Source: a virus | Lineage: Duplodnaviria > Caudoviricetes | IMG/VR virus record: IMGVR_UViG_3300032218_004357 | Coordinates: 8,080 to 72,079 of that record | Reading direction: 5' to 3' (one strand) | DNA: 64,000 nucleotides | Shown: positions 1-64,000 of the stretch, in pieces | Position numbering within the stretch: the first letter of the stretch is position 1 | Layout of the letters: the number at the start of each line of letters is the position of its first letter | The notes under the pieces: model-generated | Told to the model about the DNA's origin: nothing | Seen by the model: the letters and a program-made list of their open reading frames with translations, nothing else | Databases searched by the model: none | Translations under genes and position numbers: made by a program

Positions 1-239
1 GCGAGGACTTTGCCGATGGGTTGGTTCCAGTCGTGGCCCCAGACGACGCGTGGCTTGCGGCGTCGGAGGCTGCCGTCGAACGCACCGGGGGCAACGATGT
101 CGCCGACGGAGTCCTTGTTGCCGACAGCGGCGACGAAGCACTCGACGATGCCCTGCGCTTCGTCGACGTTCAGTTGCCCGGAGATGGCTTTGAAGTCGAG
201 GTCTCCGGATCCAAGAACGTCGTCGTAGAATTCTGTCAT
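1..239 (-). CDS. HK97-family prohead (capsid maturation) protease, 5' part, runs off the window edge
   Basis: Manual translation, not in the ORF track: MTEFYDDVLGSGDLDFKAISGQLNVDEAQGIVECFVAAVGNKDSVGDIVAPGAFDGSLRRRKPRVVWGHDWNQPIGKVL. The 'GN.DS.GD....GAF' and 'W.HD...PIG' motifs are typical of Peptidase_S78. It follows the portal gene. Confidence 0.9.
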   Translation of the reverse strand, partial: MTEFYDDVLGSGDLDFKAISGQLNVDEAQGIVECFVAAVGNKDSVGDIVAPGAFDGSLRRRKPRVVWGHDWNQPIGKVL

Positions 240-278
240 ACCGTGAAGTTACAGTATTTTTCGATGGATCAGGGGAAG

Positions 279-309
279 GTTTACAACAAGTAAGTTGCTT
301 GTTGTAAAC
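279..309. terminator. Perfect 12-bp inverted repeat (GTTTACAACAAG-7nt-CTTGTTGTAAAC) directly after the portal stop; hairpin or operator
   Basis: Seen in sequence. There is no U-tract, so a terminator role is uncertain. Confidence 0.4.
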
Positions 310-2552
310 TACTTCTTCTCCCAGCGCAAGCGGCAACGGCAGTTAATGGTCAACTCGGGAGGTGCCAGCGGGTCGCCCGGGAACCGCAACATCTGCTTGC
401 CAACGACAAAGCCCTCGTCAAACTGAACAGTATTGCCGTCAAGTATGCGGTGAGCACTTCGAACGCGCGAGTCATTCATCGACACCCACGTTTTGGTTAG
501 CGTGCCGTTGCCGCTGCCGTCCATGCGCTGGTGCGCCTGTTCGGCCGAGATGTAGGTCCCCGCGTTGTAGGCAGTCTGTGCCTCGTGCTCTGCGATGGTC
601 CGACGGCGCGAGTTGAGGAGGTGGAGGAACGTAGCGACAACGGCCGCTTTGAGAAGCAGGTGCCGATCCTCATCGGTACCTGCACTAAACGCCTGTGCCG
701 TCTGGATAGCCGTCGCAATCTCGGCACGGGTCGTCTCGTTGGTCTTCTGAACTCGAGCGACCTGATCGTCAAGATATTGCTGCACCGCAGGGTCGTTGAG
801 ATCCACCGATTCGCCGGTCTGCTCGGCGGCGAGGTTGGCCGCTTCCGTCACGATTCCGGCGATCACCGGTCGGACGTCCTCGTCCATCTGCTTATTCCAG
901 ACGTCGAGGTCGAACACCGCTGCAGCCGTCAGCGTCCCCGCCGCCAAGGCCTTGCGCGACTTCGCACCCAACGCCTTCTCGGTGACGACCCGCTGCTGCC
1001 GCTCGAACAGTCGCTCCAGCGATCGGTCGAGGATCTCGGTCCAGCGGTCGGTCGTCGCCTCAGCCTTGACGTCCCACTCGTCGGGCTCCTTGGTCTGGAT
1101 GCCGAACACGGCGTCCTTGAACTGCATCGCTCCCGTCGGAGCCGACGCCTGTTGAGCGGGTCCGGGTTCCGCCGGAGGTGCCCCCGCATCGGCGGCAGCG
1201 GGCGCAGGACCGGTTGCAGAGGGTGCAGCGTTGTCCCCGGCGGGCGGTGCCCCATCTGCGGGCGGAGCCTCGGGCGGCACGGGCGGCGCTCCGGGTGCTG
1301 CGTTCGCGTCCGGTGGCGTCGGAACTTCCAGTTTCTTCTTCGTGTTGCCGATCGGCGTGAGGTTCGGGTTCGCAAGCATCGAGTCAGCCAACTCGGACTC
1401 GACCGTCTTGCGGCCAGCCGCCTCCCGGTACTCGTTGGCGGTGGCGAGACCCTGCTGAAACTCATTCATCACGTACTGGATGCGTTCCTGCTTCGCCATG
1501 ATCAGGACCGGCACCGAACTCGTGTCGAACTCGAAGTACAGGTTGTCGTCGAGGGCGTCCATGCCGCGCGCAAGCATCTCGAGGTGCGGCGGGATCGTCT
1601 CGAGCCAGAAGACCCGCAGTTCCTCGGATGCGTTGGCGTAGGTGCGCCCGGCGGCGTTGCCGACGACCGACTCGGGGACGCCGAATGCTGCGAGGATCTC
1701 CTCTTTGGTGATCTGCCGCATCTCCGTGTAGGAGGCGTCGCGCGGGCTGGCCGAGGTGTCGACGAAGTCGACGCCCGCCTCGGATGCGATCACGGAGACT
1801 GCGCCAGCCCGGTTGATGCCGCCACGGAACCGGGAGCGCAACTCGTCCTTGTCGTCGTTGTCGATCTCGCCGCGCACGACGACGAGCCCGCCCGGGCGGC
1901 CGTCGTTGAGGAGGAAGTTGCGGTTGTAGTACTTCGCGAGGTTCTCGATTTCGATTGCGACGCCCGCAGCCTCCATCGGCGTCATCGAGAGGTACGGGTC
2001 AAGGGGATGCGGATGCTTGAACCAGAGGACCTCGCTGGGCTTGAGGATCTGCTTCGGCTGGCCCGGCAGGATGACCTCGAATCCGGCGACGTAGTTCTTC
2101 GGATCGGGGATCGGCGCCGTGTACTGCGGGGGCAGGAGGTGGAGCGCCACCGGCTGGCCGCCCTTCCCTCGGATGATCTCCACGAAGGCTCCCCGGCTGC
2201 TCGTCAGCAACTGGGCTGAGAGGCGGTACCGGAACGCGAACGAGTCCTCGCCCGGGTTGGAGCGTCGGTTCAGGAGATCGAGCACGTCGGCCTTGACGTC
2301 GAGTTCTCCCGACGGAAGGTTGTCTTTCCGGCCGACGACGGGGAGGCGGGCCACGTTCCCGGCAATGGCATCAATGCACCGGTAGACCCACGTGATCTTC
2401 TTGACGCCGTCGCGGTAGGCGCGATCGATGTCCCACGAGTCTTTGTAGCCGCGATTGAGCGAGCCCGGGTTGGTCGAGATGGGGGCGCCGAGGGGTACGG
2501 ACTTTACTCCCTCGTTATCAAGCCGTTTTGTATCGCGACTATTCCACGCCAC
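309..2552 (-). CDS. Portal protein fused via a Pro/Ala linker to a C-terminal MuF (minor capsid/head morphogenesis) domain
   Basis: N-terminal HK97-type portal motifs (WVYRCIDAIAGNVARLP, NFLLNDGRPGGLV, ILAAFGVPESVVG, NEYRE). C-terminal MuF motifs (RTIAEHE, KTWVSMNDSRVRSAH, FPGDP...INCRC). Confidence 0.9.
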   Translation of the reverse strand: MAWNSRDTKRLDNEGVKSVPLGAPISTNPGSLNRGYKDSWDIDRAYRDGVKKITWVYRCIDAIAGNVARLPVVGRKDNLPSGELDVKADVLDLLNRRSNPGEDSFAFRYRLSAQLLTSSRGAFVEIIRGKGGQPVALHLLPPQYTAPIPDPKNYVAGFEVILPGQPKQILKPSEVLWFKHPHPLDPYLSMTPMEAAGVAIEIENLAKYYNRNFLLNDGRPGGLVVVRGEIDNDDKDELRSRFRGGINRAGAVSVIASEAGVDFVDTSASPRDASYTEMRQITKEEILAAFGVPESVVGNAAGRTYANASEELRVFWLETIPPHLEMLARGMDALDDNLYFEFDTSSVPVLIMAKQERIQYVMNEFQQGLATANEYREAAGRKTVESELADSMLANPNLTPIGNTKKKLEVPTPPDANAAPGAPPVPPEAPPADGAPPAGDNAAPSATGPAPAAADAGAPPAEPGPAQQASAPTGAMQFKDAVFGIQTKEPDEWDVKAEATTDRWTEILDRSLERLFERQQRVVTEKALGAKSRKALAAGTLTAAAVFDLDVWNKQMDEDVRPVIAGIVTEAANLAAEQTGESVDLNDPAVQQYLDDQVARVQKTNETTRAEIATAIQTAQAFSAGTDEDRHLLLKAAVVATFLHLLNSRRRTIAEHEAQTAYNAGTYISAEQAHQRMDGSGNGTLTKTWVSMNDSRVRSAHRILDGNTVQFDEGFVVGKQMLRFPGDPLAPPELTINCRCRLRWEKK

Positions 2553-2743
2553 TATTCAGCCCCAAGGATGTATCCGACAATGCCTGACAGCAGTCCAGCG
2601 GCAATCCAACCGGCGGGCGGATAAATCATAAACGCTCCGATGGTTGGGAAGACAACGAACGCAATCATTAGAATATTAGCGCTCCAGTGGCGCCAATCCA
2701 TCTCCATGCGCAGATACGACAATACTCGCCGTATGAAGTTCAC
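2552..2743 (-). CDS. Small two-TM membrane protein upstream of portal
   Basis: 63 aa with two hydrophobic segments; stop overlaps the portal start. Confidence 0.65.
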   Translation of the reverse strand: MNFIRRVLSYLRMEMDWRHWSANILMIAFVVFPTIGAFMIYPPAGWIAAGLLSGIVGYILGAE

Positions 2744-2808
2744 GAAACCACCTTGCGCTGCTAGCGTTCAGTTTTGCCGGGAGGCTACATCGAAGAGGGG
2801 CACAACGC

Positions 2809-4116
2809 GTGACCGACTGGGATGAAATCCTTCGGTACCTCCGACCGCGCGAGGTGCCGTATTGTCCAGAGAAACCGAGTATCCCACAACAGGTGTTCCT
2901 GCGGACGAACGCTATCGAAGCGCTGTTCGGAGGCGCGGCCGGTGGTGGTAAGTCGTCCGCTCTCCTGATGGCGGCGATGCAGTACATCGACGTTCCCAAC
3001 TACTCGGCGATGTTGTTTCGTCGCACGCTCGCTGACCTCACCCTTCCCGGCGCGCTCATGGACCGGTTCCGGGATTGGACTGCCCACTACGAGGAAATCC
3101 GGTTCAATCAAAACACCTACACGGCGGTGTTTCCCTCCGGAGCCCGCATCACGTTCGGATACCTCAACAACAAGGACGACTACCTCCGCTACAAGGGTGT
3201 GGAAGCCCAGTTCGTCGGCATGGACGAGGTCACCGAAATTCGGGAATCCGATTACCGGTACTTGTTCTCCCGCCTCCGCCGTCCGGCCAGCGGCCCACTC
3301 GCTCAGGTGCCGCTGCGCATGCGCTGCGCCTCGAACCCGGCGCCCAACTGGGTTCGGCAACGGTTCCTCGTCGAGGGTCCGTCGAAGGGGCGGATCTTCG
3401 TGCCGTCGCGCCTCACCGACAACCCGGGCGTCGACGCCAACTCCTACCGTCGAGCCCTCCAAGAGTTGGACCCGATCGAGCGGGCCCGGCTCGAGATGGG
3501 TGACTGGTGGGCGACCAGCCTTGGTTCGCTGTTCGAACGAACCAACTTCGTGCAGATCGATCCCACCGACGTTCCGGACCTTGTGGACCCGCCGCCGCGC
3601 GCCGTGCGGTTCTGGGACCTTGCGGCCACCGAGGTGTCCGAACGCAACCCGGACCCGGACTGGACCGTTGGCACCCTGATGATGGTTCATAACGGCATCT
3701 ATTACGTCCTCGACGTCAAGCGCATTCGCGACCGTGGGGACAAGGTCGAAGCCCTCATCGCTCAGACCGCCGCCGAAGACGGCATCGGAGTGGCGATTCG
3801 CGTCGAGCAGGAGCCCGGTTCAGCGGGTAAGGCCCTCATCGATCAATACGCCCGGTACATCGTGCCCGGGTACGACTTTATGGGCGAGCGCGCCACGGGC
3901 GACAAGGTGAGCCGATCCCGCCCGTTCGCGTCGGCGGTCGCCAACGGGAACGTACGGGTGCTGCGCGCGTCGTGGCTCACCGACTGGCTCGACGAACTCG
4001 CCTCCTTCCCCGAAGCGGCGGCGCACGACGACCAAGTCGACTCGGCGGTCGGAGCATTCTCGTTCCTGTCCGGTCTTGGACACGGACGGCGAGCCCGTGC
4101 TAGCCTCATCGTCTGA
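2809..4116 (+). CDS. terL: Terminase large subunit (Terminase_6-type ATPase + RNase H-like nuclease)
   Basis: Walker A GGAAGGGKS, Walker B VGMDEVTE, ASNP motif, RFWDLAA, HDDQVDS nuclease motif. Confidence 0.93.
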   Translation: MTDWDEILRYLRPREVPYCPEKPSIPQQVFLRTNAIEALFGGAAGGGKSSALLMAAMQYIDVPNYSAMLFRRTLADLTLPGALMDRFRDWTAHYEEIRFNQNTYTAVFPSGARITFGYLNNKDDYLRYKGVEAQFVGMDEVTEIRESDYRYLFSRLRRPASGPLAQVPLRMRCASNPAPNWVRQRFLVEGPSKGRIFVPSRLTDNPGVDANSYRRALQELDPIERARLEMGDWWATSLGSLFERTNFVQIDPTDVPDLVDPPPRAVRFWDLAATEVSERNPDPDWTVGTLMMVHNGIYYVLDVKRIRDRGDKVEALIAQTAAEDGIGVAIRVEQEPGSAGKALIDQYARYIVPGYDFMGERATGDKVSRSRPFASAVANGNVRVLRASWLTDWLDELASFPEAAAHDDQVDSAVGAFSFLSGLGHGRRARASLIV

Positions 4117-4148
4117 CCTAGTAAGCGTTGCGTACTGAAGAGGAGCGG

Positions 4149-4640
4149 ATGAGCACCGTAAACCCCCTTATTGCTGACGCACAGCGCATCTTCCGTGATC
4201 TGCTGGCGAACCTCGACAACGTACCTTCCGGTTCGCTCGATGATCTTGCTGAAACCGTGTTGGCGCTCGACGACCTGCGCGTCAACCTCGCAGCCGTACG
4301 CGACGCATATGAGCAGCGGCTTGTCGGCGAGATGGACGACCTCCCCGAGATCACGGTCGAGGGTGCCATCCTCCAGAAGCGTCGGTCCGACAGCCGCAAG
4401 GCGTGGGACCACAAAGTGCTCGCCACCGACCTCGCCGAGCGCCTCGTCCAGATGTCGTTCGACATGGAGACCGGCGAGGTCCTCAAGTCTCCCGAAGAAC
4501 TCATCCGTGAAGTCCTCGACTACGCGGGCGTGTCCTACTGGAAGGTGAAAGCGCTCAGTGGCGTGGGCATCGTCGCCGACGACTACTGCGAAGTCACCGA
4601 AGGCCCCCTCAAGATCCGCATCCAGCGTCTCGACGCCTGA
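4149..4640 (+). CDS. Hypothetical protein upstream of the recombination genes
   Basis: AGGAG RBS before ATG 4149; phage-like codon usage. Confidence 0.65.
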   Translation: MSTVNPLIADAQRIFRDLLANLDNVPSGSLDDLAETVLALDDLRVNLAAVRDAYEQRLVGEMDDLPEITVEGAILQKRRSDSRKAWDHKVLATDLAERLVQMSFDMETGEVLKSPEELIREVLDYAGVSYWKVKALSGVGIVADDYCEVTEGPLKIRIQRLDA

Positions 4641-4659
4641 CCTACCGGAGTATCGAACC

Positions 4660-5448
4660 ATGCCCCCCGCCAAGAAGCCCGCCACCTCCATCGAGCCGCT
4701 CGTCGAGGACCTTCCGATCGAACAGCCCTACGACGACATCCTCGACGCGCGTGACGCTGAACGCGCCCGCATCGTTGTCGAGAAGCAGACCGCCCTCGCC
4801 GAGCCGTTCCCCAAGGAGATGCTCCGGTTCCATCAGGGCAAGAAGTTGACCTACATTCCGGTTGCCGAGGTTATCGCCCGCATGAACCGGGTGCTCGGCG
4901 TCGACGGCTGGTCGAGCGAGGTCGTGCGCATCTGGCGCGAGGACGACCAGCCCGACTGGGTCCTCGCCCACGTGCGCGTCACCGCCATGATCGACTACAA
5001 GCAGATCGTCCACGACGGCGTCGGCGGCCAGCAGGTCAAGAAGTTGCGCTCCGGCAACGGCGTCGTCGACCTCGGCGACGAGTACAAGGGCGCCATGTCC
5101 GACGCGTTCAAGAAGGCCTGCCAAGGTTTCGGCGTCGGCATCGACCTCGCCCGCACGGACGACGCCCTCGCCGTCGAGGAGTCGTACGCGACGCCGCCGA
5201 TCACCGAGCAGCCCGCGTCCACGCAGAACGCGATGGCCGATGCCGTGAGCGCCGAGACGTGGAACACGTTCGTCGCCACGATGAAGGCTTGCACGGACGA
5301 CGAGAAAGCCGCCGTGCGCGAGTGGTGGCAGGCCAACTACGGCGACTACGGCAACCCGAACGCCGACACCTCCACCGAGGACCAGATCGTCGCCCTCAAC
5401 GCGACCATCGCCATCATCCGCCTCGGCGCCGAACCGGTCAACGAGTGA
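4660..5448 (+). CDS. Rad52/Rad22-family single-strand annealing protein (Sak-like)
   Basis: LTYIPVAEVIARMNRVLGVDGWS and YKGAMSDAFKKACQGFGVG match the Rad52_Rad22 signature. Confidence 0.88.
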   Translation: MPPAKKPATSIEPLVEDLPIEQPYDDILDARDAERARIVVEKQTALAEPFPKEMLRFHQGKKLTYIPVAEVIARMNRVLGVDGWSSEVVRIWREDDQPDWVLAHVRVTAMIDYKQIVHDGVGGQQVKKLRSGNGVVDLGDEYKGAMSDAFKKACQGFGVGIDLARTDDALAVEESYATPPITEQPASTQNAMADAVSAETWNTFVATMKACTDDEKAAVREWWQANYGDYGNPNADTSTEDQIVALNATIAIIRLGAEPVNE

Positions 5449-6260
5449 CCCGCAAACCGAACGTGCTGGTCGTTCAGACCGAACCGGTCGCCGACGACAA
5501 GCGACCGAAGTACCTGTCGCCGTCGTCGGTGTCGACGTTTGAGCAGTGTCCGCTCCGGTATCGGTACAGCCGGATCGACCGCTTGCCCGAACCGGCCACG
5601 GAAGCACAGGCGCTCGGCTCGTTCGCGCACGAAGTCCTCGAATCCCTCATGTTGCTCGCCCACGAAGAACGAACGCTGGGACGCGCCCGGCAACTTCTGC
5701 TCGACGGCTGGGACGCGAAGTGGAACGCTGAAACGCACGACCTGCGGCTCAGCGACTACGAACGGCACGTGTTTCGGTGGAACGTGTGGCGGTGCATCGA
5801 GAACTACTTCGCGCTCGAAGATCCGGCCACCGTGACGCTCGAAGGCGTCGAAGCGCGACTCGAGGGCACGATCGAGGGGGTACCGGTCCTTGGGATCCTC
5901 GACCGGTGGCAGTTCGCCCCCGACGGTACCGCCGTGATCAGCGACTACAAGACCGGCAAGGTCGCACGAAAGCCGTATGACGCCGAGAAGCGTCTGCAGT
6001 TGATGGTCTACGTCACGCTGCACGAGATGCTGCATGACGTCACGGTCGGCACCGCCGAATTGATCTATCTCAAGGGCAAGGGCACGCGCGTGGCGTACGA
6101 ACCGACGCCGGAAGCGCGCGCTGAGATGGTGAGCACCGTTACCACCGTGTGGGATGGCGTAGATTCATCCTGCGCTTCCGGTGAGTTCGAAGCGCGCAAG
6201 AGCCGCTTGTGTGACTGGTGCTCTTTCAAAAGTATTTGTCCAGCGTGGGAGAGAAAGTAA
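5445..6260 (+). CDS. PD-(D/E)XK (RecB/AddB/Cas4-like) exonuclease with a 1+3 Cys Fe-S pattern
   Basis: LSPSSVSTFEQCP, GILDR, DYKTGK, QLMVY, CDWCSFKSIC. GTGA overlap with the annealase stop. Confidence 0.88.
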   Translation: MTRKPNVLVVQTEPVADDKRPKYLSPSSVSTFEQCPLRYRYSRIDRLPEPATEAQALGSFAHEVLESLMLLAHEERTLGRARQLLLDGWDAKWNAETHDLRLSDYERHVFRWNVWRCIENYFALEDPATVTLEGVEARLEGTIEGVPVLGILDRWQFAPDGTAVISDYKTGKVARKPYDAEKRLQLMVYVTLHEMLHDVTVGTAELIYLKGKGTRVAYEPTPEARAEMVSTVTTVWDGVDSSCASGEFEARKSRLCDWCSFKSICPAWERK

Positions 6261-6264
6261 CACC

Positions 6265-6795
6265 ATGATGACCGACGACGCTTTTGCCCGGCTCGTTGCC
6301 GAAGAAGTCAAAAATCGCGTTACCGACGAGCAGCGCGAGTACCTCAATCTTCCGGAGAACAGGGAACGGTGGCAGCGAGGCCTATCGGCCCTGATCGAGA
6401 ACCTCGACAGTCAGATCGCCGAACTCGACGATCGCGAGCAGCGAGAGGGCGAACGCTACCGGTCACTCGGTAGCGACGGCCTCAAGTTGCTCGCCGAGAT
6501 GCTCGCCGATGTCGAGTACCGGAAGAAGAAGGTCGTGCGATTCCGGCATCACGTCGAGCGCCGTCTCGACGCCGTCCGACGCCTCGCCGAAGGCCAGTCG
6601 GAGGTCGTGGAAGAACGCGCGCGACTCGTCGAGTTCCTGCGCAACGCGATCCAACAGCACAAGACCTACATGACGATCGCCGACCTCAACGCCACGCCGA
6701 TCGATACGGCGTTGTGGGCAGCGCTTGACGGTCGCTGGGAGTTCGACCAGATCGACCCGCACGCTTTGCCAGATTCCGACGAAGACGACGAGTAA
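6265..6795 (+). CDS. Hypothetical coiled-coil protein
   Basis: Contiguous ORF in the operon, helical and charged. Confidence 0.65.
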   Translation: MMTDDAFARLVAEEVKNRVTDEQREYLNLPENRERWQRGLSALIENLDSQIAELDDREQREGERYRSLGSDGLKLLAEMLADVEYRKKKVVRFRHHVERRLDAVRRLAEGQSEVVEERARLVEFLRNAIQQHKTYMTIADLNATPIDTALWAALDGRWEFDQIDPHALPDSDEDDE

Positions 6796-6797
6796 CC

Positions 6798-7904
6798 GTG
6801 CTCCGTTCGACGGTCAAGGTTGGCGCCGCCACCACCGACTGGTCGCACACCGTCCTCGATGAACGGCACTACCCGGCGATGGGTGGTGCGGGATGGGCTC
6901 GCATCGGGCAGGTCAAGGCGGCAAGCCGCAACCACTGGGTTGCCGGACGACTCCTGCCGATTCACGGGCGAAGCGGTGCGGCACGCGACCTGCGCCTTGC
7001 CGTCACCACATGGGATCGCGTCACGCACGCCGACTGTCCGGTCATCGTCTTGCAGCGGTACATGGACGACGACGTCGTCGCGCTCGTACGTACGGCGCGA
7101 GCCAACGGGCAGATCGTCATCAACGATCTCGACGACTGGTTCTGGGGGCTGCACCCCGAGAATCGGGCATACCGAGATACGTCCCCAGACCTGAACGAAC
7201 GCTCCAACATCGAGCACTACCGGCACACTCTGCTGGCTTCATCAGCGGTCGTCACGTCCACCCGCTTTCTTGCGGATCGCGTCAACGAGTGGAATCCACG
7301 ATTGCGAGTCGAGTGCATTCCGAACGGCATTGCCGTCGACCGGTTCCCGACTCGTCGGCACCGGGCTGGACCCACGACGATCGGATGGGTCGGTTCGACA
7401 GCGCATCGATCCGGCGATCTTGCGTTGTTGCGGAAACCGTTTGCTGGGCTCGACAAGAAAGTGGGGTTCCACCACACCGGGCATCACCACGATTTCCCGT
7501 CGTTCGCTCAGCAGGCAGGTGTATCGGCAGAGCGCGTGTCAACAACGCCGATGCTCGCGCCTTACGAGTACCCGTACGGGTTCTTGTTCGACGTAGGGGT
7601 CGTCCCCCTCGTCGACATTCCGTTCAATCACGCCAAGTCGAACATCAAAGGGCTCGAGTATGCCGCAGCCGGGATCCCGTTCGTGGCCTCACCATTGCCC
7701 GAGTACGTCATCCTCGCCGAAGAGTACGGCGTAGGACGGCTAGCAAAGACTGCGCGCGACTGGCAACGTCACCTCAAAGCCCTGCTCGATTACGAAGTAC
7801 GACGCGACGAATCTCGTCGCCAACGCCACATCGTGGCGGAACATTTCACTGTCCGCAAACAGGCTCAAGCGTGGGACAATCTGATGTGGGATCTCATCGG
7901 ATGA
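6798..7904 (+). CDS. GT-B fold glycosyltransferase (GT4-like)
   Basis: INDLDDW, IGWVGS..H..DL, KSNIKGLEYAAAGIPFVASP motifs. Confidence 0.85.
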   Translation: MLRSTVKVGAATTDWSHTVLDERHYPAMGGAGWARIGQVKAASRNHWVAGRLLPIHGRSGAARDLRLAVTTWDRVTHADCPVIVLQRYMDDDVVALVRTARANGQIVINDLDDWFWGLHPENRAYRDTSPDLNERSNIEHYRHTLLASSAVVTSTRFLADRVNEWNPRLRVECIPNGIAVDRFPTRRHRAGPTTIGWVGSTAHRSGDLALLRKPFAGLDKKVGFHHTGHHHDFPSFAQQAGVSAERVSTTPMLAPYEYPYGFLFDVGVVPLVDIPFNHAKSNIKGLEYAAAGIPFVASPLPEYVILAEEYGVGRLAKTARDWQRHLKALLDYEVRRDESRRQRHIVAEHFTVRKQAQAWDNLMWDLIG

Positions 7905-8209
7905 GGCGACGCTCACCGAAACGCGAAGCGGACTACGAGATTCGGCGTCCGCTCGTCCGACGGCTCCTTGAAGAACGGCCGTGGTGTGAGGCGTGCCCCA
8001 TCTTCGCTGCGCACGATGCGAAGATCACCTACGTCCGGCAGCGAAGCGTCGACATTCACGAGGTGCTCACGCGCGGTCGCGGAGGATCCATCTTGGATGA
8101 ACCCAACCTGCTCGCCGTGTGTCGTCCGTGCCATCGACGGATTGGCAACTACCCGACGCTGTCCAATCAACTGGGGTTGACTCGAGCAAGTTGGGACACG
8201 GGCTTGTAG
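7901..8209 (+). CDS. HNH endonuclease
   Basis: CEAC...DIHEVLTRGRGG....NLLAVCRPCH. ATGA overlap with the GT stop. Confidence 0.82.
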   Translation: MRRRSPKREADYEIRRPLVRRLLEERPWCEACPIFAAHDAKITYVRQRSVDIHEVLTRGRGGSILDEPNLLAVCRPCHRRIGNYPTLSNQLGLTRASWDTGL

Positions 8210-8211
8210 GG

Positions 8212-8820
8212 CTACTCCATCGGCGGCATCGTCACCGACTGCTCGCGCAGCCGTTGCGATCCAGACCATGCAGCGGCTAGTTGCTGGCCGTCACCAGTAA
8301 GTTCCTCGCCACCGTACAGGTACCCGCCCCATCCAGCCGCTTCGTTGATGATGTCGGCGGTATGAATCATTTTGATTGACATGCGGCGCCGTCGGAAGGC
8401 GGGCGCAGTGTAGATCTGCTCCAACTTGGGGTCGCCTTTACCCCACCGGATCGCACCAGCCTGCGGTCGTGATGCTCCAACCTCGGCTCGATATTGATCT
8501 GTCGTGAGGACAGTGCCGTCAGGATACCGAGCATCGGCGTACACAATGAGTGAAATCGTTGGCACAAGCCCGTGATGTTCTTCCACGAGCACCCACCAGA
8601 GCGGCGGAGCATCCGGCAGATGGTCGTGGATCATTCCGACGACAAGATGACCGGCCGTATCAACGGTTGTCCACGAGAAGGCTGGTGCCGCCGAGGGACG
8701 GTCGCCGCCGATGATCGTGGTCGACTTGGGATGCTCGTCCGTCTCGAACGACTCGACGCGCGCCCAGCGATCGTCCAGCAGACCATCCCGCCAGTACCAC
8801 AGTTGCGCGAACTTGGACAT
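8212..8820 (-). CDS. Putative GNAT-fold acetyltransferase
   Basis: C-terminal IYTAPAFRRRRMS resembles GNAT motif A (V.P..RR.G). Start placed at ATG 8820, just after the upstream stop. Confidence 0.45.
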   Translation of the reverse strand: MSKFAQLWYWRDGLLDDRWARVESFETDEHPKSTTIIGGDRPSAAPAFSWTTVDTAGHLVVGMIHDHLPDAPPLWWVLVEEHHGLVPTISLIVYADARYPDGTVLTTDQYRAEVGASRPQAGAIRWGKGDPKLEQIYTAPAFRRRRMSIKMIHTADIINEAAGWGGYLYGGEELTGDGQQLAAAWSGSQRLREQSVTMPPME

Positions 8821-8822
8821 TG

Positions 8823-9323
8823 TCAGTCGAGATTCGTTGCACCCGTGTAAGCGATAGAGATGGTCGCCGTCGTGGCTGACCAATCAAAGTCCCCGGGGAA
8901 GTCGCCATCATCGGGGAATACCCACACGGTGAGGTACTCATCGGTGTCCATCTGAGCGACGTCAGCCGTGTACGCGTCGCCGAAGGTGTACCACTCGTAC
9001 TCGTCCACGGGCGTGCAGATGCTGCTGCGCCACAGGGTCTCGGAGCAGATGACCTGCGGCTTCTCGGCGTCGCCGAAGAACGGCACGATGTCCTCGGCCC
9101 AGTTCGGGGATTCGGCCTTGGCGCGACGGCCCTTCACGACGGCCAGCCGATACACGCGACCGTCTTCCGCCATGTCGCCCACGGCGGACGCGTCCACGGT
9201 GAACGACACGGCGGTCACCTTGACGCGAGTCGGGAACGAGATGATCCGGTACGGGGCAGGCCACCCGTTCTCCGTGATCGGGGTGCTGACCGTGATGATC
9301 GAATCGGGAATAACGCCGGACAT
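8823..9323 (-). CDS. Hypothetical protein
   Basis: 166-aa ORF with GAGG RBS and phage-like codon usage. Confidence 0.6.
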   Translation of the reverse strand: MSGVIPDSIITVSTPITENGWPAPYRIISFPTRVKVTAVSFTVDASAVGDMAEDGRVYRLAVVKGRRAKAESPNWAEDIVPFFGDAEKPQVICSETLWRSSICTPVDEYEWYTFGDAYTADVAQMDTDEYLTVWVFPDDGDFPGDFDWSATTATISIAYTGATNLD

Positions 9324-9492
9324 TCATGCCTCCTCGGGACACAACACGATACCAGAAACGAATCGTATTTCGAAATACTACTGCAACGAATAATCCTCAC
9401 CAGTCCGGTCGCCCGAACGGTGGGGAAGATTCGTGATCCAGTATACGTTCGGTCCTTGCGGTCCAGTCGCAACCTCGCTACGCTCGGCAGCC

Positions 9493-10059
9493 ATGCTGCC
9501 GTACGAACCTGTAGGACTCGATCTATCGCTGACGTCTACCGGCATCGCTCTCGGTGACGCGACGTGGACGATCGAAGGCAAGAACCTACGACAGGTGCGA
9601 CGACTCGTCTACATCCGTGACCAGATCCTCGAAGCCCTTGCGAACCACGGGCAACCCGTCGGACCCGACACACCGCCCCTCGTTGCCGTCATCGAAGGGT
9701 ACTCGTTCTCCTCGCGGAACAGCCATGCTCACGCGCTCGGCGAACTCGGCGGGGTTGTACGGGTGGCGCTGCACGAGATCGCCGTGCCGGTCATCGAGGT
9801 ACCGCCGACGTGTCGCGCCAAGTTCGCGACCGGTCGCGGGAACGCGTCGAAGAGCGAAGTCGTCTCGGCCATCAGCGCTCGCACCGGGATCCTCTGGGAT
9901 GGGAGCGGTAACGAGGACCGCTGCGACGCGTGGATCCTGCAGGAAATGGCACGAACCTACATGGGGCACCCTCGCTACGAGTGGCCCGCTACGCATCGTG
10001 CGGCGCTCGACAAGATCGACTGGGACCTCATGCCCCTCGGCACCGAAGGAGCCGCATGA
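9493..10059 (+). CDS. ruvC: RuvC-like Holliday junction resolvase
   Basis: VGLDLSLTSTG, VIEGY, ELGG, KFATGRGNASK, DRCDA catalytic motifs. Confidence 0.88.
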   Translation: MLPYEPVGLDLSLTSTGIALGDATWTIEGKNLRQVRRLVYIRDQILEALANHGQPVGPDTPPLVAVIEGYSFSSRNSHAHALGELGGVVRVALHEIAVPVIEVPPTCRAKFATGRGNASKSEVVSAISARTGILWDGSGNEDRCDAWILQEMARTYMGHPRYEWPATHRAALDKIDWDLMPLGTEGAA

Positions 10060-10415
10060 CCATCGCATCCTCTCGCCGCAACGGCCCGATCTCACAGGTC
10101 GATATCGAAGAGGAGATCCTCCGCCTGCTCACGATGCTCGAGGATGAGACCGAGGCGTTCGAGCGGCTCGCCGAGGATGGAGCGAAGAAGGAAGCCGCCT
10201 ACAAGGCGGAGTGGGCGAAGGCGTACCTATCTGCGCAAGGTTCCATCAAGGAACGCGAATCGTGGGCGGACTACCAACTTGCCGACCACGCGATGCAGTA
10301 CAAGATCGCCGAGAGCCTTGTTAAGGCAAAGCGTGAGAAACTGTCGTCGTTGCGGACATCGCTCGATTCGCTTCGCACGCTTGCGGCAAACGTCCGAGTG
10401 CAGGTCGGCCCATGA
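10056..10415 (+). CDS. Hypothetical helical protein
   Basis: ATGA overlaps with both neighbours. Confidence 0.7.
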   Translation: MTIASSRRNGPISQVDIEEEILRLLTMLEDETEAFERLAEDGAKKEAAYKAEWAKAYLSAQGSIKERESWADYQLADHAMQYKIAESLVKAKREKLSSLRTSLDSLRTLAANVRVQVGP

Positions 10416-10957
10416 TGCCGATGCTGCCAGCCGAAGAGCGTTCCGCAATGGCGATTGCGTATCACGCTGCTGCGCTGTCGCCGGATCCGTCGACACAGAA
10501 CGGCGCGTACGTCATCAACATGATGGACGGTTCGCTGCGTGGCGCCATCGGTCGCAACATGCCCCTACGCGGCAATGCGGTGGACTGGACCAGCGACGCC
10601 AAAAATCATACGATCCATCACGCCGAGGAAGCCGCAATCCTTGCAGCGGCAGCGCACGGGATTCCGACGTTCGGCGCAACCCTGTTTAGTCCGTGGATCG
10701 CCTGCACCCGATGCGCTCGAGCGATCGTGGGGGCTCGTATCGGGCGCGTTGTTGGACATCGAGATCTTGTTCGACAGGCTGCGCTGATCAATCCCAAGTG
10801 GACGCCAGAGATCGCGCGAGGTCTGGAAATGATCGTAAACGCCAACATTGAGATTTCATGGCTTCACGGCAGCATCAACGGATCTACCATTCGTCACGCT
10901 GGAAATCGATGGAATCCGATGTTGTTGAAACTGAACGAGGAAAACTATCGTGACTGA
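10412..10957 (+). CDS. dCMP (deoxycytidylate) deaminase family
   Basis: SPDPS, HAEEAAI and PWIACTRCARAI zinc-deaminase motifs. Confidence 0.85.
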   Translation: MMPMLPAEERSAMAIAYHAAALSPDPSTQNGAYVINMMDGSLRGAIGRNMPLRGNAVDWTSDAKNHTIHHAEEAAILAAAAHGIPTFGATLFSPWIACTRCARAIVGARIGRVVGHRDLVRQAALINPKWTPEIARGLEMIVNANIEISWLHGSINGSTIRHAGNRWNPMLLKLNEENYRD

Positions 10958-11756
10958 CAAGATCCACGAATCACTGCGCGATCTTGCGTTGCCGCTCGAC
11001 GCACTCCAGCCGCTACCCGGGAACCCACGCATCGGCAACGTCGACGCCATCGCCGCGTCGTACGACGAGTTCGGACAGTTGAAGCCCGTCGTCGTTCGGC
11101 CCAACGGCGACGGCACCTACGTCATCATCGCCGGAAACCATCAGGTCGAAGCCTGTAAGCGCCTCGGATGGACGCACATCGCTGCGGTCCAGATGACCGA
11201 CGACAACGAACGCAGCGTCGCGTTCGCTCTGGTCGACAACCGAGTCAGCGACCTTGGGCGTACCGATCAGGCGTTGCTTTACGACATGCTGAACGACGTC
11301 GTCGAGGTGTACCCGATGCTCTTCGATGCCGTCGGGTGGGATGACTTTGAAATGTCGTCGTTCGACGCGCAGATGGAATCCGTCACTGAGGTGTCGAAGG
11401 GGACGGCAGCCGGGTACGTGCCGCCTGTGCTGGTGTCGCGTCCGGGCGACCCGATGCCTGCGGCTCCGGCATTGCCGCCGGTCGAGATCGACGAAGACGC
11501 CGATGAGGATCAGAAGGCGCGGTTTGTGGCTCCGGCACAGATTGATCAGCGGGCGGCTGCGGTGGGGGGCGCATCGGTGACTGGGCAGGTGGCGACGCAG
11601 CGCACCTCCTTCCAGTACACGATCGTGTTCGACGACGCGGATCAGATGAAGCAGTGGTGGGATTTCCTGCGGTGGTTGCGTGGTGATGTAGGGTATGAGG
11701 GCGAGACGATCGCCGCCAAGTTGACGGCATTCATTGACGCTCATAGCAACGTCTAG
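10950..11756 (+). CDS. ParB/Srx N-terminal domain protein
   Basis: LQPLPGNPR, EFGQLKPVVV, IIAGNH, ALVDNRVSDLG. Confidence 0.85.
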   Translation: MTDKIHESLRDLALPLDALQPLPGNPRIGNVDAIAASYDEFGQLKPVVVRPNGDGTYVIIAGNHQVEACKRLGWTHIAAVQMTDDNERSVAFALVDNRVSDLGRTDQALLYDMLNDVVEVYPMLFDAVGWDDFEMSSFDAQMESVTEVSKGTAAGYVPPVLVSRPGDPMPAAPALPPVEIDEDADEDQKARFVAPAQIDQRAAAVGGASVTGQVATQRTSFQYTIVFDDADQMKQWWDFLRWLRGDVGYEGETIAAKLTAFIDAHSNV

Positions 11757-11762
11757 TTATTT

Positions 11763-12203
11763 ATGTACGCAGAGAAATGGATTGGCGTGGATTACGCATA
11801 CGAAACTATGTCGCTTAGTGCGTTCATCGAGCGGTTGTACGACTACTCGATCGGTAAGGCAGAGCCGCGTCGGATCGCGCACGTGGCGGCGGAGCATCTT
11901 GTTGCGCAGCGTGCGGAGATTGAGCGGCTCACCGCTGAGATCGAGCGACTGACCGAAGAACGCGACTACTTGCGGCACGAACTCAATAACGAAACCGACC
12001 GATACATGGCGATGAAGGAAACCAATAGCGTCCACATTGCCGAGATTGAGCGGTTGCGTGCTCTCATCACCGAATGGGCAGAAGCCGACAACGGTGTGAC
12101 CGCCGCTGCCGATGCCCGCCCGTTCGTTCGCGAACCGTACGACGTAGCCATTGAGCGGTGCGACAGGGCATACGACGAGTTGCGTAAGGAGGCAGGACGA
12201 TGA
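11763..12203 (+). CDS. Hypothetical coiled-coil protein (AEIERL repeats)
   Basis: Three AEIERL units; ATGA overlap with the next gene. Confidence 0.55.
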   Translation: MYAEKWIGVDYAYETMSLSAFIERLYDYSIGKAEPRRIAHVAAEHLVAQRAEIERLTAEIERLTEERDYLRHELNNETDRYMAMKETNSVHIAEIERLRALITEWAEADNGVTAAADARPFVREPYDVAIERCDRAYDELRKEAGR

Positions 12204-13375
12204 CCCGCCAACGCATGTTCCTCGACATGTCCTGCGTCGATGCCGCCCGTGAACGCATCCGCCACGTCTACGACACGTTCGACACCGTCTGCGTCCAGTT
12301 CTCCGGCGGCAAGGACAGCACCGCTGCGCTCTACCTCGCCAAAGAGATCCACGAGGAACGCGGCCTTGGGCCCGTCAAGGCCATCTTCCGTGACGAGGAG
12401 ATGGTCTCTCCCCTCGTCATCAAGTTTCTCGAAGAAGTCCGACAGTACGACTGGGTCGACATGGAGTGGTACTGCCTCCCCCAAGGATCCAACATCTGGG
12501 TGCTCGGGCGGCGCGAGTACGTGCTCATGTGGTCGCCGCAACGCGCCGCCGAAGGGCGGCTCGTGCGCGAGATGCCCGACTGGGCGTATCGCGCTGAACA
12601 CTTTGGCCTACCTCCCGACCAGTCGCTTCCCGAGTCCATCGACTACTACACGATGCAGGGCAAGCAGGGTCGGGTCGCGTTCATCACGGGCGTGCGCGCC
12701 AACGAGTCCATGATTCGCTACCGATCGTGCGTGCAGAAACTCCACGAGAACTACATCGTCACCCCGTTCCGGATGAAGAAATCCATTCCGTTGAAGTTCG
12801 CGAAGATCATCTACGACTGGACCAGTGGCGACGTGATGAAGTACCTCGTCGAGGAGCACAACGCGCCCTACTGCGAGTACTACGACTTGGCTGCGATCTC
12901 CGGGTCCAACACGCGCGTCGGGATTCCCCTTCACTCCGTTGCGATCCGCCGCATCGGCGACGTTCTTGCTACCGAGCCGGAGTTCTACGACCGCCTTTAC
13001 GAGTGCTTCCCCCAAATCGACGCGCAGCGTCACCTGTGGTCGCAGGTCGACGTCGATCGGCTCATCGATCAGTACGCAACCGACTGGGATGGGGTTCGTG
13101 ATTTCATCGACGAGCACATCCTGACGCCGGGTCTCCACCTCAACGCAATGAAGTTTGCGAACGAGTACCGCAAGAAGTGGGCGAAAGACGAGTTCTCGTA
13201 CCCGATCGAATGGCTCGTTCGCCAACTGCTGCTCGGGGAGTTCGCGGTCACGTCGGCGACGCCGGTCGGTCCGAAGACTCGAGCCCACACGCGCCGTCTT
13301 GCAGCGCAAGCCGTGCTGGACGAGCAAGCCCAGATGGACGCCAGCAACCTCGACGCACAGGATGATTTCCGATGA
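12200..13375 (+). CDS. ibrA: IbrA-like PAPS-reductase/PP-loop family protein
   Basis: DAARERI...VCVQFSGGKDS PP-loop, TGVRANES.IRY, IYDW, RVGIPLH; paired with a ParB-like gene, as in E. coli ibrAB. Confidence 0.8.
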   Translation: MTRQRMFLDMSCVDAARERIRHVYDTFDTVCVQFSGGKDSTAALYLAKEIHEERGLGPVKAIFRDEEMVSPLVIKFLEEVRQYDWVDMEWYCLPQGSNIWVLGRREYVLMWSPQRAAEGRLVREMPDWAYRAEHFGLPPDQSLPESIDYYTMQGKQGRVAFITGVRANESMIRYRSCVQKLHENYIVTPFRMKKSIPLKFAKIIYDWTSGDVMKYLVEEHNAPYCEYYDLAAISGSNTRVGIPLHSVAIRRIGDVLATEPEFYDRLYECFPQIDAQRHLWSQVDVDRLIDQYATDWDGVRDFIDEHILTPGLHLNAMKFANEYRKKWAKDEFSYPIEWLVRQLLLGEFAVTSATPVGPKTRAHTRRLAAQAVLDEQAQMDASNLDAQDDFR

Positions 13376-13962
13376 TCACGAACGCCAACATCGTCACCGT
13401 TCCTTACGAGGCGCTTCGTCCGGCGCCGTGGCGCAGCACCTACACGTTTCGCCCAGAGGTGCGGTTGTTGACGCAGTCGCTGCGTGACCTCGGTTGGATC
13501 GTGCCGATTGTTGCTCGCGAGGGGACGGGCGAGATTATCGACGGGTTCACCCGGTGGGTGGTGGCGCAGAACGACAAGGCGATCGCGAAGCGCGATGAGC
13601 GGCTCTGTCCGGTCGTGTTCGTGGCCTGCGACGAGGTCGACGCCATGATCCACCATGTTCGATTGAACCGGGCACGGGGGCAGATGCTTGCCTATCCGTT
13701 GTCCAAGTTGGTGTCCCTCGCCATCGGCAGCGGCAAGTACAGCGACGACACGCTTCAGAGCGCGCTGGGCATGACGCGCGACGAGTTCGAAGTGCTGCAA
13801 ATGCGAGAAATCCTTGTCAACAAGACCGTCAAGGAGCACACGTACTCCAAGGCGTGGGTGCCCATCGAGGCCCCTCCAGTCGGCACCATCATCGACGGCA
13901 GCACCGTCAGCGAGATCGCTCACGACATCAACTTCGAGAAGCCGCCCAACGCCGACCGCTAA
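13372..13962 (+). CDS. ibrB: IbrB-like ParB-domain protein
   Basis: SLRDLGWIVPIV, IIDGFTR, HVRLNRARG (IbrB-type HNRARG motif). Confidence 0.78.
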   Translation: MITNANIVTVPYEALRPAPWRSTYTFRPEVRLLTQSLRDLGWIVPIVAREGTGEIIDGFTRWVVAQNDKAIAKRDERLCPVVFVACDEVDAMIHHVRLNRARGQMLAYPLSKLVSLAIGSGKYSDDTLQSALGMTRDEFEVLQMREILVNKTVKEHTYSKAWVPIEAPPVGTIIDGSTVSEIAHDINFEKPPNADR

Positions 13963-14038
13963 GTCCCTGCTGCTGGCGAGATACGGAAAGTGGTAAAGTC
14001 AAGCGTAATTCCGTTCCCGCCTCCAGAGGATCCTCGTC

Positions 14039-14401
14039 ATGGGACAAACTCAAGTTGGTCGCGACACCGAGTTGACGTCGTCGCTCCGTCCGCCGCGACC
14101 GCGACGCCCTCGTCCTCGCGTGCCCAACGAGAGCACGCTTCCCAGCGCAGTCGAGCCGTCCCTCACCCCGCGTACGCCGGGTCCGGCGCCGCGCGTCCCT
14201 CGTCCTCGCCCTCGTCCCCGTCCTCGCCCGAGCACGCCGAGCGTGCCCGGCGGTGGCTCCGGTGGGGGCGGCGGGTCCTCGACGAGCAGTTCTGAGGGCG
14301 GTCGGGTCGGGTTCCTCCGGCGCGTGGCCGCTCGCGCGCTGCGTGCGGGGGCCGGTGCCGTCCGCAAGCGTCGTGAGCGTCGAGCCGCTCGCGGCCGCTA
14401 G
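14039..14401 (+). CDS. Arg/Pro/Gly-rich basic low-complexity protein
   Basis: GAGGA RBS upstream; fills the gap before the neck genes. Composition: PRPRPRPRP, GGGSGGGGG, RKRRERRAARGR. Confidence 0.5.
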   Translation: MGQTQVGRDTELTSSLRPPRPRRPRPRVPNESTLPSAVEPSLTPRTPGPAPRVPRPRPRPRPRPSTPSVPGGGSGGGGGSSTSSSEGGRVGFLRRVAARALRAGAGAVRKRRERRAARGR

Positions 14402-14429
14402 CCCGACCGTCGCTGACCGGGGGTGAGCC

Positions 14430-15050
14430 GTGATCGTCACGGCGGAAGAACTCGCCATCTACATGGACATTCAACGGTTCACGAACCGTCAAGAGGATGT
14501 CGCCAACCTTGTGCTGGCCGGACTTCAGTCCGAGATCGAGACGATCCTCCGGCGTCCGGTCACTATCGACGAATACGTCGAGACCTACACGGTTGACGAG
14601 ACCTACCTCAACGGGCGAGCGTCGTTCTTCCCCATGTCGAACAACGACCTCACCTACCCGATGCCCCCTTACCCGCTGACGCTTCGCAACTCGCCGGTCG
14701 TCGCGATCGGGCAGATCCGTACCCGGAACTACCCCGGGTACGGGATCGGCTGGGTCACCCAGACGCCCGGCGTCGACTACACGGTGCGCCGCTGGGGCGT
14801 CGACCTCTACAAGGTCAACGCTAACGACGAGGTTGAGGTCACCTACACCGCTGGGCTTGACGGTGCCAGCATCCCCTTCATCAAGATCTCGATCCTGCGT
14901 GCGGCAGCACGCGAACTCATCAACCAGATCGACGACGTCGTCGGCATCAAGGACCTGCAGACGCGCGACATCCCGCGCAAGGAGACTGGATTCACCGTCG
15001 ACGAGATTGAAGTCTTCCAGCGCTGGAAGCGTCACCAGATCATTAGTTGA
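14430..15050 (+). CDS. Head-tail connector/adaptor (gp6-like)
   Basis: N-terminal 'IVT.EEL..YM', 'EIETILRRPV', 'VEVTYTAG'; first gene of the neck block. Confidence 0.72.
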   Translation: MIVTAEELAIYMDIQRFTNRQEDVANLVLAGLQSEIETILRRPVTIDEYVETYTVDETYLNGRASFFPMSNNDLTYPMPPYPLTLRNSPVVAIGQIRTRNYPGYGIGWVTQTPGVDYTVRRWGVDLYKVNANDEVEVTYTAGLDGASIPFIKISILRAAARELINQIDDVVGIKDLQTRDIPRKETGFTVDEIEVFQRWKRHQIIS

Positions 15051-15541
15051 TGAGCCCGCAGGTCACCGTCTCCGTTGACGCCTCCGAGGCGCGAGAACTG
15101 TTCGCCAAGACGGCCGATCGCGCGTCGAGTTTCCGCCTCGTGTTCGAGGAGGCACGCGCGTTCATGTCCGCAGCGAACGCCGAAAACTTCGGCACGGGCG
15201 GCCTCCCTGTCGGGGGATGGGCACCACTCCAGCCGGAAACCGCAGCGTGGAAACTGCGTCACGGCGAGCCGCCTACACCGTTGATCGGTGACGGCACCCT
15301 CTTCCGCTCGCTTGTTGATCTGCACGGACCGCCCAACGACGTCAACGCCACGTCGGCGACGTTCGGTACGGACGTCGAGTACGCCCAGTTCCATCAGTAC
15401 GGTGCGCCGCGCGCTCACCTGCCGGTTCGGCGCGTCGTGTTCGAACCGCCCGGGTTCACGAGGATGCTCGAGGAAGCGATCGTGCAGCACTTGGAGCCGG
15501 GTCCAGCCACGATGTCTGATTTGAAGGCGTTGTTCCGATGA
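15050..15541 (+). CDS. Virion morphogenesis protein (Mu gpG/P2 gpS-like)
   Basis: WAPL...T, L...GTL..SL, FGTDVEYAQFHQYG, LPVR motifs. Confidence 0.82.
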   Translation: MSPQVTVSVDASEARELFAKTADRASSFRLVFEEARAFMSAANAENFGTGGLPVGGWAPLQPETAAWKLRHGEPPTPLIGDGTLFRSLVDLHGPPNDVNATSATFGTDVEYAQFHQYGAPRAHLPVRRVVFEPPGFTRMLEEAIVQHLEPGPATMSDLKALFR

Positions 15542-16185
15542 CGTATCGATTCACGGAAGGTGCGGCGACCGCCAAGGCGCTCGTCAACGACTACCTCAAG
15601 TGGGACATCCCGACGCGCATCATGGCGTTCCGTTCTCACTGGGGGCTCGACGACAGTCGCCTTCCCACGCCCGAGCACTTCCACATGTACGAACCGCCTG
15701 CGATCGATCACTGGCCGATGCTCATCACGGTGCAGTTCGGCACGTCACGCATCGAACGTATCGACTACTTTGATGGGATTAATCCGGTCTTTCGTTGCAC
15801 CTATAACATGCGCACGTATCTGTGGGTCAAGCAGGACACGCCGGAGGAAGCCACGGAGACGCGCGACCGCCTCACCGCCGTGCTGCGGAGTGCCTTCCTC
15901 GACACTCCCTCATTCCATCGGTTTACCGATAACGCCGAGCGCGGCATCTACGGGGTGCTCCTCGATGAGAACACCTTGCGCGAGGAGTACTCGGACGTCA
16001 CCTACGTCAAAGGTAATCGTGTGGTTTCCGGAGCGTACCTTGGGTACAGCCTCATGCTTGACGAAGCCGTCATGCGTACTCCTGCCAGTCAAAACCTTGA
16101 GGAAATTGTTGTCTCCTATGACGCTGGTGGAGCGCCTCTTGCGGATATTTCCAAGAACGTCTTTACTCAACATGTAGACGGGTAA
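15538..16185 (+). CDS. Probable tail terminator/neck protein
   Basis: Position between the morphogenesis gene and the sheath; 'WPML' motif and beta-rich pattern. Confidence 0.55.
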   Translation: MTYRFTEGAATAKALVNDYLKWDIPTRIMAFRSHWGLDDSRLPTPEHFHMYEPPAIDHWPMLITVQFGTSRIERIDYFDGINPVFRCTYNMRTYLWVKQDTPEEATETRDRLTAVLRSAFLDTPSFHRFTDNAERGIYGVLLDENTLREEYSDVTYVKGNRVVSGAYLGYSLMLDEAVMRTPASQNLEEIVVSYDAGGAPLADISKNVFTQHVDG

Positions 16186-16310
16186 GCCGTTCCGCCGCAA
16201 TAGCAACATCCGTGCTACTGTGGTCGCGCAGACGCGTAACCGCTGCCAACAACCAGCAACGGTTAGCGCCAAGAATCACTGGCAAGTCGTTCGAAACCCG
16301 AGGAGGGCTG

Positions 16311-17834
16311 ATGCCCGGTCTGGTCGTCACAACCGGCGTGCGAATCGGTGCCACCGGCACCACCGACGCGCCCAGCAGTTCGCTGTTCATCGTCGGTACG
16401 GCGGAGCGCGGCCCGGTGGGCGAGTACCGCCTCATCGAGTCGATGGCGCAGGCGGAGGCGACCTACGGCGGCTACGTGGCCGACTGCACCCTCTACCAGC
16501 ACCTCGAGGTCTTCTTCGAGGAGGGCGGCACCCGGGCGTACGTCGTGCGCGTCTGCGGCGAGGATGGCTCGACGGCCTCGAGCACGGTCTTCGGCACGAA
16601 CTCGCTCATCCTCGAGCCGGTCGGTCAGGGCACGTGGGCCAACGGCGGCAACGGCGGTGCGATCGGCCTTACCGCCGAGATCCTCGACGGCGTGACGCCC
16701 CTCACCCGCCGGATCCGGGTTCGCTACAACAACGAGATCCTCTTCACCTCCGGCGACTGCGGTTCGAACCGTGCGCTCGCCGAGGCGGTGAACGCCAACG
16801 TCGGCACCTACTTCTCGGCGACCTACGACACGACCGACGCGCTCGTGTCGGTCGCTGGCGCTGACTGGGGTACCGACGGCGTTGACGCCAACGGCATCTT
16901 CAATGACGGCGGCCCGGCCGACAGCGTGCTCGTCGGTGCGCTCGGATCCTTCGTGCCCGAACTCGGTGCGGGCGTCGTCGCCATCCCCGAGTACTACGGC
17001 CCGACGATCTGGGACGGCATCCGTCAGCACTGCCTCGACAACAGCCGCATCGGGTTCTGCTCGTTCGCGTCGGACATCACCGCGATCGACGGTACCGGCG
17101 GTGCGATCGACGTCCTCAACTCGGGCGACACCGAGGAGGAGCCCTACTGGGGCACCAACGACGACACCAAGACGAAGGCGTCGGTCCTCGCGTTCTACTG
17201 GCCGTTCGTGACCGCCCCCAACGGTACGGGCGGCACCCGGACGCTCTCCCCGGAGACGTTCGCGGCGGCGGCTCGCTGCCGGGCGCACCTCCAGACCGGC
17301 CCGTGGCGTCCGAACGCGGGCATCATCTCGGCCAGCAAGTTCGTCAACGGGCTCTCCCAGTCCGTCGACTCGGCGACGTCCGACAAGGCCAACGCTGCCC
17401 GCATCAACCCGCTTCGCGTCATCGACGGTGGGGTCCGGGTCTACGGTGCCCGCTCGATCTCGGCTGACGAGACGAACTGGCGGTACATCACCTACCGCGA
17501 CACCCTCAACTACATCGTCGTGGTGGCCGAGAAGCGGCTCGAGCCGTTCATCTTCAACGTCATCGACTCCCGTCGGGTCGTGTTCTCCGACATCAGCGCC
17601 ACCCTCGTGAACCTGCTCGAGCCGCTCCGTGCGGCCGGTGGTCTCTACGAGGGCAAGGACGCCTCCGGGAACACCACCGACCGGGGTTACGTCGTGGAGG
17701 TCTCTGACGCTCTCAACCCGCAGGCGCAACTTGCTTCGGGCACCATCGCGGCCAAGGTCGGGGTCCGCGTGTCGAGCGTCGGCGAGACGATCAACCTCCT
17801 CATCACGAAGTCCAACCTGACCACGGCAATCTGA
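16311..17834 (+). CDS. Contractile tail sheath protein
   Basis: AGGAGG RBS; MPG start, GTAERGP, FFEEGG.RAYVVR, FYWP, RINPLR, VYGARS, WRYI..R. Confidence 0.92.
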   Translation: MPGLVVTTGVRIGATGTTDAPSSSLFIVGTAERGPVGEYRLIESMAQAEATYGGYVADCTLYQHLEVFFEEGGTRAYVVRVCGEDGSTASSTVFGTNSLILEPVGQGTWANGGNGGAIGLTAEILDGVTPLTRRIRVRYNNEILFTSGDCGSNRALAEAVNANVGTYFSATYDTTDALVSVAGADWGTDGVDANGIFNDGGPADSVLVGALGSFVPELGAGVVAIPEYYGPTIWDGIRQHCLDNSRIGFCSFASDITAIDGTGGAIDVLNSGDTEEEPYWGTNDDTKTKASVLAFYWPFVTAPNGTGGTRTLSPETFAAAARCRAHLQTGPWRPNAGIISASKFVNGLSQSVDSATSDKANAARINPLRVIDGGVRVYGARSISADETNWRYITYRDTLNYIVVVAEKRLEPFIFNVIDSRRVVFSDISATLVNLLEPLRAAGGLYEGKDASGNTTDRGYVVEVSDALNPQAQLASGTIAAKVGVRVSSVGETINLLITKSNLTTAI

Positions 17835-17850
17835 GCAAGGAGTACGCAGG

Positions 17851-18345
17851 ATGGCAAAACTCTCCCAGCGGCAGGTCGTTGCCAAGGTCGTGGCTCACCG
17901 CGACGGCAACGGTGTTGCCACGGAGCCGTTCGACTGGGACACCGGTCTCACGGCCGATGGTCTCCAGCGGCAGTACTTCGCTCAGGTGACCGGCGGTGCC
18001 GTGCAGGCCTCGGTGCAGAAGGTCTACGACGGCGGTTCGACGTTCCCCGAGGTGCTCCCGGCGCCGCTCGAGGTCGGTGACCTCACGGTGACTCGCCACT
18101 ACGACCCGGACTCCGACGGTGCTCAGTTGGAGTACTACCGGAACCGGGTGGGCAAGGCGCGCTTCGACATCAACGTCTACACGCTCGACGCGGATCACCA
18201 GCCGATCGGGAAGACCCGGCTCTATCCGAACGCGCTTCTCGTGAACCTCACCGATCCGGACGGCGATGCCGCGGGTGGCGGTCCGGCGACGTTCTCGCTG
18301 ACCTTCGCCATCTCGACGGTGGCGACGTCGGCGGCGAGCGCCTAG
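17851..18345 (+). CDS. Tail tube protein
   Basis: Follows the sheath; FAQVTGG, DLTVTR.YD motifs typical of gp19-like tubes. Confidence 0.8.
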   Translation: MAKLSQRQVVAKVVAHRDGNGVATEPFDWDTGLTADGLQRQYFAQVTGGAVQASVQKVYDGGSTFPEVLPAPLEVGDLTVTRHYDPDSDGAQLEYYRNRVGKARFDINVYTLDADHQPIGKTRLYPNALLVNLTDPDGDAAGGGPATFSLTFAISTVATSAASA

Positions 18346-18349
18346 TCCG

Positions 18350-18517
18350 ATGCCGCGAAACCCGGTTCCCGGTCGGGCGAAGCCCGCTGCTGCTCCGGCT
18401 GAGGCGGCGACCCCGCCGAAGCGGGTGGTGCGCGCGCCGAAGGTGGACGAGACGATCGAGGTGGTGCCCGCTGCCGAGGTGGCGGACACGCCCGCTGAGG
18501 ACGCTCCGGCCTCCTGA
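18350..18517 (+). CDS. 55-aa Pro/Ala/Glu-rich protein (not in the ORF track)
   Basis: Manual translation MPRNPVPGRAKPAAAPAEAATPPKRVVRAPKVDETIEVVPAAEVADTPAEDAPAS; fills the gap between tube and chaperone. Confidence 0.5.
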   Translation: MPRNPVPGRAKPAAAPAEAATPPKRVVRAPKVDETIEVVPAAEVADTPAEDAPAS

Positions 18518-18570
18518 AATCTGGCGGGTAACGCTGGCGTTAGCGATGCGCTGCTGCTATGGTGGCGCCC

Positions 18571-19107
18571 ATGACTGACGCTGAAGACATCATCACTACT
18601 CCGACGCCGTCGCGGGCTGGCAAGGCTCCGGCATCACACAACGATGTTCGAGATGTCGGGGAAACCCCGAAGATCCTCGACCAGTTGCGGTCGGAGTTGA
18701 AGAAGAAGGTTCGTCGGCCCGACGTCTACCTTGAGGTGCCGGAGCGGCCGAGCATGGCGGTCCGGTTCTCGCCGAACATCACGCAGCACCAGATCAGTGC
18801 GTGGCGCCGAAACTCGGGCGAGAACTCGAAGGCGGGTCTCGACTCGGTGAAGTTCGCCTGCTACGTGCTGGCGAACACCTGCACCGGGCTGCTCCTCGAC
18901 AACGAGATGGTCCTCGACGAGGACGGGGTCGAGGTGACGTTCAGCAGTGAGCACGTCATCGAGATGCTCGACGTGACGACGGTGTCGGATGCGATCCGGG
19001 CGGTGTTCGTGGTCGAGCCGCACGTCGAGGCGGCTGCGCTCGCCGTGATGGAGGCTGCCGGGTACAACGACTCGGTCGAGCAGGTGGACCCTACCAAGAC
19101 GCCGTAG
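18571..19107 (+). CDS. Tail assembly chaperone (gpG analogue)
   Basis: Position between tube and tape measure; ends ...EQVDPTKTP. Confidence 0.75.
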   Translation: MTDAEDIITTPTPSRAGKAPASHNDVRDVGETPKILDQLRSELKKKVRRPDVYLEVPERPSMAVRFSPNITQHQISAWRRNSGENSKAGLDSVKFACYVLANTCTGLLLDNEMVLDEDGVEVTFSSEHVIEMLDVTTVSDAIRAVFVVEPHVEAAALAVMEAAGYNDSVEQVDPTKTP

Positions 19108-19283
19108 ACGAGTTGTCGCGCGATTCTCGCGTGATTTCTGCTGCACGGCTGTCGCAGGCGTTCCATACGAACCCATTAACCCTCATGGATTTGCCAGAGG
19201 ATCTCTGGTTGATTCTTCATGCTTGTGGTAATGTGGTTCAACGCGATCAAGAGGCTGCCCTGAAAAAATCGCAATCAGGGTAG
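19089..19283 (+). CDS. -1 frame extension of the tail chaperone (gpGT analogue)
   Basis: The -1 frame is open from GGACCCT (19086-19092) to TAG 19283 (...DELSRDSRVISAARLSQAFHTNPLTLMDLPEDLWLILHACGNVVQRDQEAALKKSQSG), with no clear RBS of its own. Confidence 0.65.
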   Translation, partial: PYQDAVDELSRDSRVISAARLSQAFHTNPLTLMDLPEDLWLILHACGNVVQRDQEAALKKSQSG

Positions 19284-19329
19284 CCTTGTCGTGTTGGATA
19301 GCGGTCTACCGGTTTGAGGGGTTTCTTCG

Positions 19330-22300
19330 GTGCCTGACGCACGGATCTACGTCAAGATTGACGTCGATAATGCGGCAGCGATTGCCAAGATCCGGGCGAC
19401 CGAAGCATCCATTGCGTCGATCATCAAGAAAAACGATGACCTGACGAAGCGTGTTGACGCCCTTGCTAAAGCGCACTTCACCGAGGTCAAAGCCCTCGAG
19501 CAGAAGGGCAAGCAACTCGACAAACACTCCAAGGCTGTCCTGAACGCCACAAAAGCCAGCCATATGTTGGAACGTGCGGGCGGCGCGTTGATGAAAGTCA
19601 TCAAGTACGGTGCGATGGAGTTCGGCGCGATGACCGCCGTCCTCGGCGGCCTCAAGGTCGCGCTCCTCGCAGGCCAGTACGTGATGAAGGGTTTCCACGT
19701 CGGCATGCTCGCCCTCGGTGCGGCGGCAGGCGTCGCGATCGGCGCGATTTCCGGCGTCCTCGGTGCGATCCGCGAGTTGCAGACCGCCAAGTTGTCGGGC
19801 GACTTCAAGGCCGTATACGGGCTGACGCCACCCGGATCCGGACCCGAGGCGACCCGCTACCGGTCGTCGCGTGGTCTCATCAACCGGACGATGGGTGACT
19901 CACGCTTCGGAATGATTTCCGATGCCGGGTTGACGATGGCGATGCAGCAGCAACTCCAGCACGGCCAGCAGGTGGGTGGTGCGTTCCGGAACCAGTTTGC
20001 TCGCCTCGGCGATCTTACGGGTGGCGACGAGAAGAAGATGCTCGCCTTGAACAAGGCGATGGCGCAGGGCGCTGAGGCAGGAAAGATCACGCAGAGCGTC
20101 TATGACGCGTTGGTCAAGACCTCTCCGGCGCTGGGTAAAGCGTTTGAGGAGATGACGGGTGGTCCGAAGCAGGCGGCGGATGCTGCGGCTAAGGGCTCGA
20201 TCACGTTCGAGCAGTTCAACAAGGTCCTCATGGAGGGCAACCTCAAGGCCCTCCAACCGTACAACGGCGCGTTGAATGAAATCAACAATACCGTCATGGG
20301 CAAGTTCAAGGGCGCTGTTCGTTCCATCAAGGAGCAGTTGACCGGGATCTCGGAAACGTCGGCAAACGCGTTGTACGGATCGGGCACCAACATGTCGATC
20401 ATGGACGCGATCAAGAAGCCGATCGACGAGATCCTCGTGTCCGTGAAGGCAACGATCAACGCGATCACACCACTAATCCAGCAGATGGTTCCCGGACTCT
20501 TTGGGAACGCTGGCGATCTGACGCATCACCTCACCGACTCCATCACCACCGGCATCGCTCGCGGTATGGAGTGGATGAAAGGTTTTAGCGCGCGCGTCAA
20601 CTCGTGGATCGGCACGATTCGCTCGTTCTTCGGGCAGGTCGCCGATTACCTGACGAAAGCCAGCGCGCCGTTCGACACGCTGTGGAAGACCATCCTCGTG
20701 CCGCTTGGCGAGTTTCTTGCGGGCACCCTCAATACGGCGATCCAATCGTTCGGCAACAACGTCACCGCGAACGCGTCGTCAATTGCCACGTGGGGTGATG
20801 CGCTCAAGGGTGCCGTCGCGTTTACGAAGGCGTTCTTTGAGGGATTGAGTACGCTCAAGGCGGTTATGACGCCAATCATTACGCTGTTTGCAAACGTGTT
20901 GAAGCCGATTGAGGCGCTCGTCAACACCAAGATTGGCGGGTTCTTTGCCAAGTTTGCTGTTGTGTTTGGCGCATTGTTCATGCTGCTGCGCAAGGTGGTT
21001 AGTGGTTTCGTCAAGTGGAAAGCATCGATGGCCGAAGCGTTCGGCACGATGAAAAAGACGGAGAGCGAATACGCAGCCATCACCGCATCGGTTGAGCGAC
21101 TGACGGCGGCACTACGCGAGAACCTCATCGTTCAACGTCAAATGACTATGCAAACGCCAAATGGCGGCTTTCGCGATCCGAATACTGGCCGTTTCATCAG
21201 TTCAACTCAAGCGCGTCGTATCGCAGAGGGTCAAGTTGGCGGCGGCACTGGTCAACCGAGCGTATTGCCGTCTGGGGCTCCCGCAGGCGGTACGGGCGGC
21301 AGCGCACCGGCAACAGAGGGGACCGGCTCCGCATCCATCTACCATCAGGGTGGGGTGAGCGGCTGGTGGGCGCGCAGAAAGGCGGCGTTCGGTTACGGCA
21401 ACACGGGATACACGCGGTACTTGTCCGGTACGACGCCCATGTCTCGTCGTGAAATGCGCGCCGACGCATGGGAGAATTTGTCGGACGAAGAGCAGTTCAA
21501 TCGCGTTCAACAAAATCGTGCGAAAATGGCCGGAGCCGCCGCAATGACAGCAATGGTTGCTGGCGGAATGCTTGCTCAAAGTAAAAGTAAACAAGCGCAA
21601 TTTGCTGGAAACGCCATTAGCGGTATCGGCATGGGCGCAATGATCGGCAACATGTTGCCAGAGGGTAAAATGAGTGGCGCTGCTGTAGGCGCTGGCGCTA
21701 TGGGTGCCGTCCTCGGCGGTCAGGCCATCATGCAGCAGAACAAGGCAGGGATGGCTCAAGGAGTTCTTGGTGGCGCGTTGATGGGCGCTGGAACCGGCGC
21801 AATGGTCGGCTCGTTCTTTGGTGGTCCGGGTGGACCGGGCACCTTCATTGGCGCGGGTATCGGTGCTGTGGCTGGCGGCATTTACGGCGGCGTGCAAGCC
21901 CACAACAAAAAAATCAAAGACGCTCGAGACGCCGAACGAGCCGCTGCTAGTCGTTACGCAGATCAGTCGCTGAACACCATCGACGCTCTCAAGGAAGCGC
22001 AAGCGAGCAACAAAAAAGCCAAAAAAGATGTTGCTGACGCAGGAAAACGCCTCAATGAACTTGGTAGAGACTCCTCAACTTTCCATAAGGGTGGATCAGG
22101 TCTTATTGGCAAAATTGAGCAAAAAGCAGAAAATGCAGAGGGCGATAAAAAGAAACGACTGCAACGTCAACTTGCTGAGTTGCGGCAAGAACGATCTGAT
22201 CTTCAGCAGTGGGCAACTAACTATGAAGAGCAGGTAGCGGGCTACGAAAAAGCCACAAAACAACTCAATAAAGCCGGGAAACGAATCATATCCAACATCA

Positions 22301-23820
22301 AAGTTGGCGAATTCTTTGGCTTCAACGCGTCCGATATTGCTGGCTACGCCGATCGTCACAACATCAAACTCAACAAGATCCAGTTGGGTGTGAAGGCGAT
22401 GGTCGACATGACCGGCTACAGCATGAAAGCCGCCGACGCCATGTCGAACCTCGCGCTCTCGGCGAAGCGCACGTACGAGTGGCTGACCGACACGTACAAG
22501 GCGGCTCGCGAGTCAGCGCAAGCCTCCATCGATTCCCGCAAGCAGGTCGCCGATTTCCTCGCAACCTCGAACCAGCCGATGGACAAGGACTCACGCTTCC
22601 TCGCGGGAACCGATGCGATGACGTCGCTCGCGTCGCAAGGCACAGCGTTCTTGGCTGCGGGGGGCTACGGGCGCGGCAAGGACGCGTTCACAAAGTTCCG
22701 CACGGACCAGACCGCCAAGATCTACCGGCTCATCCAAGAGGTGAGCGCTCGTCCGGGCGTACAGACGGACATGGTCCAGATGATGCAGATGCTCGGTGGC
22801 GAGGCCATCAACAAGATCAACAGTGGTTTCAAGTTCAGCGATGCGGCGCAGATGGATCCGAGCATCAGCGAGAACCTCAAGGGTTTGGCTACCGGCGCTG
22901 CTACGTCGATCATTCAGCAAGGGAAGAACGCTCAAGCCTCAGGCAAGAGCAAGAAAGAACTTGTGGACTTGCAGCAAGCGGGCATCAAAGAACGAGCCCT
23001 TGCGATGGCGCAGTGGGCGAAGAACGAATACCACTTGAGCGACAACGTCAACGATCTGGCCGCTGAAATGTCGAAACTCATCGGCGGCACCATTCAGGAA
23101 GAGGGGGGCACCCTCTACGACAAAACCGTCCAGAGTTTCGCGACGGGTGGTGCGCTTGCTGCGCAGCAGATGACAAACGCGTTCACGGCGATGCGGCTCG
23201 TGGCCGATGCCGACGGCAAGGGGTTCCACTGGGAGAAGGGCAAGGGGCAGGTGGGGACGAACCTCACGAAGGAGCAGCAAAGACTCGTTGCGAGCGGCAC
23301 GCAAAGTTACGGTGCCGAAACGCAGATCACCCCGGATCTGCTGAACTCTTATGGAATCACCGGCAACGGCGACCTAAACGGCGACGGGATCCCCGGCGAC
23401 ACGTCGTCGAGCCGCTTCGCTCGCACGCTCGTCGCCCACTCCATGTTCAACTCGATGGTCCCCGGCCGACGCCTAATGACCAGCGGCCTCCGCAACTACA
23501 ACCTCGGATCCCTCTCCAGCGACCACCGCATCGGAGCCGCCTACGACCTCACGGGCGACAACCTCGGCGCGTACGCCAAACTCGTCAACGCCAACGGCGG
23601 ATTCGCCGAATTCCATGGTGCCGCCGGATCCCGCCACCTCCACGTCGTCCCCCCGCACGGCGACAGCGCCAGCCCGGCGATGGTCGGCGGATACGGTGCC
23701 GTCCACAACCACTCGTACTCGATCGTCGTCAACGGTGGCGACGCGTCGGCAGCAGCGATTGCTGACGAGGTGTTGGCTAGGATCCAACGAATCCAACGGA
23801 ACGCGGTGGAGCGGTACTGA
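19330..23820 (+). CDS. Tape measure protein with C-terminal M15-like peptidase motif
   Basis: 1496 aa, Ala/Gly-rich helical with hydrophobic segments, after the chaperone. C-terminus has TSGLR, SDHRIGAAYD and HLH. Confidence 0.9.
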   Translation: MPDARIYVKIDVDNAAAIAKIRATEASIASIIKKNDDLTKRVDALAKAHFTEVKALEQKGKQLDKHSKAVLNATKASHMLERAGGALMKVIKYGAMEFGAMTAVLGGLKVALLAGQYVMKGFHVGMLALGAAAGVAIGAISGVLGAIRELQTAKLSGDFKAVYGLTPPGSGPEATRYRSSRGLINRTMGDSRFGMISDAGLTMAMQQQLQHGQQVGGAFRNQFARLGDLTGGDEKKMLALNKAMAQGAEAGKITQSVYDALVKTSPALGKAFEEMTGGPKQAADAAAKGSITFEQFNKVLMEGNLKALQPYNGALNEINNTVMGKFKGAVRSIKEQLTGISETSANALYGSGTNMSIMDAIKKPIDEILVSVKATINAITPLIQQMVPGLFGNAGDLTHHLTDSITTGIARGMEWMKGFSARVNSWIGTIRSFFGQVADYLTKASAPFDTLWKTILVPLGEFLAGTLNTAIQSFGNNVTANASSIATWGDALKGAVAFTKAFFEGLSTLKAVMTPIITLFANVLKPIEALVNTKIGGFFAKFAVVFGALFMLLRKVVSGFVKWKASMAEAFGTMKKTESEYAAITASVERLTAALRENLIVQRQMTMQTPNGGFRDPNTGRFISSTQARRIAEGQVGGGTGQPSVLPSGAPAGGTGGSAPATEGTGSASIYHQGGVSGWWARRKAAFGYGNTGYTRYLSGTTPMSRREMRADAWENLSDEEQFNRVQQNRAKMAGAAAMTAMVAGGMLAQSKSKQAQFAGNAISGIGMGAMIGNMLPEGKMSGAAVGAGAMGAVLGGQAIMQQNKAGMAQGVLGGALMGAGTGAMVGSFFGGPGGPGTFIGAGIGAVAGGIYGGVQAHNKKIKDARDAERAAASRYADQSLNTIDALKEAQASNKKAKKDVADAGKRLNELGRDSSTFHKGGSGLIGKIEQKAENAEGDKKKRLQRQLAELRQERSDLQQWATNYEEQVAGYEKATKQLNKAGKRIISNIKVGEFFGFNASDIAGYADRHNIKLNKIQLGVKAMVDMTGYSMKAADAMSNLALSAKRTYEWLTDTYKAARESAQASIDSRKQVADFLATSNQPMDKDSRFLAGTDAMTSLASQGTAFLAAGGYGRGKDAFTKFRTDQTAKIYRLIQEVSARPGVQTDMVQMMQMLGGEAINKINSGFKFSDAAQMDPSISENLKGLATGAATSIIQQGKNAQASGKSKKELVDLQQAGIKERALAMAQWAKNEYHLSDNVNDLAAEMSKLIGGTIQEEGGTLYDKTVQSFATGGALAAQQMTNAFTAMRLVADADGKGFHWEKGKGQVGTNLTKEQQRLVASGTQSYGAETQITPDLLNSYGITGNGDLNGDGIPGDTSSSRFARTLVAHSMFNSMVPGRRLMTSGLRNYNLGSLSSDHRIGAAYDLTGDNLGAYAKLVNANGGFAEFHGAAGSRHLHVVPPHGDSASPAMVGGYGAVHNHSYSIVVNGGDASAAAIADEVLARIQRIQRNAVERY

Positions 23821-24488
23821 TGCCGACGGTCACGATCAACGGAATCGCCTACAACTCGGAACACTCGATCACACCGCGCGCGGCCAGCAAGACGCGTGCC
23901 GTGCTGCGGATGGCCGACTCGATCACCCTGCCGGTCGCAGGCGCCACCCCGTTTCAAATCAACATGACGTTGCCGTTCGCGCCCGTTGCCACCCGGCACT
24001 CCAACCTCGCGGGCGCCTACTCGCAGGTCGACCGGCCCGGACGCGCCCCCCTCAACGTCTGGAACAGTCCCCAGTTGGAGCAACTCTCCTTCGAGTTCAT
24101 CATCGCCAACGACTGGGCGCCCGGCTACGCCGACTGCGAAGACAAGATCACGACGCTTCGCCTCCTTGCCGCTCTCCCGACCGACGTCGTGTTCGCGTAC
24201 GGCAACATGACGAACGGCAAACGCTGGAAGATCACCGACTTCTCGTACGAGACGACAATGCGGGATCCGGCCAACGACTACGTCCTGCAGGCCACCGGCC
24301 AGATGACCCTCACCGAGAGCGTACAGATCGCAACGCAGATCGTGCCCGGCATCCAGCAGATCAAGGACACCAAACCGAACCAAGTGAACCGGACCGGCGG
24401 CGCCGGAGGCGGCGGTCGTCCCCCGACGACGACTCCCGACGACTACGACGCCGACGCGGCCTCGCGACGCGTGTTCGGCGTTGCGTGA
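23820..24488 (+). CDS. Tail tube initiator / P2 gpU-like baseplate protein
   Basis: Directly after the TMP; VDRPGRAPL, QLSF, LTE motifs. Confidence 0.6.
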   Translation: MPTVTINGIAYNSEHSITPRAASKTRAVLRMADSITLPVAGATPFQINMTLPFAPVATRHSNLAGAYSQVDRPGRAPLNVWNSPQLEQLSFEFIIANDWAPGYADCEDKITTLRLLAALPTDVVFAYGNMTNGKRWKITDFSYETTMRDPANDYVLQATGQMTLTESVQIATQIVPGIQQIKDTKPNQVNRTGGAGGGGRPPTTTPDDYDADAASRRVFGVA

Positions 24489-24500
24489 TGAGGAGGATGA

Positions 24501-25763
24501 ATGGCCTCCCCGCTGTCGCCGATTTATGTCGCCAATAACCCCAACGCCGACATCGCCGAATGGGTTACCGGCTTTGACGTCAACCTGACTCTCGATCAGG
24601 AATCGCAGTTTTCGATCACTGTCCTCGATCGCGGTCTGCGCATGCTGCGATCGAACTACTTCCAAGCCCGCCAGTCGATCAACTATCTCGGCATGAAGTA
24701 CGAGATCTCCGTGATCGAGGTCTCGCAAGGATCCGGTGGACCCGAGGTGCGACTCGACTGTCGCCCAGAAGCGATCCAAGCCCTCAAACGGTGGAAGACC
24801 GGCGAGGTCGTGAACGCAGGAAGCGCCAGCGGCTACGTCGCTCAGAAAGCCCGTGACGTCGGCCTCGCCGCGTTCGTTCAAACCGCACCGCAACGGTCCA
24901 ACGTCAGCCAAGCCTCGAGCACCAACTCCGACGAATCCGTCTGGGACGTCATGCGACGCCTCGCCAACGACGTCGGCTTCGTCCTGTTCGAAACCGACAA
25001 TCGGTTGTTCTTCTGTTCCGAGCCGTTCCTTCTCGGCAAGTTCGCACTCGCAGGGTACGGTGCCTCGAACGGGTTCCTCCAGATCCCCGTACGCTGGGAC
25101 TCCGAACCGATGAACACAACCGCGATGCGTCGGTTCGCTCCGGCCCTTCCGAGCCCGCCCGACCGGCCGCCGCTCGCTCGCGGGAGCACTGGCGTCGAGG
25201 TCGCGTACCTCCAGACCGTTCTCCAGCAACGCGCTGGGTTCTACATCTCCGATCCGAGCGGCACGTTCGGTCTGTCCACGGAAACGGCCGTCAGCCAGTT
25301 GCAGGCGTTCCTCAACATCACGGGGAACCCGGGCAAGGTCGGCAACATGACGTGGAGCCTCATCGACTTCCTCGCGCTCGGCGTCGACAAGGCAGCACCT
25401 GCGTACGGCACGTACTACCTCACGCCCCTCGGCGTACCGAACATGCGTCTATCCGACAACGCGTACGAAGCCGCGACCGCCTCGTTCAACGTCGAACGCG
25501 AGTACGGACGGCACCTCCGTCCGGGCATGACAGTCGCGTTGGAGAACGTGCCCGGCTTCGAGGGGGCGTACCTCATCACCGAAGTGTCGTGGCGTGAAGG
25601 CACCAACGATCCGGTGTCCGTCAACACGCGCACGCTCGTCGAGCCGAAGCCCAACGCGCAGAACAACAACGAAGAACTCAACATCTACCGGACATCTCTC
25701 AGCCTTACCGGCGGTGGTCTCGCCGACTCGCAGACGGTCGCCGTGTTGGGGAACAACCAATGA
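24501..25763 (+). CDS. Baseplate hub (gp27/gpD-like) with an inserted peptidoglycan-binding domain
   Basis: ESVWDVMRRLANDVGFVLFE and LRPGMTV..EN..GFEGAYLITEV hub motifs; LARGSTGVEVAYLQ...GTFG..TETAV..LQ...GKVG..TW is PG_binding_1-like. Confidence 0.78.
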   Translation: MASPLSPIYVANNPNADIAEWVTGFDVNLTLDQESQFSITVLDRGLRMLRSNYFQARQSINYLGMKYEISVIEVSQGSGGPEVRLDCRPEAIQALKRWKTGEVVNAGSASGYVAQKARDVGLAAFVQTAPQRSNVSQASSTNSDESVWDVMRRLANDVGFVLFETDNRLFFCSEPFLLGKFALAGYGASNGFLQIPVRWDSEPMNTTAMRRFAPALPSPPDRPPLARGSTGVEVAYLQTVLQQRAGFYISDPSGTFGLSTETAVSQLQAFLNITGNPGKVGNMTWSLIDFLALGVDKAAPAYGTYYLTPLGVPNMRLSDNAYEAATASFNVEREYGRHLRPGMTVALENVPGFEGAYLITEVSWREGTNDPVSVNTRTLVEPKPNAQNNNEELNIYRTSLSLTGGGLADSQTVAVLGNNQ

Positions 25764-26710
25764 CGTTCTACACGCCGACTTCGCACATCAACATTCGCAA
25801 AGCGGCGTCCACACCGTTCGTACCGCTCGGTGCATGGCGCGCCGAAGTCGTCAACGTCCACGACGACGCGACCGTCGACGTCATCGTGCCGCGCATGACC
25901 GGCGCCGAGCAGGTGTTCACACGCGTCGACGTGCTCGGCTACGGGAACACGCCGATGTATGCGATCGGCGACAAGGTGTACGTGGCGTTCATCGAGGGAC
26001 GGTGCGACGACCTCCTCGTTCTCGGGCCGGTTCGGAACGCCCTCACCCCCGAGAACATCACCGGTATTCCCGGGGGCGGAGGTGTCGACGCGATCGTCTT
26101 CTCGTGGCCCGGAGAGACCATCCCGACGTCGGAAACCGGTCGCGCACCGATGCCGCGCGACGGCGTGACCCGAGAGATCCAGTTCACGTTCAACGACGCC
26201 GGTACGACCGAGACCACGGTAGACGTCCTCGTCAACGCCGAGATGATCATCACGGTGACGATCCCGGCGGGCCTGTCCTCGTATACCTACGAGTGGCAGT
26301 ACGCGCTCACCGACGTCGACGTTGTCTCCATGCAGGTGACTAGCGTGGGCGACGGTGCGCTGGGCCTCCTCGCCGAACTCCGGTACGACAGCACCGTCAC
26401 GGTTGATGGGCTCGTGTTCTCGTGGCCGGGATCCGGCCTCTCCTTGCGGGAGACGGGCTACTACCCGATGCCGCGCGTGTCGACAACGCTCGACATCCGG
26501 TTCACGTTGCGAACGTCGGGCTCGACGGACACCATCGTCGAGGTCTTCGTCAACGGCACCCTCACCGAGACCGTGAACATCCCAGCGGGGGCGACGGCCT
26601 ACACCTACCCGTGGGTGCTGCCGTTGGGGGTCGGTGACGTCGTCTCGATGCAAATCACTACTGCCGGAGATGGGGCGGCGGATCTGGTGGCGCAGGTTCG
26701 GTACGACTGA
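25760..26710 (+). CDS. Baseplate spike (gpV-like OB fold) with two tandem ~105-aa C-terminal domains
   Basis: AEVVNVHDDATVDVIVP...GDKVYVAFIEGR.DDLLVLG OB fold; duplicated VD..VFSWPG...RYD unit. Confidence 0.72.
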   Translation: MTFYTPTSHINIRKAASTPFVPLGAWRAEVVNVHDDATVDVIVPRMTGAEQVFTRVDVLGYGNTPMYAIGDKVYVAFIEGRCDDLLVLGPVRNALTPENITGIPGGGGVDAIVFSWPGETIPTSETGRAPMPRDGVTREIQFTFNDAGTTETTVDVLVNAEMIITVTIPAGLSSYTYEWQYALTDVDVVSMQVTSVGDGALGLLAELRYDSTVTVDGLVFSWPGSGLSLRETGYYPMPRVSTTLDIRFTLRTSGSTDTIVEVFVNGTLTETVNIPAGATAYTYPWVLPLGVGDVVSMQITTAGDGAADLVAQVRYD

Positions 26711-27921
26711 TGGGCTTGTTGTGGACGCGACTGGCGGACCTGCCGTCGGACGCGTTGACCGTCTCTTCGGGCACGTGGGGACTGCGGCATCGGCCGGTCG
26801 CAGGAATGATCAGCAGCAAGATTTACCTGTCCGGTGGATACTCGCAGGGCGATACCGAAACGGCGCGAAGCGAGACGTACGAGTACAACCCGACCACCGA
26901 TGCGTGGGTGCTCGTGCGCGACGGCTCGAGCAACTTGGTGCTGTGCCCACACAAGCATGTGTCCGGTAGTGGTGCAGTCGTCAACGGGAAGTTGGCGCTG
27001 TTCGGGGGCAGCGGGTACGCGCCCGATTACTCGAACCAGTACTCGTACCTTGATCTCTACGATCCGACGACGAAGACGTGGACGACGGACGACCTGCCGT
27101 CCATCATCAGTTCGACGTGGCAAAACGTCGGCAATAATGCGTGTTGTTCGTACAACAATAAGTTGTACTCATTTGGCGGTATTGCCGGTCGATACAGCGA
27201 CACGCAACAACGAGCATACGTGTGGGACCCAGCCCAGTCGTCGGGTTCCCGATGGAGCGCCACCGCGTCGTGGGCCAGCCTCGATATCGACGGGCTGTTC
27301 CAGCAGGCCGTCGCCGTCTACGGCACGAAGGCCTACCTCTTCGGAGGAATGCGCCTCGCCGCTGGTACCCCAGCCCAGTCGTACACCCTGATCTACGACT
27401 TCGTCGCCGATTCGTGGACGCGCGGCGCCGACATGCCCATCACCACCGAGTCGGGTGCGGCCGGTGTCATCGGGTCGACGATCTACTACACCCGCAACGG
27501 CACGACCTACGCGTACGACCCGGCGACCGACGCGTGGGACACCCTGACGAGTGTCGTCACCGTGACGAGCAGCGCTACCGAACCGGCCTACCTGTCCACC
27601 GGCACCAAGATGTATCTCGTCGGCGGCGACGGCACCGTGGGCACCGACACGTGGGCGGGGAACCGCGTCACGCAAGTGCTCGGACCCACCGTCTACTCGC
27701 ACACTGCCACCTGCGACGGCACCGCCACTCTTGACACCACCGCCATCCTCATCAACGTAGCCAGTGCCACGCTGACCGGCGACGGAACGGCCACGGCCAC
27801 GTCGGCGACGATCAACGTCGTGCCCGCCGACGCGACGCTCGCCGGTACGGGCACGCTCGTCGGTACGACTAACGTCGCATACAATCCCTACCTTGGTGCT
27901 GTCGTCAACCTAGGCGAATAA
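26710..27921 (+). CDS. Kelch-repeat beta-propeller virion protein
   Basis: Repeated KIYLSGG...YEYNPTTDAW, LALFGG...YDPTTKTW, LYSFGG, AYLFGG...YDFVADSW. Confidence 0.85.
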   Translation: MGLLWTRLADLPSDALTVSSGTWGLRHRPVAGMISSKIYLSGGYSQGDTETARSETYEYNPTTDAWVLVRDGSSNLVLCPHKHVSGSGAVVNGKLALFGGSGYAPDYSNQYSYLDLYDPTTKTWTTDDLPSIISSTWQNVGNNACCSYNNKLYSFGGIAGRYSDTQQRAYVWDPAQSSGSRWSATASWASLDIDGLFQQAVAVYGTKAYLFGGMRLAAGTPAQSYTLIYDFVADSWTRGADMPITTESGAAGVIGSTIYYTRNGTTYAYDPATDAWDTLTSVVTVTSSATEPAYLSTGTKMYLVGGDGTVGTDTWAGNRVTQVLGPTVYSHTATCDGTATLDTTAILINVASATLTGDGTATATSATINVVPADATLAGTGTLVGTTNVAYNPYLGAVVNLGE

Positions 27922-27925
27922 CTCG

Positions 27926-30900
27926 ATGCCCATCTACACGGTTCCCACCAAGATTCAAGACAGGCAGAACAACTGGGTGTATCTGCCCGGGCATTTCCTG
28001 TATCAGCCGTACCCGCGCGGCCACGAGAAGCAGGGCCAGTACCCGGACATCGGCGACGCGCTCCTGTTCTGGCTCACCCGCCTCGAGGACACCACCGGCA
28101 AACTCACAATCACCGTGCCGGTCGGCGACAACGACCCCAACTGGGGACTCGTGCCGCGCTGCTGGAACAACTCCCCAACGGACCCGACGGTCATCCGGTT
28201 CCGCCGGTACATGGCGGACGGCGTGACCCCTGCGGTCTACTGCATCGAGTACGGCTTGCCGATTGGTCGAGCAGTGCGACTCAATGGCACCGAGTACCCG
28301 GAAACTCAGTTCGGCATGCCTGATTACGATGACGATTGGGTATTCGTGGTGCCGCACTACTGGAAGAACACTGTGTTCGACCTCAACGGTGCCCGGTTCG
28401 TTCAGTACGACACCGCAAACACAACGATCACGTATCAGAACTTTTACGCCGATATGGTTGGCAACATTCGCGGGTCGTGGCGCAAGACTGACGCATGGGT
28501 CACGGACCTCCAGAAGTCGACGCTCGACGGCGTTGCCGGTACCGACCCTCTTACTCCCGATTCGTCGTGGATCGGTCTCATTGTTGACCCGAAGTCGCCT
28601 ACTGGTGCGACCGTCTATCCGGCGAACACGACCATCGTCGAGATCGATGCTGCGAACCGCCGGTTCCGCACGAGCAACACTCCGTACTCCTCATCGTTCC
28701 CCACAGGGGTCACGGAAGTCGTGAACGCTCAGTACAGCGTGCAGTTTCGTACGTTGCGGAACGTCGAGTTCTACAACCCTGTGGCACCAGACGGCACGAC
28801 TCCCGCCGAGATGGACCCGTTCACCGACAAGACCGACCCCACGGTGCTCGTCAACCTCGACCAGTTTGCCGACTGCACGATCACCGCGTCAACGACCGGC
28901 ACGTCGGTCAAGGCCAAGTACGGCTACGACGGGAACTGGGTGTCCGATATTACGACGAATGTTGCAAAACCCGTTGCAAAGGTTGTCAACGAAAACTGGT
29001 TTCAAACGTCAGTTGCCGCGTCGAAGACCAGTGAAGGCGCTGCTCTGTACCCGAGCGGCACGACGATCGTCGACATCGACTTTGCGAACAACCGATTCAA
29101 GACGTCCAATCCGCCGAATACGGATCCGGCAACCGGTGAACCGTACAAGGCCGTTGCTGGCGTGGTGTCGATTGCGGCGGGAGCGATCATCAGTGGCGGG
29201 AAGAAGGTATTGACTGGGACCGGCGCAATCGTCCTCGAGTACGACGGTGACGAGACGATCGGTGAGGCGAATCGGTACACGATGTACACGACGCAATCGC
29301 GCGCGGTGAACGCCAACTTCACTCGATACCGCTACAAAGGTCAGATCAAGTTTACGACCACGAATCTCCGTAAGAAGAACGGGATGAACATGATCTCGTT
29401 CAACAGCCCGTTCAATCGTCCAAAACGGTTTCACGCCACATGGACCGCAGGATCAAACCTGTTGACTGCAGCGGAGGACATTTTTGAACCCACGGACGTG
29501 GGCTGGATGCTGGGCGACAGCACGGCGGGTGCCACGAAGTGGCCGACGCGCGGCGTCGTCCTCGAGTACATCAACGCCCGCACCGTACGGTTGAGCATTT
29601 CGTCGTACACAGCGCAGAACAACGCGACGCCGATGGCGATCTGGAAAATCCGTGGAGCGGTCACCGAGAACATCACGGTTCTGGGGCGCACGAACACCTC
29701 GATTCCGCGTGCGACCCTCGAGATGAGTAACTACTTGAACGCCGACGCCGTTCCCGCGGACAAAGAGCCGTGGCACTCCATGATGTTTCGGGCGTGTCAG
29801 AACATCAACGTCTCGGAAATCAACCACCGATACACGTGGGCTGATATCTACAACTTCGGAACTATCAACGTACAGGGAGTTGACTGGATTCAGAACGCCG
29901 AAGACGTCACCATCACTAACTGCACCGCTCAGGGTGCTGGTCGACACTTCATCACTGCGCAGGGCAACAATGGACTGACGATTCGTAACTGCAAGTTCTA
30001 CGGATCCAAGCACTGGTCAATCGACACGGAGTCTCTGAGCCCGCAAGCCCGCATGACGTTCATGGAGTTCGATAGGGTCACGTGGGGCGGCCAGACGCTC
30101 GGCTTCTACCAGATCAAAACGAGCCCGAACAACTACATCGAAATGCCGATCAAGGTGCGAGCATCCGGCGTCGCCGGAAGCACCACCCTCACCCTCTCTG
30201 ACCCGCTCCACTCACGCTGGCTGACCGCAAAACTCCGTCACGACGCCCTCGACGATTACACCGTGATCCGTCAAATCGACAACCCATTGACGATCACGCT
30301 CAACAAACCGCTGTTGAGCAACATCGTCAACGAGGACGTGCTCGTGTACGACCCGATGCTTTACGCATTCGTCGACATCCACGACTGCACGTTTGGCGGC
30401 ATTCGCCCTCCGGCTATCGCCAGCCCGGATGACGTCTCCGGCACACAGGTCTGGGGCTGGTCGCGCCAGTACTTCCTCGCCGATACCGTTCAGGGCGACT
30501 ATCGACTGCGGAACGTCCGCCTCTGCGACGCCAACGGCGTGACGCTGACCGACAACCAGCGTCTCGACGGGAAGAAGTGGCCCCTCTCCCGGAAGGACAT
30601 CTGGGTGCGGACGCCGCTCATCTATCCGAGTGGCTGGCTCGCAGCCAACCGCAATAGCGTCTACATCGACATCCTCGGCTCACGCACCACGGTTCCCACC
30701 ACCGCCGGATCGAAGGTCGGCGACGCGTACATCGTGATGGGGCGCGTCTGGGTATGGAGCGGCACGGCGTGGACGGACTTTGGACCACAGATTCCGACCG
30801 GACGCCTGACCGTATCGTTGCAGCGAGGAACGCTGTATCCATCGCTGTACGAACAAGCCCCACGCGTCGTCGATACCAACGGCTCCAATCAACTATCCGT

Positions 30901-32563
30901 CAACATCGCTGCGCTGGAAACTCGCACCAACGTACTGTTTTCTGCCTCCATCGCTCCCCTGTGGTGGTGGGGTTTTCGGTTTTCCAATAATCGCATTGCG
31001 GGTGACAATTCATGGGTTGGCGAACATTCCGGTTACACCGGACGGTCAACCATGATTGCCCTTCACTCTCGCTGGGATCTGGTAGAGATCACCAACAATG
31101 TTGCGAAAGCCGATCGCGACGGTAGCAATCAACAGATCCACTACATGGTCGGGCAGTGGCAAAACAACAAGTGGTGGACGTGGGGTGCCCCCAGCGCAAC
31201 AACCACGAACACGACCTACCTGCGTTCGCTCGACGGCAACAACGAGACCTTCACTGGCCCGAGCGCAACCGAAGGCAACTATCAATCATGGAACATCAGT
31301 AACAACTACTGGATTGACGCTCTCGACAATCAGTTCACGCCATCCAACGTCGTGACCCCATCGGTCACATCGATCACGAGTCCGATCCGAGGACGCCGAT
31401 ACACGGTCAACGCACGTCTGACCTCCACCTCCTCCGGCAACACGGCCGAGGTCGTCGATGAACCCATTGCTCTGTATATCGTCGATGACGAACTCGCTGG
31501 CGACGTCACGCTCGTTGGACGTCTCAACACCACGACCGCAATCAACGCCACGAACCCACGCTGGATCTCGGCCGGACCAATCAAAACCACCGCAGATGGC
31601 GTAACCGGCTCGTTCATCACCACGAACTACTTCCGAACAGGACCGACAACCGCTTCGGTGTATGCGGTCTACCCGGGCAGCCTCACTGCGCAGTACGCAC
31701 GGTCGTCGGCGTTGCCGGTCTCGCGATCCGTCGCGACTTCCGAGCACGTGACGGAAACGACCGTTCAGTTGTGGACGCCGTTCTCTGCCCCCGGACAGAC
31801 GGTCGAGATCACGGTCTCGGTCGTCAACAAGACGCCAGTCACTGAGGTGGCGGGCGGTTCGAACAATCCGCCGCCGACGGGAACAGTTACGCTTTACGGG
31901 TTCGGAGGAACGGTCCTCGCGACAGGCACCCTCGCGGCTGGAGCGTACGATTCCGCTACCGGCGTGTATGCACCGTCGACAGTGCTGCTGACGCGAGCGT
32001 TTGCTGCTGGCCTGTATCCGGTCTACGCAACGTACACGCCGAGCGGGTCGACGTTCTTGACGTCAACATCTGACGTCGTGTATCAATGGGCTACTAATAC
32101 TCCATCGGAAACCACGACGGCAATTGTTGAAGCAGATGCATCACTTACTGCTGCAATAAATATAATAACCAGTACGTTGATTACTTCTTCTTTTCAAACA
32201 GTTTCTGTATATGGTGAGTTGAGCGGAATTGGCAACGCGTCAGCATTGTGTGTAGTCCAAATTGACAACAGTGCGTCATTTGCGGGCAACGGCGTTATGG
32301 TTGCATCAGTAGATGGACGTATTGAAAACGCTGTAACGCTAACTGCAAGTGGAGATTTGAGCACAATTTTTGGCAGTCCGATTGCAGTAATCAATGAAGC
32401 AATTGTGTTGTCAGGCGTTTCTGATATAAACGCTTTGGAGATTCGCACTACCTTAGATGCTCCTCTTGCTCTTGCTGGTCAAGGATTGTTGACCTTGGCT
32501 GCACAAGCACTGCGGCCCAACGCTGCTGGACCGTTCTCTGGATGGATCACGAATCCGGGGTAA
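27926..32563 (+). CDS. Large (1545 aa) tail appendage: beta-helix repeats + Ig-like domain; candidate receptor-binding protein/depolymerase
   Basis: EDVTITNCTAQG...GLTIRNCKF parallel beta-helix pattern; Big_3-like PTGTVT...LATGTL...VYATYTPSGS; located in the baseplate operon. Confidence 0.62.
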   Translation: MPIYTVPTKIQDRQNNWVYLPGHFLYQPYPRGHEKQGQYPDIGDALLFWLTRLEDTTGKLTITVPVGDNDPNWGLVPRCWNNSPTDPTVIRFRRYMADGVTPAVYCIEYGLPIGRAVRLNGTEYPETQFGMPDYDDDWVFVVPHYWKNTVFDLNGARFVQYDTANTTITYQNFYADMVGNIRGSWRKTDAWVTDLQKSTLDGVAGTDPLTPDSSWIGLIVDPKSPTGATVYPANTTIVEIDAANRRFRTSNTPYSSSFPTGVTEVVNAQYSVQFRTLRNVEFYNPVAPDGTTPAEMDPFTDKTDPTVLVNLDQFADCTITASTTGTSVKAKYGYDGNWVSDITTNVAKPVAKVVNENWFQTSVAASKTSEGAALYPSGTTIVDIDFANNRFKTSNPPNTDPATGEPYKAVAGVVSIAAGAIISGGKKVLTGTGAIVLEYDGDETIGEANRYTMYTTQSRAVNANFTRYRYKGQIKFTTTNLRKKNGMNMISFNSPFNRPKRFHATWTAGSNLLTAAEDIFEPTDVGWMLGDSTAGATKWPTRGVVLEYINARTVRLSISSYTAQNNATPMAIWKIRGAVTENITVLGRTNTSIPRATLEMSNYLNADAVPADKEPWHSMMFRACQNINVSEINHRYTWADIYNFGTINVQGVDWIQNAEDVTITNCTAQGAGRHFITAQGNNGLTIRNCKFYGSKHWSIDTESLSPQARMTFMEFDRVTWGGQTLGFYQIKTSPNNYIEMPIKVRASGVAGSTTLTLSDPLHSRWLTAKLRHDALDDYTVIRQIDNPLTITLNKPLLSNIVNEDVLVYDPMLYAFVDIHDCTFGGIRPPAIASPDDVSGTQVWGWSRQYFLADTVQGDYRLRNVRLCDANGVTLTDNQRLDGKKWPLSRKDIWVRTPLIYPSGWLAANRNSVYIDILGSRTTVPTTAGSKVGDAYIVMGRVWVWSGTAWTDFGPQIPTGRLTVSLQRGTLYPSLYEQAPRVVDTNGSNQLSVNIAALETRTNVLFSASIAPLWWWGFRFSNNRIAGDNSWVGEHSGYTGRSTMIALHSRWDLVEITNNVAKADRDGSNQQIHYMVGQWQNNKWWTWGAPSATTTNTTYLRSLDGNNETFTGPSATEGNYQSWNISNNYWIDALDNQFTPSNVVTPSVTSITSPIRGRRYTVNARLTSTSSGNTAEVVDEPIALYIVDDELAGDVTLVGRLNTTTAINATNPRWISAGPIKTTADGVTGSFITTNYFRTGPTTASVYAVYPGSLTAQYARSSALPVSRSVATSEHVTETTVQLWTPFSAPGQTVEITVSVVNKTPVTEVAGGSNNPPPTGTVTLYGFGGTVLATGTLAAGAYDSATGVYAPSTVLLTRAFAAGLYPVYATYTPSGSTFLTSTSDVVYQWATNTPSETTTAIVEADASLTAAINIITSTLITSSFQTVSVYGELSGIGNASALCVVQIDNSASFAGNGVMVASVDGRIENAVTLTASGDLSTIFGSPIAVINEAIVLSGVSDINALEIRTTLDAPLALAGQGLLTLAAQALRPNAAGPFSGWITNPG

Positions 32564-32597
32564 TCTTGACGCGCTCGAAGTGTGGCAGAATCAGGTG

Positions 32598-32960
32598 ATG
32601 GACGTCCTGTCGTATCCGTTTCGATTCACCGCTACCGGTCGCGCAGCGACGGTGGTCCAGAACTCGGCCGACCACTACGCCCAGCAGATCGGTCAGTTTG
32701 TTCAAACTCGACTGGGTGAGTTGGCGATTGCCCCCGGATACGGCATCCCCGATCCGGTCTTCAACACGCTGCACCCGACCGACATTGCCGCCGGACTCGC
32801 CGTTTATCACCCATCGATTCGCATCAAAGACATTCGCAGCCGGTTTACCGCCGAAGGCGTGCAAGCAATTGATGTATCATTTGACGAGCAGTCTGCCGTT
32901 AGCGTGGGCAGCCCTACCGCATTCCCCGCACTCGATGGGCTGGTGACCTTCGATGCCTAG
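32598..32960 (+). CDS. gp25/GpW-like baseplate wedge protein
   Basis: LSYPFRF, TRLGE....PGYGIPDP motifs. Confidence 0.82.
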   Translation: MDVLSYPFRFTATGRAATVVQNSADHYAQQIGQFVQTRLGELAIAPGYGIPDPVFNTLHPTDIAAGLAVYHPSIRIKDIRSRFTAEGVQAIDVSFDEQSAVSVGSPTAFPALDGLVTFDA

Positions 32961-34650
32961 TCCTGACGCATCTCAGTACATCGATCTCACGCTGTTCGAT
33001 CTCAGTACGCAACAGATCTTCCTCGACGCCCTCCGCTACGCCCGAATCGCGCTCCCTGAGTTCCAGCCCGTCGAGGGTGCGATCGAGACCGTCCTCCTCG
33101 AAGCGATGGCGATCGAAGTTCAAGACCTCGTCACTGCGATCAACCGCTTGCCCGACGGCATGCTCCAAGCCCTCCTTGGGCTCATCGGTCTGCCGCGTCG
33201 CGACGCTATTCCGGCGACCGGTCTCGTCAAGATCACGAGCAGCCGGACCACCGAGAGCGACGTGCCTGTCGGCATCCGGTTCTACGCTCGTCTCTCGGGT
33301 GCCTCCGAACCGCAGGTCCTCGTCTCCACGAGTACCGCCACCCTCTCTCGCAGCCAGTCGATCAGCACGCTCGCTCGCACCTCGAACGTCGTCACGGTCA
33401 CGACGAAGACGCACCACGGGCTCGTTACCGGGCAGGTCGTCGAGATCGCCGTCGACGAGAACCTCGCGAACGGCTCCGGATTCGTCGATGCCTCGACCAC
33501 CGTAACCGTGGTCGACGAGACGACGTTCACCTACGTGAACTCCGGTGCCAACGTGAGCGTCGACGCGTCGAGCAGCGCGACGTACGTCATCGTCGACGCG
33601 AGCATCGATCCGTACGCGTTCGTGCCAGTCTCCGCTGCCATTCCCGGCTACCTGTACCTCGCCTCCGGCACGTCGCTCAACCTGCTGTCGTCCGTGCCGC
33701 AGATCAGCACGTCCGTCCTCGCCACGGACGTTGACGGCGGCTACGACGCGGAAACCGACGCCGAGTTCTTTCAACGCACCTCGTCGGCGCTCAATCGGAT
33801 GACGTCGGCGCTCGTCACCGCACGGCAGATCACGGAGTACATCGCCAGCGAACCGGCGTTCGGGTACGCGTATCGCGTTCACACCGTCGACAACTGCGAC
33901 GACAACCGGCTGACCCCGTCGCCCGGCTACGCGCTCACGCTCGTCGCTCGAATCGACGCGACGCCGTCGCTTCAAATCGATAGCGACCGGCTGCAAGAAA
34001 TTCAAGACAACGTCTCGCTCTACACGCCACCGACCGTCACGGTCGCCGTCCAGAACGCAGCGCTTTGCAAAGTGAGTGTGGACGCAACCGTGAAGGGTGT
34101 ATCCGGATACTCGTCGGCGCAGGTCGAGTCGGCCGTCACGTCGGCGATCACCTCGTACCTGAATCCGAACACGTGGGACTGGTCGACGACGATTCGTGTC
34201 AACGAGGTCGAGTATGCGATTCGTAACGCCACGTACGAGGGAGTACCCGTCGTGGCGTACGTAGAATCGGTGGAGATCACTCCGGTCGATTCGAACTACG
34301 ACGACATTACCCCGGCGACGGTGAACGCGTTCTCCGGCACGTGGGCGAGCGGCACCCTCACCGTCACGGTTCCGGCACCAGTCGAACTGCCCGAGTTCGA
34401 CGAGACGTTCACGAGTTACGTTGCGATCAAAGAGACGAGCGGCGTGTACGCGATCTACGAAGTGGTCAGTGTCGACACAGGTGAGTTCACGGTGAGTGGC
34501 ACGCACACCAACGGCAGCGTCAGTGGATTCTGGGCGCCGTTCGGGCAGGTCTACAACGACGGCGTCGGCGGCAAGAAGGACTTCGTCACGAACGATCCGG
34601 CCCCCCTCGTGCTCTGCGATGCGGCGAGCGTGTCGGTCACGGTGAACTAG
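32953..34650 (+). CDS. Baseplate J-like wedge protein
   Basis: LLGLIGLPRRDAIPATG, DGGYDAETDAEF..R, VSVDATV, IRVNEV motifs. Confidence 0.85.
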   Translation: MPSPDASQYIDLTLFDLSTQQIFLDALRYARIALPEFQPVEGAIETVLLEAMAIEVQDLVTAINRLPDGMLQALLGLIGLPRRDAIPATGLVKITSSRTTESDVPVGIRFYARLSGASEPQVLVSTSTATLSRSQSISTLARTSNVVTVTTKTHHGLVTGQVVEIAVDENLANGSGFVDASTTVTVVDETTFTYVNSGANVSVDASSSATYVIVDASIDPYAFVPVSAAIPGYLYLASGTSLNLLSSVPQISTSVLATDVDGGYDAETDAEFFQRTSSALNRMTSALVTARQITEYIASEPAFGYAYRVHTVDNCDDNRLTPSPGYALTLVARIDATPSLQIDSDRLQEIQDNVSLYTPPTVTVAVQNAALCKVSVDATVKGVSGYSSAQVESAVTSAITSYLNPNTWDWSTTIRVNEVEYAIRNATYEGVPVVAYVESVEITPVDSNYDDITPATVNAFSGTWASGTLTVTVPAPVELPEFDETFTSYVAIKETSGVYAIYEVVSVDTGEFTVSGTHTNGSVSGFWAPFGQVYNDGVGGKKDFVTNDPAPLVLCDAASVSVTVN

Positions 34651-34658
34651 GAGACAGT

Positions 34659-35348
34659 ATGGTGACGATCAACGATGGACTCGCGTGGGGCAAGACGCAG
34701 GTCGGCAAGCCGTACTGCACGGACTGGAACACTCGGTTCGGGCCCAACTGCTACGACTGCTCTGGGCTCGTGTCGCAGGTGCTCTGGCACTCCGGCATGC
34801 CCACGACGGCGTTGCCCACCAACTCGGCGGACATCACGCGCTGGCTCCTCGCTCACCCCTCGTACCGTATCGACAAGCAACGCGCTCGCGATACGCCCGG
34901 TGCGGTCCTCTTGCTTGGAGGGCCGAATGGCTACGGCCCGCAGGGTCATATCGGTCTGTCGCTGGGGGGCGGCAAGACCCTCGAGAGCCGTGGTTCGAAG
35001 CACGGAGTCGGTATCTACAACCTGTCCGACATCGCGTGGGACGACTTCATGCTTGCTCCCAGCGTCGTCTACGGCGGAGCGCCGACTCCGCCCGCACCCA
35101 GCCCGCAGTACCCGATCACTCCACAGGAGACAGAGATGAAGTTGATGCGCGGGGACAAGACCCCTCACGTCTGGATCGTCAACGGTCCGTGGAAGACCCA
35201 CGTGACCTCCGAGGCCTACCCCGGCTGGCTGTTCATCTGCAACAGCGTGCCCGGCGCCGTCGACCCGACGACGAAGAAAGAGTGGGTCGTGCCGCAGGTG
35301 ATGATCGACATCATCACCGACACTGCGTCTATCGCCACGAAGGGCTGA
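34659..35348 (+). CDS. NlpC/P60 peptidase, probable endolysin
   Basis: QVGKPY...GPNCYDCSGLV (catalytic Cys), GHIGL (His); Pro linker and short C-terminal domain; GGAG RBS. Confidence 0.85.
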   Translation: MVTINDGLAWGKTQVGKPYCTDWNTRFGPNCYDCSGLVSQVLWHSGMPTTALPTNSADITRWLLAHPSYRIDKQRARDTPGAVLLLGGPNGYGPQGHIGLSLGGGKTLESRGSKHGVGIYNLSDIAWDDFMLAPSVVYGGAPTPPAPSPQYPITPQETEMKLMRGDKTPHVWIVNGPWKTHVTSEAYPGWLFICNSVPGAVDPTTKKEWVVPQVMIDIITDTASIATKG

Positions 35349-35373
35349 TCGCGCTCACGCGCGCTTGCACGCC

Positions 35374-37200
35374 ATGACGACGGTAGGGAGTACGCCGGGT
35401 ACGGGTCGGACGCCGACTCCTCCCGTCGCGCTCACCACCAACCTGCCGCCGCCTGCGATCCTGCCGATCCGATACAACATCGAGAACCGTCTCTCGACGG
35501 AGCAGCAGTCAATCACCGGTCCAGTCGTGTCGACTGCGTCTGTCTCAGGCTGGATCGTCGGGGAGAACTGCAACCTCGAGCGCTCGACGGTCTACTCGAA
35601 GTACACGCCCGCCAGTCTTGAGGTGACGGTCACTGATGCGGGCACGGCGTGGCTGTACTCCGACGATTACGTCGACCCGATCACGCCCGGCGCGACGTAC
35701 CGTGCTTTTGCGTGGGTTCGTACGAACGCGCTACGTCGTGCGGTGCGCATTGGCATCGAGTGGTTCACTCGCAACAACACGTCCCAGTGGGACGCGACGA
35801 CGCAGTCAACCGTCACCACCGTCGGGTCGGCGGACGGTTGGAAACTCGTGTCGTTCGTTGGTGCCGCACCGGACACAGCATCGTTCAGTACGGCGAAGGC
35901 ACGCGTGCGCATTCTTCTGCCAGATGCTGGAGACATTTCCGATCCGCCGGAAACGCATCAACAGATCTGGGTTGACGATGTGGTGTTCGTGGAGCGGTCG
36001 CGCTACCTAAGCCCGTTCACCCGCATGACGTACCGGTGGTTGCCGGAATACATGCGCCTCATGGATGCTGAGCAGGACAATCCCGATCGGCCCATCGGCC
36101 GATTCCTCGACCTCATGGGGGTCACGGCGAGTCGCATCCTCTCGGCGATGGTCGCGTTCGACTACGTGCCGATGGGTGAGGATCCCCCGGGTTTCGCTCG
36201 TTCGACGCTCGTCGATCCGCACTTCTATCCGCGTGTAGACATCGCTGAGGAGCGATGGCTGCGGTGGCTGGCGTTCATCACCGGCACGACGGTTCTCGGC
36301 TCGGCGTCGCTGGTGAGTGGGCTCCGGACTCCGTGGTACGCGATCGAGGACCTGTCGCCGCCGACGACGACGTGGAACGACATCGAGGCGTTCGGGTCGG
36401 CACCGCCGACGTGGGATGAACTCGAGGACTACCTGCCGACGCCGCAGAACTCGGTCGTGCCCCTGCAGGAGGCAATCCGATTGCGCGGCACCGGCACGCT
36501 CGCGGGGACGATGACGGGCATCAAGCGTGCGGCGCGTCTCGTGCTCACGAGTGATGATGCGATGGATCTCCCGGCGGTCGTCACCCGCCTCGACAACGTG
36601 GTGACGGCGACGTTTGAGGACACGACCGCCCTGCAGGCTGGGGATGTCATCGACGTCTACGACTCCGGCGTCCTCGATCTCGATGGTGAGACGACGGTGG
36701 TGAGCGTCGCGAACGATGGTCGTACGATCACGTTTGCCAGCACGGGTGCGAATCTGCCGCTGGCGCGTCGAGCGTGGATCACGAACAAGTACGTGGCCGT
36801 TATCCCTCGACAGTGGACGTTCCGAGCGACGATCGTCGGATCGAACTCGCCGACGCCGCACCTGCGGGTGAGCCCGAGTGACAGCACGATGCCGGTCTAC
36901 GAGCCGTGGACAGATGGGGCGACCGTCACGATTTCGGCGAGCACGAACTTCGCCGGGTCGTACGTGCTCGGCGACGATGCGACGGCGACCCTCGATGGCG
37001 CGGACATGCTGCTCGACTTTGCCTCGTCAGTTGCTGCAGCCACGGACCTGCAGGCATTGGTTGTCGTTAGCCCAGCCAAACCGGTGTACGTTACAATTGA
37101 AACCCTCGAATCGCAGACGCCCGACCCTGATCTGGTTCTCGGTGCCATCCGGTACTCGCGACCCGTCGGCTGCTGGGTGACCCACCGCTACGCAACCTGA
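35374..37200 (+). CDS. Baseplate wedge / P2 gpI-like protein with N-terminal CBM-like jelly roll
   Basis: ITPGATYRAFAWVR...IGIEW...WVDDV is CBM4_9-like; YRWLPEYMR.MD, LRWLA, GT..GIKRAA are gpI-like. Confidence 0.65.
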   Translation: MTTVGSTPGTGRTPTPPVALTTNLPPPAILPIRYNIENRLSTEQQSITGPVVSTASVSGWIVGENCNLERSTVYSKYTPASLEVTVTDAGTAWLYSDDYVDPITPGATYRAFAWVRTNALRRAVRIGIEWFTRNNTSQWDATTQSTVTTVGSADGWKLVSFVGAAPDTASFSTAKARVRILLPDAGDISDPPETHQQIWVDDVVFVERSRYLSPFTRMTYRWLPEYMRLMDAEQDNPDRPIGRFLDLMGVTASRILSAMVAFDYVPMGEDPPGFARSTLVDPHFYPRVDIAEERWLRWLAFITGTTVLGSASLVSGLRTPWYAIEDLSPPTTTWNDIEAFGSAPPTWDELEDYLPTPQNSVVPLQEAIRLRGTGTLAGTMTGIKRAARLVLTSDDAMDLPAVVTRLDNVVTATFEDTTALQAGDVIDVYDSGVLDLDGETTVVSVANDGRTITFASTGANLPLARRAWITNKYVAVIPRQWTFRATIVGSNSPTPHLRVSPSDSTMPVYEPWTDGATVTISASTNFAGSYVLGDDATATLDGADMLLDFASSVAAATDLQALVVVSPAKPVYVTIETLESQTPDPDLVLGAIRYSRPVGCWVTHRYAT

Positions 37201-37217
37201 CCCGAGAAGGACTTCTC

Positions 37218-38465
37218 ATGGCGACCGAAACCTCGCGCTTCCACTTCCCCATCTGGAATGGTACCGACCCGTTCCAGCGCGCCGACTTCAACGACATTCA
37301 CCAGCAGATCGAGGATCTCGCTGCGATGGTGTACGTCGAGAACCAGTCGCCCGATGCGGCAAACGCCGCGGCGACCGCCGACGAGTACATGGGGGCGTTC
37401 TGGTACGACCAGTCCGCCAACCGTCTCTACTTCTCCGACGGCGTGGCGTGGCGAGCGACGATCGTCTACAATAGCACGAACGGCAACATCGTGCCCGTGG
37501 CGATCAGCGACACGTCGTTGGCCGGGTCCTCAGAGATCTCAGCGCGCGCCGATCACCGGCATGCGGGGCCGGGGTTCGGCACGCCCGTCTCGGTCGGTAC
37601 GGCCAACGCCGACGGGTCGGCGACGACGGTCGCGAAATCTGACCACGTTCACGCTCTCGGCTCGAACGCCGTCACGACGGCCTCGATCGCAGCGAACTCG
37701 GTGACGGCAGCGAAACTCAACAACGACGTCGCTGGATCCGGGATTGGACGCGACGTTGATGGCTCACTCAAGGTCAACGTGGGTTCTGGCAGTCTCCACC
37801 AGAGCCTCGACTACACGGGTGACACCGTCATCGTGAAAGAGGAGGGTCTCACCCAGCGGCACGGTGCGACGAGCGTCGGCACCGCCAAGCACCGGTTCAT
37901 TCGAACCGGCAGCCAGCCGACGACCTCGAGCCTCGCTGACATCACGACCGGGGACATCTGGGTAGACGCCCAGACGAACCTCACGACTCGTACGGGGGGC
38001 GACGAGTGGCTGCGACCGCGCAACCTGCCGTGGGGCATCGTTGCGAAGACCGAGATCTTGACGACCGGTACCCAGACGATCGCCGGAGGTGACCCGGCCA
38101 GCCCGACGGCGGTAACCATCGCAAGCACGGCGCTCAGCGTCACGGCCACGCTCCGCACGGATCGGCTTTACCGCATCCGTGGGTTCATCCCGTCGGTGGC
38201 GCACGACGTCTCGTCGCTGCGAACCATCATCATGTACCTGCGGGGGAACGGCGCGACGTACCAGCGGTCGTTGCTGCGGTTCGAGCAGTCGGGCCTCGGG
38301 CAGTCGATGGGGGTCGAGCGGATCATCGCCGGGCTGAACACGGGCAGCCAGACGTGGTCGGTGGCGTTGTCGTTCGATGCGACGCAGTTCGGCAACATCA
38401 CGGCGAGCGTGTACTCGCTCCTCGACGCAGCGACGATCACGATCGAGGACGTCGGCCCGGCGTAG
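37218..38465 (+). CDS. Tail fibre protein
   Basis: N-terminal T.RF.FP.W...D..QRADFN fibre anchor; ARADHRH/AKSDHVH repeats; VTAAKL repeats. Confidence 0.72.
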   Translation: MATETSRFHFPIWNGTDPFQRADFNDIHQQIEDLAAMVYVENQSPDAANAAATADEYMGAFWYDQSANRLYFSDGVAWRATIVYNSTNGNIVPVAISDTSLAGSSEISARADHRHAGPGFGTPVSVGTANADGSATTVAKSDHVHALGSNAVTTASIAANSVTAAKLNNDVAGSGIGRDVDGSLKVNVGSGSLHQSLDYTGDTVIVKEEGLTQRHGATSVGTAKHRFIRTGSQPTTSSLADITTGDIWVDAQTNLTTRTGGDEWLRPRNLPWGIVAKTEILTTGTQTIAGGDPASPTAVTIASTALSVTATLRTDRLYRIRGFIPSVAHDVSSLRTIIMYLRGNGATYQRSLLRFEQSGLGQSMGVERIIAGLNTGSQTWSVALSFDATQFGNITASVYSLLDAATITIEDVGPA

Positions 38466-38555
38466 CCCTTCGTCTAGGGGTTATCATCATTTTGACCCGG
38501 TATCCTCTTGGGGAGTCCTAACGCCGTTAGGACCGTACCGGGGAGCGGGTTTTCC

Positions 38556-38816
38556 GTGGCCGAGCACGACGACGCCATCGAGCGGCTCCTCAAGGAGTCC
38601 ATGCCGGACTCCATCATCACCAACTACATCGCAATCGTCGAAGTGCTCGACGACGAGGGTCGCAAGTTGCGGCTCTCGATGTCGGAGGGAATGACGCCGT
38701 GGCTTGCGCTCGGGATGTTCCAAGGCGGCAGCCGGATCATCGAGGCATTCGACGACGCCGAGGAACTCCTCGGGTACTGCGACGGCGATGACGACGACGA
38801 GGAGTACGACGAATGA
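38556..38816 (+). CDS. Small acidic hypothetical protein
   Basis: GGAG RBS before the GTG; ATGA overlap with the holin. Confidence 0.6.
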   Translation: MAEHDDAIERLLKESMPDSIITNYIAIVEVLDDEGRKLRLSMSEGMTPWLALGMFQGGSRIIEAFDDAEELLGYCDGDDDDEEYDE

Positions 38817-39028
38817 GCGTTTTTGTCAAGCGGTTGCTGGAGCGATCGGTGCGAGCGTTCGTCGCGGCGGCCACTGCCGCGGTGGCGGCGGGCATCGCGT
38901 CGAGCAACCTCTCGATGCCGAGCATCAAGGCGGTCCTCATCGGTGCGGGCGCTGCGGGCGTCTCGGCCGTGATGACGGTTCTCTCGCAGTACACGGGCGA
39001 CCCGAAGAGCGGTTCGTTCGTCGAGTAG
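38813..39028 (+). CDS. Holin (r1t-like/actinophage type)
   Basis: 71 aa, LERSVRAFV N-terminus, two TM segments, GDPKSGSFV tail. Confidence 0.75.
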   Translation: MSVFVKRLLERSVRAFVAAATAAVAAGIASSNLSMPSIKAVLIGAGAAGVSAVMTVLSQYTGDPKSGSFVE

Positions 39029-39212
39029 TCCGAGGTGGCGGTCCGGGGGTGCGCGACATGAAACGCCGCCCTCGGATTTGCCTACTTGAACTGTTCAACA
39101 ACCCCTGAACACCTACGTCATGCGCTAGTATCTACAGGGATCGTTACCTCGGTAACGTCATTTCGCAGTACCATTCGAACACACATTCACCCCGTCGAGG
39201 GAGCGCTGCCTC

Positions 39213-39608
39213 ATGTCCATCTCGAACTACCTCGAGGCGAAGATCCTCGACCACGTTCTCCGCAACACCTCGTACACGCCCGCCAGCACCGTGTACCTCG
39301 CTCTCCACACCACGGACCCCGGCGAGACGGGCACGGGTGCTGAGGTGACCGGCGGTTCGGGCCCCTACGCCCGGAAGTCGATCACCTTCGCCGCGGCCTC
39401 GGGTGGCTCGATCGCGATGGACACGGTCTCGGCCCACCCGTCGGGCATCGACTTCTCCGGCATGCCGGGCTGCACGGTCACCCACGTCGCCCTCTGGGAC
39501 GCCCTGTCGAGCGGCAACTGCCTGTGGTCCGGCGCGCTCACCTCGAGCCGCACGGTCACCGCCGGAGACACGCTGCGCATCACCAGCCTCACCGTCACGC
39601 TGGACTGA
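39213..39608 (+). CDS. Conserved small tail-associated structural protein
   Basis: SISNYLE...VYLALHT.DPGE.GT..EV.GG..YAR...THVALWDA.SSGN.L pattern common in phage fibre/collar proteins. Confidence 0.72.
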   Translation: MSISNYLEAKILDHVLRNTSYTPASTVYLALHTTDPGETGTGAEVTGGSGPYARKSITFAAASGGSIAMDTVSAHPSGIDFSGMPGCTVTHVALWDALSSGNCLWSGALTSSRTVTAGDTLRITSLTVTLD

Positions 39609-39612
39609 TCCC

Positions 39613-40338
39613 ATGCCGCTCTTCAGCGGATACCTGCCGTGGACGGGGTTCGGTACGAGCGAGTTCCCGTACCAGAACTACCCGCTCCAGATCGCGTTGC
39701 AAGCGCGCGCCAACATGGTGCTCAACGGGTACTCGTGCTTCGACGCCACGACGGGCGTCCTCATTGCCGATCGCCCGGCGATCGACACTCGCTGGAACGA
39801 GATATTCAACGGGTGTACGCGGCTCGTCGAGGTCGGATCTGGCGTGCTCTGCGAGTTCTCCATGTCGCAGGAGACCTACGACTACCTCGCCTCATCCTTC
39901 GTCGGGTACGGAGGACAGGACACGTCGAAGCGATCGTGGCGCTGTGAAGGATCGCTCGACGCATACCTCGCGTACATCGTCAGCGAACGACACGCGTACG
40001 TCGAGCGATTCCGTGAGGCCTACCCGCTGCTGAACTGGACGGGCAATGCCGTCGGCTCGGCGTTCGAAGTCCTCGATGAACTGCGACTCGGCGACACCAT
40101 CGAGCAAGACCTCTGGGCTTACTACCGACAGGTCTTCACTCCGGCGCTCCCAACCGACGAGCAACCGGCGCTCCTCTTCGAGCGCGATGGCATTCGCGCC
40201 GTCGCTGCGAAGATCGATCGGTGCCTCGAGTTCGCAACCGCTTCCGACGACCTGACGAATCCGATTCGTCGGTCGGAACTCTGCTACTGGCTCATCGTCT
40301 ACACGGAGTGTCTGAACGCAACCGGCTTCGAACTGTAG
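39613..40338 (+). CDS. Hypothetical protein
   Basis: Contiguous ORF in the structural operon. Confidence 0.6.
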   Translation: MPLFSGYLPWTGFGTSEFPYQNYPLQIALQARANMVLNGYSCFDATTGVLIADRPAIDTRWNEIFNGCTRLVEVGSGVLCEFSMSQETYDYLASSFVGYGGQDTSKRSWRCEGSLDAYLAYIVSERHAYVERFREAYPLLNWTGNAVGSAFEVLDELRLGDTIEQDLWAYYRQVFTPALPTDEQPALLFERDGIRAVAAKIDRCLEFATASDDLTNPIRRSELCYWLIVYTECLNATGFEL

Positions 40339-40344
40339 GGCCTG

Positions 40345-43299
40345 ATGACAAAACGCACCGCGTCATTCACCGGCTCCGATGGGGCCACGTGGCCTGCAGT
40401 CACCAAAGCAAGCGGTGGCACCGATTCTTGGACCGCATCGTATTGGGGTTCGACGCCAGCATTGAGCGTCGTTGAAAGCCTCGTCACGGCGATCAGCACG
40501 AACCGCACCGCGTTCGGACTCGGCATCAACACGATTCCGTCCGTCTATGGCAACGGCGTGTTCGACTCGGGTACCGACGCGGCGACGTTCAACGTGCCGA
40601 CGGCCGCTGGTGCGACGTTGCCGAACTACCTCACGGTACCCATCGGACCAGCGATTCTCTTCGTGATGAGCGCGCACATCGCGCAGCACTACCATGAAAT
40701 CGACATCGTCAACTGTACGAACCAGTTTCGATACCCCTATTCGGGGAAGACGCTGACGTACACGCGTTTTGCCGACTACGGATGGACAGCGACAATCAGC
40801 ACCGTCTTGACGTACTTTCGTATGACGGCATGGATCGTCTCGAACGGCGATACGACTCGAGCGGCCGGACGCGTGCGCGTGAACGCGTGTTCGTCGCCGG
40901 GCCGCAGCGCGTACACGACAACAAGCGGCAATGCAGGCGCCACGACCACGGCGCCGCTGAACTCGACGCTCACCGTTCAAACGTGGCACGGGCACGTCGT
41001 GGGCATCTACGGCGCCGACGATGGAGGGACTGGAAACTGGGAAGCCGGTATCCGTACCGCCAATATGGCGACCACCACCGATACCACGGCGACAGCCACT
41101 GTGACGTTGCCGTCGACGCTCACCAAGTCGAACAACCGGGTACTCGGTTTCTTTGGTCGCGCCGCCAGCACGACAAGCGTCGTCGCAGCCGCCGGACCAA
41201 CGGGCGGCAACTCCACCGTACTCTCCATCGCGAACAATTCGAGCCCGAACTCCACCAGTGCGGCCGTACTCGGCGCTATCGGATCAACGACTGATGGCAC
41301 GGCGCGAAAAGCGCAGAAGTCCGCTGCCGTCACCATTGGCTCGTCTGGCACGCAGTTCTACGGATTCGGCGTTGAGATCGTTGACTCATCAACGGCGCAG
41401 GGCGATACGTTTCCTAGTAACGCCAACTCTTACATTGCGCTTGGTCTTCTGCCAGCAAACAACGCAACGCATAGCGACGGCACGACGTCGCGCAACGTCG
41501 AGGTAACCGTCACTGCCTCATCGGCATCAGCGTATCGATACGGGCTCGTTACTCGATACTGCACGCATATCGACGGCAAGAAGTACGGCATCCATTTCTC
41601 GAACCTCGACGCCTCGGGTACTTCTGGATCCGGGCACTACGCGCTGCGTGCGTCCTACCTGATCGACGGTGCGGGCGAGACGACGATGGCGTACTACGAC
41701 ATCGGCACCGTTGCTCCCGGTACGTTCCGCAACATTGCGTGTCGCGCCGTCCAGTCGGCTGGCGGCGGGATCTGGTTGACGATGAAGGCGTGGATCGACG
41801 GTGTTTCGGAACCGGCGTGGCCCACCTCCGAGTCGACGGTTAGTTCGAAAGATACGAGTAACAGCGCGGCTCAGTGGGCGATCCTCAACGCGGTCGACAA
41901 CGGATCGGTCGCCCAGATCATCGCCGGGTACGCCGGACAGGTCGGCATCTGGGGCACCGTCACGCCCGCAGATTCGTTGAACACACCCGTTGTGACCGGC
42001 GCGCAGTCCATCAACGCGATGACTGACCTGTCGATCGCAACCGGCAGCGCGACGATCACCGGATCCGGCGGCGCATCGGTGCCGACCGACAAGATCTACG
42101 GGATCCTGCGCGAGTCGGTGACGCTCTCAAGCACAACGAGCGAGATCGCCGTCGGCGTCATCGTGCGCGAAGTCGCGTCGGTCACCCTCGACTCGAGCGC
42201 AGGCACGCTCACCGCTGCGTCGACACCAGTGCTCGTGGCGTCGCCCACGATCACGGCATCGAGCACGCTCACCGCTGGCACCCTCATCGTCGGGCGGACG
42301 ACGAGCACGCTCACGGGCACCGCCGACCTCGAGGCGTCAGCGATCGTCGTTGCACCTGCTGTCGGCACGTTGAGCGGATCGTCGACGTTCGAGAACGTGG
42401 CCTCGATCGGCGTGCTGCCGACGACGGCAAGCCTGTCGGGTAGCACGAACGATGATGGCGTCGTAGCGGTCGAGGTTCTTCCGGCGACGGCGAGCCTGTC
42501 GGGGGCGAGCGACCTGACGGCGGAGTCGATCATCGCGAGCCTGCAGGTCGCCCTATCGGCGACGAGCACCCTGTCGGCCAGTGGGCGCACGCTGATCGTT
42601 GTGTCGGCCGGGTTGGCGGCAACGTCGAGTTTGTCGGCGATCGGAGAGACGGGATCGACAACCACCCTTTCGGGGGCAACCGGCGCGTTGACGGCGACGG
42701 CTGATCGGGTGCTCGTGGCGACGGCGAGCCTGTCGGGGTCGAGCAGCGCGACGGTAGCGACGGACAGCGTGCTCGTGACCGAGGCAACGGCGAACGGTAC
42801 GAGTGGCGGGAGTAGCGCGTCGCTCCACCTGAACGTGGTGACGGCCTCGAGCACAGGTGCCGGTGTGCTGGTCGGCGATGCGACGCACATCAACGTCACG
42901 CAGGGTGCGGCGACCGGTGCCGGATCGTTGACCTGCGATGCCACGCACATCAACGTGGTGCAGGTCACGTGCGCCGGACAGGGGAACGTCGACGTCAACG
43001 TGACCGTGGAGATGTTCGCTGAGTCTGTACTGCAGGGAGTCTCGACGCTCGCGATTGCTACGCAGGGAGTGCTCTACGAGACGCCGTCGCTTGCGGCGAT
43101 CGGGCAGATGGTCGTCGAAGGCCGGTGGGTTCACTTCATTCCGGACACGCTGCGGGAGACGTACAGCCTGAAGATCGGGAACTCGGTGGCGTCGACGACG
43201 ATCCCGCCACTTCAGCGAGCGCAACGCAACGTGGAGATGTACGTGTCCACCCGCAAAGCGATTGTCGGTAGTTACACTACAATTGCTCTTGACGAGTAG
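40345..43299 (+). CDS. Large Thr/Ser/Ala-rich structural protein with ~20-aa beta repeats
   Basis: 984 aa; C-terminal third is repeated (A/S)x(L)xGx(S/G)xL units. Confidence 0.62.
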   Translation: MTKRTASFTGSDGATWPAVTKASGGTDSWTASYWGSTPALSVVESLVTAISTNRTAFGLGINTIPSVYGNGVFDSGTDAATFNVPTAAGATLPNYLTVPIGPAILFVMSAHIAQHYHEIDIVNCTNQFRYPYSGKTLTYTRFADYGWTATISTVLTYFRMTAWIVSNGDTTRAAGRVRVNACSSPGRSAYTTTSGNAGATTTAPLNSTLTVQTWHGHVVGIYGADDGGTGNWEAGIRTANMATTTDTTATATVTLPSTLTKSNNRVLGFFGRAASTTSVVAAAGPTGGNSTVLSIANNSSPNSTSAAVLGAIGSTTDGTARKAQKSAAVTIGSSGTQFYGFGVEIVDSSTAQGDTFPSNANSYIALGLLPANNATHSDGTTSRNVEVTVTASSASAYRYGLVTRYCTHIDGKKYGIHFSNLDASGTSGSGHYALRASYLIDGAGETTMAYYDIGTVAPGTFRNIACRAVQSAGGGIWLTMKAWIDGVSEPAWPTSESTVSSKDTSNSAAQWAILNAVDNGSVAQIIAGYAGQVGIWGTVTPADSLNTPVVTGAQSINAMTDLSIATGSATITGSGGASVPTDKIYGILRESVTLSSTTSEIAVGVIVREVASVTLDSSAGTLTAASTPVLVASPTITASSTLTAGTLIVGRTTSTLTGTADLEASAIVVAPAVGTLSGSSTFENVASIGVLPTTASLSGSTNDDGVVAVEVLPATASLSGASDLTAESIIASLQVALSATSTLSASGRTLIVVSAGLAATSSLSAIGETGSTTTLSGATGALTATADRVLVATASLSGSSSATVATDSVLVTEATANGTSGGSSASLHLNVVTASSTGAGVLVGDATHINVTQGAATGAGSLTCDATHINVVQVTCAGQGNVDVNVTVEMFAESVLQGVSTLAIATQGVLYETPSLAAIGQMVVEGRWVHFIPDTLRETYSLKIGNSVASTTIPPLQRAQRNVEMYVSTRKAIVGSYTTIALDE

Positions 43300-43322
43300 T
43301 TGGTGCGTGGAGGCGCCTCGGT

Positions 43323-43670
43323 ATGGCTGGAACTAAATGGTATGCCAAGCAGGGCGACCAGTACGGGTACATCACCGAGCAGTTGCTCGACGAGAACCTC
43401 GACCCCGTCGACCTCACCGCGGTGATGTCCGTGACGTTCGAGATGCAGACGCCCGGCTCAAGCCTGCCGACGGTCTCTGACAGCCAGAACTGCGAAGTGC
43501 TCGGCGATCCCCTCAACGGGATCGTGCGGTACCAGTGGCAACCGGGGGACCTCGACGCCCACGGCCAGTACTTCTTCGAGTGGCGGGTCTGGTTCTCGAC
43601 CGATCGGGTCCAGACGTTCCCATCGAACGGCTACAACTTCATCGAAGTGCTCCGTAAACTCAACGATTGA
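43323..43670 (+). CDS. BppU N-terminal-like Ig-fold baseplate/fibre protein
   Basis: KQGD...L.D....VDLT...V.F....GIVRYQW..GDL...G.Y..E..V.F.....TFP..GY pattern. Confidence 0.7.
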   Translation: MAGTKWYAKQGDQYGYITEQLLDENLDPVDLTAVMSVTFEMQTPGSSLPTVSDSQNCEVLGDPLNGIVRYQWQPGDLDAHGQYFFEWRVWFSTDRVQTFPSNGYNFIEVLRKLND

Positions 43671-43711
43671 CCACTGCCGAACTAGGCTGCCATCCCAAGG
43701 AGGGATATCGC

Positions 43712-43930
43712 ATGAAATGGTTGGATCGATTCCGTAGCCCCCAGCGGGTTGAGGTGTACGAGGATGCCGAAGGCCGCTGGCGTTGGCGTGCTATCGCCCG
43801 GAACAGTCGGGTGGTCGGCGCCGCCGAGCAGGGCTACGCGTCCAAGTACTACGCGTCGACGAAGGCCAAGCAGTACGCCGAGGTGCTCGGCTGCGAGGTC
43901 GTCGTGATCCAGTCCACGGACGAGGCGTAG
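43712..43930 (+). CDS. YegP/DUF1508-family protein
   Basis: EVYED..G.WRWR..A.N..VV...EQGY.SK signature. Confidence 0.8.
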   Translation: MKWLDRFRSPQRVEVYEDAEGRWRWRAIARNSRVVGAAEQGYASKYYASTKAKQYAEVLGCEVVVIQSTDEA

Positions 43931-43952
43931 TGCGCCGCCCGGGAGGGCGGTC

Positions 43953-44300
43953 GTGAACGCTGGGGACCAGCAGCCGGACGCGCTGCGCTGGCACGATGAC
44001 GAGCATCGGCTCTGGCTCCAACTCGTCCGGTCGGACCTCGTCATCGCCACGACCCTGTGCCCCCACAACGGGGATCCCGAGGCTCCGTGCCGGAGCCGTC
44101 AGGCGGCGTGCATCGTCCAGCACTTCATCGAGCGGTTCGGCCTCGACTGCAACGTCGGAGTCTGCGCGCCCGCCGAGTACCTCGATATCGCTTGGGCGGT
44201 GGTCGGCGACAAGGACGACCTCGACCTTGCGCAGGTCTGGGTCATTCCGACGTCCGACGACGTATTCGCCGCGTGGCGGGCTACGCAGGATTCTGCGTGA
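43953..44300 (+). CDS. Hypothetical protein
   Basis: GGAGGG RBS; Cys-containing 115-aa ORF. Confidence 0.6.
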   Translation: MNAGDQQPDALRWHDDEHRLWLQLVRSDLVIATTLCPHNGDPEAPCRSRQAACIVQHFIERFGLDCNVGVCAPAEYLDIAWAVVGDKDDLDLAQVWVIPTSDDVFAAWRATQDSA

Positions 44301-44553
44301 GTTCCGCTGCGGTCCGGTGAAGCAGGATCATCAACTCGGTCTGAGTCTGTACGCCAACCTTGACGTACATGAATGAGAGCCGGTTTCGGATGGTGCCCCT
44401 TGCGAGGTACAGCGCTTCGGCCATCGTGGCGACCCGGTGGCCGGTGGCGAGCATGTGGAGCATCTCGATTTCGGTCTCGATGAGTTCGTAGCGGCTGCCG
44501 ATGATGTCGGCGGCCTCGCACGTGTTGCGTGCGACGTCGATGACGTTCGTCAT
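44281..44553 (-). CDS. LuxR/GerE-type HTH regulator
   Basis: E.EML..LATG.....MAE.LYLARGTIRN.LS.MY.KVGV..Q.EL. Confidence 0.82.
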   Translation of the reverse strand: MTNVIDVARNTCEAADIIGSRYELIETEIEMLHMLATGHRVATMAEALYLARGTIRNRLSFMYVKVGVQTQTELMILLHRTAAELTQNPA

Positions 44554-44636
44554 GGCTTGAGTCCTCCCGTTGTTGAGCGCAAGTGCGCTCTGCCCGGTGC
44601 GTTCACTGCCGAACGTGTCAAGGATATCGCGAGTTC

Positions 44637-45029
44637 CTAGTGGGCGGCAAGAGCCAAAGCCCGAAGAAACGCAACGCTATCGCGATGTGAGAGGACTCGC
44701 TGAAGGTCAAACGTGTAGGTGTTTTGACGCCCAACACGTGTCCTTACCCCCCATTCTGCCCCTACCAGACGCGTCATTGCGTGTCCGACGTTCGCAGAAG
44801 TCAGCCCCAGCCGGTCCGCCGCCTGCTGGAGGCTCGTGTCCGGGTGGGTCATCAGGTCGACGAGCACTCGTCCGTTGAGCGTCAGGAGCGACGGCTCGGG
44901 AGCACGCTCCTCGCGAGCGTTGAGCGCCGCGATGACCTGATCGGCGAGTGCCTCTGTGTCCGCATCGTTGACGACCGTCGCGAGCGCTGCTGCAATCGCA
45001 GGGCGAAGTTCCGCATCGCTGATCCTCAT
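44637..45029 (-). CDS. Winged-helix (MarR/AsnC-like) DNA-binding protein
   Basis: GGAGG RBS; RVLVDL...PD.SLQQAADRLGLTSANV..AM.RL...RVGRQN.Y. Confidence 0.7.
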   Translation of the reverse strand: MRISDAELRPAIAAALATVVNDADTEALADQVIAALNAREERAPEPSLLTLNGRVLVDLMTHPDTSLQQAADRLGLTSANVGHAMTRLVGAEWGVRTRVGRQNTYTFDLQRVLSHRDSVAFLRALALAAH

Positions 45030-45132
45030 GTTTCCTCCATTGCTGTCGTCAGTTGCTCGACGCGAGTGCTCTGATGAGGCAAACTGTATGGACGTCATTC
45101 GGTAAGAGCAAGCGTTCGACAATGGAGGCAAC

Positions 45133-45354
45133 GTGACGTCTCGACGTGAAGTCGCCTCTCTCATTGCCGGACCCGTCGTTCTCCTCGTGGTGACGATCGG
45201 TTACAACACCGTCGCAACGAAAAAGAAAGTGCCAACAATCTCCACTGGTATTCGGTGGGCAGCACGTGATCCATTCGGAGCGTGGGTTGCCGGTGGCGTC
45301 ATCGGTGGGCTACTCGCCCACTGGTTCCTCACACAGGAGAGCGAGAGTACGTGA
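45133..45354 (+). CDS. Small membrane protein
   Basis: Two hydrophobic segments, 73 aa. Confidence 0.5.
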   Translation: MTSRREVASLIAGPVVLLVVTIGYNTVATKKKVPTISTGIRWAARDPFGAWVAGGVIGGLLAHWFLTQESEST

Positions 45355-45602
45355 GTTTCTCGGACCGCCTAGCGGAATCTCAAAGCCTGCGGGAAAACAC
45401 CCGAGGTTGCCCAATGGCTCGCATCCTCGAGAGCATGGATGAGGCCGACCGCACCGCTTGCGAGGCTGCGCTCGCCGACCACAAGTTCTCGATCCTCCAG
45501 ATCGTCGGAGTCCTGCGCGCCGAAGGGTACCGGATCAGCCGGACGAGCGTCTCCGACCATCGCGCTGATCGCTGCCTCTGCAAGGTCGAGGCCGAGCAGT
45601 GA
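45351..45602 (+). CDS. Small Cys/His-containing HTH-like protein
   Basis: C....H R...C.C pattern; GTGA overlaps with both neighbours. Confidence 0.6.
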   Translation: MSFSDRLAESQSLRENTRGCPMARILESMDEADRTACEAALADHKFSILQIVGVLRAEGYRISRTSVSDHRADRCLCKVEAEQ

Positions 45603-46816
45603 GCATCGAGGAACGGCTCCTCGGCCTCCAGTCGGACACCACCGAGGACTACCGGACCTCTGAGCCGCCGAAAGGCTGGCAGCCGGGCGTCATCTGGGAT
45701 GGCACGACCGGCACGATCACGACCGGCACCCTCACCGAACCGCCGACCGACTGGAGTCCGCTCCTCAAGGCTCGCGGCATGGACCCCGACGTCTACGAAG
45801 TCGTGGGCGACACGATCAAGTGGTGCTCGTACGACGGGTGGAAGCGCGACAACCCTGACGAGGCGGCGTACTCGTCGGTGTGCTACTCGTACCGGGCTGA
45901 ACTCCGGCTGAAGCGCCCGGATGCTCCGGACCTCGAGGCCCTCCACGCTGAAGTCCGTAAGATCAAACCGCCGAAGAAGGATCCGGTCGGGAGCGTCGAC
46001 CAGCACCTCGTCGTTCTCCTCTCCGACTGGCAGGTCGGCAACGGCGACGCCGGAGGAGCCCGAGCGCAACTCGAGAAGATCGCAGCACTTCCCGACCAAC
46101 TCGTTGCCCACATCAAGGGACTCCGCAAGGGCGGTCGCGATATCGGTCACGTTGTCATCGCTGGGATGGGCGACCTCGTCGAGAACACCTGCGGGTTCTA
46201 CCCGTCGCAGCCGTTCCTCACCGAACTCGACCGGCGAGAACAAGCCCGCGTCGTACGTCGCGGCGTCCTCGACATCCTGCGCGCTATCGCTCCCCACGTT
46301 CCCCGGATCACCGTCACCGCCATCGCCGGGAACCACGGCGAGAACCGGCAGAACGGAAAGCGGATCACCGGGTTCGGCGACAACGACGACGTCGCCGCAT
46401 TCGAACAGGTCATGGAGATCTGCCAAGAGAACCCCGACGTGTTCGGACACATCGGATGGCGGCTCCCCACCGACCGGATCGCCACGAGCATCGACCTGTC
46501 CGGGCACATCGTCGCGTTCACCCACGGGCACCTCGCCAAGCCCGCCGGGAACCCGGCCAACACGCTCTGGAACTGGTGGGAGAAACAAGCGATGGGCCGC
46601 GAGTATCCGGGCGTCGCCGACGCCGGGATCCTCTGCTCCGGGCACTACCACCACCTCAACGTCCGAGCCCAGTCGAACCGGGTGCTGTTCATCGCCCCCA
46701 GCCTCACGAAGGTCGGAGACTGGTGGGCCAATGCGACAGGAATGCGAACCGACCCGGGCACCCTCACGTTCTGTGTTGACCCCGCAGGCTGGAGCGCACT
46801 GGAGATCCTCCGATGA
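45599..46816 (+). CDS. Calcineurin-like metallophosphoesterase (Mre11/SbcD-like)
   Basis: SDWQVG, GDLVE, GNHGE, THGH, GHYHH motifs. Confidence 0.85.
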   Translation: MSIEERLLGLQSDTTEDYRTSEPPKGWQPGVIWDGTTGTITTGTLTEPPTDWSPLLKARGMDPDVYEVVGDTIKWCSYDGWKRDNPDEAAYSSVCYSYRAELRLKRPDAPDLEALHAEVRKIKPPKKDPVGSVDQHLVVLLSDWQVGNGDAGGARAQLEKIAALPDQLVAHIKGLRKGGRDIGHVVIAGMGDLVENTCGFYPSQPFLTELDRREQARVVRRGVLDILRAIAPHVPRITVTAIAGNHGENRQNGKRITGFGDNDDVAAFEQVMEICQENPDVFGHIGWRLPTDRIATSIDLSGHIVAFTHGHLAKPAGNPANTLWNWWEKQAMGREYPGVADAGILCSGHYHHLNVRAQSNRVLFIAPSLTKVGDWWANATGMRTDPGTLTFCVDPAGWSALEILR

Positions 46817-47109
46817 ACCCCTTCCGACGCCGATCAAACAAAACAGAGCAGATCGAAGACAAAGCGATCAGCCACCTCGTAGCCCGCCACCCACGCGACT
46901 ACGTCACCCAATGCGCCACCAGCATCCAAGCGATCCCCAATGGCGGGTCCATTATCCCGTGGCGCTACCGTCGCCAACTCAACGTCGCCCTCGCCACCGC
47001 AGAAAACCAATTCGTCGCAACCCACATCGACGAATACATCGAAATCGTCAGCATGCTCGCCGCCGCCGAAGACCTCGCCCACCTCACCCCCGAGGACTTC
47101 CACCCATGA
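46813..47109 (+). CDS. Hypothetical protein
   Basis: ATGA overlap with the phosphoesterase stop. Confidence 0.5.
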   Translation: MNPFRRRSNKTEQIEDKAISHLVARHPRDYVTQCATSIQAIPNGGSIIPWRYRRQLNVALATAENQFVATHIDEYIEIVSMLAAAEDLAHLTPEDFHP

Positions 47110-47248
47110 GCCCCTGCCGAACCCTCCACAACCTCACCCGCATCGGGCACGCCCTCACCACGTTCACCCACCACCTCGCCCGGCAATGGGTCACCGACCA
47201 CACCACCCTCCTCCACCACCAACCCCCCTCGTTCCTCGGAGGCCGGAC

Positions 47249-47659
47249 ATGGCGGTAAACCCCACCACCAAGCGCGGACACTCCTCCCAACGAACCAACC
47301 CCACCAGCACAGACCGTCTTACGAAGACGGAACGCCTAGGGATGGTGAAAGAACCCGTAGAGGACAGAACACACCCCGAACATCCCTACACACCTCACCA
47401 GATCCTCTGGGACCGCTGGACCAACACCCACCACATTCCGATCCTCGAAATCCACTGGCTCGACGCCATCAGCACCGGAGACGACTGGATCACCGAACAC
47501 CACATCGACACCCGCCCAGCCCCCAGCATCGCCCTCGGCTACCTCACCGCCCAAACCGAACACACCATCACCATCACCGCACTCATCAACGAAGAACACT
47601 ACGCAAACGGCATCACCATCCCCAAAGGCTGCATCATCCACACCCGGACCATCAACTAA
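47249..47659 (+). CDS. Hypothetical protein
   Basis: GGAGG RBS before ATG 47249; C-terminal 'IHWLDA' and 'ITIPKGCI' resemble a common small phage family. Confidence 0.55.
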   Translation: MAVNPTTKRGHSSQRTNPTSTDRLTKTERLGMVKEPVEDRTHPEHPYTPHQILWDRWTNTHHIPILEIHWLDAISTGDDWITEHHIDTRPAPSIALGYLTAQTEHTITITALINEEHYANGITIPKGCIIHTRTIN

Positions 47660-47976
47660 TGCCCAACACAGACCACACCCCCAACACCGATACGCAAGCC
47701 AACAACTGGATGCAACACGCCAACTGCAAAAACCAAACCCACCACATGTTCCCCCAACACCACAAAGACGCCAACTACATCGAACACGCCCGACACCTCT
47801 GCAACAACTGCCCAGTCAACGAACCCTGCCTCAACTACGCCCTCGAATTCCCACCCGCCGACATGCACGGCGTCTGGGCAGGACTCACCCCCCGCCAGTT
47901 AGCAGCCGAACAACGAGCCCGCGGCATCCGAGCCATCCGACCGACCTTGGCCGCAATGTGGGGCGACAACCAGTAG
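47659..47976 (+). CDS. whiB: WhiB-family Fe-S transcription factor
   Basis: W..HANC...F...ARHLCNNCPV...CL.YAL.....GVWAGLT..Q: four Cys plus the G(V/I)W.G turn. Confidence 0.9.
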   Translation: MPNTDHTPNTDTQANNWMQHANCKNQTHHMFPQHHKDANYIEHARHLCNNCPVNEPCLNYALEFPPADMHGVWAGLTPRQLAAEQRARGIRAIRPTLAAMWGDNQ

Positions 47977-48443
47977 ACGACCTTGCGGCCGAAATGGAAG
48001 TGGCTCGCAAGGTGGCGATGGGTCAAGCGAAACGGTGGGGACTTTACGGGCATGCCCTTGACGATTTGTTGGGTGATGCGTATCTCGCTGCGGTGATCTT
48101 GTGTCGGGAGTGGGATTCCGGGAAGGGTGTGCCGAGGGTTGTGTATGTGGGGAAGTATTGCGAGCGGCGGACCATTGACCTTCATCGGGAACGGTACGGT
48201 CGGAAGCCGGGTCCTGTTGAGGTGCCGTTTGATGAGGAATGGGACTCGCCGGATGTGGGGGCGGAACTGTCTGAGTTTGCGGTGGTGATGGCTCGTATCC
48301 CTGAGGGCCGGGAACGGTATGTGGTGTGCCGGTTGTTGGAGGGGGCGTTTCAGCGTGAGATTGCTGTGGAGTTGGGAATCTCGAAGACCAGAGTGAGACA
48401 GTTGATTGAACGGGTCGGGAAGTGGTGTGAGGTGGAGTTCTGA
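47958..48443 (+). CDS. Sigma-70/ECF-like factor
   Basis: Region 2-like DDLLGDAYL...WD..KG and region 4 HTH QREIAVELGISKTRVRQL. True start may be 47994. Confidence 0.7.
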   Translation: MGRQPVDDLAAEMEVARKVAMGQAKRWGLYGHALDDLLGDAYLAAVILCREWDSGKGVPRVVYVGKYCERRTIDLHRERYGRKPGPVEVPFDEEWDSPDVGAELSEFAVVMARIPEGRERYVVCRLLEGAFQREIAVELGISKTRVRQLIERVGKWCEVEF

Positions 48444-48820
48444 TGGTGCAGCAGGACATGGGGATGAATGCTGGGGCGTCGAGTATTAGGGCGGGGAGTA
48501 CGGTTCGGGTGGATCGGAGTGTGCCGTGGGATGGGCCGGGGGAGTGGGCGTCTCGACGGATTGCGCATCTTGAGGGTGCGTTGAGGTTGTTGGATCGTTT
48601 GGTGTGGGGGGATGTGATGGTGGAGCGGGATGATTTGAGCGCGGAGGAGCGGGTGGCGTTGTTGCGTGCGTGGTCGGCTCGGATGATTGGGCCGATCGGG
48701 GTGGCGGCTGGGCCGTGTTCGCCGGATGCGTTGCGGATGCTCGGCGAGTTGTTGGTGGCGCAGGGCCGGTGGTCAGCCGAGGCGGATGCCGCACTCGTGG
48801 CACCAGAGGAGCCCGTGTAG
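48443..48820 (+). CDS. Hypothetical protein
   Basis: TGATG overlap; strongly G/T-skewed codons. Confidence 0.4.
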   Translation: MVQQDMGMNAGASSIRAGSTVRVDRSVPWDGPGEWASRRIAHLEGALRLLDRLVWGDVMVERDDLSAEERVALLRAWSARMIGPIGVAAGPCSPDALRMLGELLVAQGRWSAEADAALVAPEEPV

Positions 48821-49111
48821 GGCTTCTGGGGGGTCTGTGAGGCCCGGGCAGGTGCCGGTGGCTCCGCAGGGTGTGGTGAGCGGGGCGTCCGTCAGGTAGG
48901 CGTGTAGGGCGTCTGCGGGGCTGGCGAGGGGTGCTGCTGCGGGTGGCGGGGCTGGGATGCCGTCCTCGAGCCGGGCTTGGAGGCGGAGGGCGTTCGCTGC
49001 CCATGCGTTGAGGGAGAGTCCGGCGTTCTGGGCTGCGGTCTGAAGTTGTTCCTTCAGGTGGGCGGGAACTCGCAGGTAGACGACGGTTTCTCGGTCAGGG
49101 TTGGGCGGCAT
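48773..49111 (-). CDS. Ribbon-helix-helix (Arc/HicB-like) protein with C-terminal Cys cluster
   Basis: VYLRVPAHLKEQL..AA...GLSLNAW; C-terminal PCG..GTC and CHEC. Confidence 0.7.
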   Translation of the reverse strand: MPPNPDRETVVYLRVPAHLKEQLQTAAQNAGLSLNAWAANALRLQARLEDGIPAPPPAAAPLASPADALHAYLTDAPLTTPCGATGTCPGLTDPPEALHGLLWCHECGIRLG

Positions 49112-49283
49112 CTCGGGTGGCGAGCAGCGTGATGTAGTCGGCGATGCTCATGTCGTAGCCGTCGGCCATGTCGATCAAGAGGTTCTTGGTTTCGGCGGGG
49201 ACTCGGATGGTGATGGTCGTGTTCGTGCCGGTTTCGGCGCGGCGGGGCGGTCGGCCGGTGCGGCGGGCGATGTTGGTGAGCAT
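49095..49283 (-). CDS. Ribbon-helix-helix protein with GRP (AT-hook-like) N-terminus
   Basis: RRTGRPPR...ITIRVPAETK..L..MA..Y.MSIADYI. Confidence 0.7.
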   Translation of the reverse strand: MLTNIARRTGRPPRRAETGTNTTITIRVPAETKNLLIDMADGYDMSIADYITLLATRDAAQP

Positions 49284-49324
49284 GCGTGGATCGTACCCGA
49301 AAACTTGACTTGCTGTAAACCGAT

Positions 49325-49522
49325 GTGTACGATGCGCCCACTATGTGGGACTACTACCAAGCCCTCATCGACCACGAAGCCCGCCTCGAAGAATACGGGC
49401 GGCCACTCACCAACACCGAGGCCCTCGAACTATTCGAGGCGACCCGTGGCGTATTCGAACCAGACGACCCGCCCGTCTACTGGGAAGCCGCCGACCCCGA
49501 GGAGGAACACCCCCATGACTGA
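49325..49522 (+). CDS. Small acidic hypothetical protein
   Basis: 65-aa ORF overlapping the WhiB start. Confidence 0.5.
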   Translation: MYDAPTMWDYYQALIDHEARLEEYGRPLTNTEALELFEATRGVFEPDDPPVYWEAADPEEEHPHD

Positions 49523-49766
49523 AGCATGGCGCAACGACGCCGCCTGCCGCGGCCGAGACTCAAACGTCTGGTACCCCGACAACCGCATCGGCCTCCGAGA
49601 TGCCATGCGCATCTGCGCCGTCTGCACCGTCAAAGACGAATGCCTCGAGTTCGCCCTCGAAGCCGAAGAAATCCACGGTGTCTGGGGCGGCAAAACCGAA
49701 ACCGAACGCCGTCTCCTGCTCCGTCGACGTCGGAAGGATGCCCGGCGGCTTACCGTCGCGTCCTGA
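49515..49766 (+). CDS. whiB: WhiB-family Fe-S transcription factor (second copy)
   Basis: GGAGG RBS; W..DAAC.....WYP....A.RICAVC.V..ECL..AL...E.HGVWGG.TE.ER. Confidence 0.92.
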   Translation: MTEAWRNDAACRGRDSNVWYPDNRIGLRDAMRICAVCTVKDECLEFALEAEEIHGVWGGKTETERRLLLRRRRKDARRLTVAS

Positions 49767-50081
49767 TCACGGCTTCCGGTACGACAGTTTGTACCCACAA
49801 CGGTGGCAGAAATGCCCCCATTGATTGAATCGGATCTCGCTCTGGGGGTGCGTGCAGTCGAGGATCTCCGCCGCCCGCGCATCACAGAGTTGCCGGACGT
49901 ACTCGGCGAGACTGATCCCGAGACGTTCCGCCGTGTCCTTCCACCGTTGGTGACTTGACCGGGGAGCCCGGATCAACACCTGCTGGAGCGGATCTTCGTC
50001 CGTTGCGCCCGTCGAACGCCGCACCGTCGGTTTGATCGAATCGGCGACTTGCTGCATGGCGGCCTCGAGGTTGTCACTCAC
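49767..50081 (-). CDS. RHH-like protein with C-terminal Zn ribbon
   Basis: VLIRAP...HQRWK.TAE..GISLAEYVR; C.H...CHRC. Confidence 0.65.
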   Translation of the reverse strand: MSDNLEAAMQQVADSIKPTVRRSTGATDEDPLQQVLIRAPRSSHQRWKDTAERLGISLAEYVRQLCDARAAEILDCTHPQSEIRFNQWGHFCHRCGYKLSYRKP

Positions 50082-50719
50082 TCGACGATCTCCGCATCCC
50101 GAATGACCTCAATCCCCTGCTCGTCTTCCGGAATGTCCCGCACCGCACCCTCGATCTCGGGGACGTCCCGGCCCAACATGCCCATCACCGTATCCCGTGG
50201 GAGCACCCCGGACTGGCCCATCAGTTCCAAGAGTTGACGGGCTTCGGTCTCCGGATCGAACGCATCCGCCGCAGCGGCACCATCTGCACCAGCGAGCACG
50301 GCCCGTTGAGGGGCCTGCTCTCCGCTGTCGACAGCGACGTTGATGTTCACGGCTTCCATGCCGAGGAGTTTCGAACGCCGATCCATGATCGACAAGACCT
50401 GCTGAATTGCTCGGAGATCCGGTTCGATGACGAGTTCGCTGCCGTCCGGGGCTGTGACCTTCCGGTGCTGGGTGAGGGGCCAGATCGCCTGCTGGAGCGC
50501 GTCGAGGCGCTCCAGTTCGAGCCGGAGCACCTCCGGGTAGGCGAGGAGGGCTTCTCGGTTCAGGGACTGGAGTTGCCGGGTGACCGCGGCGTGGACGGCT
50601 CGCGTCGAGATACCGAACCGTTTGGCGATCTCCCCGGTCGGTACGCCGGTCTTGCGCATCTGGAAGATGCGGGCATCCCGCTCGGCGAGGAACTCTCTCG
50701 TGAGACCGTCGCTACTCAT
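50078..50719 (-). CDS. HTH protein, probable terminase small subunit
   Basis: N-terminal HTH, then LELERLDAL..AIW...D..AI..VL.IMDRRSKLLG, typical of actinophage TerS-like proteins. Confidence 0.6.
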   Translation of the reverse strand: MSSDGLTREFLAERDARIFQMRKTGVPTGEIAKRFGISTRAVHAAVTRQLQSLNREALLAYPEVLRLELERLDALQQAIWPLTQHRKVTAPDGSELVIEPDLRAIQQVLSIMDRRSKLLGMEAVNINVAVDSGEQAPQRAVLAGADGAAAADAFDPETEARQLLELMGQSGVLPRDTVMGMLGRDVPEIEGAVRDIPEDEQGIEVIRDAEIVE

Positions 50720-52448
50720 TGGACCCTTGCTTCGAGAACTCGATCACTTCGAACGGAAACAGCGTACTCCGTTTCATTCGAACCGGCCATTGGCGGAGGT
50801 CTCGAGGCCCACGCCACTGCTTCACCTCGTACACCGGGTCACCGACCGCCGTCGGATCTGGTGCCAGCGCGTACCCGAACTCCGGCCACCGCATCCACAC
50901 CGCCGAACCCATCGGCCGCAAGTCCCGGGCCGACAGCGAATTACCGAGCGGAGCGTGATGCTCGAGCCACAACGCACACCCGTAGGTGGTACGGATCTCG
51001 TCGAGGATCAACGCCACCTCGATCGCCGTTGCTTCAGCCGTCCGGTTCCCCGGATCAATGAACGCCTTGTAGAGGGGACCAAGCACCAACAGTTCCGGTT
51101 GAATCTTTTCGATCTGTTCCTCGAGGAGGAGCCGGTCCGTCGGCTTCAGCAAGTTGATACCGTCCGGCTTCACCCACAAGTGCGCTTCAGGATCCGCCGT
51201 CGACTCGTACGCACGATGCAACGCACCGAGGATCTTCCGTGACGTGCGCCGGATGATCCGTTCCGGGTTCTCGAGATCCACGAACAGGGTCTTCACCGGA
51301 CGCATCCGCCCGAGCGTGAACGGATGGACGCCAGCCCCGGACAGGATCGCAACCTGCCGAGCGAGCATCGTCTTGCCGACTCCCTCCGCCGCGACGATCA
51401 TCACCCGCTCCTGCCGCTCGAGCATCCCGGGGATCAACCAGTCATACCCGTCGTCCTCGGTTTCGTTGATGAGCGTCGTCCACCGCACCAACCGGCCCGG
51501 GTTCTTGACGACCGACGGGTCTCCGGCAGCAGCGAGCAACCCTCGAGCACGAGCGATTTTCGCGTCGACATCCAAATCCCGAGTTGCGAGTTCCTCGAGA
51601 GCGACCAGAACTTGACGAAACTCGTCAACTTCTTGCACGGTCTCCTCGAGCGGCACCTCGACCGACGCATCCAAATCAACGAGATCGCTGACCGTTCCCC
51701 CCACTCCGAGGAGATCAGCAATGTCTTTGTGCGGAGCCGGAGGAACTTTTACCCGATGTTCGATACCGATGGCCGTCAAACTTGCAGCGACCGCACGGGC
51801 GTGCCGCCATCCGGGTTCGTCGTTGTCGCCGACGACCACCACTCGAGCGCCACGCAACCATTCCGAGTATTGCGGCAACCACTTCGACTGGTTTGGGCCG
51901 CCCGCCCCGCCCGGGTTCGTCGTCGCGACATACCCGGCGCGCTCGAGCGCATGGACGTCTTTCTCGCCCTCGCAGACCACGACGACACCACCGGCAGCCG
52001 CTGTCGCGAGAATGTCCGGCAAACGGTAGAGCGGCTTCTCGAGGCCAGAAGTTTTCCAGTCCCAACCACCGCGACCATCCGGTTGCCGTTGCCGGAACGT
52101 CTTCTTTCCGTCGGCATCTCGATACCGGAGCACTTGGAATACGAGTCCACCGTCGGCATCGAGATACTCGTAGGTGTCCTCGAGGCGTCCGGGACCCACG
52201 ACCCGGGGCTCCTCGGGCGGCGGGAACAGGTCGTTGATCGTCAACCCGAGCGCATCACAGATTTGGCCCGTGTCGCACCCATCACCACGATGGCAATGAA
52301 TCAACGCACGACCGTCTGCTCCTTCACCAACCGACACCGACGGGTTGTTGTCGTCGGCACGACACGGACACGCCGCATCCCATTGGTTGCCGGTGCGACG
52401 AACCTTGTGGAGTCGTTTGAGGACGTTCTCAACCTGCGGGGACGACAT
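50712..52448 (-). CDS. Primase-helicase (Zn finger + TOPRIM + RecA-type/AAA_25 helicase)
   Basis: ACPC..DD.NPS...C..GC; VCEGEKD, GDNDEPG; AEGVGKT Walker A, LLVLGPL, EHH, GS..W motifs. Start at ATG 52448. Confidence 0.9.
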   Translation of the reverse strand: MSSPQVENVLKRLHKVRRTGNQWDAACPCRADDNNPSVSVGEGADGRALIHCHRGDGCDTGQICDALGLTINDLFPPPEEPRVVGPGRLEDTYEYLDADGGLVFQVLRYRDADGKKTFRQRQPDGRGGWDWKTSGLEKPLYRLPDILATAAAGGVVVVCEGEKDVHALERAGYVATTNPGGAGGPNQSKWLPQYSEWLRGARVVVVGDNDEPGWRHARAVAASLTAIGIEHRVKVPPAPHKDIADLLGVGGTVSDLVDLDASVEVPLEETVQEVDEFRQVLVALEELATRDLDVDAKIARARGLLAAAGDPSVVKNPGRLVRWTTLINETEDDGYDWLIPGMLERQERVMIVAAEGVGKTMLARQVAILSGAGVHPFTLGRMRPVKTLFVDLENPERIIRRTSRKILGALHRAYESTADPEAHLWVKPDGINLLKPTDRLLLEEQIEKIQPELLVLGPLYKAFIDPGNRTAEATAIEVALILDEIRTTYGCALWLEHHAPLGNSLSARDLRPMGSAVWMRWPEFGYALAPDPTAVGDPVYEVKQWRGPRDLRQWPVRMKRSTLFPFEVIEFSKQGSNE

Positions 52449-52908
52449 CCGGTTCCTCTGTCGGTTGCACCGGAAGTCCGAGGGTTTCGAGTTCGAACTC
52501 CTCGATGACCCGTCGCCACGCACGAGTGAACGCTTCGTGGTCGTCTCTCGAGGTGCCGTGAATCCCGGATTCAGCGAGGGCACGAGCGACGAGCGGGGCT
52601 ACGTCGGTCCACGTGCCCTGCTGCACCGCCATGATCCGGTCCTTCGCTTGCACCCACGCCATCTCGACGGTGAGGACATCGCTGAGGAACTCAGCGAGCA
52701 CCATCCGACGGACCGTCCCCACCCGAGGAGCGAACGGTTTGTCGGCGAGAATCAACGCGTCGATGGCTGCCTGCACTTCCGTGTAGTTCAAATCGTTCAG
52801 GTACCGCCACCACATCTTGTAGAACGCCTTGCGACGATCACCACCGAGACTCAAGTTCCAGTTGGCGATGACGCAGTCCGCCACCGAGACGAGTTCTTCT
52901 CTGGTCAC
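52429..52908 (-). CDS. Helicase loader/inhibitor-like (G39P-like) protein
   Basis: W...L.DL.Y.EV..AI..L.......P..G..R pattern; sits between the initiator-like gene and primase-helicase. Confidence 0.5.
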   Translation of the reverse strand: MTREELVSVADCVIANWNLSLGGDRRKAFYKMWWRYLNDLNYTEVQAAIDALILADKPFAPRVGTVRRMVLAEFLSDVLTVEMAWVQAKDRIMAVQQGTWTDVAPLVARALAESGIHGTSRDDHEAFTRAWRRVIEEFELETLGLPVQPTEEPDVVPAG

Positions 52909-53276
52909 CAGTCCACCTCCACCGTCGGAGCATCGAAGTCTGTACGCAGCGTCGCCTCGAGCGCCATCCCCGCAAACCGTTCGATGTGCTGCGCGTCGCG
53001 AAAGATCAACTCGAGGTCGTTGTATTTCTTGTTCCGAGAGTTCTGCCCCATGTGAAAGTCCGAGAGAGCACACCCGTTGATCGCGGCGATGCACGTCTCA
53101 AACGAGTAGTCCCGAAGGGTTCGCTCGAGGAGCCGTCGGCGACGATCGGTCAGCACGGTCTGCGGGGCCCCTCGCACCGTCCGGTGAACCTGCACCCAGT
53201 AGTTGAATACATCGAGAACTCGATCCACGCGCGGGGGTAGTTCTTCGTCGGAGAAGAGAGAACCAGTTGCTTCCAC
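52905..53276 (-). CDS. Replication initiator C-terminal-like domain protein
   Basis: AAGGAG RBS; VFNYW...LT..RR..L...L..Y.......AI.G...S.FHMG.N......DLELIFR resembles the conserved C-terminus of phage replisome organisers. Confidence 0.6.
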   Translation of the reverse strand: MEATGSLFSDEELPPRVDRVLDVFNYWVQVHRTVRGAPQTVLTDRRRRLLERTLRDYSFETCIAAINGCALSDFHMGQNSRNKKYNDLELIFRDAQHIERFAGMALEATLRTDFDAPTVEVDW

Positions 53277-53550
53277 TATTACGACTCCTTACGGAATGCA
53301 GTTGGAACTAACAACATCCACATACTTCTATTCACCAACGTAAAAGAGAACTTGGTAAACAGAACTACGTGGAGGTTGTTCTCTACATTTACCCTCCCCC
53401 CTCATACCCCCCCTCCCGGACGATCTGGGCCTCGAGCCGGAATGGGCGCGAGGAACCAGAGCCCCGGGTTGGGGACACGCGAGAGGTCAGGTCGGTTCGC
53501 TGGTATACAAGCCCGGAGGGCTTTAGGCCTACAGCGTCTTGCGGTGGAGC

Positions 53551-53579
53551 ACTGTAGCCGCTTTCGCTTCGCCGATCAA
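53551..53579 (-). promoter_or_regulatory. Leftward sigmaA-type promoter for the replication operon (TTGATC-17-TACAGT)
   Basis: Minus-strand -35 at 53574-53579 and -10 at 53551-53556, 17-bp spacer. Confidence 0.6.
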
Positions 53580-53626
53580 CAACAAGATGTTGTGGTTCGA
53601 GATCGCGTTGACACAAGATGTTGTGG
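53580..53626. promoter_or_regulatory. Tandem NrdR-box-like operators (CAACAAGATGTTGTGG; ACACAAGATGTTGTGG), 31-bp spacing
   Basis: 16-bp perfect direct repeat (53582-53597 and 53613-53628) whose core is the near-palindrome CACAAGATGTTGTG. It resembles the NrdR consensus acaCwAtATaTwGtg and overlaps TTGACA at 53608. Confidence 0.65.
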
Positions 53627-53665
53627 TTGTTGACCACATCGCTTCAGCGACGTACCGTGTCGACC

Positions 53666-54148
53666 ATGCAGACCCGCCCTGAAGTCACCACTTGGAACGC
53701 CGCCGCCTGCGAAGCCGTACGCGAGATGGTTCAGCGAGACAGCCCCGCACAAGAACTCACGGCCCTTCGAACTTTCTACGATGAGATGTCCCGCCGTATT
53801 CAAGAACCGGACATCGACGACGCCATCCTCGCTGCGATGTGGGGAGAGTTCGGAGCACGATGCCGAGCGAGCGCCGCCACCCTCGCCGGGCAGGGACTGC
53901 TCTGGACCACCGTCATCGACACCGTTATCTCAAAGCAGCGAGACTACGGCAAGGAGAACATCCTTCGGTTCGGGCAGTTCGGCCTCGTCGTACGAACCCA
54001 CGACAAGTTGGCCCGGCTGGAGCACCTCAAAGGAAGCGCCGCCACACCGAACCACGAATCGTTGCTCGACACCGTGCTCGACCTCGTCGGCTACTCGGTG
54101 ATCGGGCTGATGCTCGTCCGTGGTTGGTTCGATTACCCGCTGGTGTAG
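53666..54148 (+). CDS. DUF1599 / nucleotide modification associated domain 1 (Nmad1) protein
   Basis: KQRDYG.ENI..FG..GL.VR.HDK.ARL..L......P.HES..DT..DL.GY..I. Confidence 0.8.
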   Translation: MQTRPEVTTWNAAACEAVREMVQRDSPAQELTALRTFYDEMSRRIQEPDIDDAILAAMWGEFGARCRASAATLAGQGLLWTTVIDTVISKQRDYGKENILRFGQFGLVVRTHDKLARLEHLKGSAATPNHESLLDTVLDLVGYSVIGLMLVRGWFDYPLV

Positions 54149-54672
54149 CCGGACCAGCCGAGTAGCGCCGCCTGCCGAACGGCGAGCGCTGCCGTTGCCT
54201 GCGCATCCGGGAGCGCTCGATGGGCGTTGGTGAGGGGGATGCCCCACGCTGCGCACGCATCGCCGAGCCGATGCCGACCCGGAGTCCGCCGGGAAGCCCG
54301 GTCTTGATCAAGCGTGTCGATCACTCCAGCGATCTCCAGCCGGATACCGATGCGTTCGAGGGCCGTTCGCAGGAACGGTACGTCAAAGCCGTTGGCGTTG
54401 TGACCGACGACGACCTGTCCTCGTAACCGTTGGGCGACTACTTGGCCGATGCTCTTCCACGAAGGAGCGAGAGCGGCTTCGATCGCGGTGATGCCGTGGA
54501 TCTTTGAGAGGGGATCCATCAGCAGCCCGCGTTCGTCGATGCGGATCGACCGGACCTTGCTCGTCCACTCGGACACGACGACACCGCCCTCGTTGATTTC
54601 TACGAGAGCGATGTCGACGATGTGGTTGGTTGCTGGATCGAAGCCGGTGGTTTCGATGTCGATGACGATCAT
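54133..54672 (-). CDS. DEDDh 3'-5' exonuclease (DnaQ-like)
   Basis: IDIETTG, IHGIT, VGHNA.GFD..FL, HRAL.DA. ATGA overlap at 54669-54672. Confidence 0.9.
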   Translation of the reverse strand: MIVIDIETTGFDPATNHIVDIALVEINEGGVVVSEWTSKVRSIRIDERGLLMDPLSKIHGITAIEAALAPSWKSIGQVVAQRLRGQVVVGHNANGFDVPFLRTALERIGIRLEIAGVIDTLDQDRASRRTPGRHRLGDACAAWGIPLTNAHRALPDAQATAALAVRQAALLGWSGYTSG

Positions 54673-55016
54673 CGGTCTGCCGGTTCTCGGATCTCGTAGC
54701 CGTTCTTCGTGAGGATCGCGACGATGGCGTCGAGCGTGTCGGCGTCCCACATCACGCCGTCGAGAATGGCGTGGATCTGATCCAGCGCCTTCGAGTGATC
54801 GACGGCGAGGCCGATCAAGTGTGCTCCGGCGTCCCACTCGGTCTCGTCGGCGCGACCGACCCAGACCTCGTTGGTGACGTCCCAGACGTCCTGACCGTCG
54901 TAGCCGACGGACACGTCGGCGTCGATGTACGGGGTGCCGGTGCTGAGGATCGTGTTGTCGTCGTCGAGGACCATCTCGACGACCACCGGGTAGTGGATCT
55001 GGATCGTGCGGCTCAC
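54669..55016 (-). CDS. Acidic hypothetical protein
   Basis: AGGAG RBS; GTGA overlap with the upstream gene. Confidence 0.65.
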   Translation of the reverse strand: MSRTIQIHYPVVVEMVLDDDNTILSTGTPYIDADVSVGYDGQDVWDVTNEVWVGRADETEWDAGAHLIGLAVDHSKALDQIHAILDGVMWDADTLDAIVAILTKNGYEIREPADR

Positions 55017-55642
55017 TTGGTCTCCTGTTCGGGGGTCTTGGGGTTGTCGAGGACGTGGACTTCGACGCAGCGGAGCGGTCGCTCGTTGTCGTCGAAGTCG
55101 CCACGCATCTGGTCCGACACCAGCCGAGCGACGCTCCGCTTGGTGAGGATTTCGGCGGCGTCGCCGCTGAGCGCGATCTTGATGATCCACTCGGTGCGCG
55201 GGGGGAGGATCAACTCGTTCAGCATCTCGAACGCCTCGTTGATCGCGTCGTCCAAGTCGTGGAACACGGAACCGAAGTCCTCGGAGTCGTCGGAGTCGAA
55301 CACCTCGAACCACGCGTTGTTGTCCCAGACGAGACGATCCTCGGCGTCGAGCAACTTCTCGTCGTCGGTGATGCCCGCAGCGATGAGGCCGTCGGAGTCC
55401 CAGACGATGATGGGCTCGTCGCCGTCTTCACGCGACGGTTCGTCGCTGGGCCAGACGGCGAGGCGCATCTCGCCGACGCAGCGCACGGCGAGGGTGCGTC
55501 CAGCGTCGTTGGTGAGGATGGCGACCGGGTTGACGTATCCGACGTAGAACGCGGCGTCCTGTCGAGTGACTCGGTCGTTGTCGGTGGTCAGGGTGATCCT
55601 GACGTTGTTGGGGTTGTTCTGTTCGGGGTGGATGGTTTCCAC
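55013..55642 (-). CDS. Acidic hypothetical protein (cassette A5)
   Basis: AAGGAG RBS inside the repeat unit. Confidence 0.7.
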   Translation of the reverse strand: METIHPEQNNPNNVRITLTTDNDRVTRQDAAFYVGYVNPVAILTNDAGRTLAVRCVGEMRLAVWPSDEPSREDGDEPIIVWDSDGLIAAGITDDEKLLDAEDRLVWDNNAWFEVFDSDDSEDFGSVFHDLDDAINEAFEMLNELILPPRTEWIIKIALSGDAAEILTKRSVARLVSDQMRGDFDDNERPLRCVEVHVLDNPKTPEQETK

Positions 55643-55660
55643 GGTGTCTCCTTAGTAGCG

Positions 55661-55718
55661 GGGGTTGATACTAGGTAGTGTAGCAGGGGGGTCGGACATA
55701 GTCCTCCCCCCCCCGCTG
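55661..55718 (-). repeat. Cassette-boundary repeat unit 1: hairpin + TGCTACACT extended -10
   Basis: GGGGTTGATACTAGGTAGTGTAGCAGGGGGGTCGGACATAGTCCTCCCCCCCCGCTGC. Confidence 0.9.
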
Positions 55719-55719
55719 C

Positions 55720-56064
55720 TCACTTGCCGGAGCGGATGTTGCCGTTGTCGTCGAACGTGTCGTTGTACGCGTTCTGGATCATCTCGCCACCTTCGCTGGC
55801 GAGGCATTCGCGAATGCCCTTGCGCCACTCCCAACTGTTGAGCATCGCTTCGACGTCAGCGTCGGTGACGTCACGTTCGACCTCATCGGCGGCGAACGCG
55901 TCGGTGATGTATTCGCGCACGCCTCCGGGGGTGAAGAACGCTCCGGTGAAGCCGCTGACGTTCATCAGTCGGGCGATGACCCACGCTGCGACGTCTTCGT
56001 CCATCTCGGGAAGGGTGGCGACGATCGCAGCGGCGATGTCGATGGGGTTCTGGTCGGTGCTCAT
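55720..56064 (-). CDS. Acidic hypothetical protein (cassette A4)
   Basis: Flanked by repeat units; AAGGAG RBS. Confidence 0.7.
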   Translation of the reverse strand: MSTDQNPIDIAAAIVATLPEMDEDVAAWVIARLMNVSGFTGAFFTPGGVREYITDAFAADEVERDVTDADVEAMLNSWEWRKGIRECLASEGGEMIQNAYNDTFDDNGNIRSGK

Positions 56065-56081
56065 CTGATGTCTCCTTGCTC

Positions 56082-56136
56082 GGGGTTGATACTAGGTAGG
56101 TTAGCAGGGGGGTCGGACATAGTCCTCCCCCCCTGC
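56082..56136 (-). repeat. Cassette-boundary repeat unit 2 (most regular hairpin)
   Basis: GCAGGGGGG-TC-GGAC-ATA-GTCC-TC-CCCCCCTGC at 56104-56136. Confidence 0.9.
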
Positions 56137-56139
56137 CGG

Positions 56140-56790
56140 TCACTCGGCGGTGAGGGCCGTGGCGAGGGCTTCCGTCACCTGCTTGTCGCAGAAGTCGGCG
56201 GCGTCCTCGACGGCGTCGCTGTAGTCCGACCACCACTCCTGCTGGGCGTCGTCGTCGGTGTCCGGGGACGGCCGGTCGGCCACCCCCTTCGTGGCGGCGT
56301 AGGCGTCGAGTGCCTTGTCGCTGAACTCGTTCTCGGCGACGATCCGGCCGTCGGCGACTGCGGCCGCTCCGACGTAGCACCAGCCCTCATCGACGTATCG
56401 GAGGGTGACGGCGATGCCGAGCATCTCCGACATCTTGCGGTAGCCCTCGACGACGGGGGACCACGCGCTGTTGTTGCGGATCGTGATGGACGGTCGCACG
56501 GCGTTGCGGTCGTCGTTGACGAGCCACACGTCGTAGTCGCCCCACTTCGATCCCCAGAGGGCGACGGCGGCGGCGTAGCCGTCGATCCCGCCGTCCTGTC
56601 CGTTGGCGAAGACCGAGTATTCGTACGGCTCGCCGTCGGGGGTAACGCCGGTTCGCTTGATGGTCGCTTCGCTGGGGAGGGGCAGGAAGTGGTCGAGGAT
56701 GGACTTCTCGTCGGCGGCGAGGGCGGCGATCTGGTCGAGCACCTCGATCGGGCCGATGATGGTGGTGATGGTTTCGACGTGGTTCGGCAT
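56140..56790 (-). CDS. YubB/DUF1281-like ferredoxin-fold protein (cassette A3)
   Basis: MPNH start, F..LP.P, WGSKW, NSAWSP, LS/MS...Y.DEG...G pattern of the DUF1281/Api92 family. Confidence 0.6.
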   Translation of the reverse strand: MPNHVETITTIIGPIEVLDQIAALAADEKSILDHFLPLPSEATIKRTGVTPDGEPYEYSVFANGQDGGIDGYAAAVALWGSKWGDYDVWLVNDDRNAVRPSITIRNNSAWSPVVEGYRKMSEMLGIAVTLRYVDEGWCYVGAAAVADGRIVAENEFSDKALDAYAATKGVADRPSPDTDDDAQQEWWSDYSDAVEDAADFCDKQVTEALATALTAE

Positions 56791-56810
56791 TTCGGGTTGT
56801 CTCCTGTTCG

Positions 56811-56866
56811 GGGGTTGATACTAGGTAGTGTAGCAGGGGGGTCGGACATAGTCCTCCCCCCGCTGC
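56811..56866 (-). repeat. Cassette-boundary repeat unit 3
   Basis: Near-identical to unit 1. Confidence 0.9.
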
Positions 56867-57373
56867 TCACTCGGTCGCGGCCAGCGCCTCCCTCACGATC
56901 TGTCGGGCGGCGTCGGCGAGCGCGTCGGCGTAGACCTCGGCGATGGTGCGGAGGACCATCAGCATCTCGTCGACGATGCCTCCCGGACCCTCGAACGTCG
57001 TGTCGGTCTCCCACTCCCAGCCCGAGACCTCGGCGAACGTCCGGGTGATGTCCTCGAAGAACTGAATCCGACCGACGCTGTCGATCGCGACGTCGATGAG
57101 GAAGTCCTCGATGTCGTCGTGGTCCGGGCCGAAGCCGGGGTCGTCGGCGAGGCCGAGCCACGCGGCTGCCGGGTCGTCGGTGGCGGCGAGCCGCTCGGTG
57201 AAGACCTCGACGATGTGGCGGAAGAACTGCGCCGAGGCGGGTCCGGCGTCGGCGATCGGCCGGTCGCCGACCTTGTAGCCGTACAGGGACTCGTAGAGGG
57301 CAGGGTCTGCGATGACGCCGGACCTGTTGCGCAGTAGGACGGCGAGGCCGGTGGGGTCGATGGTCGTGCTCAT
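56867..57373 (-). CDS. Acidic hypothetical protein (cassette A2)
   Basis: Flanked by repeat units; AAGGAG RBS. Confidence 0.7.
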   Translation of the reverse strand: MSTTIDPTGLAVLLRNRSGVIADPALYESLYGYKVGDRPIADAGPASAQFFRHIVEVFTERLAATDDPAAAWLGLADDPGFGPDHDDIEDFLIDVAIDSVGRIQFFEDITRTFAEVSGWEWETDTTFEGPGGIVDEMLMVLRTIAEVYADALADAARQIVREALAATE

Positions 57374-57390
57374 CTGGTTTCTCCTTGCTC

Positions 57391-57445
57391 GGGGGTTGAT
57401 GCTTGTAGGTTAGCAGGGGGGTCGGACATCATCCTCCCCCCCTGC
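57391..57445 (-). repeat. Cassette-boundary repeat unit 4
   Basis: GCAGGGGGG-TC-GGA-CATCA-TCC-TC-CCCCCCTGC: loop changed, stem kept. Confidence 0.88.
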
Positions 57446-57449
57446 CGAG

Positions 57450-57950
57450 TCAGCCGATCAACTCGCGCACGGCGGCGGTGGCGATGCTGTTCTGCGCCTT
57501 CAGCGCGGCGATCAGCACCTCGACCTCCTCGCGATCCAGACGGATCGTGAAGCCGTTCTGGTAGGGATTCCGACCGACGTAGTAGGGCTCGACGTCGATG
57601 TCGGCGCACGCCTTCAGCACGGCGAGCAACTCGTCGCGGTTCTTGTCGAACCACTCCCCGTACTCCCGCTCGGCTGCTCGACGCGCTTCCGCTGCGGCCT
57701 CCGCCGCTTCCTGCTCGGCGGTGTAGGCCGTCCACTCGGCGTACACGCCGCGAGTGCGGATCGACACGGTGATCGGCTCGTCCTCGGGGAGGCCGGTGTT
57801 CCGATCGACCTGCTGGACGGCGACCCGCCCGTTAGAGGCCGGAGCGACGATGATGCCGCGCTTGAGCCAGCCGATGTGCCAGTGGGTTTCGGGGTTGCCG
57901 TACGCCGCGTACGCGACCTCCATCCCGACGGTGATGTCCTGTGCCTTCAT
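57450..57950 (-). CDS. Hypothetical protein (cassette A1)
   Basis: AAGGAG RBS before ATG 57950. Confidence 0.68.
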   Translation of the reverse strand: MKAQDITVGMEVAYAAYGNPETHWHIGWLKRGIIVAPASNGRVAVQQVDRNTGLPEDEPITVSIRTRGVYAEWTAYTAEQEAAEAAAEARRAAEREYGEWFDKNRDELLAVLKACADIDVEPYYVGRNPYQNGFTIRLDREEVEVLIAALKAQNSIATAAVRELIG

Positions 57951-57967
57951 CTGGGGTCTCCTTGATT

Positions 57968-58134
57968 GGGGGTTGATGCTAGATAGTGTAACACAGGGGT
58001 CGGACATCGTATTCCCGACTCCCCGGATTTCTTGGTGCTGCTCGATGGGATCTAGTGTAGCACAGGGGTCGGACATCCTCTATGCCCTGCCCCTCGTTTC
58101 CTGATGCCAACCACATTAGCAGGGGGGTCGGACA
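57968..58134 (-). repeat. Cluster of three half-units (GGGGTCGGACA core, no hairpin arm) heading array A
   Basis: Motif copies span ~57988-58006, 58057-58075 and 58117-58134. Confidence 0.85.
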
Positions 58135-58184
58135 ACCTCCAGCACCAGCAGGTCCTCCAGCCCCAGCAGGGCGGCCCTCTTCCT

Positions 58185-58232
58185 CGACATCGACATCGAC
58201 ATCGACATCGACATCGACATCGACATCGACAT
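58185..58232. repeat. (CGACAT)8 perfect tandem hexamer repeat
   Basis: Seen directly in sequence. Confidence 0.95.
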
Positions 58233-58437
58233 CGTGCGCGCGCGCACGCACGCGTACGCACGGGGCTCCCACCCCTCCGGCTCCCCACCCTCAGCCCCGC
58301 CCCCACCCCCGGACGAACCCCCAGCCCCGGTCCCCAGAAGAAGCCCCAAAAGCCCCGCCCCAAAGCCACCACCCCGGGGCTCCAGCCGCCTACACTCCTT
58401 CACCGATCAAGTGGACACTTACACAGATGGGATTTCC

Positions 58438-58851
58438 GTGAACCACGGTGAAGTCACCCGCAGTTTCAACACGAGGTGGGACCACCACTACGCAGCCCTC
58501 CTTCAGTTCGTCGCTCGAGAAGGAACCGCCCACGTCGTCGCCAGCCATCGAGAAGAGTTCGAGGGTGTGATCGTCCCGCTCGGCACATGGACCGCCACCC
58601 AGCGCCAGCGGAAGCGACGCGGGTTCCTGCCGCCCGGGCGCGCAGCGCTCCTCGAGGAGTTGCCCGGCTGGCAATGGGGACCTCTCGCTCCCGGTCCGGC
58701 TGCTGAAACAGACCGGAACACGGAGATCCAACGGCTTCGGGCGGAAGGCGTGACCCTCGCCAAGATCGCTGAGCAGTTCGGCATCACTCGTCAGCGCGTT
58801 CATCAGATCGCTCCCCGACGTCCGGTCAAGGTCGAAACCCCCGATGCGTGA
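58438..58851 (+). CDS. Helicase-associated (HA) domain + C-terminal HTH protein
   Basis: W...Y..L..F..REG...V.......LG.W...QR.....G.L...R...LE.LPGW.W is HA-like; TLAKIAEQFGITRQRVHQI is an HTH. Confidence 0.78.
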   Translation: MNHGEVTRSFNTRWDHHYAALLQFVAREGTAHVVASHREEFEGVIVPLGTWTATQRQRKRRGFLPPGRAALLEELPGWQWGPLAPGPAAETDRNTEIQRLRAEGVTLAKIAEQFGITRQRVHQIAPRRPVKVETPDA

Positions 58852-59095
58852 GGAGCGTTCTCCGTGGTTCGGGATCCTGCTCGGGCTGGTGATGCTCTCG
58901 GTCTGGTTCGGCTGGGTCGTCATGCTCGTTGTCGGAAACCTGTACCACGATGGCTGCGTGACGAAACCCCTTGGGTTCTGGGAGGCCCAGCACTACGGGA
59001 TGCTGCTCGCCCTGCTCATCGGCTTGCCGTACGCCGCGCTGATCGTTGCGACAGTTGCGGATGGACACGCGACGAGGGGGCCGGACTCGTATTGA
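58844..59095 (+). CDS. Small two-TM membrane protein
   Basis: 83 aa with two hydrophobic helices. Confidence 0.6.
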   Translation: MREERSPWFGILLGLVMLSVWFGWVVMLVVGNLYHDGCVTKPLGFWEAQHYGMLLALLIGLPYAALIVATVADGHATRGPDSY

Positions 59096-59162
59096 GTCCA
59101 GCCCCCTCGGGGGTTCGCGCGACTGCCGGAGGAGGAGACAGAACCTCCGGCAGCGGCAGCGA

Positions 59163-60641
59163 TCAGACGGGCGGGTTGGTGCCCATGATGGACCGCCACG
59201 ACCCCTTCCAATAGGAGGGGATCCAGCGGGTGGGCTTCCGACCCTTGCCCAACGTGTGGAGAACCTCGACGCCCTTGCCGACGTCGGGGGTGACGATCAC
59301 CCGGTGTTCCAGCACCTTCCGGAAGCAGTCCAGCCCCATCTGGTCGGTGTAACCCTGACCCGGGCCGTGGACTGCGCCGTCGGTGATCCAGACGACCGGA
59401 GCCTTCGGGTGCTGCCGCTGAGCGACCGCCCACTCCAACGCCGGACGGTCGACCCCGTTGCCGGGCACCCGGCTGGGGAGGACGTCGACCATGCGGCCCT
59501 TGTCAGCGAGGACGAACACGTTCGGCGTGTTCTTGTCCCCGTTCGACGAGTAGACCGCAACGGTCGCACCCGGAGCCGCTTCGACGAGCCGCATGATGTC
59601 CTGCTGCGTGAACCGCATGGACCCGGACCCGTCGATGAGGACGACGCCGCCGTTGCCGCGCTTCGTCGCATCGAAGACACGACGCTGCGGATCGACGAGC
59701 ATCCGGTGGATGCGACGCGGGTGGCGTCCCCGGTCGGCGGGCCGCTTCTTGCGACCCATGCCGCCCGGAGCGAGCCGCGGCATGGCGCAGCGCTCCACGC
59801 GAAGCGTGTCCCACTTGCCGCCGTTCTTGCGCATCGGCTTGATCTTCTTGATCGCGTCGGCGTCGACCTTCGGCTTCTTGCCCTGCTTCTGGCTCGGCTT
59901 CCGACCCGGCTTGCCGTCCTGCGGCTCGCCGTCCTGCGCCTGACCCTCGGCATCGCCGTTGTCCTGCGCCTCGTCGTTCTCGTCCTCGTCGTCCTGCGGC
60001 GGGTTTGCGATCTGGTCGAGCAGGATCGCCCACTCTTCGGTGTATGCGAACCCGGCCGGAGCGAGACCGTGACGCGACAGGGTTGTCGCGCCCAGCCGTG
60101 CCGTCGGCACGCGTCGGACGAGGGCAGCGAGCCGGGTGGCGAGCGCACGGAACGCGTTCGCCCACTCGGGGTTGTGCTTGCGGACGCCGCTGATGAACGG
60201 CTTGAGCCGTGCGGTACCGGCGAACGCAGCGGTCATGTAGACGCCCTCCGACCAGAGGCCGCTCTGGGCGACCTGCTCGCCGGTCTGCTTCTCGGACCCG
60301 TCGGTCAAGTGGTTCTTGACGTCGAAGCCCGAACGGGCGCAGAGGGTGTTGACGCGGAACTCTTCCGCGACCTCTAGCGCTCGCTGCGTGGCGAAGCCGC
60401 GCTCGATCCACGTCGGCCACTCTTCACCGGGCGAACACTTCGCGTGCATCATTTCGTGCGCGCGAACCATCCGCTCCTGATCGTTGTCCCCGACGGGGAC
60501 GTCCATCCGGTGGCCGACGACGTACGTCCGGGCCCGGCCGGGCTCCATCGGTACGGGCTGGATCTCCCAGCGGCCGTTGTCCTTATCGGCACGCCCGAGC
60601 AAGTCGGGCATGGGGGCGACGATCTTCCGGACGGCGGTCAT
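59163..60641 (-). CDS. Zincin-like (HEMMH) + vWA (MIDAS) protein, partner of a MoxR ATPase
   Basis: VRAHEMMH and downstream EEFRVN; acidic linker; VLIDGSGSM and WITDG MIDAS motifs. Start at ATG 60641. Confidence 0.78.
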   Translation of the reverse strand: MTAVRKIVAPMPDLLGRADKDNGRWEIQPVPMEPGRARTYVVGHRMDVPVGDNDQERMVRAHEMMHAKCSPGEEWPTWIERGFATQRALEVAEEFRVNTLCARSGFDVKNHLTDGSEKQTGEQVAQSGLWSEGVYMTAAFAGTARLKPFISGVRKHNPEWANAFRALATRLAALVRRVPTARLGATTLSRHGLAPAGFAYTEEWAILLDQIANPPQDDEDENDEAQDNGDAEGQAQDGEPQDGKPGRKPSQKQGKKPKVDADAIKKIKPMRKNGGKWDTLRVERCAMPRLAPGGMGRKKRPADRGRHPRRIHRMLVDPQRRVFDATKRGNGGVVLIDGSGSMRFTQQDIMRLVEAAPGATVAVYSSNGDKNTPNVFVLADKGRMVDVLPSRVPGNGVDRPALEWAVAQRQHPKAPVVWITDGAVHGPGQGYTDQMGLDCFRKVLEHRVIVTPDVGKGVEVLHTLGKGRKPTRWIPSYWKGSWRSIMGTNPPV

Positions 60642-61369
60642 CAGACTGCCACCCGGTCGATCGCGATCGCGTCCAGCACCGACTCGGCACGGTTGCCGAA
60701 CACGATGCGGGCCGCGCGTGCCTCGTCGCCCAGCCGCTGGCGCAGCGAGTCGAAGGCGTAGAACGTGCGGAGGCTGATCCGACGGTCGCCCAAGTCCGCA
60801 GCGCGTGCGGCGTAGGACCGCAAGTCTGCCGACAGGAGGGCGAGGGCCGACGGGTGCGGCGTGTTGATGCGGACCTGTACCGGGAAGCGGTCGATGAGCG
60901 CCTCCGGCAAGTCCTCCATCCGCTCGACGTTGGTCGTCATCACGACGCTGAAGCCGTCGCGGGGACGCTCGATGCGGCCGGTCGCCGGGTTCTCCCAGCG
61001 GGCCGACTCGGGCGAGTCGGTCATGGCGAGGAGGAGGGCGAACACGTCGCCGCTGGCCTTGTCGACCTCGTCGACGATGAGCCGACCTCCGGTGAGGCCG
61101 TCGCCGCGCCAAGCCTTCGAGGCCTGACCGTCGAGCCACTCCCAGCGGCCGTCGGCGGCGGGCATCCAGCAGCCGGTGACGTCTGCCGACGTCATGTCTT
61201 CGGTGCAGACGAGCCGGAACGCTCCGGCGTCGACGTTGCCGAACGTCAGCCCGGCGTACGTCTTGCCGGTGCCCGGCGGGCCGTACAGGAGGACGCGGTC
61301 GACTCCGGCGACGAGGATGTCCTCGACGTCTTGCCAGCACTCGGGCATGGCGAGGGGGTGGTTGTTCAT
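60641..61369 (-). CDS. MoxR/CbbQ-type AAA+ ATPase (AAA_5)
   Basis: LLYGPPGTGKT, LIVDEVDK, VMTTN, EALIDRF. Confidence 0.88.
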   Translation of the reverse strand: MNNHPLAMPECWQDVEDILVAGVDRVLLYGPPGTGKTYAGLTFGNVDAGAFRLVCTEDMTSADVTGCWMPAADGRWEWLDGQASKAWRGDGLTGGRLIVDEVDKASGDVFALLLAMTDSPESARWENPATGRIERPRDGFSVVMTTNVERMEDLPEALIDRFPVQVRINTPHPSALALLSADLRSYAARAADLGDRRISLRTFYAFDSLRQRLGDEARAARIVFGNRAESVLDAIAIDRVAV

Positions 61370-61431
61370 GGTGCTGTCTCCTAGCGGGTTCGGTAGTAGG
61401 TAGGGGGAACGGTCGTTCACCCGATGACTCT

Positions 61432-61460
61432 AGTGTAGCACACCCAGCGCCGCTTGTCAA
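61432..61460 (-). promoter_or_regulatory. Near-consensus sigmaA promoter TTGACA-17-TACACT (with TGn) for the AAA/vWA pair
   Basis: TGTCAA at 61455-61460 and AGTGTA at 61432-61437 on the + strand. Confidence 0.8.
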
Positions 61461-61539
61461 GTCGGGCGGGGAAGTTTCTCGGGTGGGCCGACCGCCACGC
61501 GCAGGAGGATCGCGTGGTCGGTCAGCCGCACCCGACCCG

Positions 61540-61971
61540 TCACCGCTTCGCGGTCTTGGGCATGGTGATGACGAGCGCCCGCTTCTTGTCGGTCGTCGTC
61601 GTCACCGCGGCCACCGTGGCGGCGTCGATGAGGCCGATCTCGACGGCGGCGTCGAACTTCGCCAAGTCGATGACCGACCGGGTGACCCGGTCCAGCGTGG
61701 CGGCGGGGACGCGCTCGGCGAGGGCGTCGAAGTCGATCGCCCGGGCCTCCTCGCCGTCCAGCCCGCCCTTGAGCGTGACCTTCGTGCCGTCGGGGAGGGT
61801 GACGGTCTCCACCTCGGCGGTGAGCATGGCCGCGATGGCCTGCGCCTCCGCCTCGGTGAACATCTTCGTCGCGTCGGCCTTGGCGATCTTGGCCTGTACG
61901 GCGACCGCGGCGGCGACGTTGACGTTGACGGCGGTCTCGGTAGCGGTGGGGATGGGGGTCGTCGGGTTCAT
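61540..61971 (-). CDS. Hypothetical protein (cassette B3)
   Basis: AAAGG RBS before ATG 61971. Confidence 0.65.
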   Translation of the reverse strand: MNPTTPIPTATETAVNVNVAAAVAVQAKIAKADATKMFTEAEAQAIAAMLTAEVETVTLPDGTKVTLKGGLDGEEARAIDFDALAERVPAATLDRVTRSVIDLAKFDAAVEIGLIDAATVAAVTTTTDKKRALVITMPKTAKR

Positions 61972-62004
61972 GGGGTTGCCTTTCGGTTGGGGGTGCTTGC
62001 TTGA

Positions 62005-62034
62005 TGTAGGTAGTATAGCAGGGGGGTCGGACAA
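62005..62034 (-). repeat. Repeat unit 8 (core + extended -10, no hairpin arm)
   Basis: TAGTATAGCAGGGGGGTCGGACA; -10 TATACT on the minus strand. Confidence 0.85.
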
Positions 62035-62036
62035 GG

Positions 62037-62378
62037 TCACGTCGCGTCGGCCCACGGCGTACCGTCGGCCAGCGCGGCGTACTTCGCCGGGAACTCGAAC
62101 CGGGGGAGCATCCCAGCGACCTTCGCCACGGCGTCCTCGTCCCCGTCGTTCAGGGCGAGGATCGCCAGCATGGCCTCGTCGTTGATGTGCTGACCCTCTA
62201 GGGCGAGCCAGACCTCCACGGCGTCCCCGAAGCGCTTCTTCGGGATCAGCGCCATGACGCGCTGGCCGCTGCGGGCCTCGTACCCGAACGCGACGTCCCC
62301 GAGGGATTCGCCGGTCGGACCGTCGGCGGGCATGATGCCGAGGACGGCGATCTTTACGGTGTCGGTGGTCGTGCTCAC
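62037..62378 (-). CDS. Hypothetical protein (cassette B2)
   Basis: AGGAG RBS; flanked by repeat units. Confidence 0.65.
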   Translation of the reverse strand: MSTTTDTVKIAVLGIMPADGPTGESLGDVAFGYEARSGQRVMALIPKKRFGDAVEVWLALEGQHINDEAMLAILALNDGDEDAVAKVAGMLPRFEFPAKYAALADGTPWADAT

Positions 62379-62419
62379 GATGGTGTCTCCTGCGTTAGTA
62401 GGCGGTGGGGCTGATGGAA

Positions 62420-62459
62420 GGTAGTGTAGCAGGGGGGTCGGACAACATCCCCCCCCTGC
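62420..62459 (-). repeat. Cassette-boundary repeat unit 9 (hairpin with a 2-nt bulge)
   Basis: GCAGGGGGG-TC-GGA-CAACA-TCC-CCCCCCTGC. Confidence 0.88.
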
Positions 62460-62460
62460 C

Positions 62461-62727
62461 TCACTCGTCGTAGGACAGGGCGTCCAAGTGGTCGCGAGCC
62501 AGAACCTCCAAGAACCGGCCGACCTTCTGGACGTCGTTGGCGAGGCTGACGATGTCGTCCAGCCCCATCACCGCGCCGACATGGACATCGGCGAAGTGGG
62601 TGAGCAGGACGTCCACGATGTTGAGCGAGTCCTGATCGCCACGGAAGTGGCGGTTGGAGTCGGCCTTCGTGCGGGCGTCCGTGAAGAACGCGGTGACCTC
62701 GGGGGCGATGTCGGTGGGGGTGGTCAT
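62461..62727 (-). CDS. Small acidic hypothetical protein (cassette B1)
   Basis: AGGAG RBS before ATG 62727. Confidence 0.65.
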   Translation of the reverse strand: MTTPTDIAPEVTAFFTDARTKADSNRHFRGDQDSLNIVDVLLTHFADVHVGAVMGLDDIVSLANDVQKVGRFLEVLARDHLDALSYDE

Positions 62728-62756
62728 GGTGTCTCCTGCCTGTCGTTCGTTCATGT

Positions 62757-62898
62757 AGGTAGTGTAGCAGGGGGGTCGGACAAGGTCCACGGTCCCCCGA
62801 TCTGCTCGGTGGCAACGAGTGTAACAACGGGGTCGGACAACGTATTCCCGAATCCCGAAACTTCTTGACGAGAAACACCATAGCAGGGGGGTCGGACA
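62757..62898 (-). repeat. Cluster of three units heading array B
   Basis: Motif copies span 62765-62782, 62821-62839 and 62881-62898. Confidence 0.85.
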
Positions 62899-63175
62899 CG
62901 CTCCCAGCCCCATGACGAAACGTCATGCCAGACAATACGTCCAGCCGACCTCGACGCCACCCTCGACTCCTCCCTCGGCGAGCAGCAGCGACCGTTAGCG
63001 TAACTGCTAACACGCCGCCGAGCCCCGCTAGACCGCCCCCGATCTCCGAGCCCCGCAGCGCCAGCGAGGAGCCCGGGGCTCTCGCTCCTCCCCTGACCCA
63101 CGGGCAGCCCCGGGGTGGGACCGCCTTCGGCGGGGCCCCCAGCGCTCGGGGGAGCGGAGAGAGGAGGGGGGGGAA

Positions 63176-63655
63176 TCAGAGGATGCGCTCGGCGAGTCCG
63201 CCCGTTCGAATGAGCGAGAGGGGGCTCGAGGCAGCGAAGTCATCGGCGGTGAGGACCAAGTCGTAGTCCTCGGGCACACCGTCGTGCCACGTTTCGAGCA
63301 AGCAAGCGAGGGAGTAGTCGTCCCACTCGCGCAGGGCGATCCACTCGTTGTCGCCGCCGTTCCGTTCGTTCAGGATGCCGGTCACGTCGTGGTCGCCGTA
63401 GACGTCCACCAGCCAGCCGTCGGCGGTGCGAACGTAGAAGTGGACGGGCCAACGCTCGTCCGGCTCATCTCCGACGACTTCGTCCACGCTGACGACCGGC
63501 AGGCCGTGGCGCACGGCGAGGGAGGCAGCGAGCAAGGCGCAGCCTCCCATCGTGAATGCGGCTCCGGCGTTGTACCCGTCCCACGCGCCACAATCGCCGT
63601 CGCTGAGGGCGTCGGCGCGTAGGCGGTCGAGGGTGCGGATCGTGTGGGCGTACAT
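63176..63655 (-). CDS. Hypothetical protein with a possible Cys-His-Asp (papain/transglutaminase-like) triad
   Basis: GGCALLA..L, VHFYV, LVDVYG; TGATG overlap with the upstream gene. Confidence 0.55.
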   Translation of the reverse strand: MYAHTIRTLDRLRADALSDGDCGAWDGYNAGAAFTMGGCALLAASLAVRHGLPVVSVDEVVGDEPDERWPVHFYVRTADGWLVDVYGDHDVTGILNERNGGDNEWIALREWDDYSLACLLETWHDGVPEDYDLVLTADDFAASSPLSLIRTGGLAERIL

Positions 63656-63933
63656 CAGCGAGTGGTGATGTCGTAGGCGTTCGGGTCGCATTCGCAGTCG
63701 TCGCTGCGAAGGCAAGCCGGGCAGACGTCGGGGTCGGTGTGGTCGTACTCGAACGGGCAGCGACCGGCGGGGACCGGGGTCACGGCCGTAGCGATGTCGT
63801 CGTCCCACGCGCGACCGCAGTCGCCGCAGACGGTGGCGACCGGCTCGGCCGGGTCGGTCTCGACGACTCCGTTCGCGTGGACATGGACGGTGCCCATGTA
63901 GCGGTTCGGGTCGGTGAGGGGTTGGGTGTTCAT
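63655..63933 (-). CDS. Small Cys-rich (Zn-binding) hypothetical protein
   Basis: CGDCG, RCP, CPAC..C.C; AAGGAG RBS. Confidence 0.62.
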   Translation of the reverse strand: MNTQPLTDPNRYMGTVHVHANGVVETDPAEPVATVCGDCGRAWDDDIATAVTPVPAGRCPFEYDHTDPDVCPACLRSDDCECDPNAYDITTR

Positions 63934-64000
63934 GGCGTCTCCTTCGGAAGGAATCGGAGGTTGGCGGCGGGCGGGGGACCGAGTGGTTCCCCCCCCGACC

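Follow-up and report, generated by a model that had tools for sequence, protein, structure and literature searches.

Candidate PafBC-type promoter units bordering single-gene cassettes in a putative actinophage

Repeat units and genes of the two arrays

The window, i.e. the whole 64,000-nucleotide stretch of phage DNA analysed here, contains 12 exact copies of GGGGTCGGACA on the + strand, all in the same orientation, a number that was reached in 0/100 shuffles even with one mismatch tolerated. No further copy was found outside the arrays in the 72-kb contig. On the minus (coding) strand, every copy continues as NN-TG(C/T)-TANNNT, and a 22-nt unit, TGTC(C)G-N10-TANNNT, is built around GGGGTCGGACA, the alignment of the window units extending over TGTCCGACCCC-NN-TGY-TANNNT. 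The hexamer is followed either by a leader of ~30-45 nt in which AGGAG precedes the start codon, or directly, 6 nt further on, by the ATG of a leaderless gene. The preliminary description of this DNA had reported 12 co-oriented copies that run on the coding strand into TGC-TANNNT, a spacer, a Shine-Dalgarno sequence (SD) and a start; these observations hold at the same coordinates, with a third base that may be C or T and with some leaderless units. The layout was also described correctly: each array opens with a three-copy head followed by between-gene units, four in array A and two in array B. Two arrays are indeed what is seen in the window, but its edge cuts a longer series, as on the 119-kb scaffold of the same phage about 32 units share one orientation within ~22 kb and three more are divergent.

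All units and array genes lie on the minus strand. Array B starts with head promoters at 62877..62898 (TGTCCG-N10-TATGGT), 62818..62839 (TGTCCG-N10-TACACT) and 62761..62782. As an in-frame ATG (62754) stands 6 nt past the hexamer of the third one, the ORFan gB1 (62461..62727, 88 aa) may have a leaderless start, which would lengthen its product to 97 aa. A between-gene unit (62423..62444; hairpin 62428-62460, -25 kcal/mol, z -3.5) separates it from gB2 (62037..62378, 113-aa ORFan, GTG start), itself followed by a hairpin-less unit with a GTGACC -35-like hexamer at 17 bp (62012..62033) and by gB3 (61540..61971, 143-aa ORFan). A second promoter class, box-less and canonical (TTGACA-17-TGC-TACACT, 61432..61460, minus strand), then precedes an AAA_5 ATPase operon (60641-61369, 59163-60641 and 58390-58923). 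A perfect (TCGACA)x8.5 tandem repeat (58184..58234), read as TGTCGA repeats on the coding strand, precedes the array A head by about 50 nt and is not conserved in the relative L246. Array A comprises its head promoters (58113..58134, 58054..58075 and 57985..58006) and five genes: gA1 (57450..57950, 166-aa ORFan, 48% identical to its L246 homolog), gA2 (56867..57373, 168-aa ORFan), gA3 (56140..56790, 216 aa, with a DUF1281_C/Api92-like ferredoxin-like domain), gA4 (55720..56064, 114-aa ORFan) and gA5 (55013..55642, 209 aa), the last gene owning a unit. The promoterless gene 54669-55016 overlaps gA5. The four intervening units, each with a hairpin, are found at 57407..57428 (57412-57446, -29 kcal/mol, z -4.3), 56827..56848 (56832-56867, -27 kcal/mol, z -4.8), 56098..56119 (56103-56137, -31 kcal/mol, z -5.2) and 55677..55698 (55682-55717, -28 kcal/mol, z -4.1). 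Three cassettes begin alike, as noted earlier, but exact identity is limited to two with ATGAGCAC, the third having GTGAGCAC.

The hairpin was previously regarded as part of all 12 repeats. This is valid for five of the six between-gene units, in which strong G-run/C-run stems are predicted (-25 to -31 kcal/mol, z -3.5 to -5.2), but none of the six head copies nor the unit at 62012..62033 has one, and it is also missing from the low-GC members of the phage clade. Between genes, a G-run and GGAC would be added upstream, so that a 35-nt hairpin, located 2-3 nt past the stop codon, has the box and TGC as its descending arm. These hairpins are imperfect, with unpaired bases. A terminator in each unit, as initially put forward, agrees with the closure of the upstream gene by a hairpin in most between-gene units; however, no U-tract was found in the hairpins, which are therefore not canonical intrinsic terminators. 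They may attenuate or terminate read-through, or stabilise the upstream mRNA.

Promoter geometry and probable cassette flux in the phage clade

Besides G001 and G003, at least 120 IMG/VR stretches ranging from 34 to 65% GC carry the same box with a constant spacing to the -10 hexamer, while the reversed-motif control of the IMG/VR scan returned 0 matches. The search of related contigs that had been proposed yielded these stretches, and at least two co-oriented copies occur in 32 of the 80 stretches checked among the matches listed. Genomes of the clade contain 20-35 box promoters each. Two WhiB proteins are encoded by this phage and WhiB genes are also carried by G003; they point to Actinobacteria as the host phylum, and a freshwater actinophage clade is the best reading of these sequences. 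Among cultured phages, those of Arthrobacter are the closest to it, at ~31% amino acid identity.

The constancy of the unit argues for a promoter. Indeed, all 12 window units and 295/296 units of the clade-wide set show TGTC-N12-TANNNT in one register, the box-to-hexamer spacing varying in a single case. An ORF starts within 120 nt of 93% of the clade units. Start-codon distances show two modes, one sharply peaked at 6-7 nt and the other at 22-40 nt. A hexamer located 6-7 nt before the start codon is the leaderless geometry of actinobacteria. In a non-circular check, units were anchored solely on ACCC-N6-TANNNT; TGTC then stood at -28 to -25 in all but one of them, both in this phage (31/32) and in G003 (22/23). 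Mismatches in the box are confined to positions 5, 6 and 11, GTC being invariant. An extended -10 TG is present in 30/34 phage units. At the -35 position, G003 units display CTAAAA and those of this phage a partly conserved GAC, with a full TTGAC in five units. Box units are limited to one region per genome, and box-less TTGAC-N17-TGnTAnnnT promoters are found elsewhere in the genome. The earlier proposal that each unit is a promoter is strengthened by the fixed spacing and the bimodal start distances, and promoter function is well supported in silico. It is very probable, in our view, that these 12 repeats serve as phage promoters for one small gene each, mostly an ORFan. The repeat would form the core of a sigma-A-type promoter with TGTCCG at -28 to -23, ACCCC at -22 to -18, TGn as extended -10 and TANNNT as -10, transcription starting about 7 nt 3' of the hexamer.

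A comparison of relatives for the presence and order of cassettes, covering a handful of metagenomic contigs (L156/L157, L246 and L244), revealed differences of whole single genes. L246 contains two additional one-gene cassettes, a duplicated unit being present at one junction, and gA4 is absent from its array A; in L156/L157 the gA4 cassette is relocated. In all, a duplicated unit flanks one insertion, while a repeated SD-ATG leader flanks another. Breakpoints were initially expected exactly at the repeats; they are bounded by the units but fall at variable points inside them, in one case at the SD/ATG and not at the box. Besides, contigs from the source sample break at every unit, and the breakpoint enrichment in the low-GC clade is weak. 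On these comparisons, relatives have probably gained, lost or moved single genes between the repeats. As a unit of ~75-100 bp (stop, hairpin, promoter, leader, SD and ATG) is repeated, homologous recombination between units would insert, delete or move one-gene cassettes, for which variable junctions, including those at SD-ATG, are expected. The Rad52-like annealase noticed earlier is present (window ~4786-5148) and could assist this process.

The box, its candidate reader and alternative explanations

In actinobacteria, DNA-damage genes are turned on through promoters with the PafBC motif tGTCgg(N10)tA(N3)T. This motif combines a -26 element at -23 to -28 with no -35, and its GTC triplet is strictly conserved across the phylum (Muller et al. 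2021, PMC8635444). In what is termed sigma adaptation, the activator PafBC is inserted between DNA and region 4 of sigma-A. It is activated by ssDNA (PMC11804915). The invariant core, formerly seen as the arm of a hairpin, is such an arm in part of the units but not that alone, since it has the geometry of the -26 element (PMC8635444). Upstream of recA, TGTC-N12-TANNNT was detected in 35 of 70 sampled actinobacteria versus 0/90 and 2/40 in controls, and this in 35/55 WYL-containing genomes against 0/15 without WYL (p = 9e-6). Among these 35 promoters, ACC at positions 7-9 occurs in eight (0.67 expected) and TGTC-NN-ACCCC in three (0.07 expected), of which one is the phage box itself, TGTCAGACCCC. 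Strict box promoters were also recovered in four of five actinobacterial genomes searched (nine promoters, reversed control 0), where they precede recA, dnaB, ftsK and others. Based on these matches, the box is rather likely to be a homologue of the -26 element. That host PafBC is its reader is a new hypothesis, and we hold it tentatively, at slightly less than even odds. Host PafBC would fire or boost the units, the added extended -10 giving basal strength; the promoters may even work without PafBC, given this extended -10 in 30/34 units and the full TTGAC -35 in five. An actinophage clade would in this way drive a small-ORFan, early-type region from 20-35 PafBC-type promoters, and PafBC-type promoter cassettes on an actinophage are, by a modest preference, our overall best explanation.

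A factor encoded by the phage itself might instead read the box, its likeness to PafBC sites being convergent or coincidental. It could be an activator replacing the -35 contact, as MotA/AsiA do at T4 middle promoters, or a shut-off repressor with its operator inside the spacer of strong early promoters. We regard this explanation as unlikely but worth serious attention. The box is kept in phages of 34-65% GC, and the small low-GC actinobacterial genomes sampled, the likely host type of the low-GC clade members, have neither WYL proteins nor the recA motif, while G024, a genome of 34% GC, has both. ACCCC and the extended -10 also exceed the host motif, and the restriction of box promoters to one region next to a box-less second class would fit a temporal switch. 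Candidates for such a factor include two WhiB proteins, a small ECF-like sigma candidate and, in G003, a 71-aa GerE/sigma-4-like HTH gene behind a canonical promoter just upstream of the array, whose product weakly matches (E = 0.02) the N-terminal HTH of the 213-aa protein encoded at 50078-50719 of the window. However, no evident DNA-binding reader is seen among the proteins common to this phage and G003 (DUF932, head-region genes and GP88), and no WYL protein was found among the phage proteins searched. Moreover, chance would hardly account for an identical register, an invariant GTC and a host recA promoter with the 11-mer of the phage. It is improbable that the 20-35 boxes mainly act as a sponge titrating host PafBC from the DNA-repair regulon, with promoters firing through their extended -10. 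The high copy number, multiplied further by replication, the extended -10 and the TGTCGA x8 tandem repeat preceding one head would suit this role, but every box stands before a gene at one exact distance from a -10, neither of which a pure decoy needs, and the tandem repeat is not conserved in L246.

Explanations of another kind consider the units as recombination or immunity sites. An integron-like site-specific system, as formerly evoked, would use the hairpins as attC-like sites of a dedicated recombinase, and single-gene cassettes bordered by imperfect hairpins with unpaired bases, together with their presence, absence and relocation among relatives, are in line with it. Yet searches for a tyrosine or serine recombinase (PF00589, PF00239) gave no hit in G003 or in the two contigs G000 and G001, which together represent ~97% of the 119-kb genome, extending the earlier remark that no dedicated recombinase is visible. 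In addition, each cassette has its own promoter where integrons rely on a common Pc, the hairpin is missing from the head units, one between-gene unit and the low-GC clade, and junctions are variable. The integron-like reading is thereby largely refuted and extremely improbable. Hardly more credible are stoperator-type immunity sites of a temperate phage, i.e. asymmetric repressor sites blocking elongation, of which mycobacteriophage L5 is the example. The asymmetry of the site, its single orientation and its position at or near stop codons recall them, but head copies do not adjoin stop codons, no integrase was found in G000+G001 or G003, and all sites lie in a single region, invariably followed by a -10 at the right spacing and by a gene; L5-type stoperators were rejected on these grounds.

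Comparison with known systems

With PafBC (RecA-NDp) promoters, the phage units share the 22-nt bipartite TGTC-gg-N10-TAnnnT arrangement, the invariant GTC at -27 to -25, the canonical SigA -10 (PMC8635444) and the TGTC-NN-ACCCC box at recA, dnaB and ftsK of some actinobacteria. A weak or absent -35 may be a further common trait, although five units of this phage have a full TTGAC. The phage units differ by their number (20-35 per genome) and their place before ORFans instead of repair genes, by an extended -10 TG that is absent from all 35 host recA promoters, and by a near-invariant ACCCC which marks only a subclass of host promoters and is absent from the published motif (PMC8635444). T4 middle promoters associate a MotA box, centred near -30, with a sigma-70 -10 ("sigma appropriation"). 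Like the phage units, they retain the host -10 and have, instead of a -35, a class-specific box recognised by an adaptor (PMC8635444), but for the phage units this adaptor may come from the host. L5-type stoperators are spread over both arms and have no -10 of their own, whereas the present sites occupy one region and always have one. Integron cassettes (attC/IntI) are likewise one-gene modules with imperfect hairpin-forming repeats as borders, but for the phage cassettes no integrase was found in G000+G001 or G003, and they possess individual promoters and join at variable points.

Among known systems, the closest is that of the promoter-early stem-loop (PeSL) cassettes of T4-type phages, whose authors also compare them with integrons (Arbiol et al. 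2010, PMC2839356; Comeau et al. 2014, PMC4122927). Since PeSLs are already published with the same architecture, the claim that the present system was not yet described holds solely for this phage group. In both cases, a composite unit (stop codon, strong sigma-70-type early promoter, SD and ATG) is repeated many times and flanks ORFans in a hyperplastic region, a polyG-then-polyC stem-loop occupies the -35/-10 interval or extends into the -10, and one-gene indels distinguish relatives, with crossovers mapped between the -10/SD and the ATG. The stable stem-loop is shared by five of the six between-gene units here, not by the head units or the low-GC clade. Promoter and terminator activities and mini-circles are proven for PeSLs, whereas the present units are known from their sequence. 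The core also differs, being of the -26-element type in place of a -35/-10 with AT-rich upstream DNA, as do the phage lineage and the host phylum (an actinophage with WhiB versus T4-type myoviruses). The likeness is one of analogy and not of shared ancestry: the arrays seem to work like PeSL cassettes, outside the lineage in which these were described.

Repeat units and their genomic setting

The sequence GGGGTCGGACA occurs 12 times in the window, always on the plus strand and between 55,688 and 62,898. Allowing one mismatch returns the same 12 copies, none of 100 shuffles reaches that number, and the remainder of the 72-kb IMG/VR contig has no copy, which confirms the 12 co-oriented copies of the preliminary description. 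On the minus strand, the coding strand at the arrays, all copies align as TGTCCGACCCC-NN-TG(C/T)-TANNNT, with the −10 hexamers TACACT (six units), TAACCT (two), TATACT, TATGGT and TAATGT. Each array is headed by a ~450-bp non-coding region with three tandem copies spaced by 57-69 bp, followed by single genes (gA1-gA5 and gB1-gB3) with one unit between neighbors. These genes are ORFans nearly throughout, gA1 having no other homolog in the protein collection; the start of gB1 is possibly 62754 (97 aa) and not 62727 (88 aa; window, minus strand). The coding strand of the ~450-bp regions above both triple heads (window 58233-58400 and 62930-63175) is G-rich. Above head A lie an alternating GC/GT tract, which is kept in the relative L246 (1-100), and a perfect (TCGACA)x8.5 repeat, which is not. 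Rfam holds no family for the region, megablast and blastn against deposited phages find no DNA match for it or for single units, and TGTC-N12-TANNNT is absent from the coding strand of the closest cultured relative, Arthrobacter phage BruhMoment, across 36 kb.

The window terminates at the contig end and the arrays extend past it. The exact gA4 protein is also on record on a 119,211-bp ENA scaffold. The first 2.1 kb of the scaffold stretch L155 (1-2109) are 99.6% identical to the end (7-2116) of a second IMG/VR contig, G001 (IMGVR_UViG_3300032218_004264, 43.5 kb; a third contig, G002, is identical to it), and in the probable source sample the depth of G001-type units equals that of the window. 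Judged by this overlap and equal depth, the 72-kb contig and G001 are fragments of a single phage genome of ~119 kb, intact as the ENA scaffold; CheckV completeness values of 49% and 29% also imply a larger genome. The repeat units interrupt assemblies of these phages, the Logan contigs from the source run being broken at each of them. The joined region holds 31-32 co-oriented units over ~22 kb with ~40 small genes, and three divergent units nearby. About one gene in two has a unit to itself, and the remainder form short operons. No paralogs are found among the ~43 small genes, so that internal cassette duplication is not indicated.

The composite motif TGTC-NN-ACCCC-NN-TG-N-TANNNT is present in at least 120 IMG/VR stretches, mostly of 34-44% GC and on contigs of ~100 kb among the matches listed. 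At least two co-oriented copies occur in 32 of 80 checked stretches, while the reversed-motif control gave no match. The 42%-GC relative G003 (94.6 kb, WhiB present) has its 22 units on a single strand, within 41.0-52.7 kb. Across the clade, the distance from box to hexamer is identical in 295 of 296 distinct units, an ORF starts within 120 nt downstream in 93% of them, and the unit-to-start distance has two peaks, one sharp (6-7 nt) and the other broad (22-40 nt). Leaderless mRNAs, which are frequent in Actinobacteria, have their ATG 6-7 nt past TANNNT, and the sharp peak thus provides an independent placement of the start site ~7 nt downstream of the hexamer. Units with an ATG 6 nt past the −10 hexamer are therefore predicted to yield leaderless mRNAs; such ATGs lie at window 62754 (minus strand), at 1287, 4146, 8065 and 8226 in G001, and at 44134, 44442 and 45785 in G003. 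From their sequence and spacing, the assignment of the repeat units as promoters throughout the clade is well supported. The hexamer is mostly TATAAT in G003 and TACACT-like with a preceding TGn in the window phage. Both genomes also contain box-less canonical TTGAC-N17-TGnTAnnnT promoters (e.g. window 61432-61460), pointing to two promoter classes.

More distant relatives (63-67% GC; L244 in all spacers, L245, L158) alternate one gene with a ~85-nt repeat that is a different unit. It consists of a perfect hairpin, e.g. CCCGGGATCC-CCAC-GGATCCCGGG or CCCCCGACCC-GAAA-GGGTCGGGGG+TTT, then TTAGGGGTCGTG(T/C), and has neither TANNNT nor the TGTC-N12 register. A candidate link of a 492-aa gene to the motif was dropped, its relatives (~40% identity, 55-59% GC) being devoid of the motif; a viral contig scan with this protein gave no match.

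The hairpin initially assigned to the repeat copies is found in five of the six between-gene units, which fold as GCAG-G6-A-GGAC-UAU-GUCC-GA-C6-CUGC (−25 to −31 kcal/mol, z −3.5 to −5.2) from 2-3 nt past the stop codon up to the −10, the descending arm being the box plus TGC. Since neither the low-GC clade nor the head copies nor the 62033 unit has it, the hairpin is an add-on to the promoter and not part of its core. A consensus terminator scan found none at the units, as no T-run or U-tract follows the hairpin. By analogy with the promoter-early stem-loops (PeSLs) of T4-type phages, it may attenuate or terminate transcription, or protect the mRNA 3' end.

Cassette flux in relatives

The proposal of modular cassettes can be judged from gene order in relatives. 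L156 and L157 (86-88% nucleotide identity) are collinear with the window phage upstream of array B, and carry a gA4 homolog with a box unit inserted between an 83-aa and a 92-aa gene, ~8 kb from the gA4 site here, with an identical gaaggagacg-cc-ATG leader on both flanks. The same join is present in contig X3 of another run. L246 (70-75% nucleotide identity), the equivalent of array A, has one unit ahead of each gene and reads triple head, new 56-aa gene, gA1-like, new 127-aa gene, gA2-like, gA3-like, gA5-like and next gene. gA4 is missing, and a duplicated unit flanks the 127-aa insertion. The gA5 homolog of L246 (2863-3635) is split into ORFs of 59 and 198 aa. L244 is more distant, and its gA3 homolog stands on the opposite side of the conserved AAA_5 ATPase pair. 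In the low-GC clade, 9.6% of breakpoints fall within 60 bp of units versus 4.1% expected, a weak enrichment from non-independent pairs with few units per locus. The one-gene insertions and the loss or relocation of gA4 bear out the modular proposal, and cassette turnover is well supported by these alignments. The Rad52-like annealase previously described is indeed encoded by the phage. An integron-like system is not borne out, as no integrase or resolvase was found in G003 or in the two contigs that cover ~97% of the window phage genome; neither the integron nor the stoperator reading withstood the tests that define it.

Relation to the PafBC promoter and candidate readers

With ACCC-N6-TANNNT as the only, non-circular anchor, TGTC occupies −28 to −25 in all units but one, both here (31/32) and in G003 (22/23), and variation within the box is limited to positions 5, 6 and 11. 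The consensus of PafBC, an actinobacterial activator with WYL domains that is switched on by ssDNA (PMC11804915), is the 22-nt tGTCgg(N10)tA(N3)T, whose 5' part at −23 to −28 is named the "−26 element" (Muller et al. 2021, PMC8635444). PafBC promoters have no −35 and a canonical SigA −10, and their GTC triplet, contacted by the PafB HTH, is strictly conserved across Actinobacteria (PMC8635444). The phage unit, TGTC(C/A)G + 10 nt + TANNNT, shares their length and register.

On the host side, TGTC-N12-TANNNT occurs within 300 nt upstream of recA in 35 of 70 actinobacterial genomes taken across the phylum (the unpublished genomes G005, G022 and G052 left out), against 0/90 and 2/40 control regions. 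All 35 belong to the 55 genomes with WYL-domain proteins, versus none of the 15 without (Fisher p = 9e-6). These 35 motifs include eight with ACC at positions 7-9 (0.67 expected) and three with ACCCC at positions 7-11 (0.07 expected). One host recA promoter has TGTCAGACCCC, the consensus of the low-GC phages, and two others have TGTCCGACCCG and TGTCGGACCCG. In a search of five host genomes, four contained strict box promoters, nine in total (reversed control: 0), which precede recA, dnaB, ftsK, small genes and the gene of an XRE regulator; each of the five encodes WYL pairs, either tandem or fused. In canonical complexes, DNA bends at −18 to −23, and it is straight with PafBC (PMC8635444). The phage ACCCC, at −22 to −18, coincides with this bend region, and we infer that a stiff C-tract might favor the straight path.

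The 15 WYL-less genomes lacking the recA motif (G006, G009, G017, G023, G032, G038, G046, G053, G054, G060, G062, G068, G075, G077 and G083) are mostly small (1.3-1.8 Mb), which suggests that the PafBC pathway may have been lost in streamlined lineages. Relaxing the pattern did not bring out the motif at low-GC host recA loci. WYL proteins and the recA motif are both missing from the small (1.3-1.8 Mb) low-GC genomes of the sample, and both are present in one 34%-GC genome.

On this basis, an uncultured freshwater actinophage clade (34-65% GC, ~100-120 kb) would have copied the host −26-element promoter and set 20-35 copies ahead of early ORFan cassettes. The ssDNA-triggered DNA-damage alarm of the host would turn on or boost phage takeover and anti-defence genes via sigma adaptation, and the repeated unit would double as a recombination linker shuffling them. 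We hold this joint reading tentatively, at slightly below an even chance. That the units depend on PafBC is a specific hypothesis, open to testing and so far unpublished: our literature searches found no paper that connects phage promoters with PafBC or RecA-NDp motifs, and searching by motif sequence returned unrelated primers only.

No WYL protein is encoded by the phage, so that the reader would be the PafBC of the host. An extended −10 TG is present in 30 of 34 phage units versus 0 of 35 host recA promoters, and five phage units have a full TTGAC −35, which makes a basal, PafBC-independent activity likely. Together, the extended −10 and the WYL-less small low-GC genomes keep a phage-encoded reader of the box as a serious rival. 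The one shared candidate for it is a GerE/sigma-4-like HTH: a 71-aa protein encoded directly ahead of the G003 array weakly matches (E = 0.02) the N-terminus of a 213-aa protein (window 50078-50719), which has no PDB relative and whose single-sequence structure model, confident in the HTH only, was uninformative. Against such a reader, the conserved array genes DUF932 and GP88 do not belong to DNA-binding families. The plus strand of the window also encodes two WhiB-family proteins (47659-47976 and 49101-49766) and a 161-aa ECF-like sigma candidate (47958-48443) that overlaps the first; the latter matches region 4 (E = 7e-5) and region 2 (E = 2e-3), and has no homolog among deposited phages. 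A search for a T7-like RNAP (PF00940) gave no match, its control search being likewise empty.

The DUF932 protein adjoins the arrays and occurs both in the window phage and in the low-GC clade, at 32% identity; within the low-GC arrays, no gene is more conserved than that of the GP88-family protein, which also adjoins the gA3 homolog in L244. Sites of these two families are L018 2970-3968 (= G001 18970-19968), G003 51046-52062, L015 6881-7633 and L244 6628-7503. Close homologs of the phage WhiB (55-65% identity) lie on short contigs (L159-L163), all devoid of the box and binned in MAGs labelled Pseudomonadota, Thiobacillus, Verrucomicrobiales and Pirellula. They are probably mis-binned phage contigs, which also make up most matches of a WhiB-based scan for host genomes.

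Place among known systems

The arrays are a real, coherent system. Motif comparison marks the promoter core as the novel part, both in its identity to the −26 element of PafBC promoters and in being conserved across a broad clade of uncultured actinophages. If the PafBC reading is true, these would be, as far as our literature searches show, the first phage promoters on the actinobacterial sigma-adaptation element; a host DNA-damage activator would be exploited as a phage gene switch, and sigma adaptation would reach past repair genes. The 22-nt unit is also a compact, portable candidate promoter for actinobacteria.

The architecture found here matches PeSLs feature by feature: a composite stop-to-ATG unit, a strong early promoter and ORFan neighbors (PMC2839356, PMC4122927). 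The polyG/polyC stem-loop of PeSLs, which overlies the −10 or lies between it and the −35, has its counterpart here, and PeSL crossovers fall between −10/SD and ATG. Independently of PafBC, the locus indicates that PeSL-like regulatory cassettes acting as recombination linkers arose in a phage lineage and a host phylum unrelated to T4, which supports the idea of a general route to ORFan turnover.
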